Part shown: piece by piece, positions 1-61,529 of the stretch | Layout of the letters: each line of letters opens with the position of its first letter | Position numbering within the stretch: the first letter of the stretch is position 1 | Assembly: GCA_964497135.1 (NCBI GenBank) | Contig: CAZCDO010000002.1 | Location: forward strand, 1 to 61,529 | Reading direction: 5' to 3' | From: an uncultured Verrucomicrobiota bacterium | GTDB lineage: Bacteria > Verrucomicrobiota > Kiritimatiellia > CAIKKV01 > CAIJXV01 | DNA length: 61,529 nucleotides | Notes under the pieces: model-generated | Seen by the model: the letters and a program-made list of their open reading frames with translations, nothing else | Told to the model about the DNA's origin: nothing | Database searches by the model: none | Translations under genes and position numbers: made by a program

Positions 1-520
1 TCGGCTTGGTCGGGTCCAAATCGCTGGAATGCAGAAAATAACTGTTCACTTCCAGAATCCGGCCAAAGGCCCCCTTTTCAATCAGGGCGCCGATCCGTTG
101 GACCGCCGGGTGAAACGGGAACTCGGAGGAGCACCGGACAAAGACCTTGGGATGGGCCGCGCATTCGGCCAGGATCGCCGCGTTGGCGGCGGCGTCGATT
201 CCAAACGGCTTTTCTCCTAACAGATGCTTCCCTGCGCGAATGATCGCCGTGTATAACTCGGCATGCAGGTTGTGGGGAACGGCGCAATACACCGCCTCCA
301 CCGACGGATTGGCCAGCAGTTCCCGGTAATCCCCGGTGAACTGGCGCACCGCGACAAAGTTGTCCTGGTACCAGGTGAGGATCGCCGGATTCTTATCGCA
401 GACAGCCACAATTTCAGGCCGGACCCCCATATCGGTCAGATGCGCCCATCGGGCGGCGGCACTGGCGAATTCACGGCCCATCAAACCGGCGCCGATGATT
501 CCAAAACGTACGGTGCGCAT
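1..520 (-). CDS. Gfo/Idh/MocA-family NAD(P)-dependent oxidoreductase (partial; C-terminus lies beyond the window start)
   Basis: Reverse-strand ATG at 518-520. My translation MRTVRFGIIGAGLMGREFASAAARWAHL... carries the N-terminal GxGxxG Rossmann motif of this family. The frame stays open to position 1, so there is no stop in the window and it is absent from the ORF track. Confidence 0.8.
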   Translation of the reverse strand, partial: MRTVRFGIIGAGLMGREFASAAARWAHLTDMGVRPEIVAVCDKNPAILTWYQDNFVAVRQFTGDYRELLANPSVEAVYCAVPHNLHAELYTAIIRAGKHLLGEKPFGIDAAANAAILAECAAHPKVFVRCSSEFPFHPAVQRIGALIEKGAFGRILEVNSYFLHSSDLDPTKP

Positions 521-529
521 GCCGGCTCC

Positions 530-1903
530 TTATTGACAGCCCAGTTCGCGGGCGGTTTCACCAATGGCTTCGTCGATCATGTCCAGCCCTTTCAGCAGGG
601 CATCCTCATCCATGACAATCGGGGGACTCATTCGCAGGATATGCCCGGCCGGAATCCACGCCAGCCCCTTGCGGAAGGCCTTTTGATAAACCATTTTGCC
701 GGCTTCCGGGAAGGGCGTTTTCGCGGTGCGATCCTTGACCAGTTCGATCCCCATCAGACAGCCTTTGGCGCGCACATCGCCGACGATACGGTGAGTGGCC
801 TTCATTTTTTCCATGCGCTTTTGAGCCACATCCCCCAAACGGCGGGCATGCGCCAGCAAGCCTTCCTCCTCGATCACTTCGATGCTCGCCAGGGCCGCGG
901 CGCAGGCCATCGGATTGCCGCCGTAACTGCTCGACGCCGAAATCGACTCAAAGGATTCCATGTAGGGTTCCCGTACCGCCACACACGTCACCGGGAATCC
1001 ATTGCCAAACCCCTTGCCCAGGGTCACCACGTCCGGCACGACATCCCAATGCGACATGCAAATCCACTCGCCGGTCCGCCCCCAACTGGTCAGCACTTCG
1101 TCGGCCATCAACAAAATCTTGCGATCGGTGCAGAACTTCCGCAGTTTCGGGAAGAAATCGTCGGGCGGCATCACCGACCCGCCCCACCCCTGGATCGGTT
1201 CCAGAACGAAGGCCGCCACATTGTGGACCGTCCCTTTATCGAGATATTCGTCGTAAAATTTCAGGTATTGGTCGGTGTCGATCGTTCCATCGGGCTTCGT
1301 CCACATCGGCCGGTAACAGTCGGGCCGCGGGACCATGTGCATGCCCGGCGCGCGCACCGCCCCGTAAACGGGCGACCGGATATGACCGAGCGACACGCTG
1401 CCATAGGTTTTGCCGTGATAATCATAGAAACAGGAAATCAATTCATGCTGGTGGGTGGCTGCCCGGCAGACCCGCATCCCCGCCTCGACCGCCGTGGTCC
1501 CGGAATCGTACAACTGGTATCCCTTGAGATCGCCGGGCAGCGTCTGCGCCAGTTTCTCCATCAGTTGCGTCTTGATCGGGGTCGTGAAATCGTGCGCGTT
1601 CATCAGTTGACCGGCCGCCTTTTGCACCGCCTCGGTCACTTTGGGATGGCAATGACCCAATGTGGTCACATAAATTCCCGACGAAAAATCCAGGTATTCG
1701 TTGCCGTCCACATCTTTCAATACACACCCATGGCCCGATTCGAAGGCGACCGGGAACAGCTTCACCTGTTCGCTCAGCCCTTTGAAATTCTTGGTGCAGC
1801 GAGCATGCAAGGCTTTCGATTTCGGGCCGGGAACCTCACTCGTCACAATTCGGGGAATGGCTTTCAAATCAACCCGCGCCCAATTCGTTTTTCGGGAATT
1901 CAT
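530..1903 (-). CDS. Class-III PLP-dependent aminotransferase
   Basis: 457-aa ORF with ATG at 1901-1903 preceded by GGAGG. Motifs LMADEVLTSWGRTGE and VTLGKGFGNG (PLP-lysine context) are typical of class III transaminases. It has a 4-nt ATGA overlap with the upstream DeoR gene. Confidence 0.9.
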   Translation of the reverse strand: MNSRKTNWARVDLKAIPRIVTSEVPGPKSKALHARCTKNFKGLSEQVKLFPVAFESGHGCVLKDVDGNEYLDFSSGIYVTTLGHCHPKVTEAVQKAAGQLMNAHDFTTPIKTQLMEKLAQTLPGDLKGYQLYDSGTTAVEAGMRVCRAATHQHELISCFYDYHGKTYGSVSLGHIRSPVYGAVRAPGMHMVPRPDCYRPMWTKPDGTIDTDQYLKFYDEYLDKGTVHNVAAFVLEPIQGWGGSVMPPDDFFPKLRKFCTDRKILLMADEVLTSWGRTGEWICMSHWDVVPDVVTLGKGFGNGFPVTCVAVREPYMESFESISASSSYGGNPMACAAALASIEVIEEEGLLAHARRLGDVAQKRMEKMKATHRIVGDVRAKGCLMGIELVKDRTAKTPFPEAGKMVYQKAFRKGLAWIPAGHILRMSPPIVMDEDALLKGLDMIDEAIGETARELGCQ

Positions 1904-2673
1904 CGTTTTACCTCCTGGATGGTTGTCATTTTGTTGAACTGCTTCCGAATCTCCCCCCCCTTGCCGGAGGTGGTAATCCAGAGATCGAAATCTTTCAGGC
2001 TCCCATAGGCGGCATTCCCCGGGGCGCCAATTTTAGTGTGATCGGCCAGCAAGACTTTGCGCCGTCCGCGCCGCAACATGATCTGGGTGGTTCGGGCCAC
2101 CTCGGAATCGAGCGTGAGGCATTGTCCGGCTGGATTGATGGCGTCAGCCCCTAAAAAGACGAGGTCAAATTCGAGATTTTCGAGAACCCGCTCGGTCAAT
2201 TGTCCGCCCAGGAAATGGCCATCCTCGTGATATCGGCCACCGAGAATATTCAGGGCAATCCGGGGGAACCGGCACAATTCGCCGATCATGGCGATGGAAT
2301 TGGTATAGACCGTCAAGGGCGCCCGATCGCCCAGATGGGCCGCCAGGTGAAACGTGGTCGAGCCGTCATTGATCAACAATGTGGCCCCGGGCCTGATCGT
2401 ACGGGCCGCCTCGCGCCCGATCGCGCGTTTGAACTCAAAATTATGGGCGACCCGTTGATGATAGGCGGTTTCCAAAGCCGCCCGGCCGGCCTGGATACAC
2501 CCGCCATGCGTGCGTAAAATCGCGCCGCTGGCCTCCAAGGCCGCCAGATCCCGGCGAATGGTCAAAGGCCCCACCTGTAAAACAACGGCCAATTCCTCAA
2601 CCCGCCACTCGCGCTGGGTCGCGCGCAGGCGGCTGAGTATGCTCTCCTGCCGTAATTGGGTCTTCCGGTTCAT
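1900..2673 (-). CDS. DeoR/GlpR-family transcriptional regulator
   Basis: 257-aa ORF with an N-terminal winged HTH (VEELAVVLQVGPLTIRRDLAALE) and a C-terminal DeoR sugar-phosphate sensor region (VFLGADAI). It is divergent from the glycerate kinase gene. Confidence 0.9.
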   Translation of the reverse strand: MNRKTQLRQESILSRLRATQREWRVEELAVVLQVGPLTIRRDLAALEASGAILRTHGGCIQAGRAALETAYHQRVAHNFEFKRAIGREAARTIRPGATLLINDGSTTFHLAAHLGDRAPLTVYTNSIAMIGELCRFPRIALNILGGRYHEDGHFLGGQLTERVLENLEFDLVFLGADAINPAGQCLTLDSEVARTTQIMLRRGRRKVLLADHTKIGAPGNAAYGSLKDFDLWITTSGKGGEIRKQFNKMTTIQEVKR

Positions 2674-2803
2674 CCCGCTCCTGATAAAACCAATCAGAAT
2701 TCTTGTACGTTATGAACATTCCTGGATATTGGCAAGAAGTTTTTACGGTGGGTTAGCACTTGACGCACCCCCCGCTTCAGCCTATACGCTAACGGCCTTA
2801 TTT

Positions 2804-4183
2804 ATGACGACCCAGCCCCTCAAGTATCGCGCAGATGCGGAACAAATCTGGCGCGCAGGTCTCGCCGCCGTGGAGCCCCGCGCCGCCCTGCGCCGCATCC
2901 TCCATCGAAACGGCGCCGGACTCGAGGTGGACCGCTGGGGTTGGACCCCCAAACCCGGTGCGTCCGTCATCGTGATCGGCGCCGGAAAGGCGGCCGCCGC
3001 CATGGCCACCGCAGTCGTTGAAATCCTGGGGGGGTCGGATTCCGGATGTCCCCCCATCCCCCTCCGCGGTCTGGTCAATGTCCTCGATGAACAGGCCGGC
3101 CAGGCAGGCCCCATCCCTCTGCACGGCGCACGGCCAGCCGGAAATCCACTCCCGACCGATGCGGGGGTCGCGGGGTCCCAAACCATGCTTGACCTCGTCC
3201 ATTCCGCCGGCCCGGATGATCTCGTGCTGTGTCTCATTTCCGGCGGCGCTTCGGCTTTGCTTCCCTGCCCGCCCCCGGGCATCTCCATTGCCGATAAACG
3301 CGCCCTCACCACCCTCCTCAGCCGGAGTGGCGCCGATATTCGGGAATTGAATATCGTTCGCAAACACCTTTCCCAAATCAAGGGCGGGCACCTCGCCGCT
3401 GCCAGCCGCGCTGGAATCTGGATATCCCTCATCATCAGCGATGTGATCGGCAACCCGCTCGATGTGATCGCCTCCGGACCCACGGTTCCCGATCCCTCCA
3501 CCTTCGCCGACGCCTGGGCGGTTCTCGAAAAATATCAGGCCCTCGCGGACGCTCCTCCCGCCTGTCTCCACCATTTGAGACGCGGATGCGGCGGACACCT
3601 CCCCGAAACTCTGAAACAGCGCCCCGACTCGATCCACAACCTGCTCATCGCCGATAATGCCGGCGCGTTGGAAGGCGCCGCGGAGTGCGCCCGTCAACGG
3701 GGCTATGCCGTCCTCTCGCTCGGTTCCGATCTGGCCGGTGAAAGCTGGGATCTCGGCATCCATCTCGCTGAATTGGGACGGGACGTATTCCGCAGGGTCG
3801 GCCCGATCCGTCCCCCCGCCTGCATTCTCTCGGGTGGCGAAACCGTTGTCAGCCGCGTCGCTCCCGACGGGAAGGGCGGCCGTAACCAGGAATTGGCGCT
3901 CGCATTCCTCAGTCAAATCCCGGCCGTTGACCGGTCCGGTCTCACTCTCTTGTCGGGCGGGACCGATGGCGAGGATGGCCCCACGGATGCCGCCGGCGCC
4001 TGGGCCGATGCCTCGCTTGCCGCCGAGGCGGTCCGCCGGGGACTCGACCTCCCCGATTTCCGGCAACACAGTCGTTCCTACGATTTCTTCCGGACGATCC
4101 AGGGCCTCTTCATCACCGGTCCCACCGGCACCAATGTCATGGACCTCCGCGTCCTCCTAATCCCCAACGAACGGGAACCATGA
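2804..4183 (+). CDS. Glycerate 2-kinase / hydroxypyruvate reductase family (DUF4147 + MOFRL)
   Basis: I chose the internal ATG at 2804 because the upstream part of the 2510 ORF overlaps the DeoR gene. Motifs seen: VIVIGAGKAAAAMA, SGGETVV...GKGGRNQELAL and LLSGGTDGEDGPTDAAGA. Confidence 0.85.
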   Translation: MTTQPLKYRADAEQIWRAGLAAVEPRAALRRILHRNGAGLEVDRWGWTPKPGASVIVIGAGKAAAAMATAVVEILGGSDSGCPPIPLRGLVNVLDEQAGQAGPIPLHGARPAGNPLPTDAGVAGSQTMLDLVHSAGPDDLVLCLISGGASALLPCPPPGISIADKRALTTLLSRSGADIRELNIVRKHLSQIKGGHLAAASRAGIWISLIISDVIGNPLDVIASGPTVPDPSTFADAWAVLEKYQALADAPPACLHHLRRGCGGHLPETLKQRPDSIHNLLIADNAGALEGAAECARQRGYAVLSLGSDLAGESWDLGIHLAELGRDVFRRVGPIRPPACILSGGETVVSRVAPDGKGGRNQELALAFLSQIPAVDRSGLTLLSGGTDGEDGPTDAAGAWADASLAAEAVRRGLDLPDFRQHSRSYDFFRTIQGLFITGPTGTNVMDLRVLLIPNEREP

Positions 4184-6057
4184 ATGTTCTATTGATCACC
4201 CCCCCGATGGTCCAAATCAATTCGCCTTATCCGGCCGTGCCCCGTCTAGCCGCATTTCTCCGCGCCAAAGGAATTGAAGTCGCTCAGGCCGATGCCGCTC
4301 TCCGTCTCGCCCTCCGCCTGTTTTCGCCCGACGGCATCACCCGCATCACCCGCGAACTCGCCCTCAAACCGGCCCGTCTCCAACCGTCTGGTCGCGCCTT
4401 TCTCGCTCAGGCGTCCCACTATCGGGCCACCATCGCCCCCCTCCTCAGGTTCCTTCGCGGGGACGATCCGGCCCTCGCCTATCGCATCGTTAACTCGGAT
4501 TTTTTACCCAAAGGCGCCCGGTTTGACTGGCTCGAAAAGGCCGATGAAGATCCCCTCCTGCCCGCCTTCGGTTCCCTCGGCATCCAGGATCGCGCCCGCT
4601 ACCTCGCAGGCCTCGTGCTGGAAGATCTCACCGACGCCATCCGTGAAAATATTGCGCCGGAATTCGATCTGGCCCGTTACGGGGAACGCCTCGCCCTGTC
4701 CGCCCCGTCCTTCGACCCTCTCGAAGCCGCCCTCTCGGCGAAGCCGAACCTGGTCGATCGGCTGATCGAACGGATCGCGCTCGAACTGGCCCGTCATCAT
4801 CGCCCCGGCCTCGTGGGCTTTTCGATCCCCTTCCCCGGCACGGTCTACGCCGCTTTCCGCATGGCGCATGTTTTTAAGCGACACAATCCCTCGGTCTCCA
4901 TTGTTTTTGGCGGTGGCTATCCCTCGACCGAATGGCGACAGATCTCGGATTCCCGCGTGTTCAAACGCATCGATCACATCGTCCTGGATGATGGCGAGTT
5001 GCCGCTGTTGAATCTCATACGCCGCAGGCTGAAACCAGCGGCCCGTATCCCGCTCATCCGCACTTTTTCCGCCGTTGCATCGACCGTCGTCTATCACGCG
5101 GGTCCTCCGCGCCATGTAAGCCTCAGCCGTCTGCCGACTCCCGATTTCTCCGCTCTCAATCTCCGCGATTACATCCCCTTTCCCACCTCGCTGAATCCCA
5201 TGCTCCGTCTCTGGTCCGATGGACGTTGGAATAAACTCACCCTCGCCCAGGGCTGTTATTGGCATCGCTGTCGATTCTGCGATACCACCCTCGATTATAT
5301 CCGCCGCTATGATCCCGCCCCCATCCCCCGCATCCTGCGCTGGATCGAAGACCTGTGTGAGACCACCGGACAAAACGCCTTCCACTTCGTCGACGAAGCC
5401 GCCCCGCCCGCCCTGCTCGGTCAACTCGCCGATGCCATCCGACATCGGGGCCTGACGCTCTCCTGGTGGGTCAATATTCGCTTCGATCCCGGCTTCACGC
5501 CCGATCTCGTACGGCGGATGTCGGCGGCCGGTTGTATCGCGGTAAGCGGTGGGTTGGAAGCAGCCGAACAACGCTGTAATTCACTTTTGAATAAGGGTTT
5601 TGAACTCGACTCCGCCGTGCGAGTGATCGATCGATTCGCCCAAGTCGGGATACTGACCCACGCCTACCTGATGTACGGCATTCCCACTCAAACCACCCGG
5701 GAAGTCATCGATGCGCTGGAACTGGTCCGCCAACTCTTTGCCGCCGGCGCACTCCATTCGGCCTTCTGGCATCGTTTCGCGCTGACCGTCCACAGTCCCC
5801 TGGCCCAAAGCTGTCACCCCTTGCCCGGCATCACCGTTCTGCCTCCGACGCCGGGGGGATTTTCACGCAACGAATGCGGGTTTGTGGATACGACGGGAAC
5901 CGATTTTGACGCCTTGGGACTGGGACTTCAGCGGGCGTTGTTGAATTATTTACATGGGCTGGAATTGGAACGTCCCCTGCGCGATTGGTTCTCCAACCGG
6001 ATGCCCCGCCCCTCGATCACCCCCGGGACCGTCAGCCGCTGGATCAGACGCCTCTGA
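4180..6057 (+). CDS. B12-binding-domain radical SAM protein (class B-like)
   Basis: 625-aa ORF whose ATG at 4180 overlaps the glycerate-kinase stop (ATGA). The N-terminal region (MNVLLITPPMVQINSPYPAVPRLAAFLRAKGIEV) resembles a cobalamin-binding domain. The CxxxCxxC radical SAM cluster motif is present as CYWHRCRFCD. Confidence 0.8.
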   Translation: MNVLLITPPMVQINSPYPAVPRLAAFLRAKGIEVAQADAALRLALRLFSPDGITRITRELALKPARLQPSGRAFLAQASHYRATIAPLLRFLRGDDPALAYRIVNSDFLPKGARFDWLEKADEDPLLPAFGSLGIQDRARYLAGLVLEDLTDAIRENIAPEFDLARYGERLALSAPSFDPLEAALSAKPNLVDRLIERIALELARHHRPGLVGFSIPFPGTVYAAFRMAHVFKRHNPSVSIVFGGGYPSTEWRQISDSRVFKRIDHIVLDDGELPLLNLIRRRLKPAARIPLIRTFSAVASTVVYHAGPPRHVSLSRLPTPDFSALNLRDYIPFPTSLNPMLRLWSDGRWNKLTLAQGCYWHRCRFCDTTLDYIRRYDPAPIPRILRWIEDLCETTGQNAFHFVDEAAPPALLGQLADAIRHRGLTLSWWVNIRFDPGFTPDLVRRMSAAGCIAVSGGLEAAEQRCNSLLNKGFELDSAVRVIDRFAQVGILTHAYLMYGIPTQTTREVIDALELVRQLFAAGALHSAFWHRFALTVHSPLAQSCHPLPGITVLPPTPGGFSRNECGFVDTTGTDFDALGLGLQRALLNYLHGLELERPLRDWFSNRMPRPSITPGTVSRWIRRL

Positions 6058-6058
6058 A

Positions 6059-7339
6059 TTAAAGAACGGGCTCGCCGGTCTGAATGTCCACCGGCCGGCC
6101 GCCCAGAGCGATGCTGCGATTAGCCGCAATCCCGATCAAGACCGCCTGGATCCCCTCCTCCAAAATAGCCCTTCGCCCCAGGGGATCCGGCTCGTTGGTC
6201 GGGCGAAAAATCATCTGCTGCAATTGAGAATCGGCCCCGCCGTGGGAACCCTCGATCGGCGGAGGGGTGATATCTGATTCAGCCTGGTCGTCATAGGGCG
6301 CGTTATAGGTCAATCGATCATATTGCTGGCCGCTTTGAACCAGGGAGGAATCGCCCCGGCGTTTACGGCCCACCGACCATGCCGTGCTCTGTCTCAAATT
6401 CCATTCGAGACGCCCGTTCGTTCCTTCCAAAGCCACTTGCTGGCCTTCATAGGAGGAATAGGCAACCAGGGAGTAACTGACTTGAACCCCGTTTTCATAG
6501 CTGATCGACAGGTTGGCCGTGTCGGTGATGTCGATTTCCTCGCCGAACACACACTGGTCGCGGAAATATCCGTCCTCCGCTTCCACCTCTTTAAAAAGAC
6601 GGCGTAACAGGTCGTTGTTAAACACATCGGCAAAAAACGTACACTCCCCGGCATGGGCGCATCCCGAACAACGCGCCCCCCGGAACGGCCCATTTTTGCC
6701 ATAAAAAAACAATCCGCCTTGCGCACTGACCCGCCGGGGACGACTGCCGACCCACCAGTTGATCAAATCGAAATGATGGCTGGCCTTCTGCAACAACAAT
6801 CCCCCGCTCTGCCGGAAATCCCGATGCCACCGTCGGAAATAATCGGCCCCGTGGTAACGGTCCAGCAATTCATGGAACGTAATGTGGCGGATATCGCCAA
6901 TCCGGCCCGCCTGGATTTCACGCTTGACCGCTTGGGCGGCGGGAAGAAATCGGGCATTGTGCGTTACCCAAGCGGGACGCGCCGCCCGGCGGACCGCCTC
7001 GCGAATCTGGCAAACCTGCTCAAACGTGGTACAGAGCGGCTTTTCACAATAGACTTCCAGGCCCGCCGCCAACCCGCGCGCCACGTAATCCGCGTGCGTC
7101 GCGTCGGTGGAAGCCACCATCAAGGCATCGGGCTTGGCGACCCGGATCATCTCGTCAAACGAGGCGAAAACGGGAATGGACGTCTTGAGAATTTCGTTGC
7201 ACGCCTGGGCCCGCCCCGGGTTCACATCGAACAAACCCACCGGCTCGGCCACATCGGAAAATTCCCGGATCAGGGGTGACACCCAGGAATAGGTGGATCG
7301 CGTGCCGGTCCCCGCAAATGCAAATCGACGCTGGGTCAT
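6059..7339 (-). CDS. Gfo/Idh/MocA-family oxidoreductase
   Basis: I chose the internal ATG at 7337-7339 (MTQRRFAFAGTGTRS...). It has an N-terminal Rossmann region and a C-terminal Gfo/Idh/MocA alpha/beta region. The longer 7459 start would run through a dispersed repeat. Confidence 0.85.
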   Translation of the reverse strand: MTQRRFAFAGTGTRSTYSWVSPLIREFSDVAEPVGLFDVNPGRAQACNEILKTSIPVFASFDEMIRVAKPDALMVASTDATHADYVARGLAAGLEVYCEKPLCTTFEQVCQIREAVRRAARPAWVTHNARFLPAAQAVKREIQAGRIGDIRHITFHELLDRYHGADYFRRWHRDFRQSGGLLLQKASHHFDLINWWVGSRPRRVSAQGGLFFYGKNGPFRGARCSGCAHAGECTFFADVFNNDLLRRLFKEVEAEDGYFRDQCVFGEEIDITDTANLSISYENGVQVSYSLVAYSSYEGQQVALEGTNGRLEWNLRQSTAWSVGRKRRGDSSLVQSGQQYDRLTYNAPYDDQAESDITPPPIEGSHGGADSQLQQMIFRPTNEPDPLGRRAILEEGIQAVLIGIAANRSIALGGRPVDIQTGEPVL

Positions 7340-7415
7340 ACGCAATAAACTCCTTAATGAACAGGTAAATATCCCAAAACCGGGTACAAGTTGCAATCCG
7401 CTTTTATTTTTCGCG

Positions 7416-7449
7416 AGGGCTCGAACTCCCGTACCCCACAGAAATGCAG
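7416..7449. repeat. 34-bp dispersed direct repeat, copy 1 (agggctcgaactccNgtaNcccacagaaatgcag)
   Basis: Matches 54050-54083 in the same orientation at 32 of 34 positions (hand alignment). It lies about 80-110 nt upstream of the 6059-7339 gene start. Confidence 0.7.
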
Positions 7450-7488
7450 AAAGAGCCATAAATCCTTTCTGGCCAACCTGTTATCCTG

Positions 7489-7517
7489 TCAAAACTCTTT
7501 GAACTGCCGAATCTAGG
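7489..7517. repeat. Left arm of a perfect 29-bp inverted repeat bracketing the giant-protein gene
   Basis: tcaaaactctttgaactgccgaatctagg is the exact reverse complement of 12923-12951. I checked this base by base, and the match breaks on both sides. Confidence 0.9.
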
Positions 7518-7523
7518 ATATTC

Positions 7524-7739
7524 TCACGCAAAGTCGCTGAGTTCGCCAAGGTCCTGATAGCCGCGCGACGAGCCCGCCGCCAGGCTGGCGGGTGCCTCGC
7601 GCGGCTGCTCCTTCGGGACCCCCGCGACTCTTTAAACGGGCTCAGACGCGAGGTGCACGATCACGCCCCGTGAGCGCTCACCACGCGGCTTGGCTTTCCC
7701 CCTCGCGCCCCCCTCTGAGACCTTTGCGACTTTGCGTGA
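7524..7739. repeat. 216-bp GC-rich palindromic (MITE/REP-like) element
   Basis: It has 14-bp perfect terminal inverted repeats: tcacgcaaagtcgc (7524-7537) and gcgactttgcgtga (7726-7739). An internal 10-bp stem pairs agccgcgcga (7559-7568) with tcgcgcggct (7597-7606), with a nested cccgcc/ggcggg stem. The region is non-coding. Confidence 0.6.
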
Positions 7740-7898
7740 AAACAATCCGATCCGGAGAGCGGAGGGAGGATCCGATCCATCCCCGTTTTCACCGGTCCAT
7801 CCAATCTTTTGAATATACTCACCGGTCAAATAATGAGGCTTTTCTCCATTTCCCCGGAATTTGTCCTGCGCCCGATGGGGCGGAGGCGCTCAATCGGC

Positions 7899-7926
7899 TT
7901 GATATTTCGCAGAAATATTGTACAAT
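7899..7926 (+). promoter_or_regulatory. Sigma70-like promoter candidate for the giant-protein gene
   Basis: TTGATA (7899-7904), a 16-nt spacer, then TACAAT (7921-7926). GGAG at 7940-7943 and the ATG at 7953 follow. Confidence 0.4.
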
Positions 7927-7952
7927 TATTCAAATTTACGGAGATAAAATCC

Positions 7953-10900
7953 ATGTTGCTTATCACACCCCTCGGTCGGGCCTGCATGCTTTTAGCATTA
8001 TTATTGATGACCATTACTTTGGGGGTCACACCGACCCAAGCCCAGGAAGATCTGACGACCTGGAATAAACGTATGCCGATTACACTATCCGGCTATACCC
8101 CTCCGGCCGTGGCCGAAATGCTCACCAATTTCCCGGTTCAGGTCGTTTTCAGCAATACTACCGCGGGCGCTGGATTCAGCTATTCCGACTTCCTTGTGCC
8201 GCCCTATGGCGATCTACGGTTTTCCATCGCCTCAAACGGTCCCCCGTTGAATTATGAGGTGGAAACCTGGAATACCAATGGCAAATCCTATGTCTGGGTG
8301 CAGGTTCCCGCGGTCACCGATGCGACGACTAAAATTTGGGCTTTCTGGAGCAAAAGCGCATCGCAGGCGGCTTACACCACCAATGGCGCGACCTGGTCGA
8401 ACGCCTACATCGGCGTCTGGCACATGGGCACCAACACCTCGGCCATGGTCGATGCCAGTCCCACCCGGCGCGGGAGTACTGTGTCCGGAACCATTGCCTC
8501 TGTTCCCGGCATGGCGGGTAATGCCTGTGACTTCACTCCGACCGCCTATTTCGCAACCTCTAATAATTTTCCCGCCTTGTCCGGGGCCTACTCGATCAGC
8601 GCCTGGATCAACATGGACGCCAATGCGAGTAATAACATGGCGATTGCCGGTGCGCACAATGGCAATAATTTCGTTTTAGCGCTGACCGGCGCCGTTCGTC
8701 ATTTATCGTTTTATGCAAGCGGGCCCCTCTGGCGGACCAGCAGCAACACCATCCCCAGTGGCGTTTGGAAACACGTCGCCTATACGCGTTCCGCGACCAC
8801 CGGCGTCTTCTATGTGGATGGCGTACGGGTATTTGCCGTGACGAATGCCGTGGCCAGCCTCGCGGGCGGATCGCTCTATCTTGGGGCCGGGGGGGCAAAT
8901 TGGATAAATCCGTTCGACGGTCAGATCGATGAGGTGCGCATCTCCACGATTGACCGCAGTTCCAACTGGCTGGCCGCCGCCTATCAAAGCCTGGCCAATA
9001 GCGCCTTCGTTTCCTATGGCGATCCCGACGACGGCGGACGGCCGTTGATTTCCAACGGCGTCGCCACGGTCGATTTTACGCCCACCGCCACCCTCAATGG
9101 CACGCTGGCCTCAACCGGTTCCGGCTCGGGTACCAAGGTTCTTGTTTTCTGGGGACCAGCCGATGGCGGCGCGAATTACGGCGGCTGGGCCAATACCAAT
9201 CAATTGGCAGAAGGCACCCCGGTCGGACCGCTCAGCGTCGTGGTCACCGGCAATCTTGGGGCGACCTATTATTATCGCTATTACGCCACCAACTCACTCG
9301 GGGATTCCTGGGCCAATCCGTCCATCCCCTTCACCATCGGATTGCTGCCCGTCACCAAAACCTGGAGCGCCACGGCCGGGTCTGACAGCAATTGGTTCAC
9401 CGACGCCAACTGGACCCCCTCCGGAGCGCCGTCCACCGGGGATGTGGTCTTGATCGACAGTTCGATCTCCACGATCATCAACGTGTTGTTGACCAATTCC
9501 ACCGCACCCCTCGGCGCCCTGATTATCTCCAATCGATATCTAATCAGCTCAAACTGGACCACCGCCATCAATGCCACCAATATCATCCTGCGCAATGCGG
9601 GTGTTTTCACCCTTCCTTCCGCCTTCACCAACAACCAGATGTCGAACCGGGTCTGGGTCGTCTGTTCCAACCTGATCGTGCATACTGGCGCCACCATCAA
9701 CGTGGACGCGCTGGGCTTTGCGAACGGAAATGGACGGGGCGCGGGATCCAGCGGAACGGGCGGCAGTGGCGCAGGATATGGCGGCAAGGGCGGCTTGGGG
9801 GCCTCCGCAACCGCCATCGGCCTGCCCTATGGATCCACCAACGCCCCACTTGATCCGGGGAGCGGTGCGCCGCCGTATCAATTGGCTAATTCGGGACATA
9901 ATGGAGGGGGTGCGGTGCGGATTCAAGCCACGGGCAAGGTCATTATTAATGGGTTGGTATCCGCCAACGCCGGGTTTGTGGCGTCGCCGAATCCTGGAAA
10001 TTATGCCTCGGGCGGATCCGGGGGATCCATTTATATCTCGTGTGATTCTTTCGGTGGCACCACCAACGGCATCATCCGCGCCAATGGCGGAAGCGGCGGA
10101 AGTGTCGGGGGCGGCGGCGGCGGTGGACGGATCGCCGTCGATTTTCAGAATTTAGAGGGAACACCGGGTGTGCGCTGCTCGGCCAACCGCGGCGTCACCG
10201 GATGGCAAACCGTTGATGTCAATGCGCCGGCGGAAGCGTATGCCCCTGAAATGGGCACACTCTGGTTCTCTAATCCGGACCTGATGGACAAAGCGATCAG
10301 CGCATGGTCCGGCAGCGGCTTGAATGCCTTTTACGGATCTATCCATTTCGGCTCGACCAACCAGTGGATGCCCAACAATCTGGTGATCAGCAATTCAACC
10401 CTGGCCATTCCTGGCGGTAACAACTGGACCTTTTCAAATGGCCTGACCCTGGTCTCCGGTGGCCTGATCATCCCCACCAATGCCTCAATCCAATGCCTGG
10501 GTAATTTACTGATGACAAACAGTTCCACGTTGATCGTTTATGGAGGGCGGACCAATACCGCCAATTCGGCCGGAACCCTGTTGACCGTGACCGGCACGTT
10601 ATCGATCGCCACCAACTGCTGGATCTATCCCTTCTCTGAATCGACCAATGGCGGTTCGGTTCGGTTTGTGGTGGGCGGCAACTTGATCGTCCAAGCCGGC
10701 GGCGGTGTCAATGCCTATGGCCGCGGCTTTGCCTATGGCACCGGCTATGGCAAGGGCACCAGCAATGCCGGCGGCGGACATGGCGGCAAAGGGGGTGACG
10801 GCGGAGTCGCGGGCGGCAGCCCCTACGGCGTAACCAATGCGCCCCGGCATCCGGGCAGCGGCGGATCCCGTTACCAAAACTCGTTACAGTACATCACGGC

Positions 10901-12809
10901 CAACAACGGCGGCGGCCTGATCTGGTTCGAGGTCACGGGTGATGCGATCATCGATGGCACCCTGAACGCCAACGGCGCGTTCGGCGCCAGTCCAGCGAAT
11001 TATGGCGCCGGTGGCGCGGGCGGCGGTATTTTTATGTTATGCAACACCTTGACCGGCGCATCATCCGGCAAAATGCTGGCCGATGGCGGAACCGGCGGAA
11101 CTTCGGCCGGCGCCGGCGGCGGCGGGCGGATTTCGGTCGGCGTCGGCCTTTCGGAAACCGACCGGCAATCCATTTTGGCCAATACCGTACCAACGGGTTT
11201 GGACATCTACTATCAGCATGGGACCTATCTCGGCTCGATTTCAGCGGCCACCAACGGAACCGGCCAATATAAATCGCCGCCCAACGGCGCCATGCCCGGC
11301 ACCGCCCAGTTCATGAAAACCGTTGCGGCCAATATCAGGACCGTCACGATCAGCGCCAGTCCGGCCCAGTATGGCACCCCGTATACCAACATTTATGGCG
11401 CCTGGTCCGTCCCCCTGAATACGGTTTTCACCAACACCGTGACCTCGCCCGCCAACGAATTGAACGGCCTGCGCCGGGCCTGCATCGGCTGGCGCCTGAC
11501 CGAGACAGCCAACAGCAACCTCGTCGATGCGCAATCCACCACCCAGGCGGTGTTCGGGGTTTATACCAATTTGACCCTCACCTGGTTCTGGACCAATGAA
11601 TACCAGTTGGCTATCGCTGCCGGACCGTATGGCAGCGTCAACTCCGGCTCCAAGAATGGCTGGTACACCAATGGAACCAGCGTTTCCGGCCTGCTGGCAA
11701 CTCCCGACCCGAATTATTATTTTGCCGGTTGGCTGGGCGGCGATGTGCCCTATGGTCAGGAGACCGTCAATCCGATGACCGTTATTCAGGATCGCCCCCG
11801 GTCCAATATCCTGGCGGTTTTCGCCACAACCAGTGGGACAACCCGCACTTGGACCGGACAGGCGAACTGGCTAAGTCCCACCAACTGGTCGCCGGAAGGT
11901 GTCCCGGGCTCCAATGATGCCATTATTCTCAAATCAGGAACCTCGCTCGTCAGCATCGCATCAACCATCAACAGTCTGCTTATCAGCAATGGTGCGACTC
12001 TTGTTTTCTCGAACTGGAACACCTGCCTGACCGTTGCCGGCCCGGTAACCGTCTGGAGCAATGGCTTCCTCTCGCTCCCAGGGGCTTTCGCCACCAATCA
12101 GATGTCAAACCGGATCTGGATTGCCTGCACGGACTTCACCCTGCACACCGGCGCCATGGTCAATGCCGATGCCTTGGGGTGGGCCAACGATAACGGCCCC
12201 GGACGGGGAATCAGCGCAGTCGGTTCCAGCGGCGCCGGATACGGCGGCAAAGGCGGCAATGGCGGGGGTGGGCCCTTGGGCGGCAATCCCTACGGCTCGA
12301 CGAATGCCCCCACCGATCCCGGCAGTGGCGGTCCGACTTATGGCGGATCGGCGCAATATCTCGGCCACCATGGCGGAGGAGCGATCCTGATCCAGGCATC
12401 CGGAAAAATGACCCTTAATGGAACGGTATCGGCCAATGCTGCACGTTTGACAAGTCCCGCGCCGGTCAATTATGCGGGCGGTGCATCCGGCGGCAGTATC
12501 TTCCTGATTTGCGGCTCGTTGACCGGAGGTACCAATGCCTCCCTGCTCGCAATGGGCGCCAATGGCGGCACCTCCGGCGGCGGCGGTGGCGGGGGACGAG
12601 GCGCAGTCTGGGTCGGGGTTCGCGAGGAATCCCGCAGTCGATATTTGGACGGCATCGAGGGCCGGGTGACCCGTTCTGAAATTGCTCCGGTATCCTATCG
12701 TGGCGTTTTTTCCGTCACGAATGGAAGCGGATGGCAAAGCGGCAACTTGGGGACTTTCTTTTTCTTCTCCGAACCGCCGGATCGGGGCACCATTTTTACA
12801 ATTCGCTGA
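7953..12809 (+). CDS. Giant secreted surface protein: signal peptide, DUF2341, LamG/concanavalin-like domain, and three glycine-rich beta-helix-like modules
   Basis: Internal ATG at 7953 gives a signal peptide (MLLITPLGRACMLLALLLMTITLGVTPTQAQ). The DUF2341-like segment reads WNKRMPITL...DLRFS...YEVETWNTNGKSYVWVQVP. LamG-like motifs are GVWHMG...FDGQIDEVRIS. Three paralogous modules of about 225-250 aa follow. Confidence 0.85.
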   Translation: MLLITPLGRACMLLALLLMTITLGVTPTQAQEDLTTWNKRMPITLSGYTPPAVAEMLTNFPVQVVFSNTTAGAGFSYSDFLVPPYGDLRFSIASNGPPLNYEVETWNTNGKSYVWVQVPAVTDATTKIWAFWSKSASQAAYTTNGATWSNAYIGVWHMGTNTSAMVDASPTRRGSTVSGTIASVPGMAGNACDFTPTAYFATSNNFPALSGAYSISAWINMDANASNNMAIAGAHNGNNFVLALTGAVRHLSFYASGPLWRTSSNTIPSGVWKHVAYTRSATTGVFYVDGVRVFAVTNAVASLAGGSLYLGAGGANWINPFDGQIDEVRISTIDRSSNWLAAAYQSLANSAFVSYGDPDDGGRPLISNGVATVDFTPTATLNGTLASTGSGSGTKVLVFWGPADGGANYGGWANTNQLAEGTPVGPLSVVVTGNLGATYYYRYYATNSLGDSWANPSIPFTIGLLPVTKTWSATAGSDSNWFTDANWTPSGAPSTGDVVLIDSSISTIINVLLTNSTAPLGALIISNRYLISSNWTTAINATNIILRNAGVFTLPSAFTNNQMSNRVWVVCSNLIVHTGATINVDALGFANGNGRGAGSSGTGGSGAGYGGKGGLGASATAIGLPYGSTNAPLDPGSGAPPYQLANSGHNGGGAVRIQATGKVIINGLVSANAGFVASPNPGNYASGGSGGSIYISCDSFGGTTNGIIRANGGSGGSVGGGGGGGRIAVDFQNLEGTPGVRCSANRGVTGWQTVDVNAPAEAYAPEMGTLWFSNPDLMDKAISAWSGSGLNAFYGSIHFGSTNQWMPNNLVISNSTLAIPGGNNWTFSNGLTLVSGGLIIPTNASIQCLGNLLMTNSSTLIVYGGRTNTANSAGTLLTVTGTLSIATNCWIYPFSESTNGGSVRFVVGGNLIVQAGGGVNAYGRGFAYGTGYGKGTSNAGGGHGGKGGDGGVAGGSPYGVTNAPRHPGSGGSRYQNSLQYITANNGGGLIWFEVTGDAIIDGTLNANGAFGASPANYGAGGAGGGIFMLCNTLTGASSGKMLADGGTGGTSAGAGGGGRISVGVGLSETDRQSILANTVPTGLDIYYQHGTYLGSISAATNGTGQYKSPPNGAMPGTAQFMKTVAANIRTVTISASPAQYGTPYTNIYGAWSVPLNTVFTNTVTSPANELNGLRRACIGWRLTETANSNLVDAQSTTQAVFGVYTNLTLTWFWTNEYQLAIAAGPYGSVNSGSKNGWYTNGTSVSGLLATPDPNYYFAGWLGGDVPYGQETVNPMTVIQDRPRSNILAVFATTSGTTRTWTGQANWLSPTNWSPEGVPGSNDAIILKSGTSLVSIASTINSLLISNGATLVFSNWNTCLTVAGPVTVWSNGFLSLPGAFATNQMSNRIWIACTDFTLHTGAMVNADALGWANDNGPGRGISAVGSSGAGYGGKGGNGGGGPLGGNPYGSTNAPTDPGSGGPTYGGSAQYLGHHGGGAILIQASGKMTLNGTVSANAARLTSPAPVNYAGGASGGSIFLICGSLTGGTNASLLAMGANGGTSGGGGGGGRGAVWVGVREESRSRYLDGIEGRVTRSEIAPVSYRGVFSVTNGSGWQSGNLGTFFFFSEPPDRGTIFTIR
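9408..10146 (+). repeat. Intragenic coding repeat, glycine-rich module 1
   Basis: NWTPSGAPSTGDVVLI...NQMSNRVWVVCSNLIVHTGATINVDALGFANGNG...GAGYGGKGG...YGSTNAPLDPGSG...GGGAVRIQATG...GGGGGGGRIAV. It aligns along its whole length with modules 2 and 3. Confidence 0.75.
10478..11148 (+). repeat. Intragenic coding repeat, glycine-rich module 2 (most diverged)
   Basis: ...GGNLIVQAGGGVNAYGRGFAYGTGYGKG...GGHGGKGG...YGVTNAPRHPGSGG...NNGGGLIWFEVTG...GAGGGGRISV. The motif order is the same as in modules 1 and 3. Confidence 0.7.
11883..12620 (+). repeat. Intragenic coding repeat, glycine-rich module 3
   Basis: NWSPEGVPGSNDAIIL...NQMSNRIWIACTDFTLHTGAMVNADALGWANDNG...GAGYGGKGG...YGSTNAPTDPGSGG...GGGAILIQASG...GGGGGGGRGAV. 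This is the closest paralogue of module 1. Confidence 0.75.
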
Positions 12810-12922
12810 AAGCTCTCCAGACGCCTGCCGGACTTTGACGGCACCAAAGACCGGCAGAAGCCGACCAACCACTCTGTTTGTGCCCGCATGCCATTTTTCG
12901 TTGGGCACTGGCCCCGATTCAA

Positions 12923-12951
12923 CCTAGATTCGGCAGTTCAAAGAGTTTTGA
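12923..12951. repeat. Right arm of the perfect 29-bp inverted repeat
   Basis: cctagattcggcagttcaaagagttttga is the exact reverse complement of 7489-7517. It lies 113 nt after the giant gene stop. Confidence 0.9.
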
Positions 12952-12990
12952 ATTGCTCATTTTAGGTTCAACCCCGGCATCCGATTGACA

Positions 12991-13019
12991 TTGACTTGCC
13001 CCGCCCAGGATTCCATACT
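12991..13019 (+). promoter_or_regulatory. Sigma70-like promoter candidate for the CNNM-hpt-hflX operon
   Basis: TTGACT (12991-12996), a 17-nt spacer, then CATACT (13014-13019), about 70 nt upstream of the ATG at 13092. Confidence 0.3.
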
Positions 13020-13091
13020 GCGTTCCTATTATGAATATTTTGGCATCCATTGTTCGACAACGCCTGATGTGTTGTCCCACCTGATTCTGCC

Positions 13092-14363
13092 ATGACCTCC
13101 CTGATTGTCCTTGAAATTACCATTCTCGTTGTGCTTCTGGCCCTATCGGCCTTCTTTTCCTGCGCCGAAACAGCCTTTTTCTCGCTGAATCCCGTTCACA
13201 TCCATCGAATCCGCCGTTCCAAACCTGGCATCGCTCGCGCCATAGAAGCCCGTCTCGCCACCCCCACCCATTTGCTCTCAACCTTGCTGATCGGCAATAC
13301 CCTCGTCAATGTGGCCACCGCCAGTCTGGCCTTCGTTATCGCCGATCAGATGTGGCCCGGATATGGTGCCCAAATCGCAATCCCCACCATGATGCTCATC
13401 ATCATCGTTTTTGGTGAGGTGCTCCCCAAACGCCTCGCGGTCCGCCATCCCGAACCGATCGCGGCTGTGTCCCTGCGTTCGATCAGCATCGCCATCACGC
13501 TCCTCGCCCCCCTGCGAAACCTCCTCGAATGGATCACCCGCTCGCTTGAAGGGTCCTTCAAGCCCCGGCGGAGAGCTCTGTCCGGGGAGGATCTGATGGC
13601 CGTCGTCGATGTGAGCCATACCGAAGGAGTTCTCAATCCTGAGGAACGCGCCATGGTCGACGGCATCCTTCGCCTCGAAAACATCCAAGCACGGGATGTC
13701 ATGACCCCACGGGTCGACCTGATCGGCGTCGACATCAACGGCGATCTGAACGAACAGATCGCCATCGCCCGCAAATATCACTTTCACTACCTGCCCGTTT
13801 TTCGTGACTCGCTGGATCACATCGAAGGGTTCCTTGATGTCCCCAAATTCTTGCTCGCTCCCCAACCTGATCTCAAAACCGCCATGCTCCCCCATTTCTA
13901 TGTCCCCGATACCGCCACCCTCGATTCGCTCCTGACCACCTTCCACCAGCAAAATCGTCGCCTCGCCATCGTCATCGATGAATATGGCGGCACCGCCGGC
14001 ATGATCACCCGCGGCGACATTCTCGATGAAATCGCCGAGTCCGTCAGCAATGAGTTCGGCGGATCGAATCCGGATATCCAACCCCAAGGCATCAATCGCT
14101 GGCTTGTGAACGGCAATACCAGCGTTGAAGAAGTCAATTACGAACTCGACCTGCACCTTGAAGCCGAGGGGGTCGATCGCATCGCCGGTTGGTTTACCTA
14201 TCATACCGAACACGTGCCGCGTATCAACGAAACCCTCGAAATTCAATCTTGCCGCGCGACCGCCAAGGAAGTCAAAAAACACAGGATCACCCGCTTGTTG
14301 ATCGAACGCATTGAACCCAGCGACGAGCCCGCTGACGAGCATGAGCCGGATGTCGAACCATGA
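13092..14363 (+). CDS. Hemolysin/CNNM-family protein (DUF21 transmembrane domain + CBS pair + CorC_HlyC)
   Basis: 423-aa ORF. The DUF21 N-terminus reads LLALSAFFSCAETAFFSL...LLIGNTLVN. A CBS pair and a C-terminal transporter-associated domain follow. Confidence 0.9.
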   Translation: MTSLIVLEITILVVLLALSAFFSCAETAFFSLNPVHIHRIRRSKPGIARAIEARLATPTHLLSTLLIGNTLVNVATASLAFVIADQMWPGYGAQIAIPTMMLIIIVFGEVLPKRLAVRHPEPIAAVSLRSISIAITLLAPLRNLLEWITRSLEGSFKPRRRALSGEDLMAVVDVSHTEGVLNPEERAMVDGILRLENIQARDVMTPRVDLIGVDINGDLNEQIAIARKYHFHYLPVFRDSLDHIEGFLDVPKFLLAPQPDLKTAMLPHFYVPDTATLDSLLTTFHQQNRRLAIVIDEYGGTAGMITRGDILDEIAESVSNEFGGSNPDIQPQGINRWLVNGNTSVEEVNYELDLHLEAEGVDRIAGWFTYHTEHVPRINETLEIQSCRATAKEVKKHRITRLLIERIEPSDEPADEHEPDVEP

Positions 14364-15328
14364 CCTTGATCATCATTCTCATCTTCATCCTTTGCTTCAT
14401 CGGAAACGCCTTTTTTTCCGGCATCGAAACCGGCGTTATCGCCTGCCATCGCATTCGCCTTCGGGCATTGGCCGACAAAGGGATTCGCTCCATGGCGATT
14501 TTGGAGTTTTTCCTGGCCCACCCCGACCGTCTTCTGAGCACCACCCTCGTCGGAACCAATATTTGCACAATCACTCTGTCCGTCCTTGCCGCCCGTTTCG
14601 GTTCAGAGATGGGCTCATGGGGTGAAGTGGTCGCCGATATCCTGATGACCATCGTCATCCTCGTGTTCTGCGAATACATCCCTAAGGCCTGGTTCCAAAG
14701 CGATCCCATCGAACGTGCGGGGCCTTTCGCCTCAACCCTCTGGCTGGCGGCTCTCGTCCTTCGCCCCCTCACCTACGTGATCACCCAAATTACAAATATA
14801 TTCCTGCCCTCCTCCCTTAATCAACCCAGCACCCCCCGTCCCCTCATCTCCCGTGATGAAATTGATCTCCTCGCCATGGAAAGCGCCGACCGCGGCATCC
14901 TTTCTCCCCGTCAGCGCATTATGATCCACCGGGTCGTTGAACTCACCGGAAAAATGGCGGCTCAAGTCATGATCCCCCGTGCGCGGATGGTCGTCGTTCA
15001 ACACTCAACCCCCACCCGTGATTTCCTCAATCTGACCCAGCAATCCCACTTCACCCGCCTTCCCGTCTGGGACGACTCGGCTAAAAAATTCATCGGTATT
15101 GCCAATCTCTTCGATATCCTCGCCCTCGACCCCACCCAATATGAACGACCCATTGCCGATTTCATGCGGCCGCCCCAATTCATCAATGCCACGACCCCCC
15201 TGACTGAAATTTTTCCCCGGATGCGATCCTCCCGTCAACCCATGGGTCTTGTTATCAACCCTCAATCGGAAGTCGTCGGCGTCTTGACCACCGAAGACAT
15301 CCTTAATCATATTGTGGGAACCGCATAA
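14360..15328 (+). CDS. DUF21 + CBS-pair membrane protein (CNNM paralogue lacking the CorC_HlyC domain)
   Basis: 322-aa ORF with an ATGA overlap with the upstream gene. Motifs GNAFFSGIETGVIA and TTLVGTNICTI are present. The protein ends straight after the CBS pair. Confidence 0.85.
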   Translation: MTLIIILIFILCFIGNAFFSGIETGVIACHRIRLRALADKGIRSMAILEFFLAHPDRLLSTTLVGTNICTITLSVLAARFGSEMGSWGEVVADILMTIVILVFCEYIPKAWFQSDPIERAGPFASTLWLAALVLRPLTYVITQITNIFLPSSLNQPSTPRPLISRDEIDLLAMESADRGILSPRQRIMIHRVVELTGKMAAQVMIPRARMVVVQHSTPTRDFLNLTQQSHFTRLPVWDDSAKKFIGIANLFDILALDPTQYERPIADFMRPPQFINATTPLTEIFPRMRSSRQPMGLVINPQSEVVGVLTTEDILNHIVGTA

Positions 15329-15855
15329 TGCCGTTCTTCTCCAATCCCCGGCCATCTCCTTTTCACCGGACACCACCGGCCGGCCTCTGCTGGGTGTGCA
15401 CCCGCCATATCGGTCCCGCCCTCTCCTGCCCCTATTGCGATGCCGCACAACCCTTCCGCTCTGTCCGCATCGCGTTCCGTCTCATCGCCCTCACGCTCGC
15501 CGTCTCCGGTCTCGCTGCCCTGCTCGTCGCCGCCCGACAGCACCCGTCCCTGCCCGCCACCCCCATCGCTCAACTCAACCCCCACGCCCCTTTCACCACA
15601 GTCCGGATTGAAGGGCGTATTGAACGGAGCTCCTCCCGCACCAACCTCGTCCCGATTCACCGGCTGCGCGATGAGTCCGGAACCATCCGGATTTTTATCG
15701 ACCGTGCCATCGGGCCTCATCCGGACTCACGCCTCGGTCCGCTTCGCAATGGGCAGCCCCTCGCCATTCTCGGTTCCGCCGCCCTCGATTCCCGGAATCG
15801 GCTGGTTTTTTACGGATTGAAATGGTCCCGGCCAAACCCTATCACGTCCCCATGA
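15328..15855 (+). CDS. Hypothetical membrane protein with a Cys4 zinc-ribbon-like N-terminus
   Basis: 175-aa ORF overlapping its neighbours by 1 nt and 4 nt. It has CWVCTRHIGPALSCPYCD, one hydrophobic helix (IAFRLIALTLAVSGLAALLVAA), and a beta-rich C-terminal part that could be OB-like. I did not recognise a family. Confidence 0.55.
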   Translation: MPFFSNPRPSPFHRTPPAGLCWVCTRHIGPALSCPYCDAAQPFRSVRIAFRLIALTLAVSGLAALLVAARQHPSLPATPIAQLNPHAPFTTVRIEGRIERSSSRTNLVPIHRLRDESGTIRIFIDRAIGPHPDSRLGPLRNGQPLAILGSAALDSRNRLVFYGLKWSRPNPITSP

Positions 15856-16403
15856 AATCATCCCCTACCTCCCATTTCCCCATTTTGATTTCCGCCCGAA
15901 GCATACAAAGGCGCATTCCCCAACTCGCCCGCCTGATTCAACAGGCCTTCGCCAACGACCCCCATTGGGCACTGATCTCCATCCTCAACGGCAGTTATGT
16001 TTTTCTGGCCGATCTCGGTCGTGCCCTCCATAAACGGGGACTCACCCCGCCCATCGATTTCCTCGCTTTGTCCAGCTACGGAGCCGGAACCCGTTCATCC
16101 GGCCGGATCCGGGTCGAACGCCTTTTTACCCTCGATATCCGCAACCGCAATATTCTGGTGGTCGACGATATCCTGGACTCCGGCCGCACCCTGGCACAGG
16201 CCCGCAATCTGCTCAAAGCCCGGGGAGCCCGCTCGGTCCGCGTCTGTGTTCTCCTTGATAAACAGACCCGCCGCAAGGTTGAGGGTAAGGCCGATTTCGC
16301 CGGTTTCACCATCCCCGATCACTTCGTCGCCGGGTATGGGCTCGATCGGGATGGACACTTTCGGAATTTGCCCCATATCGTCGACCTGGATCCCCCCTTA
16401 TGA
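15852..16403 (+). CDS. hpt: Hypoxanthine phosphoribosyltransferase
   Basis: ATG at 15852 overlaps the upstream stop (ATGA). The PRPP-binding motif ILVVDDILDSGRTL and a C-terminal GYGLD motif are present. Confidence 0.9.
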   Translation: MKSSPTSHFPILISARSIQRRIPQLARLIQQAFANDPHWALISILNGSYVFLADLGRALHKRGLTPPIDFLALSSYGAGTRSSGRIRVERLFTLDIRNRNILVVDDILDSGRTLAQARNLLKARGARSVRVCVLLDKQTRRKVEGKADFAGFTIPDHFVAGYGLDRDGHFRNLPHIVDLDPPL

Positions 16404-17524
16404 AACCTGCCACACCGCCCAAAACCGCCGGCGAAAAAGCCATCCTGGTCCAGTTGATCTGGGGGGAAACGTCCCGGGAACAGGCCGCCGATTCCCTCGC
16501 GGAACTGGAAAATCTCGCCGATACCGCCGGAATCACCGTCGCCGGATCCATCACTCAGCACCGGGAACGGCCCACCGGCCAGTATTACATCGGTGAAGGC
16601 AAGGTTCAGGAAGTCGGGATGGCCTGCGAAAAATCAGGGGCCAACCTGATTCTCTTCGACAACGAGCTGTCACCCATCCAGGTCAATAATCTCGACCTCA
16701 CCCTGGGCGTCAAGGTTCTCGACCGTACCGAGTTGATCCTTCAGATCTTCGCCCGCCGCGCCCGCTCCGCCGAGGCCCGCATCCAGGTGGAATTGGCTCA
16801 ACTTCAATACCTGGTTTCCCGACTGCCCACGTCCATCAAACAGGCCCGGTTTGGTGGCGGTATCGGGATGCGCGGCCCCGGCGAAAGTCCGCTCCAACTT
16901 CGCAACGCCCCCATGCGCCGCCGGATCAGCGAACTCAAGGCCAAACTGAAGCTGATCCAAAAACGGCGGGTTGACCAACGCCAGCGGGCCTGGCCCCAGA
17001 TCAGTCTGGTCGGTTATACCAATGTCGGCAAATCCACCTTGCTCAACGCCCTCACGTCCGCCGAGGCGTATGTTGACGATCGCCTGTTTGCCACCCTCGA
17101 TACCAAGAGCCGCCTGCTGTATCTGCCGTCCGGTCGGCAGGCCATGCTCACCGATACCGTCGGGTTCATCCGTAACCTTCCCCACGGACTCGTCGCTTCT
17201 TTCCGGTCCACGCTCGAGGAAGCCGCCCAGGCGGACCTTCTCCTCCATGTCGCGGATGCCGGTCATCCTTTCGTCACGGAACATTGCACCGTGGTTTTCG
17301 ATACCCTTCGGGATATTCACGCCGATCGGGTTCCCACTCTGCTGGTTCTGAATAAATGCGATCAGCCGTCCGCCCAGTTGGCTCTCCCTCATCTTCGCAC
17401 TCTTTTCCCCGAGGCCTTGATCATTTCCGCCGCTGCGCGGGAAGGCCTCTCGGAATTGAAACAGCGCATCGCCGAAATAGTGGGCCCGGCCAGCGTCCCC
17501 ACCCCGCCTTCGGATACCCCATGA
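16400..17524 (+). CDS. hflX: GTPase HflX
   Basis: 374-aa ORF with an HflX N-terminal domain and G motifs GYTNVGKSTLLNAL, DTVGFI and NKCD. Confidence 0.9.
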   Translation: MKPATPPKTAGEKAILVQLIWGETSREQAADSLAELENLADTAGITVAGSITQHRERPTGQYYIGEGKVQEVGMACEKSGANLILFDNELSPIQVNNLDLTLGVKVLDRTELILQIFARRARSAEARIQVELAQLQYLVSRLPTSIKQARFGGGIGMRGPGESPLQLRNAPMRRRISELKAKLKLIQKRRVDQRQRAWPQISLVGYTNVGKSTLLNALTSAEAYVDDRLFATLDTKSRLLYLPSGRQAMLTDTVGFIRNLPHGLVASFRSTLEEAAQADLLLHVADAGHPFVTEHCTVVFDTLRDIHADRVPTLLVLNKCDQPSAQLALPHLRTLFPEALIISAAAREGLSELKQRIAEIVGPASVPTPPSDTP

Positions 17525-18930
17525 CACCCGCGCGCCCACCGGCCGCCCGCCCCATTCTCGCCCTGGATTGCGGCTCCACCAATTTCAAGGCCGCCGTCTT
17601 TTCGCGCGATTTGCATCGCCTCGCCGAAGCCTCCGCTCCACTTCCCTATCTCGCGGAAGAACCGGATCGCACGGAACTTGACCCGACGGAGGTCTGGCAT
17701 TGCGCCCGTTCCGTTCTCGCTGAGTCCTTGCACCAGGCCGGGTTCACTCCCCGGCACCGTCCCCTTCTGGTACTCACCAGCCAGGCCCAGACCTTCGCGC
17801 TTTTCGATCGCGGCTCCGCTTCACCCGTCATGCCCTTCCTGAGTTGGCGCGATGGCCGGGCCCGCGCCGAAGCGGATGAAATTCGCCAACTGCTGGGGAA
17901 TCGTTTTCTGGCCGAAGCCGGTTTCCCGGATTGCATCCCGTACCTGCTGGCTCCCAAACTTCTGCGAGTCCTGCGACAACTGGCCCCCCACCCGCGAGCC
18001 TCCGCCATCCTCAGATCGCTCCCCGGGTTCATCGCCTGGAAATGGGCCGGCCTCAACGCCATCGATCCCAACCTGGCCGCCATGAGTGGACTTTTCTCCA
18101 TCCCCGCCAACGATTGGAATCAAACCCTCCTCGCATTTCTGGGAATTCGCCCCGACCAACTGCCGGCGCTCGTCCCGCTCGGACAACCTCAGAAGGGACT
18201 CATCGCCTCTGCCGACAGTGGACCGGATCCCGAAATCGGGTTCGCCGGCAACGATCAAACCGCCGGGGCCTTCGGCAATGACTGTTCCAGCGAAAACCCT
18301 CTGATCACGCTCGGGACCGCACTGGTCGCCTATCGTCTCGCCGGATCCCAACCCGGCCCCTTTCCCGGCAAAGGGATCTGGGGGCCCTATCCCGGTGGCG
18401 GTTATTACGAACTGGTTACCTCGAATAACGGCTGTGCCGCCCTCGATTGGGCCTGCCGTCGCCTGGCCCCGGACAGTCCCCAAACCCTCCGGCATGACGC
18501 CGAATCGCGGCTCGCGGCAAATCCCCATCCCCACTCGAAACAGCCCTTCTTTTTTCCCCATCGTTCGGGATCACCCAACGCTTGGAGTGGTTCCTCAAAC
18601 CCCCTCGCCGACCTATCCGCCGTGATCGAAGGCATCTCGTTCGAATTAAAACACCTGATGGACACCCACTTTTCAACCCTCCCGCCCTCTGCCCACCTCC
18701 GGGTCTGCGGCGGAGGCAGTCGGTCCGACGTTTGGCTTCAAATGCTCGCTTCCCTGTTCAACCGACCGGTGATCCGTGCTTCCGGCGATGCCTTACTCGG
18801 TGCCGCCCGCATGGTCTCACAAGCCCCCCTCCCGCCCCTTCCTCCCAAATCGACCTTCAGCCCTGACCCGATCAGCCACCCGCTGTATATTCGCCGTTTC
18901 AAAAAATGGGCGACTCTCCGAATCGAGTGA
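17521..18930 (+). CDS. FGGY-family carbohydrate kinase (xylulokinase-like)
   Basis: Internal ATG at 17521 overlaps the hflX stop (ATGA). The N-terminal motif ILALDCGSTNFKAAVF is present, with C-terminal FGGY-like GGGSRSDVWLQMLA. Confidence 0.8.
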   Translation: MTPARPPAARPILALDCGSTNFKAAVFSRDLHRLAEASAPLPYLAEEPDRTELDPTEVWHCARSVLAESLHQAGFTPRHRPLLVLTSQAQTFALFDRGSASPVMPFLSWRDGRARAEADEIRQLLGNRFLAEAGFPDCIPYLLAPKLLRVLRQLAPHPRASAILRSLPGFIAWKWAGLNAIDPNLAAMSGLFSIPANDWNQTLLAFLGIRPDQLPALVPLGQPQKGLIASADSGPDPEIGFAGNDQTAGAFGNDCSSENPLITLGTALVAYRLAGSQPGPFPGKGIWGPYPGGGYYELVTSNNGCAALDWACRRLAPDSPQTLRHDAESRLAANPHPHSKQPFFFPHRSGSPNAWSGSSNPLADLSAVIEGISFELKHLMDTHFSTLPPSAHLRVCGGGSRSDVWLQMLASLFNRPVIRASGDALLGAARMVSQAPLPPLPPKSTFSPDPISHPLYIRRFKKWATLRIE

Positions 18931-18995
18931 CCATCGAATCGACTTGCCGGACACCGCGTGGAAGTCTATTATAGAGGGGTTTTGAGGAATGCCCC

Positions 18996-19415
18996 ATGAA
19001 TCCTGACTGTATTTTTTGCCGCATTGTTGCTGGAACTCTGCCTTCCACTCCGATTTACGAAGATGCCGAGACCCTCGCCTTTCTGGATATCGGACCGGTG
19101 GTCAAGGGCCATACCCTCGTGATCCCCAAAGCCCACTTCGATCCCCTGCCCGCTCTACCCCTGCCTCTGCTCCAGAAGGTGATCGGGGTTGTTCAGAAAA
19201 TCGCCCGGGCCCAGATTGTCGCCTTGAAAGCCGACGGCATCAATATCAGTCAGGCTAATGGCGAGGTGGCCGGTCAGGTCATTCCCCATGTCCATTTCCA
19301 CATCATCCCCCGGTTTACGAGCGATGGCATTCACCGAAATTGGATCCCCCGTGAATACACCGATCGCACCGAGATGAAAACCTTCGCCGACCGGATTATC
19401 GCCGCCTTGGAGTAA
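18996..19415 (+). CDS. HIT-family (histidine triad) protein
   Basis: 139-aa ORF with CIFCRI at the N-terminus and the histidine triad HVHFHIIPR. Confidence 0.9.
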   Translation: MNPDCIFCRIVAGTLPSTPIYEDAETLAFLDIGPVVKGHTLVIPKAHFDPLPALPLPLLQKVIGVVQKIARAQIVALKADGINISQANGEVAGQVIPHVHFHIIPRFTSDGIHRNWIPREYTDRTEMKTFADRIIAALE

Positions 19416-19422
19416 ACCCTGT

Positions 19423-19854
19423 ATGCAACCGACCGATTATTCCGAAGCTTTGCGGGTGATCCTTGAAAAAGATCCCCGGTATGAAGCCGATGCGTATCAT
19501 TTTCTCCGTGAATCCCTCGATTTCACCATCCGTCAGGTCCAGGCCGGCGAAGGAGTCCCCCGCCATATCTCGGGTCAGGAATTACTCAATGGGATCCGTC
19601 TTTTTGCCCTGCAGGAATTCGGCCCCATGGCGTTCACCGTTCTGCGCACCTGGGGAGTCCGGGGCACCGACGATTTCGGGCACATCGTCTTCAACCTCGT
19701 CAATGCCGGCATTCTGGGCAAGACCGAGCAGGATTCCCTTGACGATTTCAAGAATAGCTATGATTTCCAGACCGCCTTCGTCACTCCCTTTCTGCCCGAA
19801 CATCCCCTGCCGGCCCTGCCCGGCGAAAAAAAAACACACCACCCTGACCGTTAA
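19423..19854 (+). CDS. Conserved hypothetical protein (resembles the PVC-restricted Minf_1886-type family)
   Basis: 143-aa ORF. The YEADAYHFLRESLDFT...GQELLNGIRLFALQEFG...TWGV pattern matches my memory of that family. The assignment has not been verified. Confidence 0.55.
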   Translation: MQPTDYSEALRVILEKDPRYEADAYHFLRESLDFTIRQVQAGEGVPRHISGQELLNGIRLFALQEFGPMAFTVLRTWGVRGTDDFGHIVFNLVNAGILGKTEQDSLDDFKNSYDFQTAFVTPFLPEHPLPALPGEKKTHHPDR

Positions 19855-19872
19855 TTTTCCGGAGCCCACCCG

Positions 19873-22521
19873 ATGATCCCCAGCCACCCTTTTCTTCGAA
19901 CCTGCATGTGGATTGCGCCGCTTTGTCTGACCGTCGGACTGCCATCGCCGTCGGCCGGTTCACCGGATTCCCTGGCCGCCCTCGAAAACTCCGCCGCCCG
20001 CCTGAAACGCCTCACCCTGCCGAACGGCATGACCGTCCTCCTGCAATCTGATCACAGCGCACCCGTGGTCTCGATCCAGATCTGGGTGGGCACGGGATCC
20101 ATTCATGAGGATGACTATCTGGGCGCCGGTCTCTCTCATTTCGTCGAACACATGATTTTTAAAGGCACCTCCAAGCGTCCCATCGGCGCCATCTCCCGCG
20201 CCATTCACGATGCCGGCGGGAAAATTAACGCCTACACCTCGCTCGATCGCACCGTTTTTCACACCGATCTGCCCTCGCGCCATTGGGCACTCGGCCTCGA
20301 CGTCCTGATCGACGCCCTGCGGAACGCTGAATTCCCGGCCGAAGAGTGCGCCCGGGAACAAAAAGTCATCCTCCGCGAAATGGCGATGTGCAATGACGAT
20401 CCGGATCGGTTTCATACCCAGTTGCTGTGGAGCCTGGCCTATACCCGCCATCCCTTTCGTTTCCCCATCATCGGGTATCCGGAGATATTCCAATCCATCA
20501 CCCGCGAGGATCTGGTCACCTTCTTCAAACGGCATTATACCCCCGACAATATGCTCATCGTCGTGGCCGGGGATATTTCCGAAACCGCTGTGGAGGAAAA
20601 AATCAGGGAACTCACCCGGAACTTCGAACGTCAGGCCGGGGCACCCATCGTCCTGCCCCAGGAACCCATCCAAATCGCGCCCCGCTCCATCCGCCAGACC
20701 GGCCCCTATCAAATCGGGCGGATCCATGTCGCCTATCACACCGTCGCATTAACCCATCCCGACGCCCCCGCCCTCGATTTGCTCGCCGCGGTGGTCGGGC
20801 GGGGTCGCAGTTCCCGCCTGAATCGCATCATCAAGGAAGAACAACGCCTGGTTCATTCCATCGACGGCTGGTCCTATACCCCCGCCGATCCCGGCCTCTT
20901 CGGGGTCAGCGCCACCTTCGAACCCGAAAAAGAACCGGAGGTCATCCGCGCCATCGAAACCCAAATCGCCGAATGGATCGAATCCTCCCTGCCCGTCGCC
21001 GAACTCGACAAGGCCCGCAACCTCGTGCTGACCGGCGAAATTGCCAATCTGCAAACCGCCGGCGGGCAAGCCGGCAAATTTGCGACCGGCGAATTTTATG
21101 CCCGTGATCCGGCTTTCGCCATCCGCTACCTCCAACAACTTCAAGCCCTGACGCCCCGCGATCTCCAAACGGTCGCCCGCAAATACCTTACCCCGGGAAA
21201 CCGCTCCGTCGCCATTCTGACGCCGCAAATCGCCCCCCCTCCCGCCATCAACGCCCCCGGAGTGGAAAGCCCGACGATCCAACGGGTGCAACTGAAATCC
21301 GGCGCACCGCTCCTCGTCCGCTCCGATTCCCGATTGCCTCTCGTCTACGTCAGCGCCGTCTGCCAGGGTGGCCTGTTATCCGAAAATGATTCCAATTGCG
21401 GAATCTCTCATCTGATGTCTGAATTGTTCACCCGCGGAAGCCGACACCACTCCCAAGCTGAAATCGCCAGTCTGATCGAATCCATGGGGGCCGAATTAAA
21501 CGCTTTTTCAGGCCAAAACAGCTTTGGATTGCAAGGTTATTGTCGCCGTGAAAATCTTCAGGACTTCCTCTCCATCCTGGCCGAATGCCTGCTCCACCCG
21601 GCTTTCGAGGCCACCGAAGTCGACAAACAAATCCAAGTTCAACTGGCCGCGATCGCCGAGCAACTCGAACACCCCATGGCGTTGGCCCAACAAAATCTGC
21701 TCGGTGCGCTTTTCCCGAACCATCCCTATCGCTGGACCGTTTTAGGCCGGCCCGAAACGGTCAAAACAATCACATCCGATGACCTCCGCACCCACCACCG
21801 GCGTCTGGTCGTCAGCGGTAATTTCGCCGTTTCGATTTTTGGCGATATCCAGGCGGTCCCAGCCCGGCGGGCGGCGGAAAAAGCCTTTAAATCCATTCCC
21901 AACGGACCCTTTCCGGCCCGGGAATATTCAGCGGCCACCCCGGTTCTGCCGGCGCGAAAAAACCGATTCGAACCCAAGGAACAAGCCATCCTGCTGATCG
22001 GGTATCCCGGGATTAATGTCAAGGATCCCCGCCGCGATGCGCTCCAAGTCCTTGAAACCGCCCTCAGCGGCATGTCCTCCCCCTTGTTTGAGGAAATCCG
22101 CGAAAAACGCGGTTTGGCCTATTTCACCGGCGCTTCCTTCCGCCCGGGGATTGACCCCGGCCATCTCGCCTTTTACGCCGGAACGCGGGTCGATGCCATC
22201 GATGAAGTCGAGCGTTTGATCAATGACCAGATCGGCCGGATCGTCCGCGATGGCTTGACGCCGGATGAAATCGACCGGGCCCGCAATCAGATGATCGCCG
22301 CCTGGGAGATGAGCCTACAGGACAATCTGGGGCTGGCCTTGGCGTCAGCCCTCAACGAACTTTACGGGCTCGGATACGACTATGACTTTTCCATTCGCCG
22401 CCGTCTCGAAGCGGTCACCCCGGATGCGATTCGCGCGGCGGCGGCTGATCTGCTAAAAAAAGAGCGGCAGGCGGTTTCCATCGTCCGACCGGAAAACCCG
22501 GCCTCAACCCCAAAGGAATAA
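19873..22521 (+). CDS. M16-family zinc peptidase (fused active and inactive halves, pitrilysin/insulinase-like)
   Basis: 882-aa ORF with a signal-like N-terminus and the inverted zinc motif HFVEHMIFKGT (HxxEH). The second M16 half lacks the motif. Confidence 0.9.
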   Translation: MIPSHPFLRTCMWIAPLCLTVGLPSPSAGSPDSLAALENSAARLKRLTLPNGMTVLLQSDHSAPVVSIQIWVGTGSIHEDDYLGAGLSHFVEHMIFKGTSKRPIGAISRAIHDAGGKINAYTSLDRTVFHTDLPSRHWALGLDVLIDALRNAEFPAEECAREQKVILREMAMCNDDPDRFHTQLLWSLAYTRHPFRFPIIGYPEIFQSITREDLVTFFKRHYTPDNMLIVVAGDISETAVEEKIRELTRNFERQAGAPIVLPQEPIQIAPRSIRQTGPYQIGRIHVAYHTVALTHPDAPALDLLAAVVGRGRSSRLNRIIKEEQRLVHSIDGWSYTPADPGLFGVSATFEPEKEPEVIRAIETQIAEWIESSLPVAELDKARNLVLTGEIANLQTAGGQAGKFATGEFYARDPAFAIRYLQQLQALTPRDLQTVARKYLTPGNRSVAILTPQIAPPPAINAPGVESPTIQRVQLKSGAPLLVRSDSRLPLVYVSAVCQGGLLSENDSNCGISHLMSELFTRGSRHHSQAEIASLIESMGAELNAFSGQNSFGLQGYCRRENLQDFLSILAECLLHPAFEATEVDKQIQVQLAAIAEQLEHPMALAQQNLLGALFPNHPYRWTVLGRPETVKTITSDDLRTHHRRLVVSGNFAVSIFGDIQAVPARRAAEKAFKSIPNGPFPAREYSAATPVLPARKNRFEPKEQAILLIGYPGINVKDPRRDALQVLETALSGMSSPLFEEIREKRGLAYFTGASFRPGIDPGHLAFYAGTRVDAIDEVERLINDQIGRIVRDGLTPDEIDRARNQMIAAWEMSLQDNLGLALASALNELYGLGYDYDFSIRRRLEAVTPDAIRAAAADLLKKERQAVSIVRPENPASTPKE

Positions 22522-22525
22522 CGCC

Positions 22526-22936
22526 ATGAGCGACACCCCCACCCCCGAAGAACTCAACAAAGCCCTGTTTGTCAATCTCGTCATGATGTTCAGCCAGTCA
22601 ACCCTGGTCGGACTGGGAAAACTGGCCAATCCGATGACCGGAAAGGTTGAATCTCCCAATCTGGAATCGGCCCAGCAAGGCATCGATCTTCTGGTCATGC
22701 TCGATGCGAAAACCCGGGGCAACCTCGATCGCGATGAAGCCCGGTTGCTCAAAGATTCGCTTTCCAACCTTCAGATGAATTTCGTCGAAACCGCGGCGGA
22801 TCTCAAAAAAGCCCCGCCACCCCCGTCCGCCGGATCCACCCCCGCACCGGCCCCGGCACAAGCCCCCGCTCCAGAAACAACCGAGCCCCCTCCGTCCGGT
22901 TCCGAGCCCAAATTTCGCAAGTCCTATGGCGCATGA
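22526..22936 (+). CDS. DUF1844-like small protein
   Basis: 136-aa ORF. LFVNLVMMFSQSTLVGLGKLANPMTGK...DLLVMLDAKTRGNL resembles DUF1844, and the tail is Pro/Ala-rich. Confidence 0.7.
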   Translation: MSDTPTPEELNKALFVNLVMMFSQSTLVGLGKLANPMTGKVESPNLESAQQGIDLLVMLDAKTRGNLDRDEARLLKDSLSNLQMNFVETAADLKKAPPPPSAGSTPAPAPAQAPAPETTEPPPSGSEPKFRKSYGA

Positions 22937-24944
22937 CCCCTGTGCGCCATCAGACCCGGGCATTATCCCATCGGGAGGTCTTTCGGGAATGAACCTGACC
23001 CTCATCGGCCCTCCTCCGTTGGCTACCAACGAGGAGGGACAAACCCCCAACATGATCGGAACGCTCTTTCTCAATCATCGGAGCCTGATCACCCTGCCCG
23101 GGATCCACGCCACTCAGAAGATTTACTTCCTCAACCTCCTCAATGCTCAACGGATCGCCAACGGTCAGGCCCTGTTCACCGAGGCGGAACAAGAGGAGTT
23201 CTTCGAAAACGCCGTTGACCTGATCATTGATGCGGGACGGATTTTTATCCGACCCAACCCCGACCGGATGGATCTCGCCTTCCGCGCCGATGAAATGCTT
23301 CAGGAAATCGTATCCAAGCGGTACATTCAATTCCTGTTTGCGCTTAATCCCAGTGTCCGTGCCGCCTTGAAACAACGGGGCGAACTCTGGCGCATCAACC
23401 CCCTGCCCCAAACTCCCGCCGATATGGCGACGATGATCCGCCAATCCCGCAATCGCATCAATGGCCGGGCGATCTATTATTACGGCAAATCCACGGGCAC
23501 CCGCTGGCTGACCGTCGATGAATTCAGCCGCCTGGGGGATCTCTCCGATGCCGAACTCACCGCCCATCTGCGCGAAATCCGCGATTTCGCCGGGCGTCGC
23601 AACGTCCACGGCTACCCGGAAATCGCCTTTTTTCTTGCCGATCCCAACCTCACCCAGGCCGATTTTGCACCCCTCGACGATCCATCGGCCGGCCCCGGCC
23701 AGAGCCGGACCCTTCACCCAATTCTCAGGGATCGCTTCATCCAGGCCGTCCACCCCGACCTGCGCAAAGACAACCCCGATTATCTCGAATGGCGGACCCG
23801 CATGTTCGCCGCCCTGATCGGAATGGGCTCGGAACTAGTCACGGAAGAGGCGCTCCTGGGGCTGGGTTCAGAGTTTTTCATGCAAATCGAATGGCTGGCC
23901 GGTGGCCATTTTGAAAACGGCGAATTGATTTTCGACTCCCTGTTCGACGAAGCTGAACGCCACCCGGAGGACCCCGCGCTCCAGGATCTCTGCGACTCCC
24001 GCGCCCATGAGTTTATCTACAATTTCATCCGTGAATTCGGCGACATCGAGGACATCAACATCGGCCGGCTCAACAGCTCCCTCTCGCGTCATGAAAAAAC
24101 GAAGGGCCGCCGCGCCGTCTATGTCGCAGAACTCAAAATCGCCGGACAGGACCAGCGCTTGGTCCGTATCATTCGCATGCAAAAATGGAACATTTGCGAA
24201 CATCTCGATAACAACAAGGATTTGCTCCAGGCCATCATGGAGGCCGAGGATTACACCGAATATATCCTCGACCGTCGCCTCGGGTGTCGCCAACTCGGCA
24301 TGAATCTCATTGTCCGCGTCACCACCCGCAAACTCACGGAACGCTACGACGGCATCAACCCCAATGCCGCCGGGCAATTCATCTGGTCCACGTATTTCGA
24401 GCGTGACTATATTCCGGGGATCGCCACCGACAAAATCCCTCTCGCGCGCTACGCCAACCCGCTCTACTGCGACCGGTTGGCCGCCCTGATGGGGGCCGCG
24501 GCCGCACCCAATCTGATCGTCGGACGCATGTCCCAAACGTTCCATGTGATTTTCGATATGGGCGATGAAGTCATCCAGGAAGACGATTCCGGTTTACCGG
24601 CCGACCTGATCGTCCCCGACCATGTCGGGGCTTTCACCCATTATCTTCAACCGCTGGATACGTCCGCCGCCGTCTATGCCCAGGCGGTCATTGACCGGAT
24701 TCCCTATGGGATTGACGTGGCCCGTTTCACCGATCTCTATCTGTCGGCTTTTATGGCGAAATTTACACAGATCCGCGAGGATTACCGCATGCGGCATCGC
24801 GCCTTTGACACCCTCTTCCGGCACCGGCGCCGTAATATCGAAGGCAGTTTCGCCTTCCGATGGGAAAAAGTTCTCGAACGCCTCGATCAGTCCAATCCGC
24901 AATATCTGGCCGATCTCATCCGTCAGGCCATTGCCAACCACTGA
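22926..24944 (+). CDS. Large conserved hypothetical protein (672 aa), family not recognised
   Basis: The long ORF overlaps the DUF1844 stop by 11 nt and has coding-like composition throughout. The start is uncertain, with alternative Met codons at 22989 and 23052. Confidence 0.7.
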   Translation: MAHDPCAPSDPGIIPSGGLSGMNLTLIGPPPLATNEEGQTPNMIGTLFLNHRSLITLPGIHATQKIYFLNLLNAQRIANGQALFTEAEQEEFFENAVDLIIDAGRIFIRPNPDRMDLAFRADEMLQEIVSKRYIQFLFALNPSVRAALKQRGELWRINPLPQTPADMATMIRQSRNRINGRAIYYYGKSTGTRWLTVDEFSRLGDLSDAELTAHLREIRDFAGRRNVHGYPEIAFFLADPNLTQADFAPLDDPSAGPGQSRTLHPILRDRFIQAVHPDLRKDNPDYLEWRTRMFAALIGMGSELVTEEALLGLGSEFFMQIEWLAGGHFENGELIFDSLFDEAERHPEDPALQDLCDSRAHEFIYNFIREFGDIEDINIGRLNSSLSRHEKTKGRRAVYVAELKIAGQDQRLVRIIRMQKWNICEHLDNNKDLLQAIMEAEDYTEYILDRRLGCRQLGMNLIVRVTTRKLTERYDGINPNAAGQFIWSTYFERDYIPGIATDKIPLARYANPLYCDRLAALMGAAAAPNLIVGRMSQTFHVIFDMGDEVIQEDDSGLPADLIVPDHVGAFTHYLQPLDTSAAVYAQAVIDRIPYGIDVARFTDLYLSAFMAKFTQIREDYRMRHRAFDTLFRHRRRNIEGSFAFRWEKVLERLDQSNPQYLADLIRQAIANH

Positions 24945-24992
24945 TTCAGTCCCGGTCCTTCCCCGGCTGGACAAGGCTTTCGATTTCAGTCC

Positions 24993-27413
24993 TCATTGCA
25001 CGGGAATAGCCCCGGAAAAACCCCATTGCGTCAGCTGGGGGCCCGGGGAGGTGTTGGACCACCGATACCACCGCCCCGAAACCGGCGCATAGACCATCGG
25101 GTCCGATCGTCCATCGCCATCAAAATCCCCTCGAACCGGTAGAACTCCCGGGAATCCCCATTGCAGTCGCCAAATCAGTACTTTTGTTTGGGCCGGAGAA
25201 TAGACATACCAGTGACTGGTCGCGCGATCAACCGCCACCAGGTCATCCGCACCATCGCCATCAAAATCACCGGCCATCGACGTCCCCCACGGGCCTCCCC
25301 AACCGAAATCCCAATTCAATATCCGCCGGCGGGATAGGGAATAGATATACCAGTGGCCGGAGGCCGGATTAACAATGCCCAGATCCGCGCATCCATCCCC
25401 ATCATAATCGCCCGCAAGGGTCACTCCGCCGACAAATCCCCAGGCAAAATTCCAGAGCAGAATCCGTCCACTCAAGGTCCGGATAAACCAATGTCCGCTG
25501 AACGAATCAATCACGGCCAGATCATTCGTCCGATCCCCATCGTAATCGCCGGGAACGGGGACTGCCCCCGCCCAACCCCATTGAACATCGGTTGCCAGCG
25601 TCGCGCCCGATAGCGTCCGAATCGACCAACGCCCCTGATGATATGCCGCTAAATCATTTCGCCCATCGCCATTGTAATCACCGGGAAGAACCCGGGACCC
25701 CAAGGTGCCCCAGGGAAGCGCCCAGGCTAAAACGGTTCCCGTCCCCGAGCGAATAAACCAGTGACCCGTGGCCGCATGCCAGACCGCGAGATCGGCCGTT
25801 CCGTCGCCATCATAATCGGACCGGGTCCCCAACCGTACCGGGGGAGAATTATAATCCACCCCGAACGCACCGACCGGTCCTCCGGGCGTGCGCATCAATC
25901 CCGCAAAATCCCGGATTACCAGATTGACCCGGTTCCCTTCCGGGGCCAGAGGAGGTTGTGCCCGATCGCCGCCCGGGAAATCCGGAATCGGCGCCGAGAC
26001 AATCGAAAGAAAGGTCTCATTCGAAATCGGCCGAAAATCGCCATTTTCCGGATCCATTAATAGGGGCTTGATCTGGTTGATCAGGTTTTGAGAATTGACC
26101 AGGGCCGGATTACACGTGGGATGATCCGCCTGCCCGCCCTGGCCCGGTTCCCCCAACCCCAAGGGAAGCCCCACCGGCCCGTTCCAGATCAGGTTGCCTT
26201 GGATTCTCAAATTGGTATCCACAGCGGCAGGCGAAGGGACCGGCGTACTGGCAGGAGGAATCACCGGTCCCGGCACGGTGAAGTGTTGCCAGATCGAGCC
26301 GAATCCGGAGGGATTATAGATCAGGTTATTGTAAATATAAACATTACGGGACGGGATATATTGGCCGTCGGCTTCAGCGGAGGCCCCCCATCCGCCGGCG
26401 GCCCGGTAGGCATCGCATTGGGCGATGTTGCCGTCACAACTCCGGGCCCCGTGTGTAACTTCAATCACATGATCATTGGTTCCGGCCTTGTACAGGGTAT
26501 TATAGGCCAGCAGAATATTGTACCCGCCATTCACTCCCATGCCCGCCACACCGGTATGATGAATCACATTATTGACAAACTTGATATCCTCCGCCTCGTA
26601 ATGAATCCAGGGGGAGACCATGTACTCGAACCCGGTTCCCTGCCCGGCCGTGAAGCCACCCGTCCGAGCCTCAAACAACTCGTTGCCTTCAATCCGTAAA
26701 TAAGCCGACCCTCCTTTGACGTACAGACACCAATCACCGGCCCGGTGAATCCGCGAACCAATAATATGGCCGTATTGAACCCCGACCGCGTCAAAGGCGT
26801 TATCCCACCCGCCGGATATGTCACAATTCTCAACGTATAAATATTGGGTCTGGTTGACTTTTAGACCCTCCTGGGGCCCCTCGTAATGGTCAATATCTCC
26901 TACCCCTTGGATCCGGCAGTTGCGGATTAGAATATTGCGACAGCCCGCAAAATGCAGGACATCGCCCCCCCCCGCGCGAAGATGGAGTCCGATCAGGTAA
27001 AGATACTGACAGTTCGAAACATCCATCGCAGGCAGCAGTGCCGTTCCGTCGCCGTCAACGGCCTGGATGAGGACGGGGGCTGAATAGACGCCTCGTCGAT
27101 CCGCATACCAGCCCGGTGTTTCCGCGTAGGTGCCAGCCGTCAAAAGCAGGCGGTACCCGTGGCTGAGCGTCACCCCGCTGGGAATCCGATTCCAGGCTTC
27201 AGTCAGCGTTCTTAACGCCAGCGCCCGGCTGACACCGGACCGGGCATCGTCTCCATTAACGGGGTCAATCCACACATCGAACAACGCCGGGGTCCCCATG
27301 GAATACACGGGGGGATTAAATGACTGGGCGCCCGCCGGTTCAATCAGGCAAAGCCAGAGAACTCCCAGCCAGGTCCATCCGCTTCGGCCCGAACCGAAGA
27401 AAGAAGGTTTCAT
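24993..27413 (-). CDS. Secreted right-handed beta-helix (pectin-lyase-fold) protein with six C-terminal FG-GAP/VCBS-type repeats
   Basis: Internal ATG at 27411-27413 gives a signal peptide (MKPSFFGSGRSGWTWLGVLWLCLIEPAGAQS). Beta-helix signatures are NILIRNCRIQG and YLYVENCDISGG. Six D[YF][DN]GD[GR] repeats follow. Confidence 0.85.
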   Translation of the reverse strand: MKPSFFGSGRSGWTWLGVLWLCLIEPAGAQSFNPPVYSMGTPALFDVWIDPVNGDDARSGVSRALALRTLTEAWNRIPSGVTLSHGYRLLLTAGTYAETPGWYADRRGVYSAPVLIQAVDGDGTALLPAMDVSNCQYLYLIGLHLRAGGGDVLHFAGCRNILIRNCRIQGVGDIDHYEGPQEGLKVNQTQYLYVENCDISGGWDNAFDAVGVQYGHIIGSRIHRAGDWCLYVKGGSAYLRIEGNELFEARTGGFTAGQGTGFEYMVSPWIHYEAEDIKFVNNVIHHTGVAGMGVNGGYNILLAYNTLYKAGTNDHVIEVTHGARSCDGNIAQCDAYRAAGGWGASAEADGQYIPSRNVYIYNNLIYNPSGFGSIWQHFTVPGPVIPPASTPVPSPAAVDTNLRIQGNLIWNGPVGLPLGLGEPGQGGQADHPTCNPALVNSQNLINQIKPLLMDPENGDFRPISNETFLSIVSAPIPDFPGGDRAQPPLAPEGNRVNLVIRDFAGLMRTPGGPVGAFGVDYNSPPVRLGTRSDYDGDGTADLAVWHAATGHWFIRSGTGTVLAWALPWGTLGSRVLPGDYNGDGRNDLAAYHQGRWSIRTLSGATLATDVQWGWAGAVPVPGDYDGDRTNDLAVIDSFSGHWFIRTLSGRILLWNFAWGFVGGVTLAGDYDGDGCADLGIVNPASGHWYIYSLSRRRILNWDFGWGGPWGTSMAGDFDGDGADDLVAVDRATSHWYVYSPAQTKVLIWRLQWGFPGVLPVRGDFDGDGRSDPMVYAPVSGRWYRWSNTSPGPQLTQWGFSGAIPVQ
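24996..25820 (-). repeat. Six tandem FG-GAP-like coding repeats of about 45 aa
   Basis: SDYDGDGTADLAV, GDYNGDGRNDLAA, GDYDGDRTNDLAV, GDYDGDGCADLGI, GDFDGDGADDLVA and GDFDGDGRSDPMV, each followed by a hWaI/WG segment. Confidence 0.75.
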
Positions 27414-27417
27414 GTTG

Positions 27418-28200
27418 TCATTCCACCGGCGGCAGGGCGCCTTCTTGAACCAACTGGGCATCCTGCGTGGGAGTCAACGGAATGGGCAGGGCGGGTCCCA
27501 ATTCGCCTCCGGCGCGAATGAGTTCCATATTGTACTCCTGCATGATTTCTTCGTGCTCTTCCGGCGTGATGGGTTCATCGTCGGGGATATTCATCAGGGC
27601 GCGCTTGGCTGAGCGTGGCGGCGGCAATTGACTCTTAATCTTGTTGTATTCCTCTCGAGTCATCCCCTTACCGATCGCTTTGGCTGGCCGCCGCGAATGG
27701 GCACGAGGCGTTGCGGACGGAGAGACGGCGGCGGCGAGTTTCATCGGTTCGGGTGCCGATGCCGATGTGTCGTCGCCGGACATCGAAATCCACCGCTCCA
27801 ACCCATCTTTCCGGATTTGCGCCCGTTCGGCGGCATAATCGGCTTGCAATAACTCAATCCCGTTCTCGGTCTCGCCCACACCCAACATGTAACTCTTGTT
27901 CTGTTGGGGATCCAGAATGCCCACCATGATTTTGCCCGAATTATCCTCAATAATCGCCGACATTTTCAAGGCATTAACCGCCGCTGCGGCCTCACCAGCG
28001 GGTGTTCCCGGCGCACCGGCCGCGGTCGGTACCGTTTCACTGCCAAACGGGTGTCGATCCAGAATTACCTGATACCGGTCGAAAGTGGGGGAAAGAGGCG
28101 CCGCCAGTGCAAACGAATGGATCAGGATCAAACTGAACAGTCCCCCCCCGCATCCGCAGGACAGGACCGGTTTCCACCATGAATTATGTAGGACTGACAT
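27418..28200 (-). CDS. Hypothetical periplasmic protein with a signal anchor and a weak GspC/PilP-like segment
   Basis: Internal ATG at 28198-28200 (MSVLHNSWWKPVLSCGCGGGLFSLILIHSFALA). The segment LKMSAIIEDNSGKIMVGILDPQQNKSYMLGVGETENGIELLQADY...IRKDG follows the T2SS-C/PilP beta-domain pattern. The upstream ORF extension runs through a repeat element. Confidence 0.6.
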   Translation of the reverse strand: MSVLHNSWWKPVLSCGCGGGLFSLILIHSFALAAPLSPTFDRYQVILDRHPFGSETVPTAAGAPGTPAGEAAAAVNALKMSAIIEDNSGKIMVGILDPQQNKSYMLGVGETENGIELLQADYAAERAQIRKDGLERWISMSGDDTSASAPEPMKLAAAVSPSATPRAHSRRPAKAIGKGMTREEYNKIKSQLPPPRSAKRALMNIPDDEPITPEEHEEIMQEYNMELIRAGGELGPALPIPLTPTQDAQLVQEGALPPVE

Positions 28201-28259
28201 GACCTTATTAAAGCTAAAAAACGGACAAAATGAAAGCTGAATGATGCGTCCGGGGTAAG

Positions 28260-28365
28260 GGGTCAGTGACGGGGGATGAACAGGTAGGGCGGTTTCGCCG
28301 AAACCGCCGTGGACGGCTCGGCGAGCCGTCCCTACCAATGTTCGCCCCCCCCCCGTCACTGACCC
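28260..28365. repeat. REP/MITE-like nested-palindrome element, copy 1
   Basis: 16-bp terminal inverted repeats at 28260-28275 and 28350-28365. A 52-nt core (28284-28335) is closed by gtaggg/ccctac and contains two 10-bp palindromes (ggcggtttcg.cgaaaccgcc and ggacggctcg.cgagccgtcc). It sits in the 190-nt gap inside the operon. Confidence 0.85.
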
Positions 28366-28390
28366 GTCACCGTCCGGGGCGTAGCCTCGC

Positions 28391-31300
28391 CTATCGATCC
28401 GAAGGGGCATTGCGATAAAATGGCAGATACCGGTAATAGACTTCAAGGCAGAGAGTCGCCATCGTGGTGGAATAAACCCGGCCGCCACGCTCTCCCAGGG
28501 GATCGACCGGATCCCAACTGCCATCGGCCGGCCCCTCTTTGCGCTGTCCGCTTAACAGCGCTTCGCGCAAGGCCCGGTTCCAGGGTTCGAACGCTTCACT
28601 CCCCGATAGATGGAGCGCCAGCGTGGCGTAATACCAGTAGTAGAAATGAATCACGCCGCGGGTGGCCGGATCCCACACCGGCCGGTTTTCCATGAGATAA
28701 CTCGCGGACTCACCCTCGCCCCGGGTGCGAACCTGTTCCCCCATGAACAATTGACAGAACCAGCCCTCGGCCGTCATGATCGGCGTCGGGCCATGCCCTT
28801 CCTTATAGGCATACAAGCCGCCACTCTTTCCGCGCCGCACCTGGTCCAGCCAGAGTCCGGTCCATCGAAAATGTTGCGGATTCACCGGGAAGCCCGCAAA
28901 CTCACCGCTTTTGAGTGCAAGGACCATCCAGCCGGTCACCGACGTATCATTATCGGTCCGCGGCTCATAACGCCATCCCGCGCCCAAATTCTGCGAATCA
29001 CAGATGAACTGGACGGCCCGCCGCGCAGGCTCAAACAGCCATTGGTCTTCAGACAGGGAATAAGCCTCGCACAATGCCGCCGAGGCCATCGCCTGGGCAT
29101 ACATATTCCCGCCGCGGCGCAAATCGCCGGCCGTTGTCTGGCCCGCGATGAGCCATTTGAGTCCCTTACGGACGGTCTCCCGATAATCTCCCCGGGTATG
29201 CGTGTAGCCCGCGCCCAGATAGGCGAGCAGGGCCAGCCCGGTGACCGCGGAATCGCTGTCGGTCCGGTCGCCAACGCCACCGCATTCGTCAGCCCCCTTG
29301 AATCGGCCCACGGACCAGCGCCCATCGTCACTCTGTGCCCGAACCAACCAGGCCAATGCGCGTTCGACGGCTTTCTCCGTCTCCGCACTGCCGCCCAATT
29401 CCAATATGTGTTCCTGTCGTTTTTCCGGCGACCGAAGCGAATAGATCAATTTCTGCCGCTGCAATTTGGGGGTCGACCTCATTTCCGCGGCGCTCACGGA
29501 ACGATAAGCGGCCAGTCGTTCGCCTCGCGGCAGGGTATCGGGCACCTCCACTTTGCCCTCGCCACTCATCCCCGCAAACCAGGTCATCAGGCGCGAGGAA
29601 CGAGGGGCTTCCGACCCGGCAAGGGCCGAATCCGTCATCGAACGGCTCGGTCCCTTCACCACCGCTCCGCTATCCATCCCGGACGTTGCTTTGTTTACGG
29701 CCACATCGCGCGAAACTCCCCCCGTTTCAGCGGACGGTTTTGCCGCACCCGGCCGGGATACGGACTCGGTCGCGGTTCGGGCGTTAAAAGGAAGCCCGAC
29801 CACCCCGTTTTTCATAGGAGAGGAGGGACTGGCCGCCGCGCTATCCGGCTCGTAATCGCTTAGCACGGGACGGCCGGATGAAACCCCAGTCTGGACCATG
29901 ACCAGTTTGGCATCCGTGCCAACCGGTTGGGACGCAGGGGCTGGTTGACGCGAACCGGCTCCCCTCCATCGCTCCGAGATCGGTGTTTCACGTGCTTCAT
30001 GTGCTTCATGTGCTTCCGTTCGGGCGGACGACCAACTCTCCGGGGTGGAAACTCCGCGTCGGGCCAGGGCGCCCCCGGCGTTGGCGGAAACATCAGCAGA
30101 GGGGCTCTCGCCCCGTATCGTGCCGGGCATAATATCCGCCATTGCCCCATGGGCGGAACGTCCCGCCCCGCTGGCATCGACTTTGAGATCCGCACCCGAA
30201 ACCGGCGCATCATCCGACCCGGCCGAAAAAAATCCGGTGATTTGGGCCACCCATGATCCGTCCGACTTGGGCGTTCCCCCTTCAGCGCGCTTCGGTGCGG
30301 CGGGCGGCGCGCCAACCGGCCCGGTTTCGCCCCCTCCCGTTCCGCTTCGTTTCAAAACAAGTTTCTCGCTCCCACCCGGAGAGCCACTGGCGGATTCCGT
30401 CTCCTCATCGCGCAGTTCGGCCTGTGATGCCGGCAGAGCGCGGTTACCGACTGCGCCGGCCAGCGGTTGTCGATCCCCTTCCCCCCGGCGCCCGGTGCCT
30501 TGAAGGGTCTCGCGGGAAGATTCCACACCCGCCGACGCACCACCCGATAACGGCGCCACTTCGCGCTCTGCCAGGGTCTCCTGGATTTCACCGCCGCCAC
30601 GAGCCATCTTTACGGGACCACTCGTCTTGAATGGACGACCTCCCAGGCCAGCCTCCGGCGCGGACAACTCGCCTCGCCCGCTTTGTATTTCGAAGGCTCG
30701 CCCTGTCGTGCGGGCGGTAGGGGTCGATTCCGCGGGAGCCGGCTCTGTTTCCGTGAGATCCGCCGAAGACGCCACGCCGCGGAGCGGGTGGGCCGGATCA
30801 CGCAAGGCCGCCAACCGGGCAACTTCTTCATTCACCGGCGAGGCCGTCGCATTCGCCCGCGACGGAAGGGCCTGGAGCCGGTCAGCCACCAAACTTCCGC
30901 GCCCCTCTGCGGTTGCCGCCAGGGCACTCTGGGCCGTCGGACGGGCCACCGATCCGGCCCCTGCGTCGGGTGAGGCTCTCGATCGTGCCGGCGCTGGAAT
31001 GTCACCGGAGGGACCGGCCGCCGATCGGAGGGTCGGATGAGGGGCATCAATCGAAACCGCCGTTGAACCCATGCGAACCGGTTCGTCGGAAAGTCGGCGC
31101 AGATCTGCCCGGACAACGGGTCCATCGGGCGACTGTGGTTGGAGCTTGGACAAGACTGAAGGATCGGACTGAGCCAGTCGGGTCGCCCTTTGCGCATCCA
31201 GCTTCAGTTGGGCGGTTCGTTCGGGCCGCGTCTGAACGGTGGGTTGATCGGCGGCCGTCCTGACGGAATCCATCGGCCGCTGGGGATCAGGGGACTGCCG

Positions 31301-32212
31301 TGTCAGGGGGCTGGATTGGGGCACAGACAATGCGGACGGCATCGAAAGCCGATCCGTGTCATTACGGACTTCCGTCTGTCGCAAATCGTCTTGCACCTGA
31401 AGACGGGACACCGACTGGGGTTGAGTATCCAATGCGTCGCGCCGCGGGTCCCTGCCCTTCTCTGGCACCATCGGTCGGGGGGGAGTCGTCTTGGTCTCCG
31501 CCAGCCGGGTCGCGGTTCGAACGGCCTCCAACTCGCGGGTTGCGCGGGGGGACACGGCCTCGACTGGCACGAGTTCAACTTTATGTTGGGGGGCGATGTG
31601 TGGCGTGGACACATCGGCCGACAGCTCGTCTGCGGTTTTGATACGATCTTCCACGCGTAGATCCGGGCGTGAAGCCGGTTGTGCCGGGACCAGCGATCTG
31701 AGGGATTCCGCCTGTTTTGCCGGTTGTTGCGGTAATAGTTTTTTTGTCACCTGGGCATCCGAAGGCGGACGGGGTTTCGCCCGATTCTCGAAAGTCCGGG
31801 CATCGACCGTCTTCATTTCAATCCGTTGGTCGCGAACCGCCTCGCGGGCATCAGTTTCCAGGAGCGAGGGCGTGCCGAAGGCGATTTCTCGCCGCGACCG
31901 TTCCCGGGGGACGGTTGGCATCGGATTCGCGGCGAAGTCCACCACTCCAAAAAACATCACCAATCCCATGTGCAGAAAGAGACTGAGCAGGACACAAAGG
32001 GTCAGTAACCGGAATCGCCGGGACGACAGATGAACCACCAGCGTCAGAACGGCGAGCAGGGCCAGCCCCAGCAATAGCCCGCCCGGAGTGAATTGACGGT
32101 AAACCTTCCGAACCGCCGGCACCCATAGGGGCAAGGCGATACTGGCCAATAAGGCTGCCCCTCCCAGGACGGGCAGTATGATCCGTGCGATGATCCGGTT
32201 CCCCGTCATCAT
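28391..32212 (-). CDS. TolA/TonB-position membrane-anchored giant protein: three N-terminal TM helices with an S-x3-H motif, a long low-complexity spacer, and a C-terminal prenyltransferase/terpenoid-cyclase-like alpha-alpha toroid domain
   Basis: 1,273-aa ORF with ATG at 32210-32212. TM3 reads LLSLFLHMGLVMFF. Residues about 100-945 are P/A/S/R/T/E-rich. The last 327 aa (28394-29374) carry ...WLVRAQSDDGRW..., ...DSQNLGAGWRY... and ...ADGSWDP... repeats typical of squalene-cyclase/prenyltransferase-type toroids. Confidence 0.8.
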   Translation of the reverse strand: MMTGNRIIARIILPVLGGAALLASIALPLWVPAVRKVYRQFTPGGLLLGLALLAVLTLVVHLSSRRFRLLTLCVLLSLFLHMGLVMFFGVVDFAANPMPTVPRERSRREIAFGTPSLLETDAREAVRDQRIEMKTVDARTFENRAKPRPPSDAQVTKKLLPQQPAKQAESLRSLVPAQPASRPDLRVEDRIKTADELSADVSTPHIAPQHKVELVPVEAVSPRATRELEAVRTATRLAETKTTPPRPMVPEKGRDPRRDALDTQPQSVSRLQVQDDLRQTEVRNDTDRLSMPSALSVPQSSPLTRQSPDPQRPMDSVRTAADQPTVQTRPERTAQLKLDAQRATRLAQSDPSVLSKLQPQSPDGPVVRADLRRLSDEPVRMGSTAVSIDAPHPTLRSAAGPSGDIPAPARSRASPDAGAGSVARPTAQSALAATAEGRGSLVADRLQALPSRANATASPVNEEVARLAALRDPAHPLRGVASSADLTETEPAPAESTPTARTTGRAFEIQSGRGELSAPEAGLGGRPFKTSGPVKMARGGGEIQETLAEREVAPLSGGASAGVESSRETLQGTGRRGEGDRQPLAGAVGNRALPASQAELRDEETESASGSPGGSEKLVLKRSGTGGGETGPVGAPPAAPKRAEGGTPKSDGSWVAQITGFFSAGSDDAPVSGADLKVDASGAGRSAHGAMADIMPGTIRGESPSADVSANAGGALARRGVSTPESWSSARTEAHEAHEARETPISERWRGAGSRQPAPASQPVGTDAKLVMVQTGVSSGRPVLSDYEPDSAAASPSSPMKNGVVGLPFNARTATESVSRPGAAKPSAETGGVSRDVAVNKATSGMDSGAVVKGPSRSMTDSALAGSEAPRSSRLMTWFAGMSGEGKVEVPDTLPRGERLAAYRSVSAAEMRSTPKLQRQKLIYSLRSPEKRQEHILELGGSAETEKAVERALAWLVRAQSDDGRWSVGRFKGADECGGVGDRTDSDSAVTGLALLAYLGAGYTHTRGDYRETVRKGLKWLIAGQTTAGDLRRGGNMYAQAMASAALCEAYSLSEDQWLFEPARRAVQFICDSQNLGAGWRYEPRTDNDTSVTGWMVLALKSGEFAGFPVNPQHFRWTGLWLDQVRRGKSGGLYAYKEGHGPTPIMTAEGWFCQLFMGEQVRTRGEGESASYLMENRPVWDPATRGVIHFYYWYYATLALHLSGSEAFEPWNRALREALLSGQRKEGPADGSWDPVDPLGERGGRVYSTTMATLCLEVYYRYLPFYRNAPSDR

Positions 32213-32266
32213 TCGTCCCTTGTTGACTGGCCCGATGAGACCGGTGCGAACAGGTCGGGGGCTGCC

Positions 32267-32680
32267 TTACTCACCGGTCTTGCTCGTGGTTAGGAACGTG
32301 CGATCCACCCCGCGTTTCTCGCACAAATCAAGAACGTTCACGGCATATTGCAGAATAGAACCCTTATCGCCGCGCACCACGACCACCTGTCGCGGATTCT
32401 CCGCAACGGTTTTAGCCAGCAACCCATCCAAACCCTCCGGCGTCAGTTCCCTTCCGGCCACCAACAGGCGTCCGTCGTGAGTGATATTGACGATCAGTTC
32501 CTGCGGCTCCGCGGTAATGGGTCGGGCGTGACGACTGGAGGGCGGCTTGACCCGCACGTCGCGTTCGATGTCCGCGAATTTGGTGGCGACGAGAAAGAAA
32601 ATGAGCAGGAGAAAAACCATGTCAATGATCGGCGTCATGTTGATGCCGGTCTCCGATTCGGGGGGGCGTTTGATTCGCAT
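32267..32680 (-). CDS. exbD: ExbD/TolR-family biopolymer transport protein
   Basis: Internal ATG at 32678-32680 lies 4 nt after the exbB stop. MTPIIDMVFLLLIFFLV is a TM helix with the conserved Asp, followed by a periplasmic ExbD fold region. Confidence 0.9.
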   Translation of the reverse strand: MRIKRPPESETGINMTPIIDMVFLLLIFFLVATKFADIERDVRVKPPSSRHARPITAEPQELIVNITHDGRLLVAGRELTPEGLDGLLAKTVAENPRQVVVVRGDKGSILQYAVNVLDLCEKRGVDRTFLTTSKTGE

Positions 32681-32684
32681 AAGG

Positions 32685-33464
32685 TCAGCCCCGGGTCGGA
32701 ATTTTGACAACCAGTTCCTCGGCCAGGGAATCCAGTTCGACGACAAACGACTCCACTTTTTCGATGTAAAAGTAGTAGAAAACCAGCGCGGGAATCGCGA
32801 TTGCCAGCCCGACCGCCGTTGTGACCAGGGCCTCATAAATGCCGGCCGCGAGCAATTCGGTCCGCCCCAGGGCTTCGGCCCGCGAGGCGACCGTCATGAA
32901 GGACTTGATCATTCCGGTGACTGTTCCGGTCAAACCCAACAGGGGAGCGATACTGGCTCCCATGGAAAGCACCCGGCAATTGCGGCGCAGCACGCCGGCT
33001 TCCTTGGCGCCGGCATCTTCGATGGCCTTCTCGATTTCCTGGATCGTCCGATGGGCTTTGCGCAGGCCCGCAATGGCAACCCGGGCGAGCGGATCGGAAC
33101 GCAATTCAAGTTGCGTCTTCAAGGCTTCCGCGTCGATCGCCGGCTCCGAGCCCCGCAGGGCATTTTGAATAATCTCCTGGGTGTCAGCGGGGAGAATTTT
33201 CGAACGACGCAATGCCAGTCCCCGCTCGATCGCAAACGCCACCATCACGATACTGCATAAACCCAGGGGATACATTAAAGCCCCGCCCTTGAGCAGAAGT
33301 TCCAGCAAGGTCAACTGTTTCGCCGGCTCGTCATCCAGCGGGACGGCCTCGGCGTTCATCTCGCCCGAAGGGGCGGGTCCAACGGAAGAAGTCTGCGCCA
33401 CTGACAGGCCCCAAGCCAACGTACAAAACAGTCCGACACCCACCGCCCAGTTTCTGATCTTCAT
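32685..33464 (-). CDS. exbB: MotA/TolQ/ExbB proton-channel family protein
   Basis: 259-aa ORF with an N-terminal signal-like extension. Typical ExbB segments are present: LLKGGALMYPLGLCSIVMVAFAIERG and APLLGLTGTVTGMIKSF. Confidence 0.9.
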   Translation of the reverse strand: MKIRNWAVGVGLFCTLAWGLSVAQTSSVGPAPSGEMNAEAVPLDDEPAKQLTLLELLLKGGALMYPLGLCSIVMVAFAIERGLALRRSKILPADTQEIIQNALRGSEPAIDAEALKTQLELRSDPLARVAIAGLRKAHRTIQEIEKAIEDAGAKEAGVLRRNCRVLSMGASIAPLLGLTGTVTGMIKSFMTVASRAEALGRTELLAAGIYEALVTTAVGLAIAIPALVFYYFYIEKVESFVVELDSLAEELVVKIPTRG

Positions 33465-33485
33465 ACCATCCTCACTCGTTTATCG

Positions 33486-36400
33486 TTACAGGGATTTGAG
33501 CCGTTCAGCCGCCAACTCGGCCCAGCGCGTTCCCTTGAATTGCTTCACCACTTCGCGATAGGCCTTTTGGGCCTCCTCCGCGGACCCCAGCGCCTGCTGA
33601 CATTTTCCGCTTTCGAACATCCCGGCGGCGACCCATTCACCATATTGCGGATACAGGGCCTGAATTCGTAAATACGCCACCAACGCCTGTCGGAAGTCTT
33701 CCTTCATCTGGAAAACCTGTCCTGAATAAAATTGCGCCCGAGCGGCAACTTCCGCCCGACTTCGCCGGGTTACTTCCTGAAAATCAATCAGTGCTTCGTC
33801 GTATTGCGCCAGATCATAATGGGCTTTGCCCTTAAGAAAAAAAGCGTCGGCGGCGGCCGCATGGTCTCCGTATCGGGCCGTCATGACGCCCAGTATTTTC
33901 AATGCCGCCTGAGGATCCCCGGTGCTCAACAACCCCTCCCCCAGCCCGACATAGGCTTCGGGAATGAAGGGAAACGCCGAGAACTTAGCCGTCTCGACCA
34001 GAGTCCGATACCGTTCCACCGCCTGGGTCGCCTGTCCCGAACGGGCATGGGACTGTCCGGACTGGAACAGGGCATCCGGCATGAGTTCACTGGCGGAAAA
34101 ATCCTTTGTCAATTGATCAAATTCCCGGGCGGCTTCCCCATATTTGCCGCCGAGCCAATAGGTCCATCCCATCCGGTAGCGAGCCTTATCGCCCAGGCGT
34201 TTAGCTTCCTTGGAGGACAGCACTTTCTCGTACTGTTCACGCGCCTCGGCCAAAGGCTTGGCGGGCACAACCCCGTCCTTCCCCCCGGCCACCGCCTCCG
34301 CATAGGCCGCTTCTCCGAGGTGGAAATTCGCATCGGCGGCAAGCGGGTCAGTTGGAAAACTTCGCACCAACGCGCGAAAGGCCTGAAGCGAAGCGGCAAC
34401 GTCCCCGGCCTCGCGCCAGGACCAGGCCTGTTCGTATTGCACCCGCGGCTGATCCTCGGCTTTGGCGTCCTGCTCCGCGGCCGCCCCAAAAGCCTGCGCC
34501 GCCTCCCGCCATTTTTTCTGCTCTTGAAGGCTATAACCCAGCGACACGCGGGCCGGGCGGGAAAGGTCATGTTTGGGATAGTTCTCCAGCAACTGGTTCA
34601 GCGACGCCGTGGCCTCTTCCCATCGCTTCAATTTCATCAGGGTACGGCCTTTGCGGTAAAGGGCCTGCGGCACCAGTTCCGATTTCGGGTGGTTTTTGAG
34701 TAACGCGTCATAAGACGCGAGTGCATCGGGCCACCGGCTTTGTTCATCCCGACAGACCCCCCGGCCTAAAAGGGCAAACGGGGCCAAATCCCCCGCGGGG
34801 ACAACCGCCAGGATTTTTTCATATTCGCCGATGGCTTTGTCGAACTGCCGGGCCTCCAGATACAATTCCGCCAACGAGTACCGCGCCTGGGAAGCCAGGT
34901 CACTGGATTTGAATTCCTTGAGAAATCGCTCGTAAGCATCCATCGCCCGGTCTTTTTTGCCGGTGGCCGTCTGGGCCGCGGCCAACCGGAGCCAGGCATC
35001 ATCCCCATAGCGACTCCGTTCCGCCGACTTGAGATACCGTTCCAAGGCATCGGCCGCTTCGGCTGGCCGCCCGGATTCCAGGAGGCAGACTCCGCGCAGA
35101 TAGAGGACTTCATCGACAATGGCTTTTCCGGCGGCGGGGGTTACCCCGTCCAACTCGGCCAACGCCGTTTTAAAGTCTCGAGCCTGACGATGTACCCAAG
35201 CCAGTCGGTAATGGGCCCGCGCCACGTTTTCGGGGGTGGCCTGAGGGTGTTTGATCAATTCGCGATATCGCGTTCCGGACCGGTCGAAGTCCTTGGCCAG
35301 AAAACGGTTTTCGCCGCTCAGAAAGAGAACTTGCGCGGCCAGCGGATCGGCCGCGTAACTCGCCAGAAATTCAGCGCAGAGACGATCCGACTCCGGATAT
35401 TGGTCGGCCCGGTGCAAGGCCACACACGCCGAATATAAAGCCCGGGGAGCCTGATCCGAACCCGCGGCCGATTGGGCGAAGGAACGGAAGGCCGCGGCGG
35501 CTTCTGGAAGTTTATCCTGGGCCAACAGGGCATCCCCCAGCCCCAGGCGCATCTCTTTCGCGCGTACGGAATTCGGAAAATCGAGCAGGCTTTGCGAAAA
35601 TTGCTTTTCCGCATCGGCATTCCGTCCCTGCTTCAAAAGGCACATCCCGAGCCAGTAAGCAGCTTCGTCGGCCTGTTCCTTTTTCGCTTCGGCTAAAGGG
35701 CGCAGGCGCGCGGCCGCTCCGGCATAATCGCCGGTTTCATAGAGAAAAGTCCCGGCATAGAGGGACGCCTGTGTCACCTTTTCACTTTTCGGGAAACGCC
35801 GGGTCAGGTCCGCAAACACGGTCGCCGCCTCGCCCAGTCGACCCGCCTTGTATAAGGCCAACCCGCGCTCAAAAGCCGCGCCTTCGGCGAATTCACCCGT
35901 GGGGGCCACCGCCGCATAGGCTTCCGCCGCCTCCGCATAGACCTTTTCCTGATACAGGGATTGGGCCAGCCGGAACTGCGCCTCATCTTTCAAGGTACTC
36001 TGCCGATGGCGCTCGAGAAAACGCCGGAAGGAAACGCGCGCGTCGGCATAGCGCTCCCGATTGAATTGGGCAATGGCGTAATAGAACTCGCTCCGCTCCA
36101 CCAGACTTAAAAAGGCGTCCTGCGCCTTGACCCCGGCCTCATCCAACCGGCGAAACATCGCGCGCGTCGCCTCGCTCTCTTCCGCTTTTTTTTCGCCCGG
36201 CGCGTACTTTTCCAGAAACCCCTTCAACAATTCCTCCGCCTCGGGGAACCGCCCCAGGCTGATATGACAGGCCGCCTGGCGGGCGACCGACCAGTCGGCC
36301 AGATAATGCGACCCGAACCGGGCGCGAACCTCGCCAAACAGGGGCTCCGCCCGGCCCAACTGATCGAGCGCAACGCGGCATTGCGCCAACTGGAATAGCG

Positions 36401-36758
36401 CCTCGACGGTTTGCGAAAAACTGCCATGTCGATTCCGAAGAATTTCATATTCTTCGGCCGCTTCCTTGAACTGATCCTGATAGAAAAACGATTGCGCCAG
36501 ACCGAATCGCGCATCGGCCGCTTTTTCGTGATCCGGATACGCACGCAGGAAACCCTGGTAGGAATCCTTGGCCAACGGATATTTACCCTGATTGTAGAGC
36601 CAGGCCGCAAAATTGTAATCGTCAATCGCCTTGTCAGTGGCCGGCTTTTGCGCCCACACCGGCATCGCGAGCAATAATAGAATCAGCACGGATGCGAACA
36701 TCTTTGTACAGGATGAACTGAGAGTCACGGGGCGGCCTCCTTTGCCATTCGTTTTCAT
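33486..36758 (-). CDS. Giant secreted TPR protein built from many CpoB/YbgF-like TPR units
   Basis: The ATG at 36756-36758 is one possible start; the alternative ATG at 36699-36701 (MFASVLILLLLAMPVWAQ) looks more like a signal peptide. The YbgF-like pattern (A.Y..A......Y..A...F..FL..YP.S..A..A.Y.LG) recurs along the whole length, for example near the C-terminus: DEALIDFQEV...YPQYGEWVAAGMFESGKC. Confidence 0.85.
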   Translation of the reverse strand: MKTNGKGGRPVTLSSSCTKMFASVLILLLLAMPVWAQKPATDKAIDDYNFAAWLYNQGKYPLAKDSYQGFLRAYPDHEKAADARFGLAQSFFYQDQFKEAAEEYEILRNRHGSFSQTVEALFQLAQCRVALDQLGRAEPLFGEVRARFGSHYLADWSVARQAACHISLGRFPEAEELLKGFLEKYAPGEKKAEESEATRAMFRRLDEAGVKAQDAFLSLVERSEFYYAIAQFNRERYADARVSFRRFLERHRQSTLKDEAQFRLAQSLYQEKVYAEAAEAYAAVAPTGEFAEGAAFERGLALYKAGRLGEAATVFADLTRRFPKSEKVTQASLYAGTFLYETGDYAGAAARLRPLAEAKKEQADEAAYWLGMCLLKQGRNADAEKQFSQSLLDFPNSVRAKEMRLGLGDALLAQDKLPEAAAAFRSFAQSAAGSDQAPRALYSACVALHRADQYPESDRLCAEFLASYAADPLAAQVLFLSGENRFLAKDFDRSGTRYRELIKHPQATPENVARAHYRLAWVHRQARDFKTALAELDGVTPAAGKAIVDEVLYLRGVCLLESGRPAEAADALERYLKSAERSRYGDDAWLRLAAAQTATGKKDRAMDAYERFLKEFKSSDLASQARYSLAELYLEARQFDKAIGEYEKILAVVPAGDLAPFALLGRGVCRDEQSRWPDALASYDALLKNHPKSELVPQALYRKGRTLMKLKRWEEATASLNQLLENYPKHDLSRPARVSLGYSLQEQKKWREAAQAFGAAAEQDAKAEDQPRVQYEQAWSWREAGDVAASLQAFRALVRSFPTDPLAADANFHLGEAAYAEAVAGGKDGVVPAKPLAEAREQYEKVLSSKEAKRLGDKARYRMGWTYWLGGKYGEAAREFDQLTKDFSASELMPDALFQSGQSHARSGQATQAVERYRTLVETAKFSAFPFIPEAYVGLGEGLLSTGDPQAALKILGVMTARYGDHAAAADAFFLKGKAHYDLAQYDEALIDFQEVTRRSRAEVAARAQFYSGQVFQMKEDFRQALVAYLRIQALYPQYGEWVAAGMFESGKCQQALGSAEEAQKAYREVVKQFKGTRWAELAAERLKSL

Positions 36759-36909
36759 TCGTATCGGATCCAGGGGGAATCCGAAAGAACAAGAATAATA
36801 CGCCGGTTTGAATGCCATGACAATCGCCAAGTGCGGTAATTTCCCATTGTGTTCTGGATGGGGCGTGATAAATTGGCGACCTTCAAGTCGGATTCACGGG
36901 AGAACACGT

Positions 36910-38151
36910 ATGAAAAGTTTATTTGACCGGGGCGGGTTGCTGGCAGTGGGACTCGGCGTGCTGTTGACGAGTGGCGGTCAGGCCCAGACGAATGAGAATG
37001 AAACCTTCTGGAACCAAGCGTATCTGTCCGTCGGCGGAGGTCTGTTGGATTTCGAACGGGATGAAGCAGTTGAAAGCGCCGGCTTGATCGCCATTCGTCT
37101 CGGGTACGAACTCTCCGAATCCTGGTCCACTGAAATCGGCCTCGATCTCCTGCCGCGCCTGCCTCAAAGCATGCGAACCGAATGGGATACGGGACAACAT
37201 ATTTCACGCCTCAAAGAGCAGGCCGGAGTGGATGAAACCTCCGCGATCCGGCTGGGGGTTGAGGCTTTATGGCATATCGCGCGCCGGTCAACACTGGATC
37301 CCTACCTCGTCCTGGGCGCCGGCGGCATCTGGTATGACGACACCTTTGACCAGGAATTTGAAGGGTTTGGCCAGACCGGAGCGGGCTGTTTTTACCACTT
37401 CAATGAAAACTGGGCCTTGCGCGCAGATGCGCGGGCCATCCTGGCGGGAAATGATACGGAATTCAACTCCACTTATACCCTGGGTCTGGTGTTTTGGCCC
37501 GCTTCCCGCTCGGTTGAAACTCGCGCCGATACCCGCCCCGGGACCACCATGGCCCCCGCCACACCCCTAGTGCAAGACGCCGATAACGACGGTCTTACGG
37601 ATGCCGAAGAGAAACAATACGCCACCGACCCGATGCGTGCGGATTCCGATTGGGACGCTCTGTCCGATGGCGATGAAATTCATAAACACAAAACGGATCC
37701 CCTGAAACGGGACACCGATGGCGGCGGCGTGTACGATGGCCACGAAGTGATCGAGGATAAGACCGGCCCGTCTCAACCGGCTGATGACTTGCAATTCTTC
37801 GAATTGCGCCTGATGTTCGATCCCAACGATTCGACAATCAAATCCGAATATTTTTCAGAAATCGGCGTCATTGGGAAAATCCTGCGCGACGACCCCGGCG
37901 CCACGGCGCGCATTGAGGGTCATCTCGACTCACATAGCTATCCATCGGTACGGCGGGCACAAACCCTTTCCGAGCGTCGCGCGCAGGCCATCCAGGACGC
38001 GCTGGTCGCTGATTGGAAAATCACCCGCAATCGCTTGACCACCGCCGGTTATGGCGCCACCCGACCCAAGGGGCCCAGCCAGCCCGAAAAGGGCACTGCC
38101 GAAAACGAGCGGATCGAAATTTATATCCGCCGCACGACGGCCTGGCGTTAA
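36910..38151 (+). CDS. OmpA-family outer-membrane protein: beta-barrel, thrombospondin type-3 repeats and an OmpA_C peptidoglycan-binding domain
   Basis: Internal ATG at 36910 gives a signal peptide (MKSLFDRGGLLAVGLGVLLTSGGQAQT). TSP3 repeats read DADNDGLTDAEE, DSDWDALSDGDE and DTDGGGVYDGHE. The OmpA_C end reads IEGHLDSHS...LSERRAQAI...AGYGATRP...NERIEIYI. Confidence 0.85.
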   Translation: MKSLFDRGGLLAVGLGVLLTSGGQAQTNENETFWNQAYLSVGGGLLDFERDEAVESAGLIAIRLGYELSESWSTEIGLDLLPRLPQSMRTEWDTGQHISRLKEQAGVDETSAIRLGVEALWHIARRSTLDPYLVLGAGGIWYDDTFDQEFEGFGQTGAGCFYHFNENWALRADARAILAGNDTEFNSTYTLGLVFWPASRSVETRADTRPGTTMAPATPLVQDADNDGLTDAEEKQYATDPMRADSDWDALSDGDEIHKHKTDPLKRDTDGGGVYDGHEVIEDKTGPSQPADDLQFFELRLMFDPNDSTIKSEYFSEIGVIGKILRDDPGATARIEGHLDSHSYPSVRRAQTLSERRAQAIQDALVADWKITRNRLTTAGYGATRPKGPSQPEKGTAENERIEIYIRRTTAWR

Positions 38152-38161
38152 GGCGGCCGGG

Positions 38162-38530
38162 TTAGGGCTTGATCAGGCTGTCCAGATTGGCAAACGGATT
38201 GACGATGGTCGACCGCTCGCGAGGATCGACCGCCGTACTTCCGCCGGCGCCCCCCCGGTCATGGGCGGCGGCATGTTCATCATCGTGGCAATAGAGACAC
38301 AGGAGTTCCCAATTGCTCCCATCGGGCGGGTTGTTCTTGAAGTTTTGATCCTTATGGTGAACCGTTAATTCGCGCAACCGCTTGCCATCGAAGGTCCGGG
38401 CACACCGCGCGCAAACATGGGGTAACAGTTTGAGCGCCCGATCGCGATAGTTCCGTTCGCGCAGGTCGATGTCTTTCTTTAAATCCGCACGAATTTGGGC
38501 TTGTTGAGCGGGGGTCATCGGAGTGCTCAT
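38162..38530 (-). CDS. yajD: YajD-like HNH endonuclease-family protein
   Basis: Internal ATG at 38528-38530 is preceded by GGAGG. LRELTVHHKDQNFKNNPPDGSNWELLCLYCHDDEH closely parallels E. coli YajD as I recall it. Confidence 0.85.
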   Translation of the reverse strand: MSTPMTPAQQAQIRADLKKDIDLRERNYRDRALKLLPHVCARCARTFDGKRLRELTVHHKDQNFKNNPPDGSNWELLCLYCHDDEHAAAHDRGGAGGSTAVDPRERSTIVNPFANLDSLIKP

Positions 38531-38546
38531 GCGGTTCCTCCCTCTG

Positions 38547-39596
38547 TCATCGGATCGGGACCGACTTCCCGGCGGTGGCACTGGCGTAAATCGAATCCAG
38601 CATTTTCTGCACGACCCAGCCGTCCTCGCCGGGTGCATCGCAAGCGATGCCGTCCGTAATGCAATCCACGAAATGCTGGAGTTTATACTGGAAGGCGTCC
38701 CCTTCCCCCAGATAGGCGGGCGTATTATTGAACATGTAGCCCATATCATCCTTGAAAATCGTCGGCGGATCCAACAGCGCACCGCCTTTTTCACCCATGA
38801 TCTGGACATTCCAGACATCCTTCTCAATATGCGCGGCAAAGCTGGACTCGATCGTCAGGCTGGTGCCCGTATCGAACCGCAGAAAACCCACCGCCAGATC
38901 TTCCACCGTATAGGTCTTGTGGTCCCACGCGCCCCACGAACATTTGGCGGCCGGTTTTTGATTGCCGAGATAGGTGTAACACGATCCGTCGGCCGCGATC
39001 GGTTTAGGACGGCCGATCACATAATGGGCCATTTCCAAAATATGGACGCCAATGTCGATCATCGGGCCGCCGCCTTGAATCTCCTTGCGTCCAAACACGC
39101 CCCACGAAGGAATCCCCCGCCGGCGCAACGCCTGACAGCGGACATAGAGAATTTTGCCGAGATCGCCCCGGACAATCGCCTGCCGCATGAATTGCGCGGC
39201 CGGGGTGAAGCGCCACTGGAATCCGATCATCAACAAGCGTTTGGCTTTACGGGCCGCCGCGCACATGGCCGCGGCATCCCGGGCATTCATCGCCATCGGC
39301 TTTTCGACAATCACCGGACGACCGCTCGCCAAGGCATCCAGGGTCGGCTGGTAGTGTAATTTATTGGGAGTGCACACGGCGACCGCATCAATATCTTTGC
39401 GCTTGAGCAAATCCCGGTAATCGGGATAACAGGTGATCGAAGGCTCCAGTTTCTGGGCTTCCTCCAACGCTTGGGGATGAACATCGGCCGCCGCCAACAC
39501 CCGGGCGCCTTTGACTTTTTTGAAAATATTGATGTAATGCCGACCAATGCCACCCGACCCGATAATCCCGATTCCCAGCGTATCGCTCTTCTTCAT
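38547..39596 (-). CDS. Gfo/Idh/MocA-family oxidoreductase
   Basis: Internal ATG at 39594-39596 is preceded by GGAGG. It has a GIGIIGSGGIGRHY Rossmann motif and an EKPMA motif. Confidence 0.9.
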   Translation of the reverse strand: MKKSDTLGIGIIGSGGIGRHYINIFKKVKGARVLAAADVHPQALEEAQKLEPSITCYPDYRDLLKRKDIDAVAVCTPNKLHYQPTLDALASGRPVIVEKPMAMNARDAAAMCAAARKAKRLLMIGFQWRFTPAAQFMRQAIVRGDLGKILYVRCQALRRRGIPSWGVFGRKEIQGGGPMIDIGVHILEMAHYVIGRPKPIAADGSCYTYLGNQKPAAKCSWGAWDHKTYTVEDLAVGFLRFDTGTSLTIESSFAAHIEKDVWNVQIMGEKGGALLDPPTIFKDDMGYMFNNTPAYLGEGDAFQYKLQHFVDCITDGIACDAPGEDGWVVQKMLDSIYASATAGKSVPIR

Positions 39597-40125
39597 GAAA
39601 TCCTCCTGAAGTCCAACTATCTCACTGCACGGCACCAACCCCGCTTTGAGTCGTCAACGGCATCGGCTGAAAATACAGTCTACGCCAGTCCCCTGCAAGC
39701 CGATTGTTTGCAGGTGAACCCGTTCCCCTCAGCCGTGAGGGGACGCCCGGCTTTACTCCGAAGTAGAGCCAGATCTCCGAAGGTGTGAAAAAATGATGTA
39801 GCACCGTTCTATGAACGGTTTCCTGTGTCGAATTGTTAAGAAATTCAGGCGCTCATAGAGCCCCGAAAATCACGATTATACCAGGCGCTGATCATACCCA
39901 CCGCACAGCCATTCGAAGCGGTGATCAGAAAACAACGCCGGTTTCAGAATGAGATGAAGCTCGAGAGTCCTCGTCGGTCCCGCGGCTGTCATCTATAACT
40001 CGATCCGAACAGTGGGACAAGTTGTTTTTTGGGGCTTTGTTTTCAATTCTTGTACTACCTCCTGTTTTTTGGCAGTTTATGAATTTAGGCGTTTTGATCG
40101 ATTGCACTCAAACAAGGAACCCCGC

Positions 40126-41205
40126 ATGACAACCCGTAGAATCGAAGATATCGACAAAAAATTCGTCGCCCAAAAGGTGGGAGACCGTGAACTTCTTTTC
40201 ACGGATATCGCCCATAAACCGTTCGCGCTATCCGGTCTGGGCTGGTTCGACAAAGAAAAAAAATACTGCCGGTTGCCAGAATCGCGCCTGCCCGAAACCA
40301 ATGAAGGCGTCCGGTTTCTGGCTTGGAACACCGCCGGCGCCATGGTCCGATTCCGCTCCAATTCGAAAACGTTGGCCTTGCGGTATGAATTAAACACCAG
40401 CGATGACATGTCCCATATGCCGCGAACCGGCATCAGCGGCTTTGACCTCTACCGGGGCGTCGGCACGGAAAAGAAATTTGCCGGGGTCAGTGTCCCTCCC
40501 CCCCGCCAAACTCAGATCGAGGCGGTGTGGGTTGCCTGCGGGTCCGGGCAGACCGAAGAATGGACCTTGAATTTTCCGCTCTATAACGGCGTAAAAACCG
40601 TGGCCATTGGCTTCGATCCCGGCAGTACTCTCGACGCCCCCACCCCGTTTACCTTTTCCAAACCCATCGCATTTTATGGGTCATCGATCACCCAGGGGGG
40701 ATGTGCAAGCCGGCCGGGCAATGCCTATACCCATTTGATTTGCCGATGGCTGGATGCCAACCTTCTAAATTTCGGTTTCAGCGGCAGTGCCCGGGCCGAA
40801 CCCATCATGGCGGAACTGATGATGTCTTTGGACCTGAGCGCGTTTGTTCTGGACTACGATCACAACGCGCCGTCCGCCGATTATCTCGAACAGACCCACG
40901 AACCGTTTTACAAACTCCTGCGCCAGGCGAAGCCGGAACTGCCCATCGTGATGGTCGGACGCCCCGACTATAACCCCGAAAACGCCGATGCCCGCCGCCG
41001 GCAAGCCATCATCCGCCGAACTTTCGAAAACGCGGTTGCCGCCGGAGACCGGCGCGTTTTCCACCTCAACAACGAACTCCTCTTTAGCCCCCAAAACCGC
41101 GACGCCTGCACCGTGGATGGCTGTCATCCCAATGACCTGGGCTTTATGCGCATGGCCGAAGCCATCCACCCCGTCGTCCGCCAGGCGCTACAAAACAATC
41201 GATAA
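40126..41205 (+). CDS. SGNH/GDSL-type hydrolase with an N-terminal beta-sandwich domain
   Basis: Internal ATG at 40126. FYGSSITQGG is block I (catalytic Ser) and DGCHPND is block V (Asp-x-x-His). Confidence 0.8.
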   Translation: MTTRRIEDIDKKFVAQKVGDRELLFTDIAHKPFALSGLGWFDKEKKYCRLPESRLPETNEGVRFLAWNTAGAMVRFRSNSKTLALRYELNTSDDMSHMPRTGISGFDLYRGVGTEKKFAGVSVPPPRQTQIEAVWVACGSGQTEEWTLNFPLYNGVKTVAIGFDPGSTLDAPTPFTFSKPIAFYGSSITQGGCASRPGNAYTHLICRWLDANLLNFGFSGSARAEPIMAELMMSLDLSAFVLDYDHNAPSADYLEQTHEPFYKLLRQAKPELPIVMVGRPDYNPENADARRRQAIIRRTFENAVAAGDRRVFHLNNELLFSPQNRDACTVDGCHPNDLGFMRMAEAIHPVVRQALQNNR

Positions 41206-41224
41206 GACCCGCTCACTATCATCA

Positions 41225-42196
41225 TCATTCGTATGCCTTCCACAGGTATTGCACCGCCACAAGCCCTGCGATCGACACCACCATCCACAGCAGAACGCCT
41301 TGGATCATCGGACGTATCCCGACCGACTTGAGTGCGTTTCGCGACAAGCCGGCCCCGATCAGAAACAAGGTCAACGTCAGACCCAACTTCGCACCCTGGT
41401 TGATGCTTTCGTAAGCGACCTCACCCTGGGGCCAAAGGGTGCGGATGCCTGCGGCGAATAGAAATGCGAAGATGAACCACGGTAGCTTAATTTTCGCCGG
41501 ACTCCGATGTTTCCGTAATGCCAATCCCAGCGCGATGGGGACGATCCAGAGTGCCCGGGCCAATTTTACCGGGGTGGCAATATTCAGCGCCTCCCCACCA
41601 TACTTGGCCGCAGCTCCGACGACGGAACTGGTATCGTGAATTGCGATCGCCGACCAAAGTCCAAAATGGGACGGGTCCATCCCGAGAAGATGACCCAGGG
41701 GAGGGAAAATGAACAAAGCCACGGCGTTGAGCACGAAAACGGTGCAAAGGGACACCGACATGGCCGCGGCATCGGCTTCGAGTACCGCACCAACCGCAGC
41801 AATTGCACTGCCCCCGCAAATCGAAGTGCCGACCGATATCAGGGTTGCGGTTTGGGATTCCACCCGCAGGCAACGACCCAGCCAGTACCCGATGAGGAGC
41901 GTGCCCCAGATACTGATGACCGTGAACCCAAACCCGGTCTTGCCGGCTGCCCATACAGCCGGCAAATTCATGCCGAAACCAAGACCGACCACCGACCCCT
42001 GAAGAAGAATCTTCGAGACTTTGAGGCTGAGATCTGGCATCGGATTGCCAAGCGTCAAGGCAAACGCAAGTCCAATAGCCAGCGCGATGGGTGCCGAAAT
42101 CCAACCGGTCAGAGTCGTCATCGCCAAGCCTAAAAAGGCGATGAGGATGACGGTTTGTGAACCGCCTGGATTCGAACTTGAATTCTCAGCAGTCAT
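41225..42196 (-). CDS. YeiH/UPF0324-family putative sulfate-exporter-type membrane protein
   Basis: I prefer the ATG at 42194-42196 over the TTG at 42217. It is a polytopic membrane protein with SKILLQGSVVGLGFGMNL and the GGSAIAAV pattern of UPF0324. Confidence 0.85.
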   Translation of the reverse strand: MTAENSSSNPGGSQTVILIAFLGLAMTTLTGWISAPIALAIGLAFALTLGNPMPDLSLKVSKILLQGSVVGLGFGMNLPAVWAAGKTGFGFTVISIWGTLLIGYWLGRCLRVESQTATLISVGTSICGGSAIAAVGAVLEADAAAMSVSLCTVFVLNAVALFIFPPLGHLLGMDPSHFGLWSAIAIHDTSSVVGAAAKYGGEALNIATPVKLARALWIVPIALGLALRKHRSPAKIKLPWFIFAFLFAAGIRTLWPQGEVAYESINQGAKLGLTLTLFLIGAGLSRNALKSVGIRPMIQGVLLWMVVSIAGLVAVQYLWKAYE

Positions 42197-42274
42197 CGAT
42201 CCCTTTTTTGCATCCAACGCGGTATGAACGGAGCCGGGAAAGCCCGGACCACTCCGGCAATTACCCCCATTGAG

Positions 42275-42319
42275 CCGGGAATACTGAAACTTTATCCCTA
42301 CCCCGTCAACCCTCCATTT
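42275..42319 (-). promoter_or_regulatory. Conserved 45-nt upstream motif, copy A (promoter-like; contains TTGACG on the minus strand)
   Basis: 38 of 45 positions are identical to 53764-53808. The minus-strand reading is gggTTGACGggg...GGATAAAGTTTCA.TATTCC. The TTGACG lies about 108 nt upstream of the yeiH-like ATG. Confidence 0.35.
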
Positions 42320-42324
42320 GTAAG

Positions 42325-42469
42325 GGGTCAGTGACGGGGGATGAACAGGTAGGGCGGTTTCGTCCAGCCTTCGTAGCCAAGGGCTTCACTACGGCGAAGT
42401 AGGCCCGAAACCGCCGTGGACGGCTCGGCGAGCCGTCCCTACCAATGTTCGCCCCCCCGTCACTGACCC
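42325..42469. repeat. REP/MITE-like nested-palindrome element, copy 2 (with a 42-nt insertion)
   Basis: It has the same terminal inverted repeats and core as 28260-28365, in the same orientation. A 42-nt self-complementary insert sits exactly in the loop of the first palindrome. The C-tract is 7 nt here versus 10 nt in copy 1. Confidence 0.85.
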
Positions 42470-42493
42470 GTCACCTCCATTTCACAAATCCGG

Positions 42494-42522
42494 TTGACGG
42501 GATGAGTCTTGAACCTTATAGT
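42494..42522 (+). promoter_or_regulatory. Near-consensus sigma70 promoter positioned for a leaderless marR transcript
   Basis: TTGACG (42494-42499), a 17-nt spacer, then TATAGT (42517-42522). The ATG at 42528 begins 6 nt after the -10 element. The palindrome gttgc-aaatg-gcaac at 42521-42535 overlaps it. Confidence 0.45.
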
Positions 42523-42527
42523 TGCAA

Positions 42528-43010
42528 ATGGCAACAATTAATCGGCCGGACCCTATGTCACTTCAGCACAATACCGCTGGCATCCTGCTCAAGGTTGTTC
42601 CCCGGGTGATGCGCACGGTTCGTACCGACATGCGGAGTTTTCGGGACCACAGCCTTTCCGTCCCCCAGTTTCGCACACTCGGGTTCATCCATCGCAATTC
42701 CGGAACGTCCCTCTCTCAAGCCGCTGAACATATTGGCCTGACCTTGCCCGCCATGTCCAGGCTGGTCGAGGGTCTCGTGAACCGTCAACTGCTGGTCCGT
42801 CAGCGTCATCCGGATGACCGGCGGCGCATCACGCTGGACCTGACCGCTCGCGGCCATTCCATATGGGTTTCTGCGCGGGAATTCACCCAGGTTTCACTGT
42901 CTGGAAAGCTATCTGCATTGAGCCCGAAGGAACATGCCACGATATCCCATGCGATGACGATTCTGGGCCGGATATTCGCCCGGGATTCACTCCGAGGAAA
43001 TACAGAATGA
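42528..43010 (+). CDS. MarR-family transcriptional regulator
   Basis: I prefer the ATG at 42528 to the TTG at 42522. The winged HTH reads LSVPQFRTLGFIHRNSGTSLSQAAEHIGLTLPAMSRLVEGLVNRQLLVRQRHPDDRR. Confidence 0.9.
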   Translation: MATINRPDPMSLQHNTAGILLKVVPRVMRTVRTDMRSFRDHSLSVPQFRTLGFIHRNSGTSLSQAAEHIGLTLPAMSRLVEGLVNRQLLVRQRHPDDRRRITLDLTARGHSIWVSAREFTQVSLSGKLSALSPKEHATISHAMTILGRIFARDSLRGNTE

Positions 43011-44203
43011 AAAAAATCACTATTGGATTGGTTGTCATCGTCTTTGTCAGCCTGCTGGGGTACCGCCTATCGCAGAAAATCGGAGGGGCCGGAACAAAAC
43101 CCGTCCACTCGAAAAACGCCGCTCTGGCTGTGACCATTCAACCCGTACGCCGGGAAACCCTTCGGGACCGGCGCGCGTTCACCGGGACCATCTCCCCGAA
43201 ATCGCAATTTATCGTCGCCCCCAAGGTCGCTGGACGACTGGAAAAACTGCTGGTCAATATGGGGCAGGAAGTAACAAACGGCGATCTGCTCGTACGTTTG
43301 GACAGTTCGGAATATATCCAGCAGGTGGAACAAGCCCGGGCGGAACGGGACGTAGCCCGGGCCAACATCGCCGACACCCAGAGTTCGCTCGACATCGCCC
43401 GTCGCGAACTCGAACGGGCACAGGAATTGAGAAAACAAAAAGTGGCATCCGAATCCGAGATGGATCAAGCCGAGGCCCGTCACCGGGCCGCTCTCGCCAA
43501 GCATGCGGTGGCTCAGGCACAAGTCAAACAGATGGAAGCCGCATTAAAAGCGGATGAGGTGCGGTTATCCTACACGCAGATCGCCGCCAACTGGGAGGGC
43601 GACAGCAACGGCACCCGCGTCGTCGGGGAACGGTTCGTCGACGAAGGCGCCATGCTCCGGGCGAATGAACCGATTGTGACAATCCTCGATGTCAGTACCG
43701 TCATCGCGACCATTTATATCATCGAGCGGGATTATCCGAACATTCAGATCGGACAACAGGCCGTTATCACCACGGATGCCTTCCCCGGCCAGATGTTTCA
43801 CGGGGCCATCGTCCGCAAGGCGCCGCTCCTGAAAGAGTCCTCCCGCCAGGCCCGGGTCGAAATCGAAGTCGACAACGCGGACCGCCGGCTCGCTCCGGGA
43901 ATGTTTGTGCGGGCCGGAATCGAATTTGCCGTGCATGAGAACACAACCGTGGTCCCGGCGGCGGCCATCGTGCGGCGGAATGGGCAAAACGGCGTATTTC
44001 GGGCCGATACGGCGGGCATGAAGGCGCGATTCGTCCCCGTAACAACCGGAATCGTCAATAGCGAATGGGCCGAAATAGTGACCCCCACCCTGGAAGGACA
44101 AGTCATCACCCTGGGCCAGCACCTTCTGGAGGATGGCGCCGCGATTATTCTGCCCACAACGCCGGCAGAAAAGGCACCCACTCCGGAGCGAGGACCCCAC
44201 TGA
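43007..44203 (+). CDS. Efflux RND periplasmic adaptor (membrane fusion protein)
   Basis: Internal ATG at 43007 overlaps the marR stop (ATGA). It has an N-terminal anchor, a coiled-coil hairpin (QVEQARAERDVA...EAALKADEVRL) and a beta-barrel region. Confidence 0.9.
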   Translation: MKKITIGLVVIVFVSLLGYRLSQKIGGAGTKPVHSKNAALAVTIQPVRRETLRDRRAFTGTISPKSQFIVAPKVAGRLEKLLVNMGQEVTNGDLLVRLDSSEYIQQVEQARAERDVARANIADTQSSLDIARRELERAQELRKQKVASESEMDQAEARHRAALAKHAVAQAQVKQMEAALKADEVRLSYTQIAANWEGDSNGTRVVGERFVDEGAMLRANEPIVTILDVSTVIATIYIIERDYPNIQIGQQAVITTDAFPGQMFHGAIVRKAPLLKESSRQARVEIEVDNADRRLAPGMFVRAGIEFAVHENTTVVPAAAIVRRNGQNGVFRADTAGMKARFVPVTTGIVNSEWAEIVTPTLEGQVITLGQHLLEDGAAIILPTTPAEKAPTPERGPH

Positions 44204-47200
44204 TGAATCTGGCTCGCGCTTCCGTCCATCGACCGATTTTTACCGTCATGGTGACGCTCATCGTCATCATCCTGGGCGCCGTGTCGCTCTACCGCATCCC
44301 GGTCGATCTGATGCCGGATGTCACCTTCCCCACCCTGACCGTTTCCACGCTGTACGAAAATGCCAGCCCGTCCGAGATTGAAGAACTGATCACTCGCCCC
44401 GTGGAGGAAGCGATGAGCGCGGTTCCCGGCGTGGAGGAAGTCTCATCGGTTTCTTCCGAGGGAAACAGTAACGTCCGGGTTACGTTCGTCTGGGGCACGG
44501 ACCTTGACGCTGCCGCCAATGATGTCCGGGACCGGCTGGACCGTGTCATCCCCCGGCTTCCGGATGAAGCGGACCGCCCCACTCTGCGCAAGTTCGACCT
44601 CGCCAGTTTTCCAATCATGATGTTGGGTGCCTCAAGCCGACTGGACCCGCTCCAGATGCGAAAAATCATTGATGATCAGGTCAAGTACCGGATTGAACGG
44701 GTACCCGGCGTGGCGGCATTGGACGTTATGGGCGGACAAGAGCGCGAAATCCACGTCCTGCTCGACCCCGATAAGATCAAGGCGTTGGGAATCCCGCTTG
44801 ACGAACTGATCAACCGGATCAAGTCCGCCAATATCACACTCCCGGCTGGAAGTCTTGAAAGCGGGAACTACGAGATCGTCATCCGCACGCCCGGCCAGTA
44901 CACGAGCCTCGACCAACTCCGCGAAACCGCTGTAGCCGTCCGGGAAGGAGTTCCGGTCCTCCTGAAAGACGTGGCCGAGATCGAGGACTCTTGGGTCAAA
45001 ATCACCCGCATTGTGCGGGTCAATAGTTTGCCGGGTATCCGCCTCTCTGTAAACAAACAATCAGGAAAGAACACCGTCGAGGTGGCCGCCGCCGTCCGCG
45101 GTGAAATCGAACGCATCAATCTGGAGATTCCACAAATCCATCTCACCCCGATCATGGACACCTCCGACTACATTCAGCGATCTATCACCAATGTCGGCAG
45201 TTCCGCCCTGTACGGGGGACTTTTCGCAATTCTCATTCTCCTGCTATTTCTCCGAAATGTGCGGAGTACGGCGATTATCGCAACTGCCATCCCCATCTCC
45301 ATTATCGCGACTTTTATCGTGATCTATTTTGGCGGATTCACCCTGAATATCATGACCCTCGGAGGACTGGCACTGGGCGTGGGGATGCTGGTGGATAATT
45401 CGATCGTGGTGCTGGAAAATATCTATCGTCTGCGCGAATCGGACCGCACGCTGGACGGCGTGAATGGGGCGGTGCAGGGAACCGGAGAGGTCACGGCAGC
45501 GATTATCGCCAGCACACTCACGACCGTGGTCGTATTTCTTCCCTTGATTTTCGTTCGCGGCATCGCCGGCATTATGTTCAAGCAACTGGCCTATGTGATC
45601 AGCTTTGCGCTCCTCTGCTCCCTCGCCGTCTCCCTGACATTGGTGCCCATGCTGGCCTCCCGTTTCCTGACCCCCACCCGTCTGGAAGCAGGCGAGAACG
45701 AAACCTTCCTGCACAAACTCTTCCGGGTCACGGGCCGTTTTCTGGATGGGATCGAAAATCGTTATAAACGTATGCTTCACTTCGCACTTAATCATCGCCC
45801 GGGCGTGGTGATCGGGGCGGCATTGGTTCTCGCCGCAAGCCTGGCCCTGATCCCTTTCATCGGTACGGAACTGATGCCTGCCGGGGACGAGGGACAGGTA
45901 CGAGTGAATGTGGAAATGGAAGTGGGCACGAAGTTGGCTCTCCTGGGTGAGACCTTCCGCCCCATTGAAGCGATTGTGGCCTCCGAAGTTCCAGAAGCGA
46001 AAAACACCATTGCCAGCATGGGCGGGTCCGGCTGGCATTCAGCCGGCAGTCACCGGGGTGACATGTCAATCAATCTCAAGCCCTTAAGCGAACGGAAACG
46101 GTCGAGCGAACAGATTGCCGCCGACCTTCGCAAAAAACTGGCCGGGATTCCTGGCGCGACCGTCCGGACCCGCGCCGGACAGGGTTTGTTCATTCTCAGG
46201 ATGGCGAGCGGTAGCGCAGACCAACTCCAGGTCGAAGTTCGGGGATATGACCTGGAGACCGCAGACGCCCTGGCCCGACGTGTCAAGGCTCTGATCGAGA
46301 GCGTACCCGGCGTGACCGATGCGCGCATCAGTCGCGACTCGGGCCAACCCGAACGTCTGGTCGTCGTCGATCGGGCCAAGGCCGAAGCGATGAAAGTGAA
46401 CGTTGCCCAAGTGGCGGATATGCTTCAGACCGTCCTGGGCGGGACGCGCGCCAGCTATTTCCGGGAAAGCGGGGATGAGTATGCGATCCTGGTGAAACTC
46501 AAGGACGCCGAACAGCGATCCCTGTCGGACATCCTGGACCTGACCTTGACCAGCGCAGACGGCGAACCGGTGGTGCTGAAAAATATCGTGACGGTGAACC
46601 CGCGGATTGGACCGGTAACCATTGAACGGAAAGATCAGGAACGCCTCGTGCTCGTCGAAGCCAATATTTTGGGGCGGGATATGGGCTCAATTGTTGCCGA
46701 CGTGCAGGAGAAACTGCGGTCCGTGCCCATTCCGCGCGATTTTTCCGTCGGTGTCGCGGGCGACTATGAGGAACAACAAAAAGCATTCCGGGAACTGGCA
46801 CTCGGCCTTATTCTGGCCTTGATTTTGGTTTACATGGTCATGGCCTGTCAGTACGAATCGCTGAAAGATCCCCTCGTTGTCATGTTCTCGGTGCCGCTGG
46901 CCGTGATCGGGGTGGTGCTGATGCTTCTGATTACCCACACCACGTTTAATGTTCAATCTTATATTGGATGCATCATGCTGGGGGGAATTGTGGTCAATAA
47001 TGCCATCCTGCTCGTGGACCACACCAATCTTCTGCGCCGACGGGACGGCATGGCCCCGCGCGATGCCATCACCGAAGCTGGCCGGCGTCGGCTCAGGCCC
47101 ATTCTGATGACCGCGTTGACCACGCTCCTGGGGCTCCTGCCCCTGGCCCTCGGGCTGGGCGAAGGCGGCGAGGCTCAGGCACCCTTGGCGCGGGCTGTAA

Positions 47201-47304
47201 TCGGAGGACTGGCCAGTTCAACCCTACTGACCTTGATATTCGTCCCCGTCGTTTACTCGCTTTTCGAGGAAGGTTGGAGGCCCCATGCGAAACAAGATCA
47301 GTAA
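44203..47304 (+). CDS. RND efflux permease (AcrB/HAE family)
   Basis: Internal ATG at 44203 overlaps the upstream stop by 1 nt. It starts [25 protein letters not shown] and has the 12-TM, two-large-loop organisation typical of AcrB-like pumps. Confidence 0.95.
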
Positions 47305-48874
47305 GGCCTTTTACGGCCATCGAATACTCTGGAGAGGGTTCCTCGGGATGATCGGAATCGGCTGGATTTTCTACACCGCACAGGCCGTTGAGCCCCTGAA
47401 TTCATCGGCCCCCTCCCCTTTTTCCCCTGCGGCCCACATTCAGGAGTCCCCGTTATCCTGGGAAATCAGTCTGGGACAAGCCGTCCTCCTGGCCTTGACC
47501 AACAACCGATCGCTTCAGGTCCAGTGCCTGGAGCCGGAAGTCCAGCGCACCTTCGAAGCCGAACAGCGTGCATTGTTCGACCCCCTTCTCGCGGGCAATG
47601 TCACCTTCAAACGGGACTATTCAACCACGAACCGCATAACGGTTCGGGCCGATGACACCGTCAGCGGGTCGCTCCAGGCCAGTCAATTTTTTCCAACCGG
47701 CACCCGCCTGGACCTCCTTCTGAATTCTACGCGAGAGTCCCCTGACACACGATCCGCGGTTTACACGAGCGAGGCGGAGCTGGCCATCACCCAGGCGCTT
47801 TTGCAGGGCCGCTCGCGGGCTGTCAACCTCGTCGCTTTGCAACAAGCCCGGATCGACACCACGATTTCCGAGTATGAATTGCGCGGATTCGCCGAACAAC
47901 TCGTGGCGAAAGCCGAAATTGCCTACTGGGAATGCGCCCTCGCCCGCCGCCGGGTTACGATTGTCGAAAAGTCCATGGTCCTGGCGGAACAGCAACTGCA
48001 TGAGGTCGAACAGCGAATCAAGGTGGGGAACCTGCCGGAAACCGAATTAGCGGCCGCTCAAGCCGAAGTGGCTTTCCGCAAGGAGGCCATGATCAATGCG
48101 CGGAGCAACCGGGCCAAGGCGGACCTTCAGCTATTGCAGGTCATCGCCCCCGCCCGGTTGTCCGGGCCGCGGTCAAAACTGGTTCTCCTGACAGAACCGG
48201 CTGTGCCGGAGTTCGATTTGGGTTCGCTCGACGCGCATGTCGCAATGGCACTCCGGATGCGTCCCGATGTCAATCAGGCTTTTCTCCAGATTCAGCGGGG
48301 CGACCTGGAATTGGTTAAAACCCGGAATGGTCTGCTTCCCAAGCTGGATGTATTCATGACTCTGGGCGATACCGGTTATGCCCGGTCATTTGGCAATTCG
48401 GTCTCTGAAATTGACGGCCAGGATGTGACTGCCACCGCCGGCCTGAGCTTCGAGTTTCCAATCCGCAACCGGGCGGACAGGGCCTCCCATCGACGGGCAC
48501 AATTCACCCGGGAACAGACGGCCGAAGCCTTCCGTAATTTGGACGACCTGGTCCGCGTCGATGTCGAAACCGGCCTCATCGAAGTGGACCGGACCCGGGA
48601 GCAGGTGGCCGCCACAGCCACCACGCGCCGTTTGCAGGAGGAGAAACTTCGGTCTGAAACCGTGAAGTTTAATGTCGGCCGATCAACCGCTTTGCTGGTT
48701 GCCCAAGCTCAGCGGGACCTTTTGTCCAGCCAGGTGGCCGAGGGGGACACCGTGGTTCGACACCTGCAGGCCTTAGTGGATTTATTCCGGATCGAAGGCT
48801 CGCTCCTCGAACGACGAGGAGTGACGGCCCCCGGCCGCCTGCCGAACCGGCCGTTTGCCGAAGATCGCGAATAA
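47285..48874 (+). CDS. TolC-family outer-membrane efflux protein
   Basis: 529-aa ORF overlapping the RND gene end. It has two repeats of the OEP coiled-coil pattern (for example LSLGQAVLLALTNNRSLQ) and sits in the position expected for an efflux operon. Confidence 0.85.
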   Translation: MRNKISKAFYGHRILWRGFLGMIGIGWIFYTAQAVEPLNSSAPSPFSPAAHIQESPLSWEISLGQAVLLALTNNRSLQVQCLEPEVQRTFEAEQRALFDPLLAGNVTFKRDYSTTNRITVRADDTVSGSLQASQFFPTGTRLDLLLNSTRESPDTRSAVYTSEAELAITQALLQGRSRAVNLVALQQARIDTTISEYELRGFAEQLVAKAEIAYWECALARRRVTIVEKSMVLAEQQLHEVEQRIKVGNLPETELAAAQAEVAFRKEAMINARSNRAKADLQLLQVIAPARLSGPRSKLVLLTEPAVPEFDLGSLDAHVAMALRMRPDVNQAFLQIQRGDLELVKTRNGLLPKLDVFMTLGDTGYARSFGNSVSEIDGQDVTATAGLSFEFPIRNRADRASHRRAQFTREQTAEAFRNLDDLVRVDVETGLIEVDRTREQVAATATTRRLQEEKLRSETVKFNVGRSTALLVAQAQRDLLSSQVAEGDTVVRHLQALVDLFRIEGSLLERRGVTAPGRLPNRPFAEDRE

Positions 48875-48927
48875 CATCGACTTCCGGTCTTGTTTTCACC
48901 GTCACGATTCCCTACTATTCCCGCCGT

Positions 48928-50184
48928 ATGAACAGATACAATCTGGTTAGTTTTTCCGGACTTTTCATCTTCATGGCGATCGCCTGGGCGTTTTCGTCCG
49001 ACCGCCGGAAGGTCAACTGGCGCGTCGTGATCTGGGGTACTCTGATTCAGTTGTTGCTGGGGGCCATCATCTTCTGGGCGCCGGGCGTGGACCGGTTGTT
49101 CAGTTTTTTGAATGAGGCCTTCCTGAAACTGCTCACCGCCGCCCAGGCGGGTCAGAAGTTCGTTTTTGGCTCATTGGGGGAAGGGACCGGGGAAGCCCGA
49201 AAACTGGGGTTTATTCTGGCGTTCCAGGCCTTCCCCACCATCATTTTTTTCTCGGCGTTGATGGGGCTGCTCTATTACTGGCGCATCATGCCGCTATTGA
49301 TTCGCGGGTTCGCCGCGGTCTTTTCCCGCTTCATGCGCATCAGCGGTGCGGAAAGTCTATGTACGGCCAGCAATATCTTCATGGGCATCGAGTCGTTCAC
49401 CTCGATTCGCCCCTACCTGGCCCGCATGACACGCTCGGAATTCTGCACCATTCTGACAGCGGGCATGGCCACCGTGGCGTCCAGTACGATGGGCTTGTAT
49501 GTGCTTTTTCTCAAAGACGTGTTTCCCGGCATCGCCGGACACCTGATGATGGCATCCCTGTTGTCGGCCCCGGCCGCCCTGATCATGTCCAAATTGCTGG
49601 TGCCGGAAAACGATCGGCCAGACACCTTGGGTATCAACCTGAAAACACCCCCCCCCACCGATGCCGGCAGTCTCGATGCGATCATCAACGGCGCCCTGGC
49701 CGGCCTGCAAATGGTCCTGGCGGTAACCGCCTTGCTGATCGCATTTCTGGGACTTCTGGCCTTGGCGGATATACTGATCGGGGCCGGAGGCAGATGGGTG
49801 GGCGCGGAACTCTCGCTGGGTCAACTTCTCGGTTACCTGTTCTATCCACTGGCGTTGATGACCGGTGTTCCACCGGCGGATGCAACCTTTGCCGGCAACC
49901 TGCTGGGACTCCGCCTGGTGGCTACAGAAGTCCCGGCCTATCAACAATTGGCTGCAGCCATGGCGAACCACGCTTTTACAAATCCCCGCTCACCCCTGAT
50001 CATCGCCTATTGCCTCTGCGGCTTTGCGCATGTCGCTTCACTGGCAATTTTCACCGGAGGTGCCGTGGCCCTGGTTCCAGAACGGCGGATTGACATCGTT
50101 TCCGTGGGCTTCCGGGCGCTCGCGGCCGCCACGTTGGCCTGCCTGATGACCGGCGCCGTAGCCGGAGTTTTTTTTCACGGGTAA
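48928..50184 (+). CDS. NupC/CNT-family nucleoside transporter
   Basis: 418-aa polytopic ORF. GAIIFWAPG, FVFG, NIFMGIESFTSIRPYL and GFAHVASLAI are characteristic of concentrative nucleoside transporters. Confidence 0.9.
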   Translation: MNRYNLVSFSGLFIFMAIAWAFSSDRRKVNWRVVIWGTLIQLLLGAIIFWAPGVDRLFSFLNEAFLKLLTAAQAGQKFVFGSLGEGTGEARKLGFILAFQAFPTIIFFSALMGLLYYWRIMPLLIRGFAAVFSRFMRISGAESLCTASNIFMGIESFTSIRPYLARMTRSEFCTILTAGMATVASSTMGLYVLFLKDVFPGIAGHLMMASLLSAPAALIMSKLLVPENDRPDTLGINLKTPPPTDAGSLDAIINGALAGLQMVLAVTALLIAFLGLLALADILIGAGGRWVGAELSLGQLLGYLFYPLALMTGVPPADATFAGNLLGLRLVATEVPAYQQLAAAMANHAFTNPRSPLIIAYCLCGFAHVASLAIFTGGAVALVPERRIDIVSVGFRALAAATLACLMTGAVAGVFFHG

Positions 50185-50231
50185 TCCGGTAATGTCCGTG
50201 TGCCCGGCATACGGAAAAAGGGGAATCAGAC

Positions 50232-50618
50232 GTGGACCGACCACGCTTTTGGAAAACCAAGAAACTGGCGGAATTGACCGCACGGGACTGGGAACGCCTC
50301 TGCGATGGGTGCGCCTTGTGTTGCCTGCACAAAGAGCGGGACTCGAAGACCGGCAGAATCCGTTATCTCCCGCTGGCCTGCAAGCTGTTGAATGTAAAAA
50401 CCTGCCGCTGCACCGACTATGCGAACCGCCATGCCGTGGTCCCGAATTGCGCGAATCTGACCCCTGCCACTCTCCGGCACTATCGCCACTGGCTTCCCAC
50501 TTCCTGCGCCTATCGCCGGCTGTTTGAAGGAAAAGACCTGCCCGCCTGGCATCCGCTCATCACCGGCCGAAAAAAATCGACTCGCGAAGCCGGGATGACC
50601 GCGCACCATCGGGCCTAG
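50232..50618 (+). CDS. ycgN: YcgN/UPF0260-family cysteine-cluster protein
   Basis: GTG start. FWKTKKLAELTARDWERLCDGCALCCLHK...CKLLNVKTCRCTDY...TSCAYRRLFEGKDLPAWHPLITG parallels E. coli YcgN. Confidence 0.85.
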   Translation: MDRPRFWKTKKLAELTARDWERLCDGCALCCLHKERDSKTGRIRYLPLACKLLNVKTCRCTDYANRHAVVPNCANLTPATLRHYRHWLPTSCAYRRLFEGKDLPAWHPLITGRKKSTREAGMTAHHRA

Positions 50619-50713
50619 CAGCCTGGCGGACTATGGCTCTGCCAAAGATCCGCCAGGCTGCTAATAAGGAGGGTAATTATACGCGACAACATATGTATTG
50701 ATCATTTCAACCG

Positions 50714-50762
50714 GTAGGGCGCTTTCGCCGAAAGCGCCGCGGACGTCTCGGCGAGGCGTTCC
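50714..50762. repeat. Diverged partial copy of the REP-like core (copy 3)
   Basis: gtagggcgctttcgccgaaagcgccgcggacgtctcggcgaggcgttcc has the same two-hairpin layout as the core of copies 1 and 2. It lacks the terminal inverted repeats. Confidence 0.55.
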
Positions 50763-50805
50763 TCCCCTGAGAAGGTCGCACACTATTTGGGCGTTCTGTA
50801 TGGTT

Positions 50806-51669
50806 TTATCCGGCCATCCGCCCCTCAATCCGCTCGATCGTCTGCGGCGCACAACCCTCGAAATGATTATTCACGAACGCCCAGGTGTTTTTCTTGCGAA
50901 CCACCAGATCTTTCAACATTCCGGCCAGTTCATCCAATTCGGCGTCGTGGGGTTCGATGATTTTTGACCAGTCCTTCCCCACCCGCGCTTCCATGCCCGC
51001 CCGATCCGGACCGTGCAGCCGTACAACCGCATCCGACGCGAGACGGTCGGCCTGTTTTGCGTAGATCTCGAACGGCGGCGGCATGTAATAGCCCATCTGC
51101 CAGACGTGCGCCAGCCTGCGCTCCCGCAGGTAGTTGAAGTATGCGGCGTTCAGCCAGTTCGGGTTCCGAGTCTCGATGCACCAGGTATAGCCGACCGGCA
51201 ACCGGCTCACGAACGTGTCCAGCCGCTCCAGGAAGGTCGCCTGCGATGGTACCATCTGCTTGTTGAGGTATCCAAACTGGAGCATCATCGGCCCCAGATG
51301 GCCGCGCATGGGTTCCAGCCGCTCCAGAAATCGCCCCAATAGGTCGACCGAAAGGAAGTGCGGATTGGACTCCAGAGGGGCGGTCTTATCGGCGTTATGA
51401 AAATGAGTCAGCGTCAGCGCGTTCGGCAGCTTGACCCCGAACCTGAATCCCGCAGGCACTGAGGTGGCATACTCCTCAACGGTCCGGGCCGACGGCAGAA
51501 CCACTTTGTCCGGACCGAACAGGCTCCAGAACCACTGGTCCACCTCCACACAGTCATATTTCCGCGCGTATTCGGCCAGATAGTTGGCTCCAGCGGCATC
51601 CGAATAGACCAGCCCCCGCCATGCGTCAAATTTCCAGGAGCAGGCGCCGATATGGAACAACGAATTCAT
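50806..51669 (-). CDS. DUF72 (UPF0759, YecE-like) protein
   Basis: 287-aa ORF. The N-terminus MNSLFHIGACSWKFDAWRGLVYS...YLAEYARKYDCVEVDQWFW is typical of DUF72. Confidence 0.9.
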   Translation of the reverse strand: MNSLFHIGACSWKFDAWRGLVYSDAAGANYLAEYARKYDCVEVDQWFWSLFGPDKVVLPSARTVEEYATSVPAGFRFGVKLPNALTLTHFHNADKTAPLESNPHFLSVDLLGRFLERLEPMRGHLGPMMLQFGYLNKQMVPSQATFLERLDTFVSRLPVGYTWCIETRNPNWLNAAYFNYLRERRLAHVWQMGYYMPPPFEIYAKQADRLASDAVVRLHGPDRAGMEARVGKDWSKIIEPHDAELDELAGMLKDLVVRKKNTWAFVNNHFEGCAPQTIERIEGRMAG

Positions 51670-51689
51670 GGGTTCCTTACCCTGCGACG

Positions 51690-53687
51690 TTACCGTTTCA
51701 TTTTGCGGCAGAGCATCTGATCGAGATCCACCTCAAAAGTGGTGAGATCTCGATCCGTTTTACAGGTCAGGACAACTTGATGGCCTTGAACCCGCCAGTC
51801 GGGGGTTATTGTGGGTTGGCCGCTGGATGGGTAAGCCTCAATGACGGTCATCACTATCAGGTTCTGCTGGGGCTGGAGATTGGTGACACACAAGGCGTAA
51901 CGAGTGAGATCCTCATGCGTGCCCGCGCCTTGCTGGAGTTGTGCAAAAGTGACGCCAGCCACCGGAGCAGTCGCCCGAACCGTGATGCGCGCGGCACCCC
52001 GGGGTCCCCGGGTGGTCCAGCCATTGTCACCCGCTGAAACAAACGGTTGCCGAGGTTCATTCCCCTCGCCCGGCCCATGCAGATACAGCGCAAAAGTGGA
52101 GGGCTTTTGTGCTGCCAGGTCATCGAGGATAACCCAACACGCGGGGCGCAGATAAACGATATGGCGACGAAACCGCGTCAGCCCGGTCTCCGGCCCGTAG
52201 GCGGAGGTGGCCTCCCCGGCCATGAAATCAAAGCCTTGCCCCTGTTCGACCTTTAACAGGCGGGGCGCGCGTTGGTCCCGCCGAAGTTGGGTGCATTCAA
52301 ACCAGTCGCCTCCTTCGCCGGTCTGACCGATGCCATTAATAGTCATCGTGTTATGATAGGCGGTGATTTTTCGCGTATATTCCCCCTCATGGATCAGCCA
52401 ATCTCCAAAGGCATACAGCAGGAAGGCCCCGGCATTGGGCGGCATATGACCCCCCGAAATATTCTGCCGATAATCCATGGCTTTGTAACCGGCATGCGGG
52501 CCGCATCGAAAGGTAAAAAGCGAGGCGTTGGTACTCCAGTCCGAACGGGCGCAGGCCACATCGAGGTTGGAAAACCGGTAGAGTAAAGGCAGGTCCACAG
52601 GCCCGACCGCCGGGACGGTGGGGTCGTACCAGATCAGGCTGAGATAACTGTTCAGATCATTGCGGATGAGGGTTGCGCTGGGGGCTGGCGGCTTCATATC
52701 CGCATGCCAGGGCAAGGCGCTGCGTTGTTCCGCAAAGCGGTCGCCCAACCATTGTGCCAGCGGATCCCGGTATCGGGCGGCGAGCAGATACAAATAGTCA
52801 TCCGCCGGATCCCAATGAAACACCTCGGCATCCCCGAACCAGGCTGGAGTCAGCGCCATGAAGGGTGCATGGGCGGGCAGATTCCCATAGAGCATAAAAC
52901 GGGACTTCTCGCGAAAATAGGCGGCACGAGGAAAAAGATCGAGTCCCAGCAGGGAACGGCAGAGTTCAAAATTACGCAGGGTGTATTCATCGAAAAACTG
53001 GGCATACCCCATGCCCTCGGCGCTGGCTCCATCGACCGGCAGGGCGTCGGAAATCAACCGGCACCGTTCCAAGGCGTATCGCAGAAGGGGGCCCATCCTC
53101 TCGACCTCACCGTAGAGGGCGGCGGCCGGGGTGAAAATATTCATGAAGTAATTCGCCGACAGATTTAAAACATAGGTGTCGGAATAGTAGCTCTCATGGT
53201 TGACCAGCGGGCGGAAATATTTCAGGGTTTCGCGTTCCAGCAGGGCACACGTTCGCGTCTTAGTGTCCTCATCCAGTTCGTGATAGAGCCAGTCATACCC
53301 GATGGCGAGTTGATACATCGCCATGTCCGGAAGTGGCCGCGGTTGTTCCGGCCAGGGGGTGGTATCGATGAGGTGACGCATCATCCAACGCGCGGAATCG
53401 TAATATTCGCGTTTGCCGGTCACCAGGTAAGCCAACGCCATGGAGGGGATCAATCCATCGGGCGCCCAAGTCTCCATGCGTTTGAGAATGGCCGCGCCCG
53501 CCGGTGTCTGACTCTTCGCCTTTAACGCCGGCAGATCCGCCTGGGTGAAGAAGAGTCGGGGATGCTCTCCCCAAAACTTCAATTCCAGGGGCGTATTGCC
53601 GTTAATTACATCGTCTTCCGGCGTGGCCGGATTCCCCAGCGCCGACAACAGACCGACCAGCCACAAAGCCAGAATCCTATTTTTCAT
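51690..53687 (-). CDS. Heparinase II/III-family polysaccharide lyase-like protein
   Basis: I prefer the ATG at 53685-53687 (GGAGG upstream) to the TTG at 53693. It has a signal peptide (MKNRILALWLVGLLSALG), an alpha-toroid N-terminal region, and a C-terminal GGHMPPNAGAFLLYAFGDWL...YHNTMTING heparinase II/III-like region. Confidence 0.75.
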   Translation of the reverse strand: MKNRILALWLVGLLSALGNPATPEDDVINGNTPLELKFWGEHPRLFFTQADLPALKAKSQTPAGAAILKRMETWAPDGLIPSMALAYLVTGKREYYDSARWMMRHLIDTTPWPEQPRPLPDMAMYQLAIGYDWLYHELDEDTKTRTCALLERETLKYFRPLVNHESYYSDTYVLNLSANYFMNIFTPAAALYGEVERMGPLLRYALERCRLISDALPVDGASAEGMGYAQFFDEYTLRNFELCRSLLGLDLFPRAAYFREKSRFMLYGNLPAHAPFMALTPAWFGDAEVFHWDPADDYLYLLAARYRDPLAQWLGDRFAEQRSALPWHADMKPPAPSATLIRNDLNSYLSLIWYDPTVPAVGPVDLPLLYRFSNLDVACARSDWSTNASLFTFRCGPHAGYKAMDYRQNISGGHMPPNAGAFLLYAFGDWLIHEGEYTRKITAYHNTMTINGIGQTGEGGDWFECTQLRRDQRAPRLLKVEQGQGFDFMAGEATSAYGPETGLTRFRRHIVYLRPACWVILDDLAAQKPSTFALYLHGPGEGNEPRQPFVSAGDNGWTTRGPRGAARITVRATAPVAGVTFAQLQQGAGTHEDLTRYALCVTNLQPQQNLIVMTVIEAYPSSGQPTITPDWRVQGHQVVLTCKTDRDLTTFEVDLDQMLCRKMKR

Positions 53688-53763
53688 CCCCAACCTCCGC
53701 TGTAATCCCCGGTCTTTTGCAGAGTCTTTCGGTCCGACAGAATCGAGAAATATGCCCGTTTCG

Positions 53764-53808
53764 CCCGGAATAGTGAAACTTTATCCAGCCCCCGTCAACC
53801 CTTCGTTT
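53764..53808 (-). promoter_or_regulatory. Conserved 45-nt upstream motif, copy B
   Basis: Matches 42275-42319. The TTGACG (minus strand, 53793-53798) lies about 106 nt upstream of the heparinase-like ATG, almost the same distance as in copy A. Confidence 0.35.
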
Positions 53809-54049
53809 CAAGTCAACGGCAAATGGCGCACGGATCCCAACTGCGCAGAATCAGTGCCGAATATCCAGGGATCGCTGAATAGCGTCATTAAGGTGAAGGA
53901 TCGTCCGTGTGCTGCAAAGCGGGCTGGATTGAAAGCCGGCCTTTCAAGACGGCCCGCATCGGGGTTTGTGGGTCTTCCTTCGTGCACATCGGCGCGTCAT
54001 TCACTCCTTTTGTATGAGTCTCTCCTCCCGGATTTCAGACGGTATTGAA

Positions 54050-54083
54050 AGGGCTCGAACTCCAGTAACCCACAGAAATGCAG
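54050..54083. repeat. 34-bp dispersed direct repeat, copy 2
   Basis: 32 of 34 positions are identical to 7416-7449 in the same orientation. It is intergenic and directly followed by the 54098-54115 hairpin. Confidence 0.7.
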
Positions 54084-54097
54084 GGCGAACTCTGGAT

Positions 54098-54115
54098 ACG
54101 GCGGTCCACCGCCGT
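54098..54115 (-). terminator. Possible terminator hairpin downstream of the M28 peptidase gene
   Basis: acggcgg-tcca-ccgccgt forms a 7-bp perfect GC-rich stem with a 4-nt loop, about 85 nt after the stop at 54198. There is no clear U-tract. Confidence 0.3.
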
Positions 54116-54197
54116 TGTAAATCTCTGCTCTCTGCCCTTTGCGTCCCCAACCTCGCCCCATTCCCCGTCCCCAGTTTCAGGGACGTCTTCAGCTTCA

Positions 54198-56393
54198 TCA
54201 CGGTTCAACCCAGACTCGTCTGAAGCGGAAATAGGAAGCCGCCGAATTCGTCAGCGAAGACGTCCCGATCCTTTGCACCACCGGGGTCCATCCGCTCTCG
54301 AACGAATCGTCGGTGGGCGCAATGGTGTTGGTTTCGGAGACCAGGAAATGCCACCCATTCGTCTGCAGGAGGTTGGTGCTGACTTCAATCTGATCCTCGA
54401 TGCGGGTACCCAATTGGGCGGTTGCCGCAATAACCATTTGGGACCCGTCCATCGATACGCTTTGAAACGCGCAGTTCGACCGATCCGTATCCCTGAACCG
54501 GGTTGCGATTTCGCAGGTTCCATAGATGACGCCATGGCTGACGTTGAACAATGAAGGAAGATCCAGATACCCGCCGCCAGCTACCACAAACCTCAGGTTC
54601 GTAACACAGTCGAAATCATTTGAAGTCGCCGTGTATTGACCCGAAATATGGATTCGGGCGAGATAGATGCGGTCGGCCAACGTCGGCGTCAGGAAGTCAA
54701 ACCGAAGACGGTTGGTGCAGGAAAACAAAGCAGGATTAGAAGCCACGACCGATAAAACTCCAGAAAAGAGGGTCTCGCTGGTAACGGGCCGTGTATCCGT
54801 ACGCAGGTCCGGCGCGGTCTGAAACTTCAACCAAAACGAATTCGTTTGGGCAGGGGCAGCCGCCCAGGATTGGTCCAAAGAATCACTCCCCGTCTCGGTC
54901 GCATTCGTCAGATGCCGGGCATAGAAAGAACCCACGCCGATGCCGTTCCCTGGCACCGCGGCGGTGTTGGCCACTTCCAGGAGATCCAGAGGCACACGCT
55001 CCACCGGCAGCGCCAGATGCGCCACCGTTCCAAGGGAGGCACTCACAAAGCTGTTGAAGTACGGCATGTTGAAATGGAGGAAGGTATCATTGGTCGTATG
55101 GTAATAGGGGTTGAAGTCTTTGTAGGCATCCGTGTTGTACGCTTCGATCGCCAGCACGGCGGGAAATCCCCTATTCCAGAAGGAACTGTGGTCGCTGTAC
55201 CAAACGCTGCTGTTGGGAAAGATCCGGGGCGCCAGCGGGGTCATCATCGGGTACTGCGCCGCGACAAAGGTGAAGGTTGAGGCGATGGCCAGATCGTTGG
55301 AATAACCCGGATCACTCGTCGATCGGGTATACAGATCCAGCACCCCATCGCTATTGCTGTCCCACGAAATCATGTCCATATTAAAAACGGCCACCAGGTG
55401 GTCGGCGGCATTCAACGCATCGATGGCATAAGCCGCGCTCCCTAAAAGTCCCTGCTCCTCTCCGGTTACCAGCAGAAACCGGATCGTGCGCTCAAAGTGA
55501 AATTGACGAAAAATCTCGGCGGCCAGCAATACCCCGGCTGTCCCGCTGCCATTATCGTCGGCCCCGGGCGCAACCGACCCGCCCGGCATATTGTCCAGAT
55601 GCGCGACGATCACGACAATCTCATTGGATCGTACCCCGCCCCGGAGGGTCCCGACCACATTCCGCCCGGAACTCCAGTTGTGGAACCGCACGTCCAGACC
55701 GAGGGCCTGCAGATGCTCGTAGATAAACTGGGTGGATTTTCCAATGGGTCGGCCCGAATTACTGTGTCGGGTGGCAATCGCATACAGGTCGCCCCCGGTC
55801 ACCTCGGGCTCCATCCCGGTGATCCGGCGCATCAGAGCGGACAGGCGGTTAGTCTGAACGAGGCGGATCATCTCCGCCACCAACGGGTCATAGACGAGTT
55901 CTTGAAGTCGTTGAAACGGGCCCGGCTGGCTCAAAATTCCTGTGCCCGGCTGCATCCAGCGAATGGGATCCTGCGGCAGCCGCGCCAGGGCAAAGCCCGA
56001 TTCAGCCAGCGCCTCCCCCTCTTGCGCAGTGGCGTGAACGATCCACTGGACGCCATCATCGTGAACCACCCGAAACCCGGCCCGAACAGATTCAACGGTT
56101 CCCGCCCGCATGGGCCGGGCCAGCAGGTAGTTCTCTGGCATGGCAGGGGTCTCCAATAACTGAACACGCAACCCCGTACGCGCGAGTTGCCCGGCGTCGG
56201 CGCAAACCAGGACATATTCCTGTCCCGCCTGATCCCGGAGATGCGCGTAAACGGGCAAGGCGATCCCCGTCACCGGCCCCTGAATATCGATGCGCGCCAA
56301 AACCCGCTCTCCGGATTCGGCCCAACAGAAAGAGGCCATTCCGATCAAAACCGACCCCATAACCGCCCACCCGAAATTTCGCGTAAATATCAT
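54198..56393 (-). CDS. M28-family aminopeptidase with large N- and C-terminal accessory domains
   Basis: Internal ATG at 56391-56393 gives a signal peptide (MIFTRNFGWAVMGSVLIGMASFCWA). The M28 core reads VVIVAHLDNMPGGSVAPGADDNGSGTAGVLLAAEI...FLLVTGEEQGLLGS. Confidence 0.85.
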   Translation of the reverse strand: MIFTRNFGWAVMGSVLIGMASFCWAESGERVLARIDIQGPVTGIALPVYAHLRDQAGQEYVLVCADAGQLARTGLRVQLLETPAMPENYLLARPMRAGTVESVRAGFRVVHDDGVQWIVHATAQEGEALAESGFALARLPQDPIRWMQPGTGILSQPGPFQRLQELVYDPLVAEMIRLVQTNRLSALMRRITGMEPEVTGGDLYAIATRHSNSGRPIGKSTQFIYEHLQALGLDVRFHNWSSGRNVVGTLRGGVRSNEIVVIVAHLDNMPGGSVAPGADDNGSGTAGVLLAAEIFRQFHFERTIRFLLVTGEEQGLLGSAAYAIDALNAADHLVAVFNMDMISWDSNSDGVLDLYTRSTSDPGYSNDLAIASTFTFVAAQYPMMTPLAPRIFPNSSVWYSDHSSFWNRGFPAVLAIEAYNTDAYKDFNPYYHTTNDTFLHFNMPYFNSFVSASLGTVAHLALPVERVPLDLLEVANTAAVPGNGIGVGSFYARHLTNATETGSDSLDQSWAAAPAQTNSFWLKFQTAPDLRTDTRPVTSETLFSGVLSVVASNPALFSCTNRLRFDFLTPTLADRIYLARIHISGQYTATSNDFDCVTNLRFVVAGGGYLDLPSLFNVSHGVIYGTCEIATRFRDTDRSNCAFQSVSMDGSQMVIAATAQLGTRIEDQIEVSTNLLQTNGWHFLVSETNTIAPTDDSFESGWTPVVQRIGTSSLTNSAASYFRFRRVWVEP

Positions 56394-56506
56394 CCTTCCA
56401 TGAAATCGCTTTTCAGGTGGCAACGCAATAACAAACAACTCTCCCCCCCTCTGTTATCCTTCGCTATTTCCATCCTCATAAACCAACCCAAGTCAAGGAG
56501 CCCGCC

Positions 56507-56553
56507 GTGCCCTCACCCCGCTCTGTTCTGGGAAGATTGCGGGGTGAGGGCAC
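56507..56553. terminator. Strong hairpin between the BON gene end and the M28 gene start
   Basis: gtgccctcaccccgc (56507-56521) pairs perfectly with gcggggtgagggcac (56539-56553), giving a 15-bp stem and a 17-nt loop. It lies 30 nt downstream of the BON stop. There is no U-tract. Confidence 0.4.
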
Positions 56554-56582
56554 CCCGCCTCCAACTTAACACATTTTGAATT

Positions 56583-57197
56583 TTAGAGTCTGTCCCCGTC
56601 TCCCTTGTGCCTATTGGTACGCTTCACTTCCAACTGATTGTCCACATTCTCCGCATGCGCGATCCGGTTCGCGATTTCACCGATGATTCGTTTTTCCTCA
56701 GCGGTGCTGACTGTCCCGCGCAAGGTGATCCGACCATTGCTGGTGATGATTTTTACATTACGGGCATCCAGAGACATGTTTTTCCCGGCGAGTATTTCTT
56801 TGCGAATCTTCGCGGTGATTTCCATGTCAGCCTTGTTATTGCCTTGAAAGAACGGCGTCTGGGTCCGGTTATCGCGGTCGCGAACATTGCGCGACGTGTT
56901 GTCTTCCTGGTCGACATGCGTAGCGTCTGAAACATTTCTATGGATGTTGGTGGTCCATGACGTCGTGGTCCTCGTCGCTCGGTCATCGCGGTCGACGTCA
57001 TGGCGGTCGACGTCATGGCGGTCGCGAACATTACGCGCCGTGTTGTCTTCCTGGTCGGCATGGGTATTGCCTGAAACACTTGAATGGATATTGCCGGATG
57101 TGTTTGACCGAGTATTGGCGGTGTCTTGAGCCAGCGCCGAGAACGCAAAGACCAAGGAGGCAAAACCGGTGACGACGATTTGCTGTTGCTGTTTCAT
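56583..57197 (-). CDS. BON-domain periplasmic protein with a repeated charged N-terminal region
   Basis: 204-aa ORF with a signal peptide (MKQQQQIVVTGFASLVFAFSALAQD). The C-terminal BON domain reads ITAKIRKEILAGKNMSLDARNVKIITSNGRITLRGTVSTAEEKRIIGEIA. Confidence 0.85.
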   Translation of the reverse strand: MKQQQQIVVTGFASLVFAFSALAQDTANTRSNTSGNIHSSVSGNTHADQEDNTARNVRDRHDVDRHDVDRDDRATRTTTSWTTNIHRNVSDATHVDQEDNTSRNVRDRDNRTQTPFFQGNNKADMEITAKIRKEILAGKNMSLDARNVKIITSNGRITLRGTVSTAEEKRIIGEIANRIAHAENVDNQLEVKRTNRHKGDGDRL

Positions 57198-57627
57198 GGG
57201 TTTTCCTTATTGTGATATTTTATTCGTTCATATCGAGATAACGCCCCCTCAACGGAATGCGGGCAGGAAGTTTTCTCCGTTGAATGCCAAGACCGTATCC
57301 AGCCGGGCAGATCGGGACCCGGCATCGGTTTCGAGAGAAGATACCCTTGGGCAATATTGCACTCTGCTTTTCAAATGAATTCCCAATCCGCCTGGTCTTC
57401 AACCCCTACGGCCACAACCGACTTCCCGAGTTGCTTTGCCAGACCGGAAGCATTTTCAATATCAACATCGTTGATTGAAAGTCGGAATTGTTGTTGGCAG
57501 ACACAACAACCAGATCCACGAATTCGAGCGAAACCAGATTGCCTCTCGACAGGTTAACGGCGACCCGCAGCATCAGCCCTGCATTCTGCCAAACCTTGGC
57601 TTGAGCCAGCGCGTTGGCCAGTATCAC
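57194..57627 (-). pseudogene. Decayed EAL-domain (c-di-GMP phosphodiesterase) gene remnant
   Basis: Frame A reads ...LRVAVNLSRGNLVSLEF.... After a frameshift, frame B reads LSINDVDIENASGLAKQLGKSVVAVGVEDQADWEFI, then an in-frame TGA (57371-57373), then KAECNIAQGYLLSKPMP. The ELEITE/DDFGTG core is missing. The final TGA overlaps the BON ATG. Confidence 0.6.
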
Positions 57628-57899
57628 CCGAGCAGAATCGCATCCTTGGCGGCCTTGGCGATCTTGAACTTCAGGACGGTCTTGGCCGGAATCTGGAGCG
57701 TCTCACCCGTCGCAGGATTTCGACCCGTCCGGGCGGCGCGTTCGACCTTAACGAGTTTGCCCAGCCCCGGAATGGTGAACCCTTCGGTGGCGTCCCGGAC
57801 CGCCATCGCGACCAGGGTTTCCAACAGGGTCGCCGCCTGTGACTTTTCCACCCCGGCCGTTTCCGCCAACTCAGCAATAATTTCGCTTTTGGTCTTCAT
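57624..57899 (-). CDS. hup: HU-family nucleoid-associated DNA-binding protein
   Basis: 91-aa ORF reading MKTKSEIIAELAE...GFTIPGLGKLVKVERAARTGRNPATGETLQIPAKTVLKFKIAKAAKDA, a canonical HU/IHF fold sequence. Confidence 0.95.
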   Translation of the reverse strand: MKTKSEIIAELAETAGVEKSQAATLLETLVAMAVRDATEGFTIPGLGKLVKVERAARTGRNPATGETLQIPAKTVLKFKIAKAAKDAILLG

Positions 57900-58125
57900 G
57901 CGGTCTCCTTTGTTAATTGTTCACCACAGGGGACTTTATGCTCTGCGGCGGGATGTAACAAGCGGATAATGTCGGATGTCAACGTTCCTCTTTCTCTCTG
58001 AAATAGGCAATAATGGTGCATGTAACGATACTTGCCCTTTTGTCGCCGAACACCTATCCCTAAATTGCTGGACGCATCATCCCGCCAAAAACGGATCGGC
58101 GTTCCGATCAAAGGGAATGACTCCT

Positions 58126-58659
58126 CTATCGAACCTTGAGCTCCATGTAGTATTCCGGTTCGTTGTCATGGCTTCGGAGTTGGTCGCGAATAATTTTGAA
58201 ATCCATTTTTTGATAGAGCAGGACGGCGCGGGGATTTTTCTTTTGGACGGTCAGGCTCATAATGTCCGGTCCAACAACGTGGGCAATTTCCGCAAGGCGT
58301 CTCATCAATTGTTCTCCAAGCCCATGACCTTTGAAAGACGAGATCAGGCAAATACCGAAGACACTTTCACGGGCGCCTTCGACCCACCGGAACCAGGCAT
58401 ACCCGCCGATATGGCCCTCTTGATCATCGATGATCAAAACAACTGCGCAGGGGCTTAGTGCCGTTTCGGCATTTTTGAAGGCGTTTTCACGTGTCAACGG
58501 ATGGGGATAATAAAAAAGCTGGTCGGCGGCAGGGATCAGCTCATAAAAGGCGGCCAAGGCCGGACCGTCGTCCCTGCGCAAGGGACGAATCAGCATGGCA
58601 CGTCCATCTTTCGCAGTAACAGAAAGCGGTGGAAAACGATTTTGATCGGATTGCAGCAT
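58126..58659 (-). CDS. GNAT-family N-acetyltransferase
   Basis: I prefer the ATG at 58657-58659; an alternative GTG at 58680 would overlap the upstream gene. The acetyl-CoA motif region reads FKGHGLGEQLMRRLAEIA...KKNPRAVLLYQKMDFK. Confidence 0.85.
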   Translation of the reverse strand: MLQSDQNRFPPLSVTAKDGRAMLIRPLRRDDGPALAAFYELIPAADQLFYYPHPLTRENAFKNAETALSPCAVVLIIDDQEGHIGGYAWFRWVEGARESVFGICLISSFKGHGLGEQLMRRLAEIAHVVGPDIMSLTVQKKNPRAVLLYQKMDFKIIRDQLRSHDNEPEYYMELKVR

Positions 58660-58664
58660 GGCAC

Positions 58665-59948
58665 TTATCTCTTCTTCCACAAGACATTCAGCAGGTCTTT
58701 ACCGGAATCGACCAGTTCGTTCACACCATCCGGTCCAATCCGGCTGACCCAGCAATTCAACGATTCATACCCGATGGCGGCTTCGGCTTCGGGTGTGACG
58801 AGATATCCGATATAATCCCCGCACAGTTCAACAGGATAGGTCCACGGGAAAGGACTCGAGGCTTTCAGATTCAAACCCCACTCCACGAAAAGCTCACCGG
58901 GTTGCGTAACAAAAGCGATCTCGCCTATTCTGAATGCCTGGACCCAGGTCGTGATTTCTTTTTCGTTCCGTTTCTTGAGGAGTTTCTCGGAATATTTGAA
59001 CCATTTTTGCAGGTCTGGCGACCATCCGGAGACTTTGCGACGCCAGCTTTCATCCGCACGAAAGGGCCGGGTGGGAACGGTAACCGGCTTGCGGATCGCT
59101 TGGAGCGGAATGGGGTGATCGAATGGTTTTCGGTTATCCATCCGGATGATCAATCCATCGGCGATCCGGCTGCCCAATTCGCGATAACCGATCATCGGGT
59201 TGACATCCCCGCAGGCACCGGGGAGAAAAACGGAGATGGTTTGTTTGCCATAGCGTTCACGCAGGCGGGCGGCCGTGACGGCCGGGTAATCGGCGCTGAA
59301 GCGGGGACCGAAATTAGCATTGGTATGGCAGGCGAAAGTCCAGAGAATGGCCACCGGGTTCCCGTCCAATCCATCAAAGCAGAGCGCCCCGACTTCAGGA
59401 TCGACATGGGAAGCATATCCCAGACTTTGGGATTCATCCGCCTGGTCGAGATTCCAGGTGTTGACTTCACGACTGTTTTTGAACCGGATGCGTCGACTGC
59501 AGGCCACTCCCGAGCAGAAGGTGCGAACCCGACTCATGCGTACCGGTTGACGGGCGGCATTGGCTTGCGCGACAACCTGGGCGAATTGACCGGGAAGTTT
59601 TTTGAGCCAGGCGAGGTCAGAGGGTTTGATTCCCTGGGGATAAACCTCGGGTTCAGAGATGGGGCCGGTATGGGTATGCGAGGCACACCAGATAATATGA
59701 TCGGCAGGAATGCCTGTTTTCCAGGAGGCGGCCTTGATGCAGGCATCGCCATGACGACGAGGCAGGGTGGCGAGATCCATGGCCACAATAGCGATCCGGA
59801 TACCCTTGGATTCAAGGACCAGCGCTTTAGCCATCAAAGGATCATCGATTCCGATGGAATAACGGGGTGTCAGTGCCCCCACCATGCCGGTTCCGATGGG
59901 AGGGGTGATATCGATTTCAGCCGCACCGACTTTTATAAATGATTTCAC
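58665..59948 (-). CDS. Neutral/alkaline ceramidase-N-terminal-like hydrolase family protein (tentative)
   Basis: 427-aa ORF with a GTG start. MKSFIKVGAAEIDITPPIGTGMVG...AKALVLE...IAIVAMDL...ASHTHTGP follows the N-terminal pattern I associate with that family. Confidence 0.6.
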   Translation of the reverse strand: MKSFIKVGAAEIDITPPIGTGMVGALTPRYSIGIDDPLMAKALVLESKGIRIAIVAMDLATLPRRHGDACIKAASWKTGIPADHIIWCASHTHTGPISEPEVYPQGIKPSDLAWLKKLPGQFAQVVAQANAARQPVRMSRVRTFCSGVACSRRIRFKNSREVNTWNLDQADESQSLGYASHVDPEVGALCFDGLDGNPVAILWTFACHTNANFGPRFSADYPAVTAARLRERYGKQTISVFLPGACGDVNPMIGYRELGSRIADGLIIRMDNRKPFDHPIPLQAIRKPVTVPTRPFRADESWRRKVSGWSPDLQKWFKYSEKLLKKRNEKEITTWVQAFRIGEIAFVTQPGELFVEWGLNLKASSPFPWTYPVELCGDYIGYLVTPEAEAAIGYESLNCWVSRIGPDGVNELVDSGKDLLNVLWKKR

Positions 59949-60300
59949 AACAAGTGCTCCTCTTAAGAAATTCAGATAATTTGCTCTGCCAAGCTGGGAA
60001 AGTCAATTCACCTTTACACCCTTTGTAGATCCAGCCGTTGTATGCTTTTGTTTCCAGGACGAAGATCCCGTATCGGGAAACAATCAGATGATCTATTTGG
60101 GTGGTACCGTCCGGCGTCGGAAGCATGACGTCCGGGATTAAGTCATAGAGGTGGAGTCCAACTCCTGGCTCGCCCACAGATTGACGCGTGCTTCGCCCCG
60201 CTCTCCTTGTTCATTGGGCGAACCTCGGTTACGGCCGGTCGCCCGATTAGAGGATCGGCCCGATCGCTTTTTGGAGGGGGCATCCGTGATCGGGTCAAAG
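59917..60300 (-). pseudogene. Frameshifted, 3'-truncated NERD (nuclease-related domain) gene remnant
   Basis: Frame 1 reads ...SKKRSGRSSNRATGRNRGSPNEQGERGEARVNLW.... A frameshift near 60140-60177 leads to GEPGVGLHLYDLIPDVMLPTPDGTTQIDHLIVSRYGIFVLETKAYNGWIY (the NERD core). The sequence then degenerates and runs into the neighbouring gene start. Confidence 0.55.
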
Positions 60301-60394
60301 ATTAAATCAATCAGCCAGCTCAGATTCACCTCTTCGCTTATGTGCTGCGAGTGAATATGCAACACTCCGCATCGGTTTGCAATGCCGCAAAGTG

Positions 60395-60505
60395 ATGAGG
60401 CGCGACATAAATGCTGAACCCTGGGTTGCGCTGGAGGAGATCGCGGAGTACCTGAAGGACAGGACGAACAACATTCATCGCTGGACAGGGCCATCCATCC
60501 TTTGA
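60395..60505 (+). pseudogene. Truncated excisionase/MerR-type HTH fragment (36 codons)
   Basis: My translation is MRRDINAEPWVALEEIAEYLKDRTNNIHRWTGPSIL*. It matches the start of Xis-family HTH proteins (..tleEaAeyL.vs..tiyrW...g.iP) but stops about halfway through. It is below the ORF-track size cutoff. Confidence 0.3.
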
Positions 60506-60540
60506 TCTTCATCAACGAGCTCCTCGTGGATGCTGTTTCA

Positions 60541-61529
60541 TCAACCGATCAACTCGTTTTGCACGACCGTCCGCGTATACGACGCCAGGGAAGCCGGCAG
60601 GCGATGCAGATGCTTCTCCAGCGCCGCCAGGTCTTCCAGCGCCTTCGCCGGCGTCACCGTCCCCCCGCACAGCCCCACCATCAGAACGGCATACCGCTTC
60701 AAAACCGTGGCAAACGGCAGCAAGCGCGAAGCGGCCTGGGGATCCATCGGCGTCCGGCGGAAGCGCTCTTCGAAATCGGTCAGCGGCGCAAAGATCTCGC
60801 ACAATTGCTGCCGCAATCCGACGCGGTCCGCCGGCGACAGTGCGCCGCCAATCGGCGGCAGATTCTCCTCCGCGGACAGGTACTCCGCCCATTCGGCGGT
60901 GAACCAGCGGGACAAGACTAGACCGAGTTCGGCGCCTTCCTCGCCCATCAACTCGACGAGATGCCGACGCATGGAGGTCGCCGGATCGTAGACGCGGGGA
61001 TCGGCCAAATAGTCGCCCAGACAACCGAGAATCGGCAGGTTGAAGAAATAGACGTTCAGGGGATTGATGACGATGCCGGAACAGAGTTCGTCCAGGTGCG
61101 CGCCGCGTCCCCGGTAGGGCGTCCAGTGCAACACATTGACCGCCACGTCATAGACGTTGAAGTTGTCCCACAGGAAGGGACGGCGGCCGAAGTTCTCAAA
61201 ATACCGGCGCGCCCCATCATCAGAGAACGTGTGCGCAATGACCCCGTTGTGCCCCGGATCGATGCCGGTGACGACGGTTTCGATCCGGGGATCGAGCCGT
61301 TCGTGCAGGCGACAGAGATAAGGGAGTTTGTCGGCCGTCGCATAGTGGGTCGGGCAGAACAGGAAGCGGGCGTCGGGACACTCGGCCGCAATGCCGGCCG
61401 CCAGTTCGTTCATCACAGCGGCCTGCGACTCGGCTTGGCGGATGCCCTCTTCGCCGGCGGGATCGAACTCCTTGAGGAGATCGTCATAGAAGATGGGGAA
61501 GAATGTGCAGCCCAGGTCGATGAACGGGC
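60541..61529 (-). CDS. GH84-like beta-N-acetylglucosaminidase (O-GlcNAcase/NagJ-type) catalytic-domain protein (partial; N-terminus beyond window end)
   Basis: The frame is open to the window end. My translation upstream of the track ORF is PFIDLGCTFFPIFYDDLLKEF, with an Asp-Asp pair like the GH84 catalytic DD. Downstream, RRPFLWDNFNVYDV resembles the GH84 WDNYPVND motif. Confidence 0.65.
   Translation of the reverse strand, partial: PFIDLGCTFFPIFYDDLLKEFDPAGEEGIRQAESQAAVMNELAAGIAAECPDARFLFCPTHYATADKLPYLCRLHERLDPRIETVVTGIDPGHNGVIAHTFSDDGARRYFENFGRRPFLWDNFNVYDVAVNVLHWTPYRGRGAHLDELCSGIVINPLNVYFFNLPILGCLGDYLADPRVYDPATSMRRHLVELMGEEGAELGLVLSRWFTAEWAEYLSAEENLPPIGGALSPADRVGLRQQLCEIFAPLTDFEERFRRTPMDPQAASRLLPFATVLKRYAVLMVGLCGGTVTPAKALEDLAALEKHLHRLPASLASYTRTVVQNELIG

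Follow-up and report, generated by a model that had tools for sequence, protein, structure and literature searches.

Several described protein families resemble parts of the protein analyzed here. DUF2341 is known as an N-terminal appendage of some MotA/ExbB-like A subunits of the "generic ion transporter" kind (PMC12505986), and Gly-rich PPII/PGII helical-bundle domains have been described in the snow-flea AFP, phage S16 gp38, ALK/LTK and models of PE_PGRS (PMC13243192). The G8-containing animal proteins CEMIP and TMEM2 have been linked to hyaluronan degradation (PMC12423501), and a literature search for a bacterial G8 domain combined with a beta-helix returned PKHD1/CEMIP papers only. PVC bacteria, Patescibacteria and other uncultivated lineages commonly encode giant Gly-rich surface proteins, nearly all of which lack annotation. 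The protein of 1,618 amino acid residues described in this study is probably a non-enzymatic fibre or adhesin of rod-like shape, exported by Sec and located at the surface or outside the cell.

The gene is located at positions 7953-12809 (+) of the window, the stretch of 61,529 nt that was analyzed, with an ATG at 7953 and a stop codon at 12807-12809. It is a real gene of a lake-water or freshwater PVC-group bacterium; four lake metagenome runs, independent of one another, yielded unitigs that tiled its sequence, mostly with zero mismatches. No identical record was found by exact look-up of the protein. The start at ATG 7953 is backed by a Shine-Dalgarno-like GGAG (7940-7943, +; 9 nt before the ATG), as read from the sequence, and by a promoter-like TTGATA-16-TACAAT (7899-7926, +; 10/12 consensus positions). 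A terminator-like hairpin of 11 pairs with a T-rich tail lies about 120 nt past the stop (12932-12957, +); it and the promoter-like site are consensus matches only. An Rfam search of the upstream intergenic repeat gave no match. Weak evidence of transcription came from metatranscriptome contigs, whose matches were confined to the gene with none in the neighbours; their depth was 1-3, and DNA carry-over is possible.

The N-terminus (aa 1-31; 7953-8045, +) is signal-peptide-like. According to the hydropathy scan, R9 precedes a core at aa 10-25, the sole strongly hydrophobic stretch in the whole protein, and TPTQAQ follows; these features fit the signal peptide of the original prediction and would send the protein through Sec, presumably followed by crossing of the outer membrane. 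A DUF2341 (PF10102) core was detected at aa 85-133 (8205-8351, +) above the gathering cut-off (26.3 bits vs 23.4; model positions 2-51 of 84), and the full domain probably spans about aa 35-170. The LamG, or concanavalin-A-like lectin, domain (Laminin_G_3, PF13385) was matched at aa 198-337 (8544-8963, +) with an E value of 1.4e-21 (77.6 bits vs a cut-off of 27.6; model positions 5-147 of 151). When the PDB was searched with the protein sequence and the module profile, LamG relatives were found, namely 4qvs and 5hon (E 5.6e-8), the latter annotated as an extracellular arabinanase; everything else (VgrG, linker peptides and, at E 0.13, beta-sarcoglycan) was noise. The NCBIfam search of the protein returned nothing apart from the fimbrial model TafC over the LamG region (E 0.028, 13.5 bits vs a cut-off of 410), a match regarded as meaningless. 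The spacer at aa 345-478 (8985-9386, +), which gave zero Pfam matches even at E<=10, looks fn3-like from its pattern (YYYRYYATNSLG..W). Further downstream, aa 1069-1303 (11157-11861, +) comprise a post-B cap-like segment followed by one or more InlB-B-repeat-like Ig spacers; the divergent InlB B-repeat model Flg_new_2 (PF18998) was matched at aa 1217-1290 (11601-11822, +; E 8.8e-7; 29.3 bits vs 23.6; model positions 1-69 of 73), at the same position as in relatives. All three domain calls made originally (DUF2341-like, LamG-like and InlB-B-repeat-like) thus exceed their Pfam cut-offs.

The body of the protein carries three Gly-rich modules, with bounds set by HMM. Module M1 (aa 479-735; 9387-10157, +) begins with a G8-like N-terminal cap (NW..P..GD), followed by NQMSNRVW and a Gly-rich core. 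It is joined by a connector (aa 736-826; 10158-10430, +), whose GTL(W/Y)F.(N/P)D motif is conserved in the consensus of 30 relatives, to module M2 (aa 827-1068; 10431-11156, +), in which a CWIYPFSESTNGGSV motif replaces the G8-like cap and the Gly-rich core is shared. Module M3 (aa 1304-1560; 11862-12632, +) is supported by BLASTP, the AF2 model and a G8 match at aa 1312-1361. As shown by BLASTP with composition correction, M1 and M3 share 48% identity (E 7e-53), M1 and M2 35% (E 5e-19), and M2 and M3 37% (E 3e-21). The three modules are paralogous far beyond chance, and M1 and M3 are the closest pair, as had been predicted; the predicted module coordinates also agreed with the HMM bounds within about 15 aa, one of them (10478) being trivially misplaced by two bases out of frame. 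Two module types are newly distinguished here: M1 and M3 belong to type A, with the G8-like cap, and M2 to type B.

In alignment A1, M1, M2 and M3 all follow the core motif G.GPG.G...GGGYGGKGG...YGS.NAP..PGSGGG...GGGA..I.A.G...I.G.I.ANG, which continues directly as ...GGGSGGSI.I.C....G.....A.GG...GGGGGGRIAV; 18 columns are invariant across 21 sequences. The conserved residues are nearly all Gly, with Y, P, S, A, C and R in addition, and no invariant acidic pair was found in the modules. The Gly content of the rungs is 20-26%, and GGX triplet runs (e.g., GGHGGKGGDGGV and GGKGGNGGG) occur in the protein. The Gly-rich module, which the original prediction could place in no described family, had no match in the Pfam, NCBIfam or PDB sequence entries searched. 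The type-A cap, with the pattern W..W....P..GD.V.I..., aligns over its N-terminal ~65 residues to positions 1-65 of the 124 in the G8 model (PF10162; PKHD1/fibrocystin, CEMIP, TMEM2). For M3 the match had an E value of 2e-4 and 21.7 bits against a cut-off of 22.9, covering positions 2-53 only; for M1 it was sub-threshold (E 0.1). Relatives did exceed the cut-off, and in 25 of the 30 the match reached E<=1e-3, with a best E of 6e-13, again only over positions 1-65. About half of the G8 model is therefore covered, whereas the Gly-rich core has no counterpart in it, and judging from these alignments the N-terminal cap is partially homologous to G8 but not a full member of that family.

When M3 plus the C-terminal tail was modeled by AF2 with an 81-sequence alignment, a confident prediction (pLDDT 94.6, pTM 0.92) was obtained, superseding a single-sequence run of M3 (pLDDT 32.5). 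The model contains successive strands of 3-4 residues, as is typical of beta-helix rungs, together with an ordered Gly-rich stretch of about 70 residues per module to which DSSP assigned no secondary structure. Foldseek against the PDB with the M3 model gave no significant match (best E 0.27), and the designation "beta-helix" consequently rests on the strand pattern of the model. All the weak PDB matches were nonetheless beta-helix proteins (passengers, adhesins, tailspikes and lyases), and together with the short-strand rungs they agree with the beta-helix-like shape guessed earlier. The BFVD matches included some Gly-rich "collagen-like" giant-virus proteins.

The module belongs to a large family. 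An exhaustive HMM search with the module profile returned 13,619 protein clusters (50% identity) at E<=1e-3 and 4,474 at E<=1e-30, from bacteria and some archaea, with up to 12 copies per protein and protein lengths up to 6,562 aa. Full-length architectures were taken from this search, as the word-indexed homolog search listed only proteins below about 575 aa. The typical architecture is SP-(A-B)-InlB-(A-B)-tail; compared with it, the 1,618-aa protein lacks the last B and has gained DUF2341-LamG. The N-termini of the 150 best relatives were mostly signal-peptide-like, and their C-termini were variable, many with the tail motif described below and a few dockerin-like or PEP-CTERM-like. The DUF2341-LamG cassette itself was found in 160 proteins at 31-58% identity and is common in Lentisphaerae, Verrucomicrobiota and Planctomycetes; none of the 30 module-family representatives carried it, and its junction to Gly-rich modules was confirmed only in a 79%-identical ortholog and in one paralog from a related MAG (DUF2341 at 28.0 bits). 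Taken by itself, the gene is an ordinary member of a large family and reveals no new mechanism. The original prediction had overlooked the distinction between types A and B, the partial homology to G8, how very widely the module is distributed and the conserved C-terminal tail.

Based on these results, the body of the protein would consist of three beta-solenoid modules in the order A, B, A, stiffened by their Gly-rich rungs and presumably rod-shaped, with the Ig-like InlB-B-repeat domains spacing the solenoids. The DUF2341-LamG head would be projected by this body, and its most likely target would be a glycan or some other surface. The best reading is still, as first proposed, an adhesin or surface fibre; it is consistent with the signal-like N-terminus, the strong LamG match and the predicted solenoid, and two of the four DUF2341-LamG contexts sampled adjoin glycoside hydrolases or other large surface proteins.

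The C-terminal cap and family-specific tail (aa 1561-1618 plus stop; 12633-12809, +) end in ...GTFFFFSEPPDRGTIFTIR-COOH. The tail motif, GT(V/I)(V/F)(W/F)…PP.G(T/S)hhhhR-COOH, ended 73 of 290 relatives and always stood at the exact C-terminus. A GT(V/I)(V/F)(W/F) strand and PP precede the G(T/S), which is followed by four hydrophobic residues; G is at -7 in 73/73, T/S at -6 and R at -1 in 54/73. Such strict patterning and placement could mean that the GT-hhhh-R peptide is a new sorting or anchoring signal of a self-assembling or anchored fibre, or else a donor strand for insertion into the next subunit or an outer-membrane factor, and the packing of the last ~15 residues (pLDDT 67-79) is indeed predicted with less confidence than that of the rest of the AF2 model. 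We consider this possible but doubtful. Within the window and nine related loci the tail was carried by module proteins only and by no other cargo, so an integral cap fits better than a general sorting signal. Its 4-5 hydrophobic residues are too short for a membrane helix, its final residue can also be Q, N, H, K or Y, and no processing-enzyme gene recurred nearby. With its PP.G(T/S), 4-5 hydrophobic residues and single R, the tail also departs from the PEP-CTERM/exosortase signature, for which NCBIfam gave no match, and no recognized anchor, autotransporter barrel, sortase or exosortase signal was found in the protein. In the fibre reading, the tail probably finishes the solenoid, or else serves to attach the rod, either to the envelope or to a further subunit.

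The original prediction had also allowed for an enzyme-like protein. Modeled on pectate-lyase-fold enzymes and the G8-bearing CEMIP and TMEM2, such a polysaccharide-active enzyme would form a lyase or hydrolase cleft from the G8-like cap and the beta-helix, with LamG as the carbohydrate-binding module. The partial G8 homology, given the tie of G8 proteins to hyaluronan degradation, is in line with it, as are the pectate and alginate lyases and phage tailspike depolymerases among the weak Foldseek matches. Genes for fucosidases, GH16, GH43, GH95 and a pectate-lyase-like protein adjoin cassette relatives. However, zero catalytic domains were detected in the protein or in the 30 relatives, Pfam Beta_helix, Pectate_lyase and GH/PL included; the only companion Pfam domains in those relatives were G8, Flg_new_2, Calx-beta and fn3-like. 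The G8 match is limited to the first half of the model, and the lyase matches in Foldseek were all at E>=6.7 and TM<=0.28. Invariance in the modules is confined to Gly and structural residues and includes no catalytic set of Asp, Glu, Lys or Arg; the D of "NAD", which is partly conserved, is replaced by Y in M2. An enzymatic role is thus unlikely.

Less probable still is that the protein serves a type IV filament, as its tip or as an accessory. This idea draws on an annotation quoted in PMC11809585, on the TafC match and on an N_methyl prepilin-like gene in the context of one relative; against it, TafC scored far below its cut-off, the N-terminus has a classical hydrophobic signal in place of a prepilin-type N-methylation motif, and no pilus genes were present among the ORFs scanned (window 2.5-41.2 kb).

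It had further been suggested that the protein is a client of an ExbBD-type system about 12 kb downstream. The ExbB (32685-33464, -) and ExbD (32267-32836, -) genes are real and lie in the same window, but a distance of 12 kb reaches only the first gene of the minus-strand block; the pair is 19.5 kb from the stop codon and on the opposite strand. Between them lie one ORF that gave no Pfam match and six annotated housekeeping genes (two CNNM, a phosphoribosyltransferase, an HflX-type GTPase, an FGGY kinase and an M16 peptidase). DUF2341 does occur as an appendage of some MotA/ExbB-like subunits, yet the ExbB of the window carries none. The paralog lies 2.4 kb from a MotA_ExbB/ExbD pair, although this pair belongs to a four-gene set (MotA_ExbB, ExbD, TonB_C-like and PD40 propeller) that reads as Tol-Pal (TolQ-TolR-TolA-like-TolB) and lies beyond MntP and IlvC, which are encoded on the other strand. 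The 79%-identical ortholog keeps the upstream neighbour, has lost the downstream synteny, and has no ExbBD within 10 kb. Neither MotA_ExbB nor ExbD appeared in any of the five contexts of relatives sampled (0/5), and an all-against-all comparison of flanking ORFs across nine related loci yielded no recurrent family except shadow ORFs and the upstream GFO/IDH/MocA oxidoreductase. PF01618 was absent from all 120 cassette relatives listed, which is weak evidence because these were all below about 550 aa and DUF2341-MotA fusions could escape. A partnership with the TonB-type ExbB/ExbD system of the window is hence weakly refuted and highly improbable, and this tempting link was removed as unsupported.

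What is new is a searchable definition of one recurrent building block, with its A and B module types, its canonical (A-B)-Ig-(A-B)-tail architecture, its conserved C-terminal motif and a confidently predicted fold without a solved relative. With this definition, thousands of "hypothetical proteins" could be annotated, and the family becomes a candidate for structural work and for experiments on how these bacteria attach to particles or partners. More tentatively, the module may be a widespread uncurated extracellular fold of beta-helix rungs and polyglycine-II-like segments, with the tail of the PVC subfamily as a new anchoring, sorting or subunit-joining signal; we hold this combination to be rather unlikely.

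Compared with known systems, the protein recalls the chlamydial Pmp proteins in its PVC origin, its Gly-rich sequence and its one GGA(I/V) per type-A module. The Pmp resemblance noted originally does not extend further, as just two GGA[ILV] and three FxxN motifs occur in 1,618 aa, the autotransporter barrel is absent, and zero Chlam_PMP matches appeared in the Pfam search even at E<=10. RTX and PATR repeats were dropped, having no Pfam or NCBIfam match. The PPII/PGII bundles share with the modules the GGX triplet runs and, in the AF2 model, a high-confidence segment without alpha or beta assignment, whereas the rest of the predicted module is clearly beta-stranded; the bundle proteins were absent from the sequence matches and from the Foldseek PDB list, and PE_PGRS was set aside, its likeness lying solely in the GGX runs. 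With the DUF2341-LamG cassette proteins of Lentisphaerae, Verrucomicrobiota and Planctomycetes, the protein shares the same two-domain N-terminal unit. The right-handed beta-helix surface proteins, among them the autotransporter and TPS passengers EspC, Hbp, EspP and HMW1, Lactobacillus SRRP and the Caldicellulosiruptor tapirins, represent the only kind of fold returned by Foldseek, at insignificant scores in every case (E>=0.27, TM<=0.25). No Pfam or NCBIfam translocator or TPS match of type V secretion was found, and the protein differs from autotransporter and TPS passengers in having neither a beta-barrel translocator nor a TPS domain. Its rungs are exceptionally Gly-rich, and the ordered ~70-residue stretch without DSSP strands sets it further apart. 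Like the beta-helix surface proteins, it is nevertheless large and is predicted to be a secreted, elongated solenoid of short-strand rungs with a presumed adhesive role.

The gene under study runs on the + strand from an ATG at 7953 to a stop codon at 12807-12809, and it encodes a protein of 1,618 amino acid residues. A GGAG sequence was located 9 nt before the ATG (+); a promoter-like TTGATA-16-TACAAT (7899-7926, +) and a terminator-like hairpin (12932-12957, +), both found by consensus match only, would be compatible with a single-gene unit. At the N-terminus, R9 is followed by hydrophobic residues 10-25, the sole strongly hydrophobic stretch in the protein, and then by TPTQAQ, an arrangement that, as read from the sequence, looks like a Sec signal peptide. 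Pfam assigned the protein to DUF2341 (aa 85-133, 26.3 bits vs a cut-off of 23.4), Laminin_G_3 (aa 198-337, E 1.4e-21) and Flg_new_2, a divergent InlB B-repeat (aa 1217-1290, E 8.8e-7). The locus was tiled by mostly mismatch-free unitigs in four lake or freshwater metagenome runs from four studies, with graph breaks confined to near-identical poly-Gly-coding stretches, and an assembly artefact is ruled out.

In four metagenome runs, the assembler word depth was 113-171 over intergenic positions 7454-7680 upstream of the gene and 34-59 over 7681-7907, compared with ~5-10 in the gene. Because these depths lie far above that of the gene, the stretch 7454-7907 includes an element that is either multi-copy or shared widely. 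There, GCGACTTTGCGTGA(A/G)AA occurs as inverted copies at 7521-7540 (-) and 7723-7742 (+), with a chance expectation of 0.01, and no Rfam match was found in the stretch. Short metatranscriptome contigs from three runs of the same lake study matched 8150-12688 inside the gene, most at 99% identity or more, and none matched the 2.4 kb upstream or 2.7 kb downstream (5500-7500 and 12848-15500 compared). These matches suggest that the gene is transcribed in situ, at a very low depth and with DNA carry-over possible; their confinement to the gene hints, at that same very low depth, at relatively high transcription.

The original prediction of three paralogous Gly-rich modules was borne out, with boundaries in agreement. 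M1 (aa 479-735), M2 (aa 827-1068) and M3 (aa 1304-1560) are true paralogs by composition-corrected BLASTP, and M1 and M3, as proposed, form the closest pair (48% identity, E 7e-53, vs 35%, E 5e-19, for M1-M2 and 37%, E 3e-21, for M2-M3), since both are of type A and M2 is of type B. Type A begins with a G8-like NW..P..GD.V cap and carries an …FT.NQMSNR(V/I)W… motif; type B is without the cap and has …SW.YP(Y/F)S..TNGGS… in its place. When the three modules were aligned with 18 homologous modules, 18 columns were invariant, nearly all Gly, plus S155 and R246, and the consensus was G.GPG.G…GGGYGGKGG…YGS.NAP..PGSGGG…GGG…IEA.G.V…GT..ANG…GGGGSGGGI…C..F.G…A.GG…GGGGGGGRIAV. The Gly-rich core matched no Pfam model even at E<=10 and no NCBIfam model, and neither the protein nor a 21-sequence profile retrieved a sequence relative of the module from the PDB; the module thus stands outside described families, as had been anticipated. 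The sole signal was a partial G8 match at the starts of M3 and M1, which fell just below threshold (21.7 bits vs 22.9, model positions 2-53). The same region passed the G8 cut-off in 25 of 30 relatives (best E 6e-13), always limited to the first ~65 of 124 model positions, and the protein is only partially G8-like.

The structure of M3 plus the C-terminal tail was predicted by AlphaFold2 from an 81-row alignment with a mean pLDDT of 94.6 and a pTM of 0.92; M3 from its single sequence alone gave a pLDDT of 32.5. Residues 26-107 were modelled as repeated strands of 3-4 residues, the pattern by which beta-helix rungs are recognised. The segment richest in Gly, residues 108-179 with GYGGKGGNGGGG, had a pLDDT of 92-98 without any DSSP strand or helix, and residues 180-257 formed longer strand pairs with a period of ~35 residues (GGGAILIQASGKMTLNGTVSANA… / GGSIFLICGSLTGG…LLAMGANGG… / GGGGRGAVWVGV). 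Next come a short helix and three strands, and the terminal GTIFTIR was of lower confidence (pLDDT 67-79). Foldseek gave no PDB match at E<=0.001 (best E 0.27, every TM-score <=0.28); nearly all of its 25 weak matches were beta-helix or beta-solenoid proteins, and they included EspC, Hbp, EspP, SepA, HMW1, SRRP, tapirins, an ice-binding protein, pectate and alginate lyases and phage tailspikes. A comparison with predicted viral structures gave five matches at E<=1e-3 (best TM 0.45), to Gly-rich prasinovirus, pandoravirus and orpheovirus proteins. The rung-like strands, together with the nature of the weak PDB matches, support the predicted beta-helix-like fold class, as originally proposed, without a close solved relative.

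An exhaustive HMMER search with the module profile against 1.84 billion representative proteins returned 13,619 module clusters at E<=1e-3, 9,032 at E<=1e-10 and 4,474 at E<=1e-30, with up to 12 copies per protein and lengths up to 6,562 aa. Named sources, all annotated 'hypothetical protein', include Lentisphaerae, Verrucomicrobia, Chthonomonadales, Anaerolineae, Patescibacteria, Desulfobacterota, Bdellovibrionia and one archaeon; the family is very widespread yet missing from Pfam, NCBIfam and the PDB. The consensus of 30 close relatives (1,300-2,050 aa; alignment A3, with members such as P0144, P0157, P0170 and P0186) was a signal peptide, (A-connector-B), InlB-like Ig domain(s), (A-connector-B) and a C-terminal tail. 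Their remaining Pfam domains were G8, Flg_new_2, Calx-beta and fn3-like only, and neither a catalytic domain nor DUF2341 was found in them. Set against this canonical order, the present protein is an architectural variant that lost the final B module and gained the N-terminal DUF2341-LamG head. The DUF2341-LamG cassette is itself common, with 160 relatives (31-58% identity), most of them from Lentisphaerae and Verrucomicrobiota. The module family multiplies and clusters within genomes: MAG Loclat_bin-05825 has four or more paralogs, each 1,600-2,160 aa long (loci L001, L003, L004 and L006), two of them ~17 kb apart on one contig, and a Verrucomicrobiota MAG (locus L005) holds three module ORFs inside 13 kb.

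On the best-supported reading, the protein is probably a non-enzymatic rod that is exported by the Sec route and is surface-bound or extracellular; it would serve this freshwater PVC-group bacterium as an adhesin or surface fibre. An A-B-A beta-solenoid body with Ig-like domains as spacers would present the lectin-like DUF2341-LamG head, which would bind glycans or particles.

The tail (12633-12806, +), not part of the original observation, follows the pattern GT(V/I)(V/F)(W/F)…PP.G(T/S)hhhhR-COOH, which ends 73 of 290 module-family relatives (including P0001, P0002, P0014, P0020, P0141 and P0144). It comprises G-T-(V/I)-(V/F)-(W/F/V) at positions -18 to -14, P-P at -10 and -9, G at -7 (73/73), T or S at -6 (58/73), four hydrophobic residues at -5 to -2, and R at -1 (54/73; else Q, N, H, Y or W). 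The motif is strictly C-terminal. Its length falls short of a membrane helix, and its pattern does not match PEP-CTERM, so the protein is not PEP-CTERM cargo. Because the tail was found on module proteins only (in the window and nine related genomic loci), a family-specific integral C-cap is the simplest reading; an unrecognised anchoring, sorting or subunit-joining signal is possible. Tail-mediated anchoring or polymerisation, which is compatible with an adhesin or fibre and favoured by the strong patterning, seems unlikely given that the restriction to module proteins fits a C-cap.

A polysaccharide-active enzyme, to which the weak lyase and tailspike matches and the partial G8 match could point, is less likely still, as the 30 close relatives carry no catalytic Pfam domain. 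A type IV filament accessory is very improbable.

Least probable is the original proposal of an ExbBD client. ExbB (32685-33464, -) and ExbD (32267-32836, -) are genuine genes, encoded on the opposite strand 19.5 kb past the end of the gene; two CNNM/CorC genes, a phosphoribosyltransferase, an HflX-type GTPase, an FGGY kinase and an M16 peptidase stand in between. A 672-aa ORF (22926-24944, +) between the peptidase and the ExbBD block had no Pfam match at E<=1e-3. Also encoded in the minus-strand block (24993-38151) are a multi-TPR protein (1,114 aa), a Beta_helix + FG-GAP protein (822 aa), a 368-aa protein without a match and one of 1,273 aa for which the match was weak and squalene-hopene-cyclase-C-like. 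Next to the block is a divergent OmpA-family protein that contains a TSP3 repeat, and the block looks like a separate envelope system. In Loclat_bin-05825, the closest genome match (79% identity over residues 17-1618), the upstream GFO/IDH/MocA gene is kept (80% identity), none of the window's downstream genes is present at the ortholog locus, and ExbBD is absent within 10 kb. The 2,037-aa paralog of the same MAG at L004, also a DUF2341-LamG-module protein, has at a distance of 2.4 kb a MotA_ExbB-ExbD-TonB_C-PD40 set (18455-21734), which we read by domain order as Tol-Pal (TolQ-TolR-TolA-like-TolB). Since MntP and IlvC intervene on the other strand, this adjacency is probably due to chance, and it could mimic a DUF2341-ExbB link. 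Five more contexts were examined, four around DUF2341-LamG relatives and one around a module protein, and none had MotA_ExbB or ExbD within ±10 kb; glycoside hydrolases occurred in two of the DUF2341-LamG contexts and other large surface-type proteins in three. No flanking gene family recurred across related loci. In the published DUF2341-MotA/ExbB link, the domains are fused in certain 'generic ion transporter' A subunits (PMC12505986), and such a fusion gives no evidence of a client role. Owing to the distance, strand, intervening genes, lost synteny and lack of recurrent linkage, the ExbBD proposal is unsupported, and the most intriguing functional inference falls away.

These findings can serve annotation and structural genomics; a new mechanism was not demonstrated. 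The module's ordered, non-strand Gly stretch and GGX runs recall polyglycine-II bundle domains (PMC13243192), and no solved PGII protein was among the structures retrieved for the module. The protein is neither a Pmp nor an autotransporter; it belongs, as a variant, with the large beta-solenoid surface proteins.

Follow-up and report, generated by a model that had tools for sequence, protein, structure and literature searches.

A conserved four-gene module of PVC bacteria combining a giant TPR protein, an ExbB/ExbD-like motor and a membrane anchor with a predicted toroid head

Background

The Tol-Pal system is encoded as tolQ-tolR-tolA-tolB-pal-cpoB, and the Ton system consists of exbB-exbD-tonB together with TonB-dependent transporters. 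Among the PVC bacteria, Lentisphaerae have been reported to carry tolB-pal and Planctomycetes to lack pal (PMC12204202). The same study proposed PVC 'force transducer' loci, among them one of Tichowtungia aerotolerans, in which a TPR gene is followed by a tolQ-like gene, two tolR-like genes and a gene for a TMH-vWA protein (PMC12204202, Mol Biol Evol 2025). These vWA-headed loci are the closest published analogue of the genes described here.

The window analysed is a stretch of 61,529 nt from an uncultured bacterium of the Kiritimatiellia. Seven of its genes had been read in a first-pass annotation as one motor-centred envelope machine with a counterpart for every Tol-Pal component. Our analysis suggests that four of them, in the order TPR, ExbB/TolQ-like, ExbD/TolR-like and anchor, probably constitute the real unit and that the other three are local neighbours. 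The four-gene module appears not to have been described before.

Results

All seven ORFs lie on the strands first assigned to them, and the tight junctions were borne out by the ORF check. Six genes share the minus strand with gaps of 21, 4, 54, 190 and 4 nt, no consensus terminator was found between these six genes in the window, and a promoter-like site is located 5' of the TPR gene, at 36823-36795.

The first core gene (33486..36758, minus strand) codes for a TPR protein of about 1,090 aa which is predicted to be periplasmic. Its ORF is open to 36830 (33486-36830, minus strand), the likely start being M25 at 36758 or M44 at 36701, and its signal peptide ends in ...AMPVWA, directly before QKP. 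The TIGR02795 (ybgF) model matches in 11 stretches, giving about 11 CpoB/YbgF-like TPR units, which confirms the CpoB-like array of more than 1,000 aa noticed before. The second core gene (32685..33464, minus strand) encodes a 259-aa proton-channel subunit of the ExbB/TolQ family with a signal-like N-terminal extension and the motifs LGLTGTVTGM and GIYEALVTT; it scores 79.7 bits with the TolQ model and 56.9 bits with the ExbB model, both far under the equivalog cut-offs. The third core gene (32267..32680, minus strand; longest ORF to 32836) encodes a 137-aa subunit of the ExbD/TolR family. Its transmembrane Asp, within MTPIIDMVF, is conserved, being present in every full-length orthologue printed or matched by the motif pattern. 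Profile searches agreed with both initial domain calls (PF01618, MotA_ExbB, E 9e-27; PF02472, ExbD, E 2e-25).

The fourth core gene (28391-32212, minus strand) encodes the anchor, a protein of 1273 aa. Three TM helices occupy its N-terminal part (residues 7-91; 31940..32194, minus strand), and the third of them, LLSLFLHMGL, carries S77 and H81 and follows a cytoplasmic SSRRFR loop, hence in the orientation of the TonB/TolA signature helix. The S-x3-H motif that had been pointed out in a TM helix of this protein is thus real; both residues are invariant in the four Victivallales anchors, and 50 of 55 motor-linked anchors share the three-TM plan in which an [S]xxxH helix follows a basic loop on the cytoplasmic side. 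The middle part is a poorly conserved, low-complexity linker of about 790 aa (29468..31849, minus strand; A 14%, S 11%, R 10%, P 10%, G 9%). The positive-inside rule would place linker and head in the periplasm. In Phycisphaerae and Kiritimatiellia anchors a TolB-like PD40 propeller is inserted in the loop between TM1 and TM2; it is absent from this window.

The C-terminal head (28394..29467, minus strand) was modelled by AF2 with a pLDDT of 91.1 and a pTM of 0.91. The model is a single-domain (alpha/alpha)6 toroid with QW-like motifs, and Foldseek agrees with the earlier proposal of a terpenoid-cyclase-like toroid in place of TolA-III or the TonB C-terminal domain. Its top matches are 8pak/8paj, MstE, C3 TED, GH76 and AGE epimerases, with TMq 0.5-0.6 and 10-19% identity, that is, generic toroids only. 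Judged by this model, the head belongs to the prenyltransferase/squalene-cyclase repeat superfamily. The Pfam match of the anchor is weak (SQHop_cyclase_C, E 1.5e-5, under the Pfam cut-off); the profile of the head family, which comprises 13,262 representative clusters, matches SHC at 1e-19.

The module is conserved across the sampled PVC lineages, which are Lentisphaerota/Victivallales, Planctomycetota and Kiritimatiellia. A locus was regarded as testable when at least 5.5 kb of upstream sequence was available (n=58). In 40 of these 58 loci, from all three lineages, the genes lie on one strand in the order TPR, ExbB, ExbD, anchor, with a TPR orthologue of 1,050-1,150 aa directly 5' of the motor, and part of this order is present in nine further ones. 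Packing is tight here as well, with a median ExbB-to-ExbD stop-to-stop distance of 436 nt. The order is retained even in L001, where the C-terminal region of the anchor is just 35% identical. Exceptions are L026 and L080, without detectable ExbD, and L044, which has two ExbD genes and a split anchor. Nine loci hold shorter toroid paralogues without a nearby motor. Several of these keep the S-x3-H helix, so that a motor may act in trans or the motif may have another role.

Synteny far beyond chance, the conserved S-x3-H helix and the conserved ExbD Asp together support the first-pass view of a motor-centred, probably proton-motive-force-driven envelope apparatus of undescribed composition. An inner-membrane motor of the ExbB5-ExbD2 type that would turn proton flow into movement is suggested by homology, by the Thr/Glu positions of ExbB and by the Asp that is conserved in the TM helix of ExbD. 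This motor may grip TM3 of the anchor via the conserved Ser-x3-His face, as ExbBD does with TonB and TolQR with TolA, an arrangement to which the gene order and the conservation of the motif point, short as it is and set in a hydrophobic helix. Force or displacement could then pass along the disordered periplasmic linker (about 250 to 1,200 residues) to the C-terminal toroid, which would replace the TonB/TolA C-terminal domain and bind a glycan or protein at the level of the peptidoglycan or the outer membrane. The secreted CpoB-like TPR array of about 1,090 aa is a candidate obligate periplasmic partner or scaffold, as its strict co-occurrence with motor and anchor suggests.

Discussion

A Ton-like import function is conceivable, in which the module would energise the uptake of glycans or other macromolecules across the outer membrane and the toroid would engage a channel or cargo instead of stabilising the envelope. 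The transducer design is TonB-like, the fold neighbours of the head include carbohydrate-active enzymes (GH76, AGE epimerases and also PL10), Trp, Tyr and acidic residues are frequent among its invariant positions, and canonical Tol-Pal already provides envelope tethering in this lineage. However, the structural similarity is of the generic kind given above, substrate-binding or degradative genes do not co-occur with the module, and no TonB-dependent receptor or other outer-membrane channel was found conserved in its flanks. The large ORFs scanned in the window yielded no such receptor, as had been remarked before, and no TolB, TolA or Pal either. We regard import as rather unlikely.

Whether all seven genes form one Tol-Pal-like machine, with the FG-GAP/beta-helix protein in the place of TolB, the barrel-OmpA protein in that of Pal and a GspC-like protein as an extra part, depends on the three remaining genes. 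The first encodes a secreted 260-aa protein (27418..28200, minus strand; longest ORF to 28524) with 15 homologues; its C-terminal motif is conserved, and it contains a small beta domain similar to the HR domain of GspC/PulC. Support for calling it GspC/PilP-like is at the fold level only: AF2 reaches a pLDDT of about 90 over residues 79-139, and Foldseek gives 3oss_C at TMt 0.70 and E 0.045. Pfam searches gave no match. The gene after it, to which it is translationally coupled, encodes a secreted right-handed beta-helix protein (24993..27413, minus strand; longest ORF start 27461); Beta_helix and FG-GAP matches and six D-x-D-G-D repeats readable in the translation confirm the six FG-GAP/VCBS-type repeats ascribed to it. 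The third, divergent gene (36910..38151, plus strand; longest ORF start 36808) encodes an OmpA-like outer-membrane protein with OMP_b-brl, TSP3_bac and OmpA matches, comprising an 8-strand-type barrel, TSP3 and OmpA_C. Its signal peptide comes without a lipobox, and it is not a Pal-type lipoprotein.

In favour of the seven-gene machine are the shared strand, small gaps and missing consensus terminators of the six genes, the HR-like fold, which suggests a partner docking at the outer membrane, and the presence of the OmpA-like gene in two of three Victivallales relatives, divergent beside the TPR gene in L006 and 2.5 kb downstream in L007. Yet a scan of 84 related loci found the 260-aa and beta-helix genes beside the module in none of them, and they do not adjoin it in L089 either. 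In a 74%-identical relative, eight genes and about 7 kb separate the pair from an ExbBD cluster, and the pair remains with its DUF1844/M16 neighbours. More distant 260-aa homologues adjoin PEP-CTERM and TPR genes without a motor nearby. In L005 the anchor gene is the last of the operon and is followed by a convergent gene. Neither L005 nor any locus outside the Victivallales has the OmpA-like gene; its domain call and divergent position stand, but among the relatives it is linked to the module in the Victivallales loci L006 and L007 only. Moreover, the 190-nt gap between anchor and pair does contain the palindrome noted before, an element (28245..28385) with nested inverted repeats at 28254-28375 whose RNA would fold with -94 kcal/mol (z = -7.1) and may act as a hairpin or attenuator; its core recurs at 50713, which makes it a REP-like element. 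The role of a TolB counterpart does not fall to the FG-GAP protein; the TolB-like element is the PD40 propeller of Phycisphaerae and Kiritimatiellia anchors. Finally, L089, the closest relative recovered (73% identity), has canonical tolQ-tolR-tolA-tolB-pal 6 kb from its toroid anchor, which, with the tolB-pal reported in Lentisphaerae (PMC12204202), speaks against the original framing as Tol-Pal counterparts. Synteny across PVC genomes thus holds for the four core genes and not for the full set of seven; we consider one seven-gene machine improbable, and the pair and the OmpA-like gene to be at most lineage-specific accessories.

Very unlikely, in our opinion, is a trans-envelope sensor or stress-response device relaying mechanical or ligand input at the head to gene regulation. 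In 13 of 42 syntenic loci, all from Phycisphaerae, a gene for a BlaR1-type M56 membrane protease lies directly 5' of the TPR gene, preceded in L037 by a BlaI-like repressor gene, but neither the window nor the other lineages have the BlaI/BlaR1 pair, and a role in regulating the operon explains it more simply than a role as the output would. Least probable of all is that the head is a membrane-tethered periplasmic class II terpenoid cyclase/prenyltransferase or polysaccharide lyase/hydrolase with ExbBD an ordinary neighbour serving TonB elsewhere, for in spite of weak Pfam matches to SQHop_cyclase and Pec_lyase, best PDB matches to squalene-hopene-cyclase-like proteins and the NCBI naming of relatives as 'terpene cyclase/mutase family', scores stay under the Pfam and NCBIfam cut-offs, DxDD is not conserved (only one Asp of the stretch is nearly invariant in A2; the window has TDSDSAV), there is a single toroid and not a two-domain cyclase architecture, and strict cross-phylum motor synteny with an S-x3-H helix is hard to explain by chance neighbourhood.

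Conclusion

The four-gene module probably follows the motor-transducer principle of Ton and Tol with a different composition. The best structural neighbours of its head are the single-domain squalene-hopene-cyclase-like 8pak and 8paj and MstE, a class II terpene cyclase. They have the (alpha/alpha)6 toroid and QW-type repeats in common with it, at 18-19% identity and a TMq of about 0.6; in contrast to them, the head family does not conserve DxDD, and the head forms the far end of a membrane protein linked to a motor.

With Tol-Pal the module has in common a motor of the TolQ/TolR family, scoring slightly better with TolQ/TolR than with ExbB/ExbD models, the S-x3-H helix of TolA, the CpoB-like TPR units and, in its Phycisphaerae and Kiritimatiellia versions, PD40, the fold of the TolB C-terminal domain. 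It differs by having no TolA domain III, TolB or Pal lipoprotein and by a TPR protein about four times the size of CpoB. As canonical tolQRAB-pal coexists with it in L089, the module is paralogous to Tol-Pal, a parallel or additional system and not its substitute, and would operate alongside it in this lineage. It resembles the Ton system in its 5:2-type motor family and in a transducer whose TM helix bears a His and whose long linker is rich in Pro, Ser and Ala. It differs in lacking a TonB_C domain, in having a presumably obligate giant TPR partner and in that no TonB-dependent receptor was found in the scanned window ORFs or conserved in the flanks. The vWA loci occur in the same PVC taxa and likewise have an uncharacterised TPR gene upstream of a TolQR-like motor and a membrane-anchored protein that combines a His helix of the SHLS type and a disordered linker with a globular head other than that of TonB or TolA (PMC12204202). 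Compared with them, the module has an (alpha/alpha)6 toroid instead of vWA, one ExbD/TolR gene instead of a heterologous pair, three TM helices in the anchor instead of one, and a far longer linker.

Gene layout and intergenic palindrome

Seven genes were found by the ORF map at the places and with the small gaps given in the first-pass annotation, in which all of them had been read as one non-canonical Tol-Pal-like envelope machine. Six are located on the minus strand: a TPR gene (33486-36830), exbB (32685-33464; MotA_ExbB, PF01618, E 9e-27), exbD (32267-32680; ExbD, PF02472, E 2e-25; single copy in the window), the gene of a 1,273-aa protein, here called the anchor (28391-32212; weak SQHop_cyclase_C match), a 260-aa gene (27418-28200) and an 806-aa gene (24993-27413; Beta_helix and FG-GAP). 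They are separated by 21, 4, 54, 190 and 4 nt, respectively. The seventh, an OmpA-like gene (36910-38151; OMP_b-brl, TSP3_bac and OmpA), is divergently transcribed from the plus strand. Pfam and NCBIfam searches agreed with the initial TPR, motor, beta-helix/FG-GAP and OmpA domain assignments; six FG-GAP repeats can be counted in the translation of the beta-helix protein and the TPR protein contains about 11 YbgF/CpoB-like units (TIGR02795, 342 bits, 11 stretches). The scanned ORFs of the window did not include a TonB-dependent receptor, and the remaining window genes have unrelated housekeeping, transport or glycan-related functions.

The 190-nt gap between the anchor gene and the 260-aa gene holds a nested inverted repeat at 28254-28375, so that the palindromic repeat noticed earlier between 28391 and 28200 was recovered by the inverted-repeat search. 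As RNA, the region 28245-28385 folds into a nested hairpin of approximately 120 nt (-94 kcal/mol, z = -7.1). Its 26-nt core occurs again at 50713 (50700-50770), in another intergenic region 22 kb away, with 0 instances expected by chance, and the aligned core of both copies extends to about 60 nt. Because of this recurrence we regard the palindrome as a REP-like element. A scan for promoter and terminator consensus sequences gave matches at background level and did not settle the operon boundaries.

Four of the seven genes form a conserved module

Scanning one genome per GTDB species yielded 80 loci, the nearest of which belong to uncultured Victivallales MAGs with 60-65% identity, so that the window is likely to come from Lentisphaerota. 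The six-frame ORFs of all loci were searched with the window proteins, and the 58 loci with at least 5.5 kb of sequence upstream of the anchor were tallied. The genes for the TPR protein, ExbB, ExbD and the anchor are present in this order on one strand in 40 out of 58; a partial set was found in nine and none in another nine. The anchor homologs in the latter are shorter paralogues of 530-740 aa, with the exception of L061 (1,431 aa). The loci come from Phycisphaerae, Planctomycetia, Pirellulales, Isosphaeraceae, Kiritimatiellia and Victivallales, their genes are tightly packed and the TPR ORF has a median length of 1,088 aa. The gene order is kept even in locus L001, with only 35% identity over the C-terminal region of the anchor. 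Since this order is kept in 40 of 58 loci, we define the core as these four genes, which are syntenic in three PVC lineages together with a conserved Ser/His helix in the anchor and a conserved Asp in ExbD. The apparatus proposed at first is thus real, conserved and undescribed, but it consists of four genes rather than seven, the three extra ones not being conserved with the module.

A conserved fifth gene was sought in the loci, and only lineage-specific ones appeared: a gene for an M56 protein in Phycisphaerae and one for a BON-domain protein in Pirellulales. The former encodes a BlaR1-type Peptidase_M56 membrane protein. In 13 of 42 syntenic loci, all from Phycisphaerae, it immediately precedes the TPR gene, at a median distance of 88 nt (L009, L012, L013, L016, L021, L022, L031, L034, L035, L037, L042, L055 and L079). 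In L037 (region 171-3071) it is preceded by a gene for a BlaI/MecI-like repressor. These BlaR1/BlaI neighbours suggest that an envelope signal induces expression of the module in Phycisphaerae. In five Pirellulales loci (L036, L064, L071, L078 and L082) the BON-domain gene precedes the TPR gene at a distance of about 1 kb. The window has a BON-domain gene as well (56583-57197), but about 20 kb from the module. Also, a pair of genes for CNNM/CorC-type (CBS-domain) transporters lies approximately 3-13 kb from the module in the window (13092-15328) and in L001 (17564-19785), which may be a weak conserved linkage or chance.

The anchor carries a helix of the TonB/TolA type

The translation of the anchor has three N-terminal TM helices, of which the third, LLSLFLHMGL, follows a basic SSRRFR loop and contains S77 and H81. 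TonB and TolA have signature helices of the same arrangement, with S16...H20 and S18...H22, respectively. Every full-length anchor examined shows a common plan of TM1, a loop, TM2, a short basic loop and TM3 with S-x3-H; according to hydrophobicity and motif scans this helix is present in 50 out of 55 motor-linked anchors. A phmmer search with anchor residues 1-110 returned one match, and the TM3 motif emerged only from those scans. Across four Victivallales anchors S77 and H81 are invariant, and the linker is essentially unconserved. In the window this linker comprises about 790 aa of low complexity (A 14%, S 11%, R 10%, P 10%). On the motor side, the ExbD orthologues keep the TM Asp, and the window ExbB has the channel motifs LGLTGTVTGM and GIYEALVTT.

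The anchors of Phycisphaerae and Kiritimatiellia (L013, L029, L067 and others) carry about 330 aa of TolB-like PD40 beta-propeller repeats in the loop between TM1 and TM2 (E 1e-23 to 1e-30), and in some of these a CarboxypepD_reg domain follows the toroid. The window anchor has neither of the two domains.

Two deviating arrangements were observed. Toroid proteins of 670-810 aa with a TonB-like helix, PAWLISLxxHL..., but no ExbBD nearby are encoded in L038, L039, L041, L056, L060 and L084; they may be orphan transducers served in trans by a motor, in the manner of multiple TonB paralogues. In the variant L044 (4528-11053) genes for ExbB, ExbD, a second ExbD, a 640-aa protein without Pfam match and a separate 529-aa toroid protein were found. 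Here, the anchor appears to be split and the TolR-like gene duplicated.

The C-terminal head is a single toroid

The C-terminal domain of the anchor is a single toroid of about 350-360 aa. With the full-length anchor as query only three relatives were found, because the low-complexity linker filled the candidate list; the toroid alone was used instead. The family is very large: an exhaustive HMMER search with this domain matched 13,262 representative clusters (50% identity) with a threshold of E ≤ 1e-3, and 4,621 when the threshold was E ≤ 1e-30. Among the matches listed, most family members are 1,000-1,600 aa long with the domain at or near the C-terminus. Where names were given, they are "hypothetical", "terpene cyclase/mutase family" or "prenyltransferase/squalene oxidase repeat", and the named proteins come from Phycisphaerae, Planctomycetia and Kiritimatiellota.

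AlphaFold2, run on a 61-sequence alignment, confidently models the domain as an all-helical toroid (pLDDT 91.1, pTM 0.91). Foldseek retrieved generic (alpha/alpha)6 neighbours only, at TMq 0.5-0.6 and 10-19% identity: the single-domain SHC-like structures 8pak and 8paj, MstE, the complement C3 thioester domain, GH76 and AGE epimerases. Searching PDB sequences with a profile gave a result in agreement with these neighbours. In domain numbering, the invariant residues of the toroid are E150, D190, E250, R346, R362 and a Trp/Tyr cluster. The terpenoid-cyclase-like toroid predicted for the anchor C-terminus is therefore borne out at the level of fold by AlphaFold2 and Foldseek.

For a class II terpene cyclase one could point to this fold and to the SQHop_cyclase_C match. 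That match (E 1.5e-5, 24.6 bits) stays under the Pfam cut-off of 26.1, TIGR01787 gives 27 bits against a cut-off of 322, and the domain is single instead of a beta-gamma pair. Furthermore, DxDD is not conserved: the consensus of the toroid alignment is ...ADxAxTGLA..., with one nearly invariant Asp in the DxDD stretch. We rejected this assignment and, because DxDD is not conserved, treat the toroid as a putative binding head rather than a cyclase. The name "terpene cyclase/mutase family" is thus a misleading annotation for these toroid proteins, others of which are called "hypothetical".

The three extra genes

The 260-aa gene and the 806-aa beta-helix/FG-GAP gene adjoined the module in not one of 84 scanned loci, and this pair is not beside it in L089, the closest relative, either. 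Downstream of the anchor the Victivallales loci have unrelated genes: a convergent TOTE gene in L005, URO-D-like genes in L007 and a gene for an uncharacterised 298-aa protein in L006. The TOTE conflict-system gene of L005 (11122-14088, minus strand) combines AEP-TOTE primase, ResIII helicase and DUF559 and lies right after the anchor.

There are 15 homologues of the 260-aa protein. In a 74%-identical relative the homologue is followed by a gene for an 822-aa beta-helix/FG-GAP protein and then by the 651-aa, DUF1844 and M16 genes that flank the pair in the window; there, eight genes (about 7 kb) separate the pair from an ExbB-ExbD-607-aa cluster. More distant homologues are found beside PEP-CTERM and TPR genes, with no motor. 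Examples are L086 (10001-16050) and L088 (4937-10717), where the TPR proteins have about 1,050-1,090 aa and that of L086 carries TMEM260_N. Such neighbourhoods hint at a different, surface- or exosortase-related context for the 260-aa family.

Residues 79-139 of the 260-aa protein are modelled as a beta domain (pLDDT ~90) resembling the HR domain of GspC/PulC. Foldseek aligned it to 3oss_C with TMt 0.70 and an rmsd of 2.4 Å over 65 residues. The protein has no Pfam match, and neither the window nor the neighbourhoods of its homologues showed any gsp or pil genes. The label "GspC/PilP-like" given at first is hence plausible at the level of fold only, because the E-value of the 3oss_C match is just 0.045.

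In L006 the OmpA-like gene is divergent beside the TPR gene, and in L007 it lies 2.5 kb downstream; L005 and the non-Victivallales loci scanned all lack it. The signal peptide of its product ends with ...LLTSGGQAQ and has no lipobox Cys, and the Pal_lipo score of 36 bits is below the cut-off of 125.

Further features of the window

Three other regions are mentioned for completeness. At 38162-39638, minus strand, an HNH-endonuclease ORF (38162-38839) overlaps the longest GFO/IDH/MocA oxidoreductase ORF (38547-39638) on the same strand; either one ORF must be shorter than its longest form, or the HNH gene must be an insertion. A 1,666-aa Laminin_G_3/DUF2341 surface-type protein is encoded at 7809-12809 (plus strand) and a complete RND efflux operon, with HlyD-type adaptor, AcrB and OEP, at 42863-48874 (plus strand). 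Both are unrelated to the module.

Possible function and significance

The module is probably a Ton/Tol-type motor-transducer driven by the proton motive force. The TolQR-like motor would grip TM3 of the anchor in the way known from Ton and Tol. Linker and head would be located in the periplasm, the toroid head would bind a partner in the outer envelope and the TPR array would serve as scaffold. The output may be envelope tethering or remodelling, or import.

A more far-reaching reading, which we consider rather unlikely when all its parts are taken together, is that the module, next to Ton and Tol, represents a third and PVC-specific functional type of envelope machine driven by protons. Here, the TolQR-like motor would pull, via the TonB/TolA-type helix and the very long tether, on the toroid, which would grip glycan, peptidoglycan or an outer membrane partner, with the giant CpoB-like TPR protein as scaffold. 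If this were true, the module could be the main energised link from the inner membrane to the outer membrane or peptidoglycan in Planctomycetota, which have no Pal and an enlarged periplasm; alternatively, it could energise their unexplained macromolecule uptake.

As a motor-transducer, the module is of interest by its occurrence in three PVC lineages with poorly understood envelope biology. Examples are the missing Pal of Planctomycetes, division without FtsZ and a large periplasm. The four genes represent a concrete unit that can be tested in genetically tractable planctomycetes, with S77, H81 and the Asp of the ExbD TM helix as predicted key residues.

Comparison with known systems

A defence system of the Zorya type, with ZorA/ZorB-like proteins, was dismissed, as PADLOC gave no match for any of six proteins.

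With regard to the Tol-Pal system, the SHLS helix of TolA is matched by S77-x3-H81, but the TolA-III/TonB_2 end is replaced by the toroid, and no Pfam or NCBIfam match to the TolA or TonB families (TonB_C/TonB_2) was found in the anchor. The window ExbB and ExbD clearly belong to the motor families PF01618 and PF02472, and their equivalog-model scores are 79.7 bits for TolQ, where the cut-off is 221, and 49.9 bits for TolR, where it is 127. The PD40 repeats of TolB are absent from all seven window proteins and occur within the anchor only in other lineages. The FG-GAP protein was rejected as TolB counterpart for its lack of synteny and its different repeat family on a beta-helix. Pal is an outer membrane lipoprotein encoded in the cluster, whereas the window neighbour has an OMP_b-brl + TSP3 + OmpA_C architecture without lipobox. 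The view of the module as a Tol-Pal counterpart or substitute fails in L089, the one close metagenomic relative found, which is 73% identical and truncated upstream at the end of its contig. This locus holds, 6 kb downstream of the toroid anchor, a canonical tolQ-tolR-tolA-tolB-pal cluster (7490-11228) coding for TolQ (250 aa), TolR (167 aa), TolA (242 aa, TonB_2), TolB (418 aa, PD40) and Pal (204 aa, OmpA domain). The similarity of this TolQ and TolR to the window ExbB and ExbD is low (3e-12 and 8e-06) compared with that of the module orthologues of L005 (1e-70 and 3e-55). The tolB-pal genes have been described in Lentisphaerae, together with a "tolQ-tolR-???" locus without TolA; pal is missing from Planctomycetes (PMC12204202). 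Because of the canonical cluster of L089 and the tolB-pal of Lentisphaerae, we conclude that the module is a paralogous system existing in parallel to Tol-Pal rather than a remodelled version of it.

In Ton, the transducer has the TonB C-terminal domain where the module anchor has the toroid. No TonB-dependent transporter appeared as conserved neighbour of the module in the related loci; Ton partners are often unlinked.

To our knowledge, the 5:2 motors of the ExbB/TolQ/MotA type have only a few outputs, namely Ton, Tol, flagella, gliding/T9SS and Zorya. Recently, vWA-headed transducers were added as a new class of motor output (PMC12204202, 2025). Our literature search found no description of the toroid module, and this vWA analogue, the closest system known, was the one lead. 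In the vWA loci of PVC bacteria a TPR gene precedes the genes of a TolQR-like motor, and these are followed by the gene of a transducer whose TM helix bears a His; the vWA transducers combine an SHLS helix with a disordered linker and a vWA head (PMC12204202). Pfam detected no vWA domain in the window anchor or in six related anchors, including that of L044, the only variant in which two ExbD genes were seen. Thus, TPR gene, TolQR-like motor and His-helix transducer are common to both arrangements, but the window module has an (alpha/alpha)6 toroid instead of the vWA head, one ExbD gene, a three-TM anchor and a much longer tether. With this toroid, the module would add another head type to the outputs of 5:2 motors.

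Follow-up and report, generated by a model that had tools for sequence, protein, structure and literature searches.

A candidate motor-coupled, TonB/TolA-like transducer with a toroid head, encoded by the fourth gene of a conserved module in PVC bacteria

Gene content of the locus

The window (i.e. the whole analyzed stretch of 61,529 nt from an uncultured Verrucomicrobiota bacterium) contains four closely spaced genes on the reverse strand. They encode a TPR protein, an ExbB/TolQ-like and an ExbD/TolR-like subunit, and a 1273-aa protein, which is the fourth member, in the position of the transducer, of a module conserved in the PVC superphylum (Table 1). The genes are separated by 21, 4, and 54 nt, and the motor genes are intact.

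Table 1. Genes of the module and features of the 1273-aa protein; positions refer to the window
Feature	Position	Strand	Basis
Gene 1, TPR protein, 1114 aa, CpoB/YbgF-like repeats, predicted periplasmic	33486..36830	(-)	Pfam, NCBIfam
Gene 2, ExbB/TolQ-type proton-channel subunit, 259 aa	32685..33464	(-)	Pfam MotA_ExbB, E = 9e-27
Gene 3, ExbD/TolR-type subunit, 137 aa from internal Met at 32680	32267..32680	(-)	Pfam ExbD, E = 2e-25
Gene 4, 1273-aa toroid-headed transducer candidate	28391..32212	(-)	Translation, hydropathy, stop-free statistics
TM1, aa 7-33	32114..32194	(-)	Hydropathy; collinear homologues insert PD40 propeller after TM1
TM2, aa 41-63, with basic loop SRRFR, aa 64-68, predicted cytoplasmic	32009..32092	(-)	Hydropathy, family K/R
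TM3, aa 69-92, with Cys73, Ser77, His81, Phe88; proposed ExbB-pentamer docking helix	31937..32008	(-)	
Post-TM element RREIAFGTPSLL, aa 107-118; next conserved residues Glu119 and Arg127	31859..31894	(-)	Alignment consensus
Spacer, aa 119-900, predicted periplasmic, A/S/R/P/G/E/T-rich	29513..31858	(-)	Composition, Pfam, BLAST
Head, (alpha/alpha)6 toroid, aa ~901-1273 (modelled 935-1273)	28394..29512	(-)	AlphaFold2, Foldseek, profile
QW motif QSDDGRW, from aa 960	29315-29335	(-)	
DNDTSVTGW	28928-28954	(-)	
YYWYYAT	28622-28642	(-)	

Gene 1 matched the Pfam models TPR_6, TPR_16, and YfiO as well as the NCBIfam model tol_pal_ybgF (342 bits in 11 stretches), and its N-terminus looks signal-peptide-like by sequence. 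A signal-peptide-like N-terminal extension was also found in the product of gene 2, for which the top NCBIfam models were TolQ (79.7 bits) and ExbB (56.9 bits), both under their equivalog cut-offs. This protein displays the usual Thr- and Pro-bearing helices (LGLTGTVTGM and TTAVGLAIAIPA). In E. coli, a Trp in TM1 of ExbB/TolQ is reported to touch the S-x3-H motif of the transducer; TM1 of gene 2 seems to lack this Trp, judging by eye against the E. coli ExbB/TolQ TM1 sequences. The product of gene 3 carries the conserved Asp within its TM segment TPIIDMVFLLLIFF.

The first-pass annotation had read gene 4 as one continuous frame, and this was borne out: translation of the window gave 1273 aa without an internal stop, with this base composition, a run of 1273 codons would escape a stop by chance with a probability of ~1e-16, and GC3 agrees with that of the adjoining genes. 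The stretch has a GC content of 62-65% and harbors many overlapping ORFs on both strands, as would be expected if the frame had arisen by chance in GC-rich DNA or if a sequencing error had joined two genes. We give this reading virtually no credence. An identical protein is also present on independent contigs, and the full architecture recurs in dozens of species; because the complete architecture is conserved, an artefact is refuted.

Membrane anchor, spacer, and toroid head

Hydropathy analysis detected just three hydrophobic segments in the 1273-aa protein (~aa 7-33, 41-63, and 67-92), in agreement with the three N-terminal helices proposed earlier. The Ser and His codons assigned to the third helix were confirmed exactly (Ser77, 31982-31984; His81, 31970-31972; CVLLSLFLHMGLVMFF begins at aa 73). 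To assess conservation, 106 independent homologues with a TM hairpin were used, and their helices were chosen by hydropathy only. The last TM helix contained a His in 105/106 of these representatives and a Ser at position -4 in 85/106. As a control, the penultimate helix contained a His in 25/106 and S-x3-H in 0/106. The His was present in all 32 three-TM-class loci, with Ser in 28 and Ala in the other four. Both Ser77 and His81 were invariant in an alignment of 20 close homologues, and Phe88 was at least 90% conserved. The S-x3-H motif thus passed the conservation check suggested for it. Only the S-H half of the SHLS motif is retained, with Phe and a polar residue at the Leu and Ser positions.

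The anchor shows the Ser/His depth and register of TolA Ser18/His22 and TonB Ser16/His20 (reference sequences verified against PDB chains 9k49_H and 9ddo_F). Aligned by hhalign, it reached a probability of 50% with TolA and 5% with TonB, with Ser and His in register. Searches with the anchor profile retrieved neither TonB nor TolA from the PDB and gave no match in a large protein database. The idea of a "swapped" head implies homology of the anchor to TonB/TolA; of the features compared, the register of the motif is the one that supports it. Known TonB/TolA anchors are single helices, whereas the anchor of the gene 4 family is a two- or three-TM unit.

Placement of the bulk of the protein in the periplasm had been deduced from the odd number of helices. 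For the window protein alone, K/R counts of 2, 3, 3, and 2 leave the positive-inside rule ambiguous. Family-wide, however, the mean K/R counts were 2.5 for the N-tail, 1.2 for loop 1, 3.3 for loop 2 (in 8 residues), and 1.3 after TM3, and therefore point to an N-in/C-out orientation. Collinear homologues carry a PD40 beta-propeller of ~330 aa in loop 1, consistent with a periplasmic loop 1 and hence a periplasmic C-terminal bulk. Spacer and head are thus predicted to be periplasmic from family positive-inside statistics and the PD40 insertion.

The region aa 100-945 had been described as low-complexity, and its composition (A14, S11, R10, P9, G9, E7, and T7, in %) fits this description. No Pfam match was obtained for aa 93-900 even at E <= 10, and repeat structure was absent from the spacer apart from one 9-nt x3.8 repeat. 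The description has to be qualified for its first ~250 residues (aa 93-340), which are weakly conserved; conservation is lost beyond ~aa 340, and ~aa 350-850 could not be aligned by BLAST even to homologues whose heads share at least 60% identity. Among family members, TM and head are separated by anything between 63 and 1180 aa (~18-fold), which shows that spacer length does vary.

Immediately before the spacer, 17 residues past TM3, lies the conserved element EIAFGTPSLLE, with the alignment consensus E-x-x-x-G-L-P-S-L-x-E-S...R. An alternating hydrophobic 5-mer at His+18 to His+55 was found in 71/142 family members compared with 22-23/142 in control windows, i.e. an enrichment of about threefold in the family; the strict alternating (D-box) pattern is not matched by the window protein. 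Possibly, RREIAFGTPSLL is the equivalent of a D-box or "motor box".

The AlphaFold2 model of the head reached a pLDDT of 93.7 and a pTM of 0.92 and comprises 14 helices and one short strand. Foldseek matched it to (alpha/alpha)6 toroids: the single-domain squalene-hopene-cyclase-like structures 8pak and 8paj ranked first, and class II terpene cyclases including MstE (6sbb) and squalene-hopene cyclase, GH76 and GH15-like enzymes, and epimerases were also found. TM-scores were 0.55-0.67, with identities mostly of 13-20% (10-12% for the glycosidase and epimerase matches). The family head profile matched squalene-hopene cyclase 1gsz by hmmsearch (E = 3e-19) via QW-type repeats. NCBI labels relatives as "terpene cyclase/mutase family" or "prenyltransferase/squalene oxidase repeat-containing". 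On the strength of the model, we are confident that the C-terminal domain adopts the (alpha/alpha)6 toroid fold and belongs to the terpene-cyclase/prenyltransferase superfamily, nearest to class II terpene cyclases. The toroid-like head of the first-pass annotation was hence upheld; its start at aa 947 was not, as the conserved head begins earlier, at ~aa 900-935.

Invariant head residues (domain numbering) are D155, E115, W146-R147-Y148, Y257/Y260/Y261, R311, and E323. The window head contains DNDT, i.e. a D-x-D, whereas the family consensus is G-D-T-S with a single invariant Asp, and the DxDD/DxD acid motif of the cyclases is not conserved across the head family. None of the segments aligned to 1gsz spans squalene-hopene cyclase residues 374-377, the position of the DxDD motif.

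Family and conserved gene order

Judged by sequence, gene 4 is a member of a large, apparently undescribed family of Planctomycetes and related bacteria, with 4540 clusters at E <= 1e-30 and 13,203 representative clusters matching the head at E <= 1e-3. Three-TM loci numbered 32 (30 loci from species-representative genomes, one metagenome locus, and the window). An exbD gene lay directly upstream (<400 nt) in 31 of them, and the remaining locus offers just 131 nt of sequence on that side. The same was observed for 10/14 two-TM loci; 17 single-TM relatives bear the same motif without exbBD nearby. In 42 loci, exbB precedes exbD and a TPR gene of ~1100 aa precedes exbB, so that the proposed adjacency of exbB/exbD held up in the family. 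This gene order was also found around homologue P0003, which is merely 35% identical in the head, and the four-gene order is conserved in Planctomycetota, Phycisphaerae, Kiritimatiellia, and Victivallales. Genes downstream of the module are not conserved among loci.

Further domains recur in or near the family. The PD40 insertion of homologues matched PorE, CHU_0125, and TolB models; homologue P0075 has a CarboxypepD_reg domain after the toroid; and an OmpA-family gene adjoins the operon in the window and in one further locus (L006). A scan of 20 ORFs outside the operon and of its immediate neighbors found no gene for tolB, pal, or a TonB-dependent receptor. One homologue adjoins hpnG-, hpnH-, and shc-like genes.

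Proposed function and relation to known systems

Taken together, gene 4 probably encodes a motor-coupled, TonB/TolA-like transducer with a toroid head (probability of about 0.68). The reading as an energy transducer withstood the S-x3-H, topology, and synteny tests, none of which refuted it. From the analysis of anchor and gene order, we infer that the protein couples to an ExbB/ExbD proton motor as TonB and TolA do. TM3 would span the membrane from cytoplasm to periplasm and would dock outside the ExbB pentamer by its Ser77/His81 face, like the TonB/TolA helices on ExbB/TolQ. Proton flow via ExbB5-ExbD2 would then pull or rotate the anchor, the short strand after TM3 may be caught by the periplasmic domain of ExbD, and the disordered spacer would transmit force across the periplasm to the toroid head, which may hold an outer-membrane, peptidoglycan, or lipid/glycan partner.

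The protein could instead be an inner-membrane-tethered periplasmic enzyme or carrier, in which the toroid is catalytic or binds lipid or glycan (hopanoids, polyprenyl-linked intermediates, or polysaccharide) and ExbBD serves as scaffold or regulator instead of generating force. The fold of the head is rich in enzymes, with terpene cyclases, GH76, GH15-like proteins, and epimerases as best Foldseek matches, many polar and aromatic head residues are invariant, the D-x-D of the window head is of the type used by MstE, and the hpnG-, hpnH-, and shc-like neighbors of one homologue would fit as well. We nevertheless regard this reading as rather unlikely: the first Asp of the D-x-D is not conserved, alignment to squalene-hopene cyclase runs via QW repeats only and not across DxDD, and it would not account for the membrane His being invariant, for exbD being adjacent almost everywhere, or for the range of spacer lengths. 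Nor do the two readings exclude each other, since a motor-driven head might bind lipid or glycan too. Like class II terpene cyclases and prenyltransferases (1gsz, 8pak/8paj, and MstE 6sbb), the head has the toroid fold and QW-type repeats; unlike in these enzymes, a single toroid ends a membrane-tethered, predicted periplasmic protein, and DxDD/DxD is not conserved.

A direct equivalent of TonB, which would energize TonB-dependent-type outer-membrane transporters for nutrient import and bind the Ton box by its toroid instead of a TonB C-terminal domain, seems very improbable. The exbB-exbD-x order with gene 4 in third position, the S-x3-H in a membrane helix, and the extended low-complexity linker resemble TonB (compare ExbBD-TonB, e.g. 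PDB 9ddo), and a short, perhaps strand-like conserved element lies where TonB has its D-box. However, Pfam and NCBIfam scans found no TonB_C domain, no TonB-dependent receptor gene was found in 20 scanned ORFs outside the operon or among its immediate neighbors, and the CpoB-like TPR partner and the PD40/PorE-like domains of homologues point to a Tol-type context. Ton-box capture is moreover a beta-strand addition, which an all-helical toroid would be unable to copy directly.

The comparison with TolA (cryo-EM TolQRA, e.g. PDB 9k49) revealed these common features: gene 4 follows tolQ/tolR-like genes, a basic residue precedes the His by nine positions (TolA R13 to H22), and, as in Tol-Pal, there is a CpoB/YbgF-like TPR partner, with a TolB-type PD40 propeller in homologues. 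In contrast to TolA, domain III was not detected (Pfam, NCBIfam), the anchor has three TM helices, the linker is neither alpha-helical nor Lys/Ala-rich, and the head is an all-helical toroid. The operon also differs from Tol-Pal in lacking tolB and pal, with PD40 present solely as an insertion in homologues.

A precedent is provided by motor-coupled transducers with a vWA head in place of that of TonB, published in 2025 (Williams-Jones et al., PMC12204202). They occur in the PVC group and other phyla, have a conserved His, and in the PVC group are encoded after TPR-tolQ-tolR-tolR (PMC12204202). Shared with gene 4 are the TPR-tolQ-tolR-type operon, the conserved SHLS-type His, the phyla, and a disordered linker; in both cases the head has no relation to TonB/TolA. 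Differences concern (i) the head, an (alpha/alpha)6 toroid and not a von Willebrand A fold, with no VWA domain match in gene 4 by Pfam scan; (ii) the single tolR/exbD gene here as opposed to a heterologous pair; (iii) the linker, with hundreds of residues here and ~100 there; and (iv) the anchor, a two- or three-helix unit in the gene 4 family. By term counts, the text of PMC12204202 never mentions a toroid or squalene-cyclase-like head, and no motor-coupled transducer with such a head turned up in our literature search. The earlier claim of a "new class" is partly anticipated by the vWA transducers (PMC12204202), which introduced the idea of a non-TonB head; the toroid-headed protein extends an already known principle.

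As to the role of the candidate transducer, the combination of CpoB-like TPR protein, PD40, CarboxypepD_reg, and OmpA-family neighbor favors a Tol-Pal-like role. Envelope maintenance or tethering therefore appears more likely than TonB-type nutrient import. Many PVC bacteria have an enlarged periplasm, and some are without a recognizable TolA or TonB. A speculative and, in our estimate, improbable extension would be that a separate Tol-like envelope machine, driven by the PMF, operates in PVC bacteria. Its TolA-position protein, with a lipid-/glycan-binding toroid and a linker of up to ~1,200 residues, would move or tether cargo between the membranes, such cargo being an isoprenoid lipid, a lipopolysaccharide or peptidoglycan precursor, or a polysaccharide that has been captured; the machine would further comprise the giant CpoB-like TPR protein and the fused TolB-like propellers.

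A similar set of domains occurs in PorE/CHU_0125, which are CpoB-TolB-CP-Pal fusion lipoproteins of Bacteroidota treated in the context of OM-PG tethering (PMC12204202): TPR, PD40, CarboxypepD_reg, and an OmpA-family gene recur around the gene 4 family. PorE/CHU_0125 reside in the outer membrane as lipoproteins and have neither a motor-docking helix nor a toroid, whereas here the domains lie in separate genes or inside the inner-membrane transducer candidate.

Operon context and reading frame

The transducer gene is the last in a tight minus-strand operon, in which a TPR gene, exbB, exbD, and the transducer gene follow one another with gaps of 21, 4, and 54 nt. Its reading frame is real: a stop-free run of such length would arise by chance with a probability of ~1e-16 at the base composition of the window, and the third-position GC of 0.66 is like that of neighbouring genes. 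Second-position GC rises to as much as 0.64-0.67 in the middle of the gene, as expected because the product is rich in A, G, P, S, R, and T.

Features of the operon, its surroundings, and the homologue loci discussed in the text
Feature	Position	Strand	Remarks
Candidate transducer, 1273 aa	28391..32212	-	
Tandem repeat in the transducer gene	29983-30016		9-nt unit, 3.8 copies
ExbD/TolR protein	32267..32680	-	usual membrane Asp in TPIIDMVF
MotA_ExbB protein	32685..33464	-	best NCBIfam match TolQ, below cut-off; Thr- and Pro-bearing helices present
TPR protein, 1114 aa	33486..36830	-	Tol-Pal YbgF/CpoB model matched in 11 stretches
Outer-membrane beta-barrel protein, 447 aa	36808-38151	+	TSP3 repeats, OmpA_C peptidoglycan-binding domain; divergent from the TPR gene
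Secreted-looking protein, 260 aa	27418-28200	-	no family match; directly downstream of the transducer
Right-handed beta-helix and FG-GAP repeat protein, 822 aa	24993-27461	-	downstream of the transducer
DUF2341 and Laminin_G_3 protein, 1666 aa	7809-12809	+	15 kb from the module
CNNM/CorC-type gene pair	13092-15328	+	
CNNM/CorC-type gene pair, L001	15564-17785		~3 kb downstream of distant homologue P0003
Single-TM toroid protein, L012	9200-11014		
Single-TM toroid protein, L031	3305-5587		
Single-TM toroid protein, L049	8969-10981		
Single-TM toroid protein, L079	9002-11014		
Two-toroid relative, L084	5542-9993		
Hopanoid-type neighbourhood of P0002, L004	3670-7925		
Alternative gene order, L083	5796-14311		

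To assess synteny, we used the 80 best-matching loci of a species-representative genome collection, one metagenome locus, and the window, sorted by the number of helices preceding the head. A gene for exbD was located at most 400 nt upstream in 31 of the 32 three-TM loci, the exception having just 131 nt of upstream sequence, and in 10 of the 14 two-TM loci. The adjacency to exbB/exbD expected of homologues held in most loci of these two classes. A homologue of the TPR gene preceded exbB in 42 loci, and the same four-gene order was present at the locus of P0003, a distant homologue, though its head is merely 35% identical.

The two genes downstream of the transducer gene were rejected as module members, since the 84 fetched loci contain no homologue of either. 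The OmpA-family gene was found in the same position only in L006 (Victivallales), the closest adequately sampled relative, and was absent at other loci; its 447-aa product might serve the module as a Pal-like partner. No TonB-dependent receptor, tolB, or pal was detected among the subset of window ORFs scanned or the immediate operon neighbours, and the scanned ORFs in the remaining window were ordinary chromosomal genes. CNNM/CorC-type pairs occur close to the module in the window and near that of P0003, which may reflect chance or loose conservation of the neighbourhood. Read by eye against E. coli sequences, TM1 of the window ExbB seems to be without the SHLS-contacting Trp of the E. coli protein. 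The same protein has a signal-peptide-like start and an extension of ~35 aa ahead of its first helix, recalling the 'long ExbB' proteins of Serratia (PMC9008036). DUF2341, one of the domains of the 1666-aa protein, has been mentioned among A subunits of Exb/Tol-type motors as an appended domain (PMC12505986).

The membrane anchor and the spacer

Hydropathy placed hydrophobic segments at ~aa 7-33, 41-63, and 67-92 and none elsewhere, in line with the three N-terminal helices of the first-pass annotation. The third contains CVLLSLFLHMGLVMFF, with Ser77 (31982-31984) and His81 (31970-31972) exactly where they had been reported. For the window protein alone, K/R counts of 2, 3, 3, and 2 left the positive-inside rule undecided. 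Across 27 short-loop family members, mean K/R values were 2.5 for the N-tail, 1.2 for loop 1, 3.3 for loop 2 (in 8 residues), and 1.3 after TM3, which indicates a predicted N-in, C-out topology. Collinear homologues carry a PD40 beta-propeller of ~330 aa within loop 1 (best NCBIfam matches PorE, CHU_0125, and TolB), consistent with a periplasmic loop 1 and therefore with a periplasmic spacer and head. At the family level, both lines agree with the earlier prediction that the bulk of the protein is periplasmic.

Conservation of S-x3-H, on which the earlier interpretation depended, was scored in the 149 best representatives (mutual identity ≤50% by library clustering), with hydropathy as the sole criterion for choosing helices; in 106 of them, a pair of adjacent TMs precedes the head. 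The last helix contained His in 105 of these 106 proteins and Ser at position -4 in 85; in the penultimate helix, serving as control, His occurred in 25/106 and S-x3-H in 0/106. These counts were used instead of His-anchored column frequencies, which are circular at -4 and 0, [SA]...H having been part of the regular expression used for selection. When loci were considered, the three-TM class had His in 32/32 and Ser in 28/32 (the remainder Ala), and both residues were present in 14/14 loci of the two-TM class. In A4, an alignment of 20 close homologues, Ser77 and His81 were the sole invariant anchor residues.

The conserved core consists of a helical hairpin, a basic loop predicted to be cytoplasmic, and the motif C-x3-S-x3-H-x6-[FL]-x2-W, with selection bias at -4 and 0. 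A basic residue lies nine positions before the His, as in TolA (R13 to H22); PDB chains 9k49_H and 9ddo_F served to verify the N-terminal sequences of TolA and TonB. When the anchor profile (A2) was aligned with the E. coli proteins by hhalign, the family Ser/His fell on Ser18/His22 of TolA (probability 50%) and on Ser16/His20 of TonB (probability 5%). Since the statistics are weak despite the correct register, we claim a shared register and not homology. Searching A2 against PDB sequences did not find TonB or TolA and gave chance matches only (E>0.6), and a search for this anchor joined to other heads in a 5.8-billion-protein set returned nothing at E≤1e-3. Pfam matching of the anchor at E≤10 was likewise uninformative. 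About 17 residues past TM3, the element EIAFGTPSLLE (family consensus in A4 E-x-x-x-G-L-P-S-L-x-E-S, then a conserved Arg) lies where TonB has its D-box or 'motor box', the segment captured by ExbD (PMC10907165, PMC12204202). Strand-like alternating 5-mers followed the TM in 71/142 family members as compared with 22-23/142 in control windows. The strict D-box pattern is not matched by the window protein.

The low complexity described earlier for aa 100-945 was evident from the composition (14% A, 11% S, 10% R, 9% P, 9% G, 7% E, and 7% T). There was no Pfam match within aa 93-900, even at E≤10, and the sole repeat reported in the gene by Tandem Repeats Finder encodes EAHEAHEAR. Both searches yielded nothing informative. 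The distance from helix to head ranged from 63 to 1180 aa across the fetched loci, bearing out the variation in spacer length that had been proposed as a check, and even proteins with heads ≥60% identical could not be aligned across the middle of the spacer. Such variable length and an unalignable middle fit a length-tolerant tether, not a folded domain.

The toroid head

The sole Pfam match in the whole transducer was a sub-threshold one to SQHop_cyclase_C (aa 942-1030; 24.6 bits versus a cut-off of 26.1), and neither Pfam nor NCBIfam has a model covering the anchor or the head as a family. Because a full-length query was swamped by the low-complexity spacer, the head alone (aa 935-1273) was used for an exhaustive HMMER search. 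At E≤1e-3, the head family comprised 13,203 representative clusters (50% identity), of which 4,540 remained at E≤1e-30. Relatives were mostly named 'prenyltransferase/squalene oxidase repeat-containing protein', others 'terpene cyclase/mutase family protein' or hypothetical, and were abundant in Planctomycetota, Phycisphaerae, Kiritimatiellota, and Lentisphaerota.

An AlphaFold2 model of the head (55-sequence alignment; pLDDT 93.7, pTM 0.92) was built almost entirely from helices (14), with a single short strand. Foldseek against the PDB retrieved (alpha/alpha)6 toroids exclusively: the single-domain squalene-hopene-cyclase-like structures 8pak and 8paj at the top, then MstE, GH76 mannanases, epimerases, and complement C3d (TM-score 0.55-0.67, mostly 13-20% identity). 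The family profile matched squalene-hopene cyclase 1gsz (E=3e-19) via QW-type hairpins only. Together, model, structural matches, and profile match confirmed the terpenoid-cyclase-like toroid. Conservation with close homologues begins at ~aa 900, slightly ahead of the start given earlier.

The main rival interpretation regards the head as an enzyme or a lipid or glycan carrier, which could coexist with motor coupling. Within the head, QSDDGRW (aa 960) represents a canonical QW motif. A further stretch reads D-N-D-T, and of its two Asp residues the second alone is invariant in the family (consensus G-D-T-S-V-x-G-W). No segment aligned between the family profile and 1gsz covers the DxDD acid motif of squalene-hopene cyclase, and cyclase chemistry is not supported by the sequence comparisons. 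A single case bears on possible isoprenoid-lipid binding by the head: the gene for homologue P0002 is convergent with PNP_UDP_1 (hpnG-like), radical SAM plus DUF3463 (hpnH-like), and full squalene-hopene cyclase genes.

Comparison with known transducers and related layouts

For a long time, TonB and TolA were the sole known means of passing proton-motive energy from the inner membrane to the outer envelope. A 2025 survey extended the list to vWA-headed proteins and anticipated further types (PMC12204202). Since TonB_C and TolA domain III are absent, the transducer is outside the TonB and TolA families. Judged from its sequence, it is also outside the vWA-headed class, with which it shares the TPR-tolQ-tolR operon context reported for the PVC group (PMC12204202), yet it appears to work like these transducers in every testable feature. 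A toroid or squalene-cyclase-like head connected with ExbB/ExbD was not described in any paper found by full-text literature searching, and term queries within the most pertinent papers did not reveal one either. The 'new class' proposed earlier is better seen as a novel form, with toroid head, hairpin anchor, and very long tether, within a kind that had recently been recognised.

Architecture, conservation, synteny, and fold, the steps established here computationally, support the energy-transducer interpretation, and a motor-coupled periplasmic force transducer is the best-supported reading; docking, force transmission, and partner are steps that we infer. TM3 would dock on the ExbB pentamer through Ser77/His81, the ExbB5-ExbD2 unit would be driven by proton flow, and the tether would hand the movement on to the toroid head, which would hold a partner. 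The CpoB-like TPR protein, the TolB/PorE-like PD40, CarboxypepD_reg, and the nearby OmpA-family gene resemble the Tol-Pal/PorE repertoire (PMC12204202); by this analogy, we favour a predicted role in envelope maintenance or tethering over nutrient import. The toroid would be the second non-canonical head for motor-coupled proteins, after vWA, and would partly explain a very large unannotated family. It also provides a concrete hypothesis as to how the bacteria rich in this family energise outer-envelope processes, amenable to genetics in model planctomycetes, with defined mutation sites (Ser77, His81, and the ExbD Asp) and a head predicted to be well folded for ligand screening.

Several relatives displayed other layouts. 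Seventeen single-TM toroid proteins of 520-760 aa have linkers of 63-125 aa and the motif P-x-W-L-[IV]-S-L-x-x-H, closely resembling PWPTLLSVCIH of TonB; 0/17 have exbBD nearby. They may be orphan transducers using a motor encoded elsewhere, an arrangement that echoes E. coli, in which tonB is unlinked to its motor genes. Larger relatives (P0037, P0040-P0050, and the L084 protein) of 1,370-2,280 aa contain two toroid copies; in P0037 and P0044, Pfam places the second of these at the C-terminus and the first, together with a PD40 propeller, ahead of the TM pair. A CarboxypepD_reg domain frequently follows the head in planctomycete homologues, as seen in P0075. At L083, the alternative order comprises three exbD-like genes and genes for (i) a 493-aa protein with no family match, (ii) a 586-aa toroid protein with S-x3-H, and (iii) a 1020-aa TPR protein.
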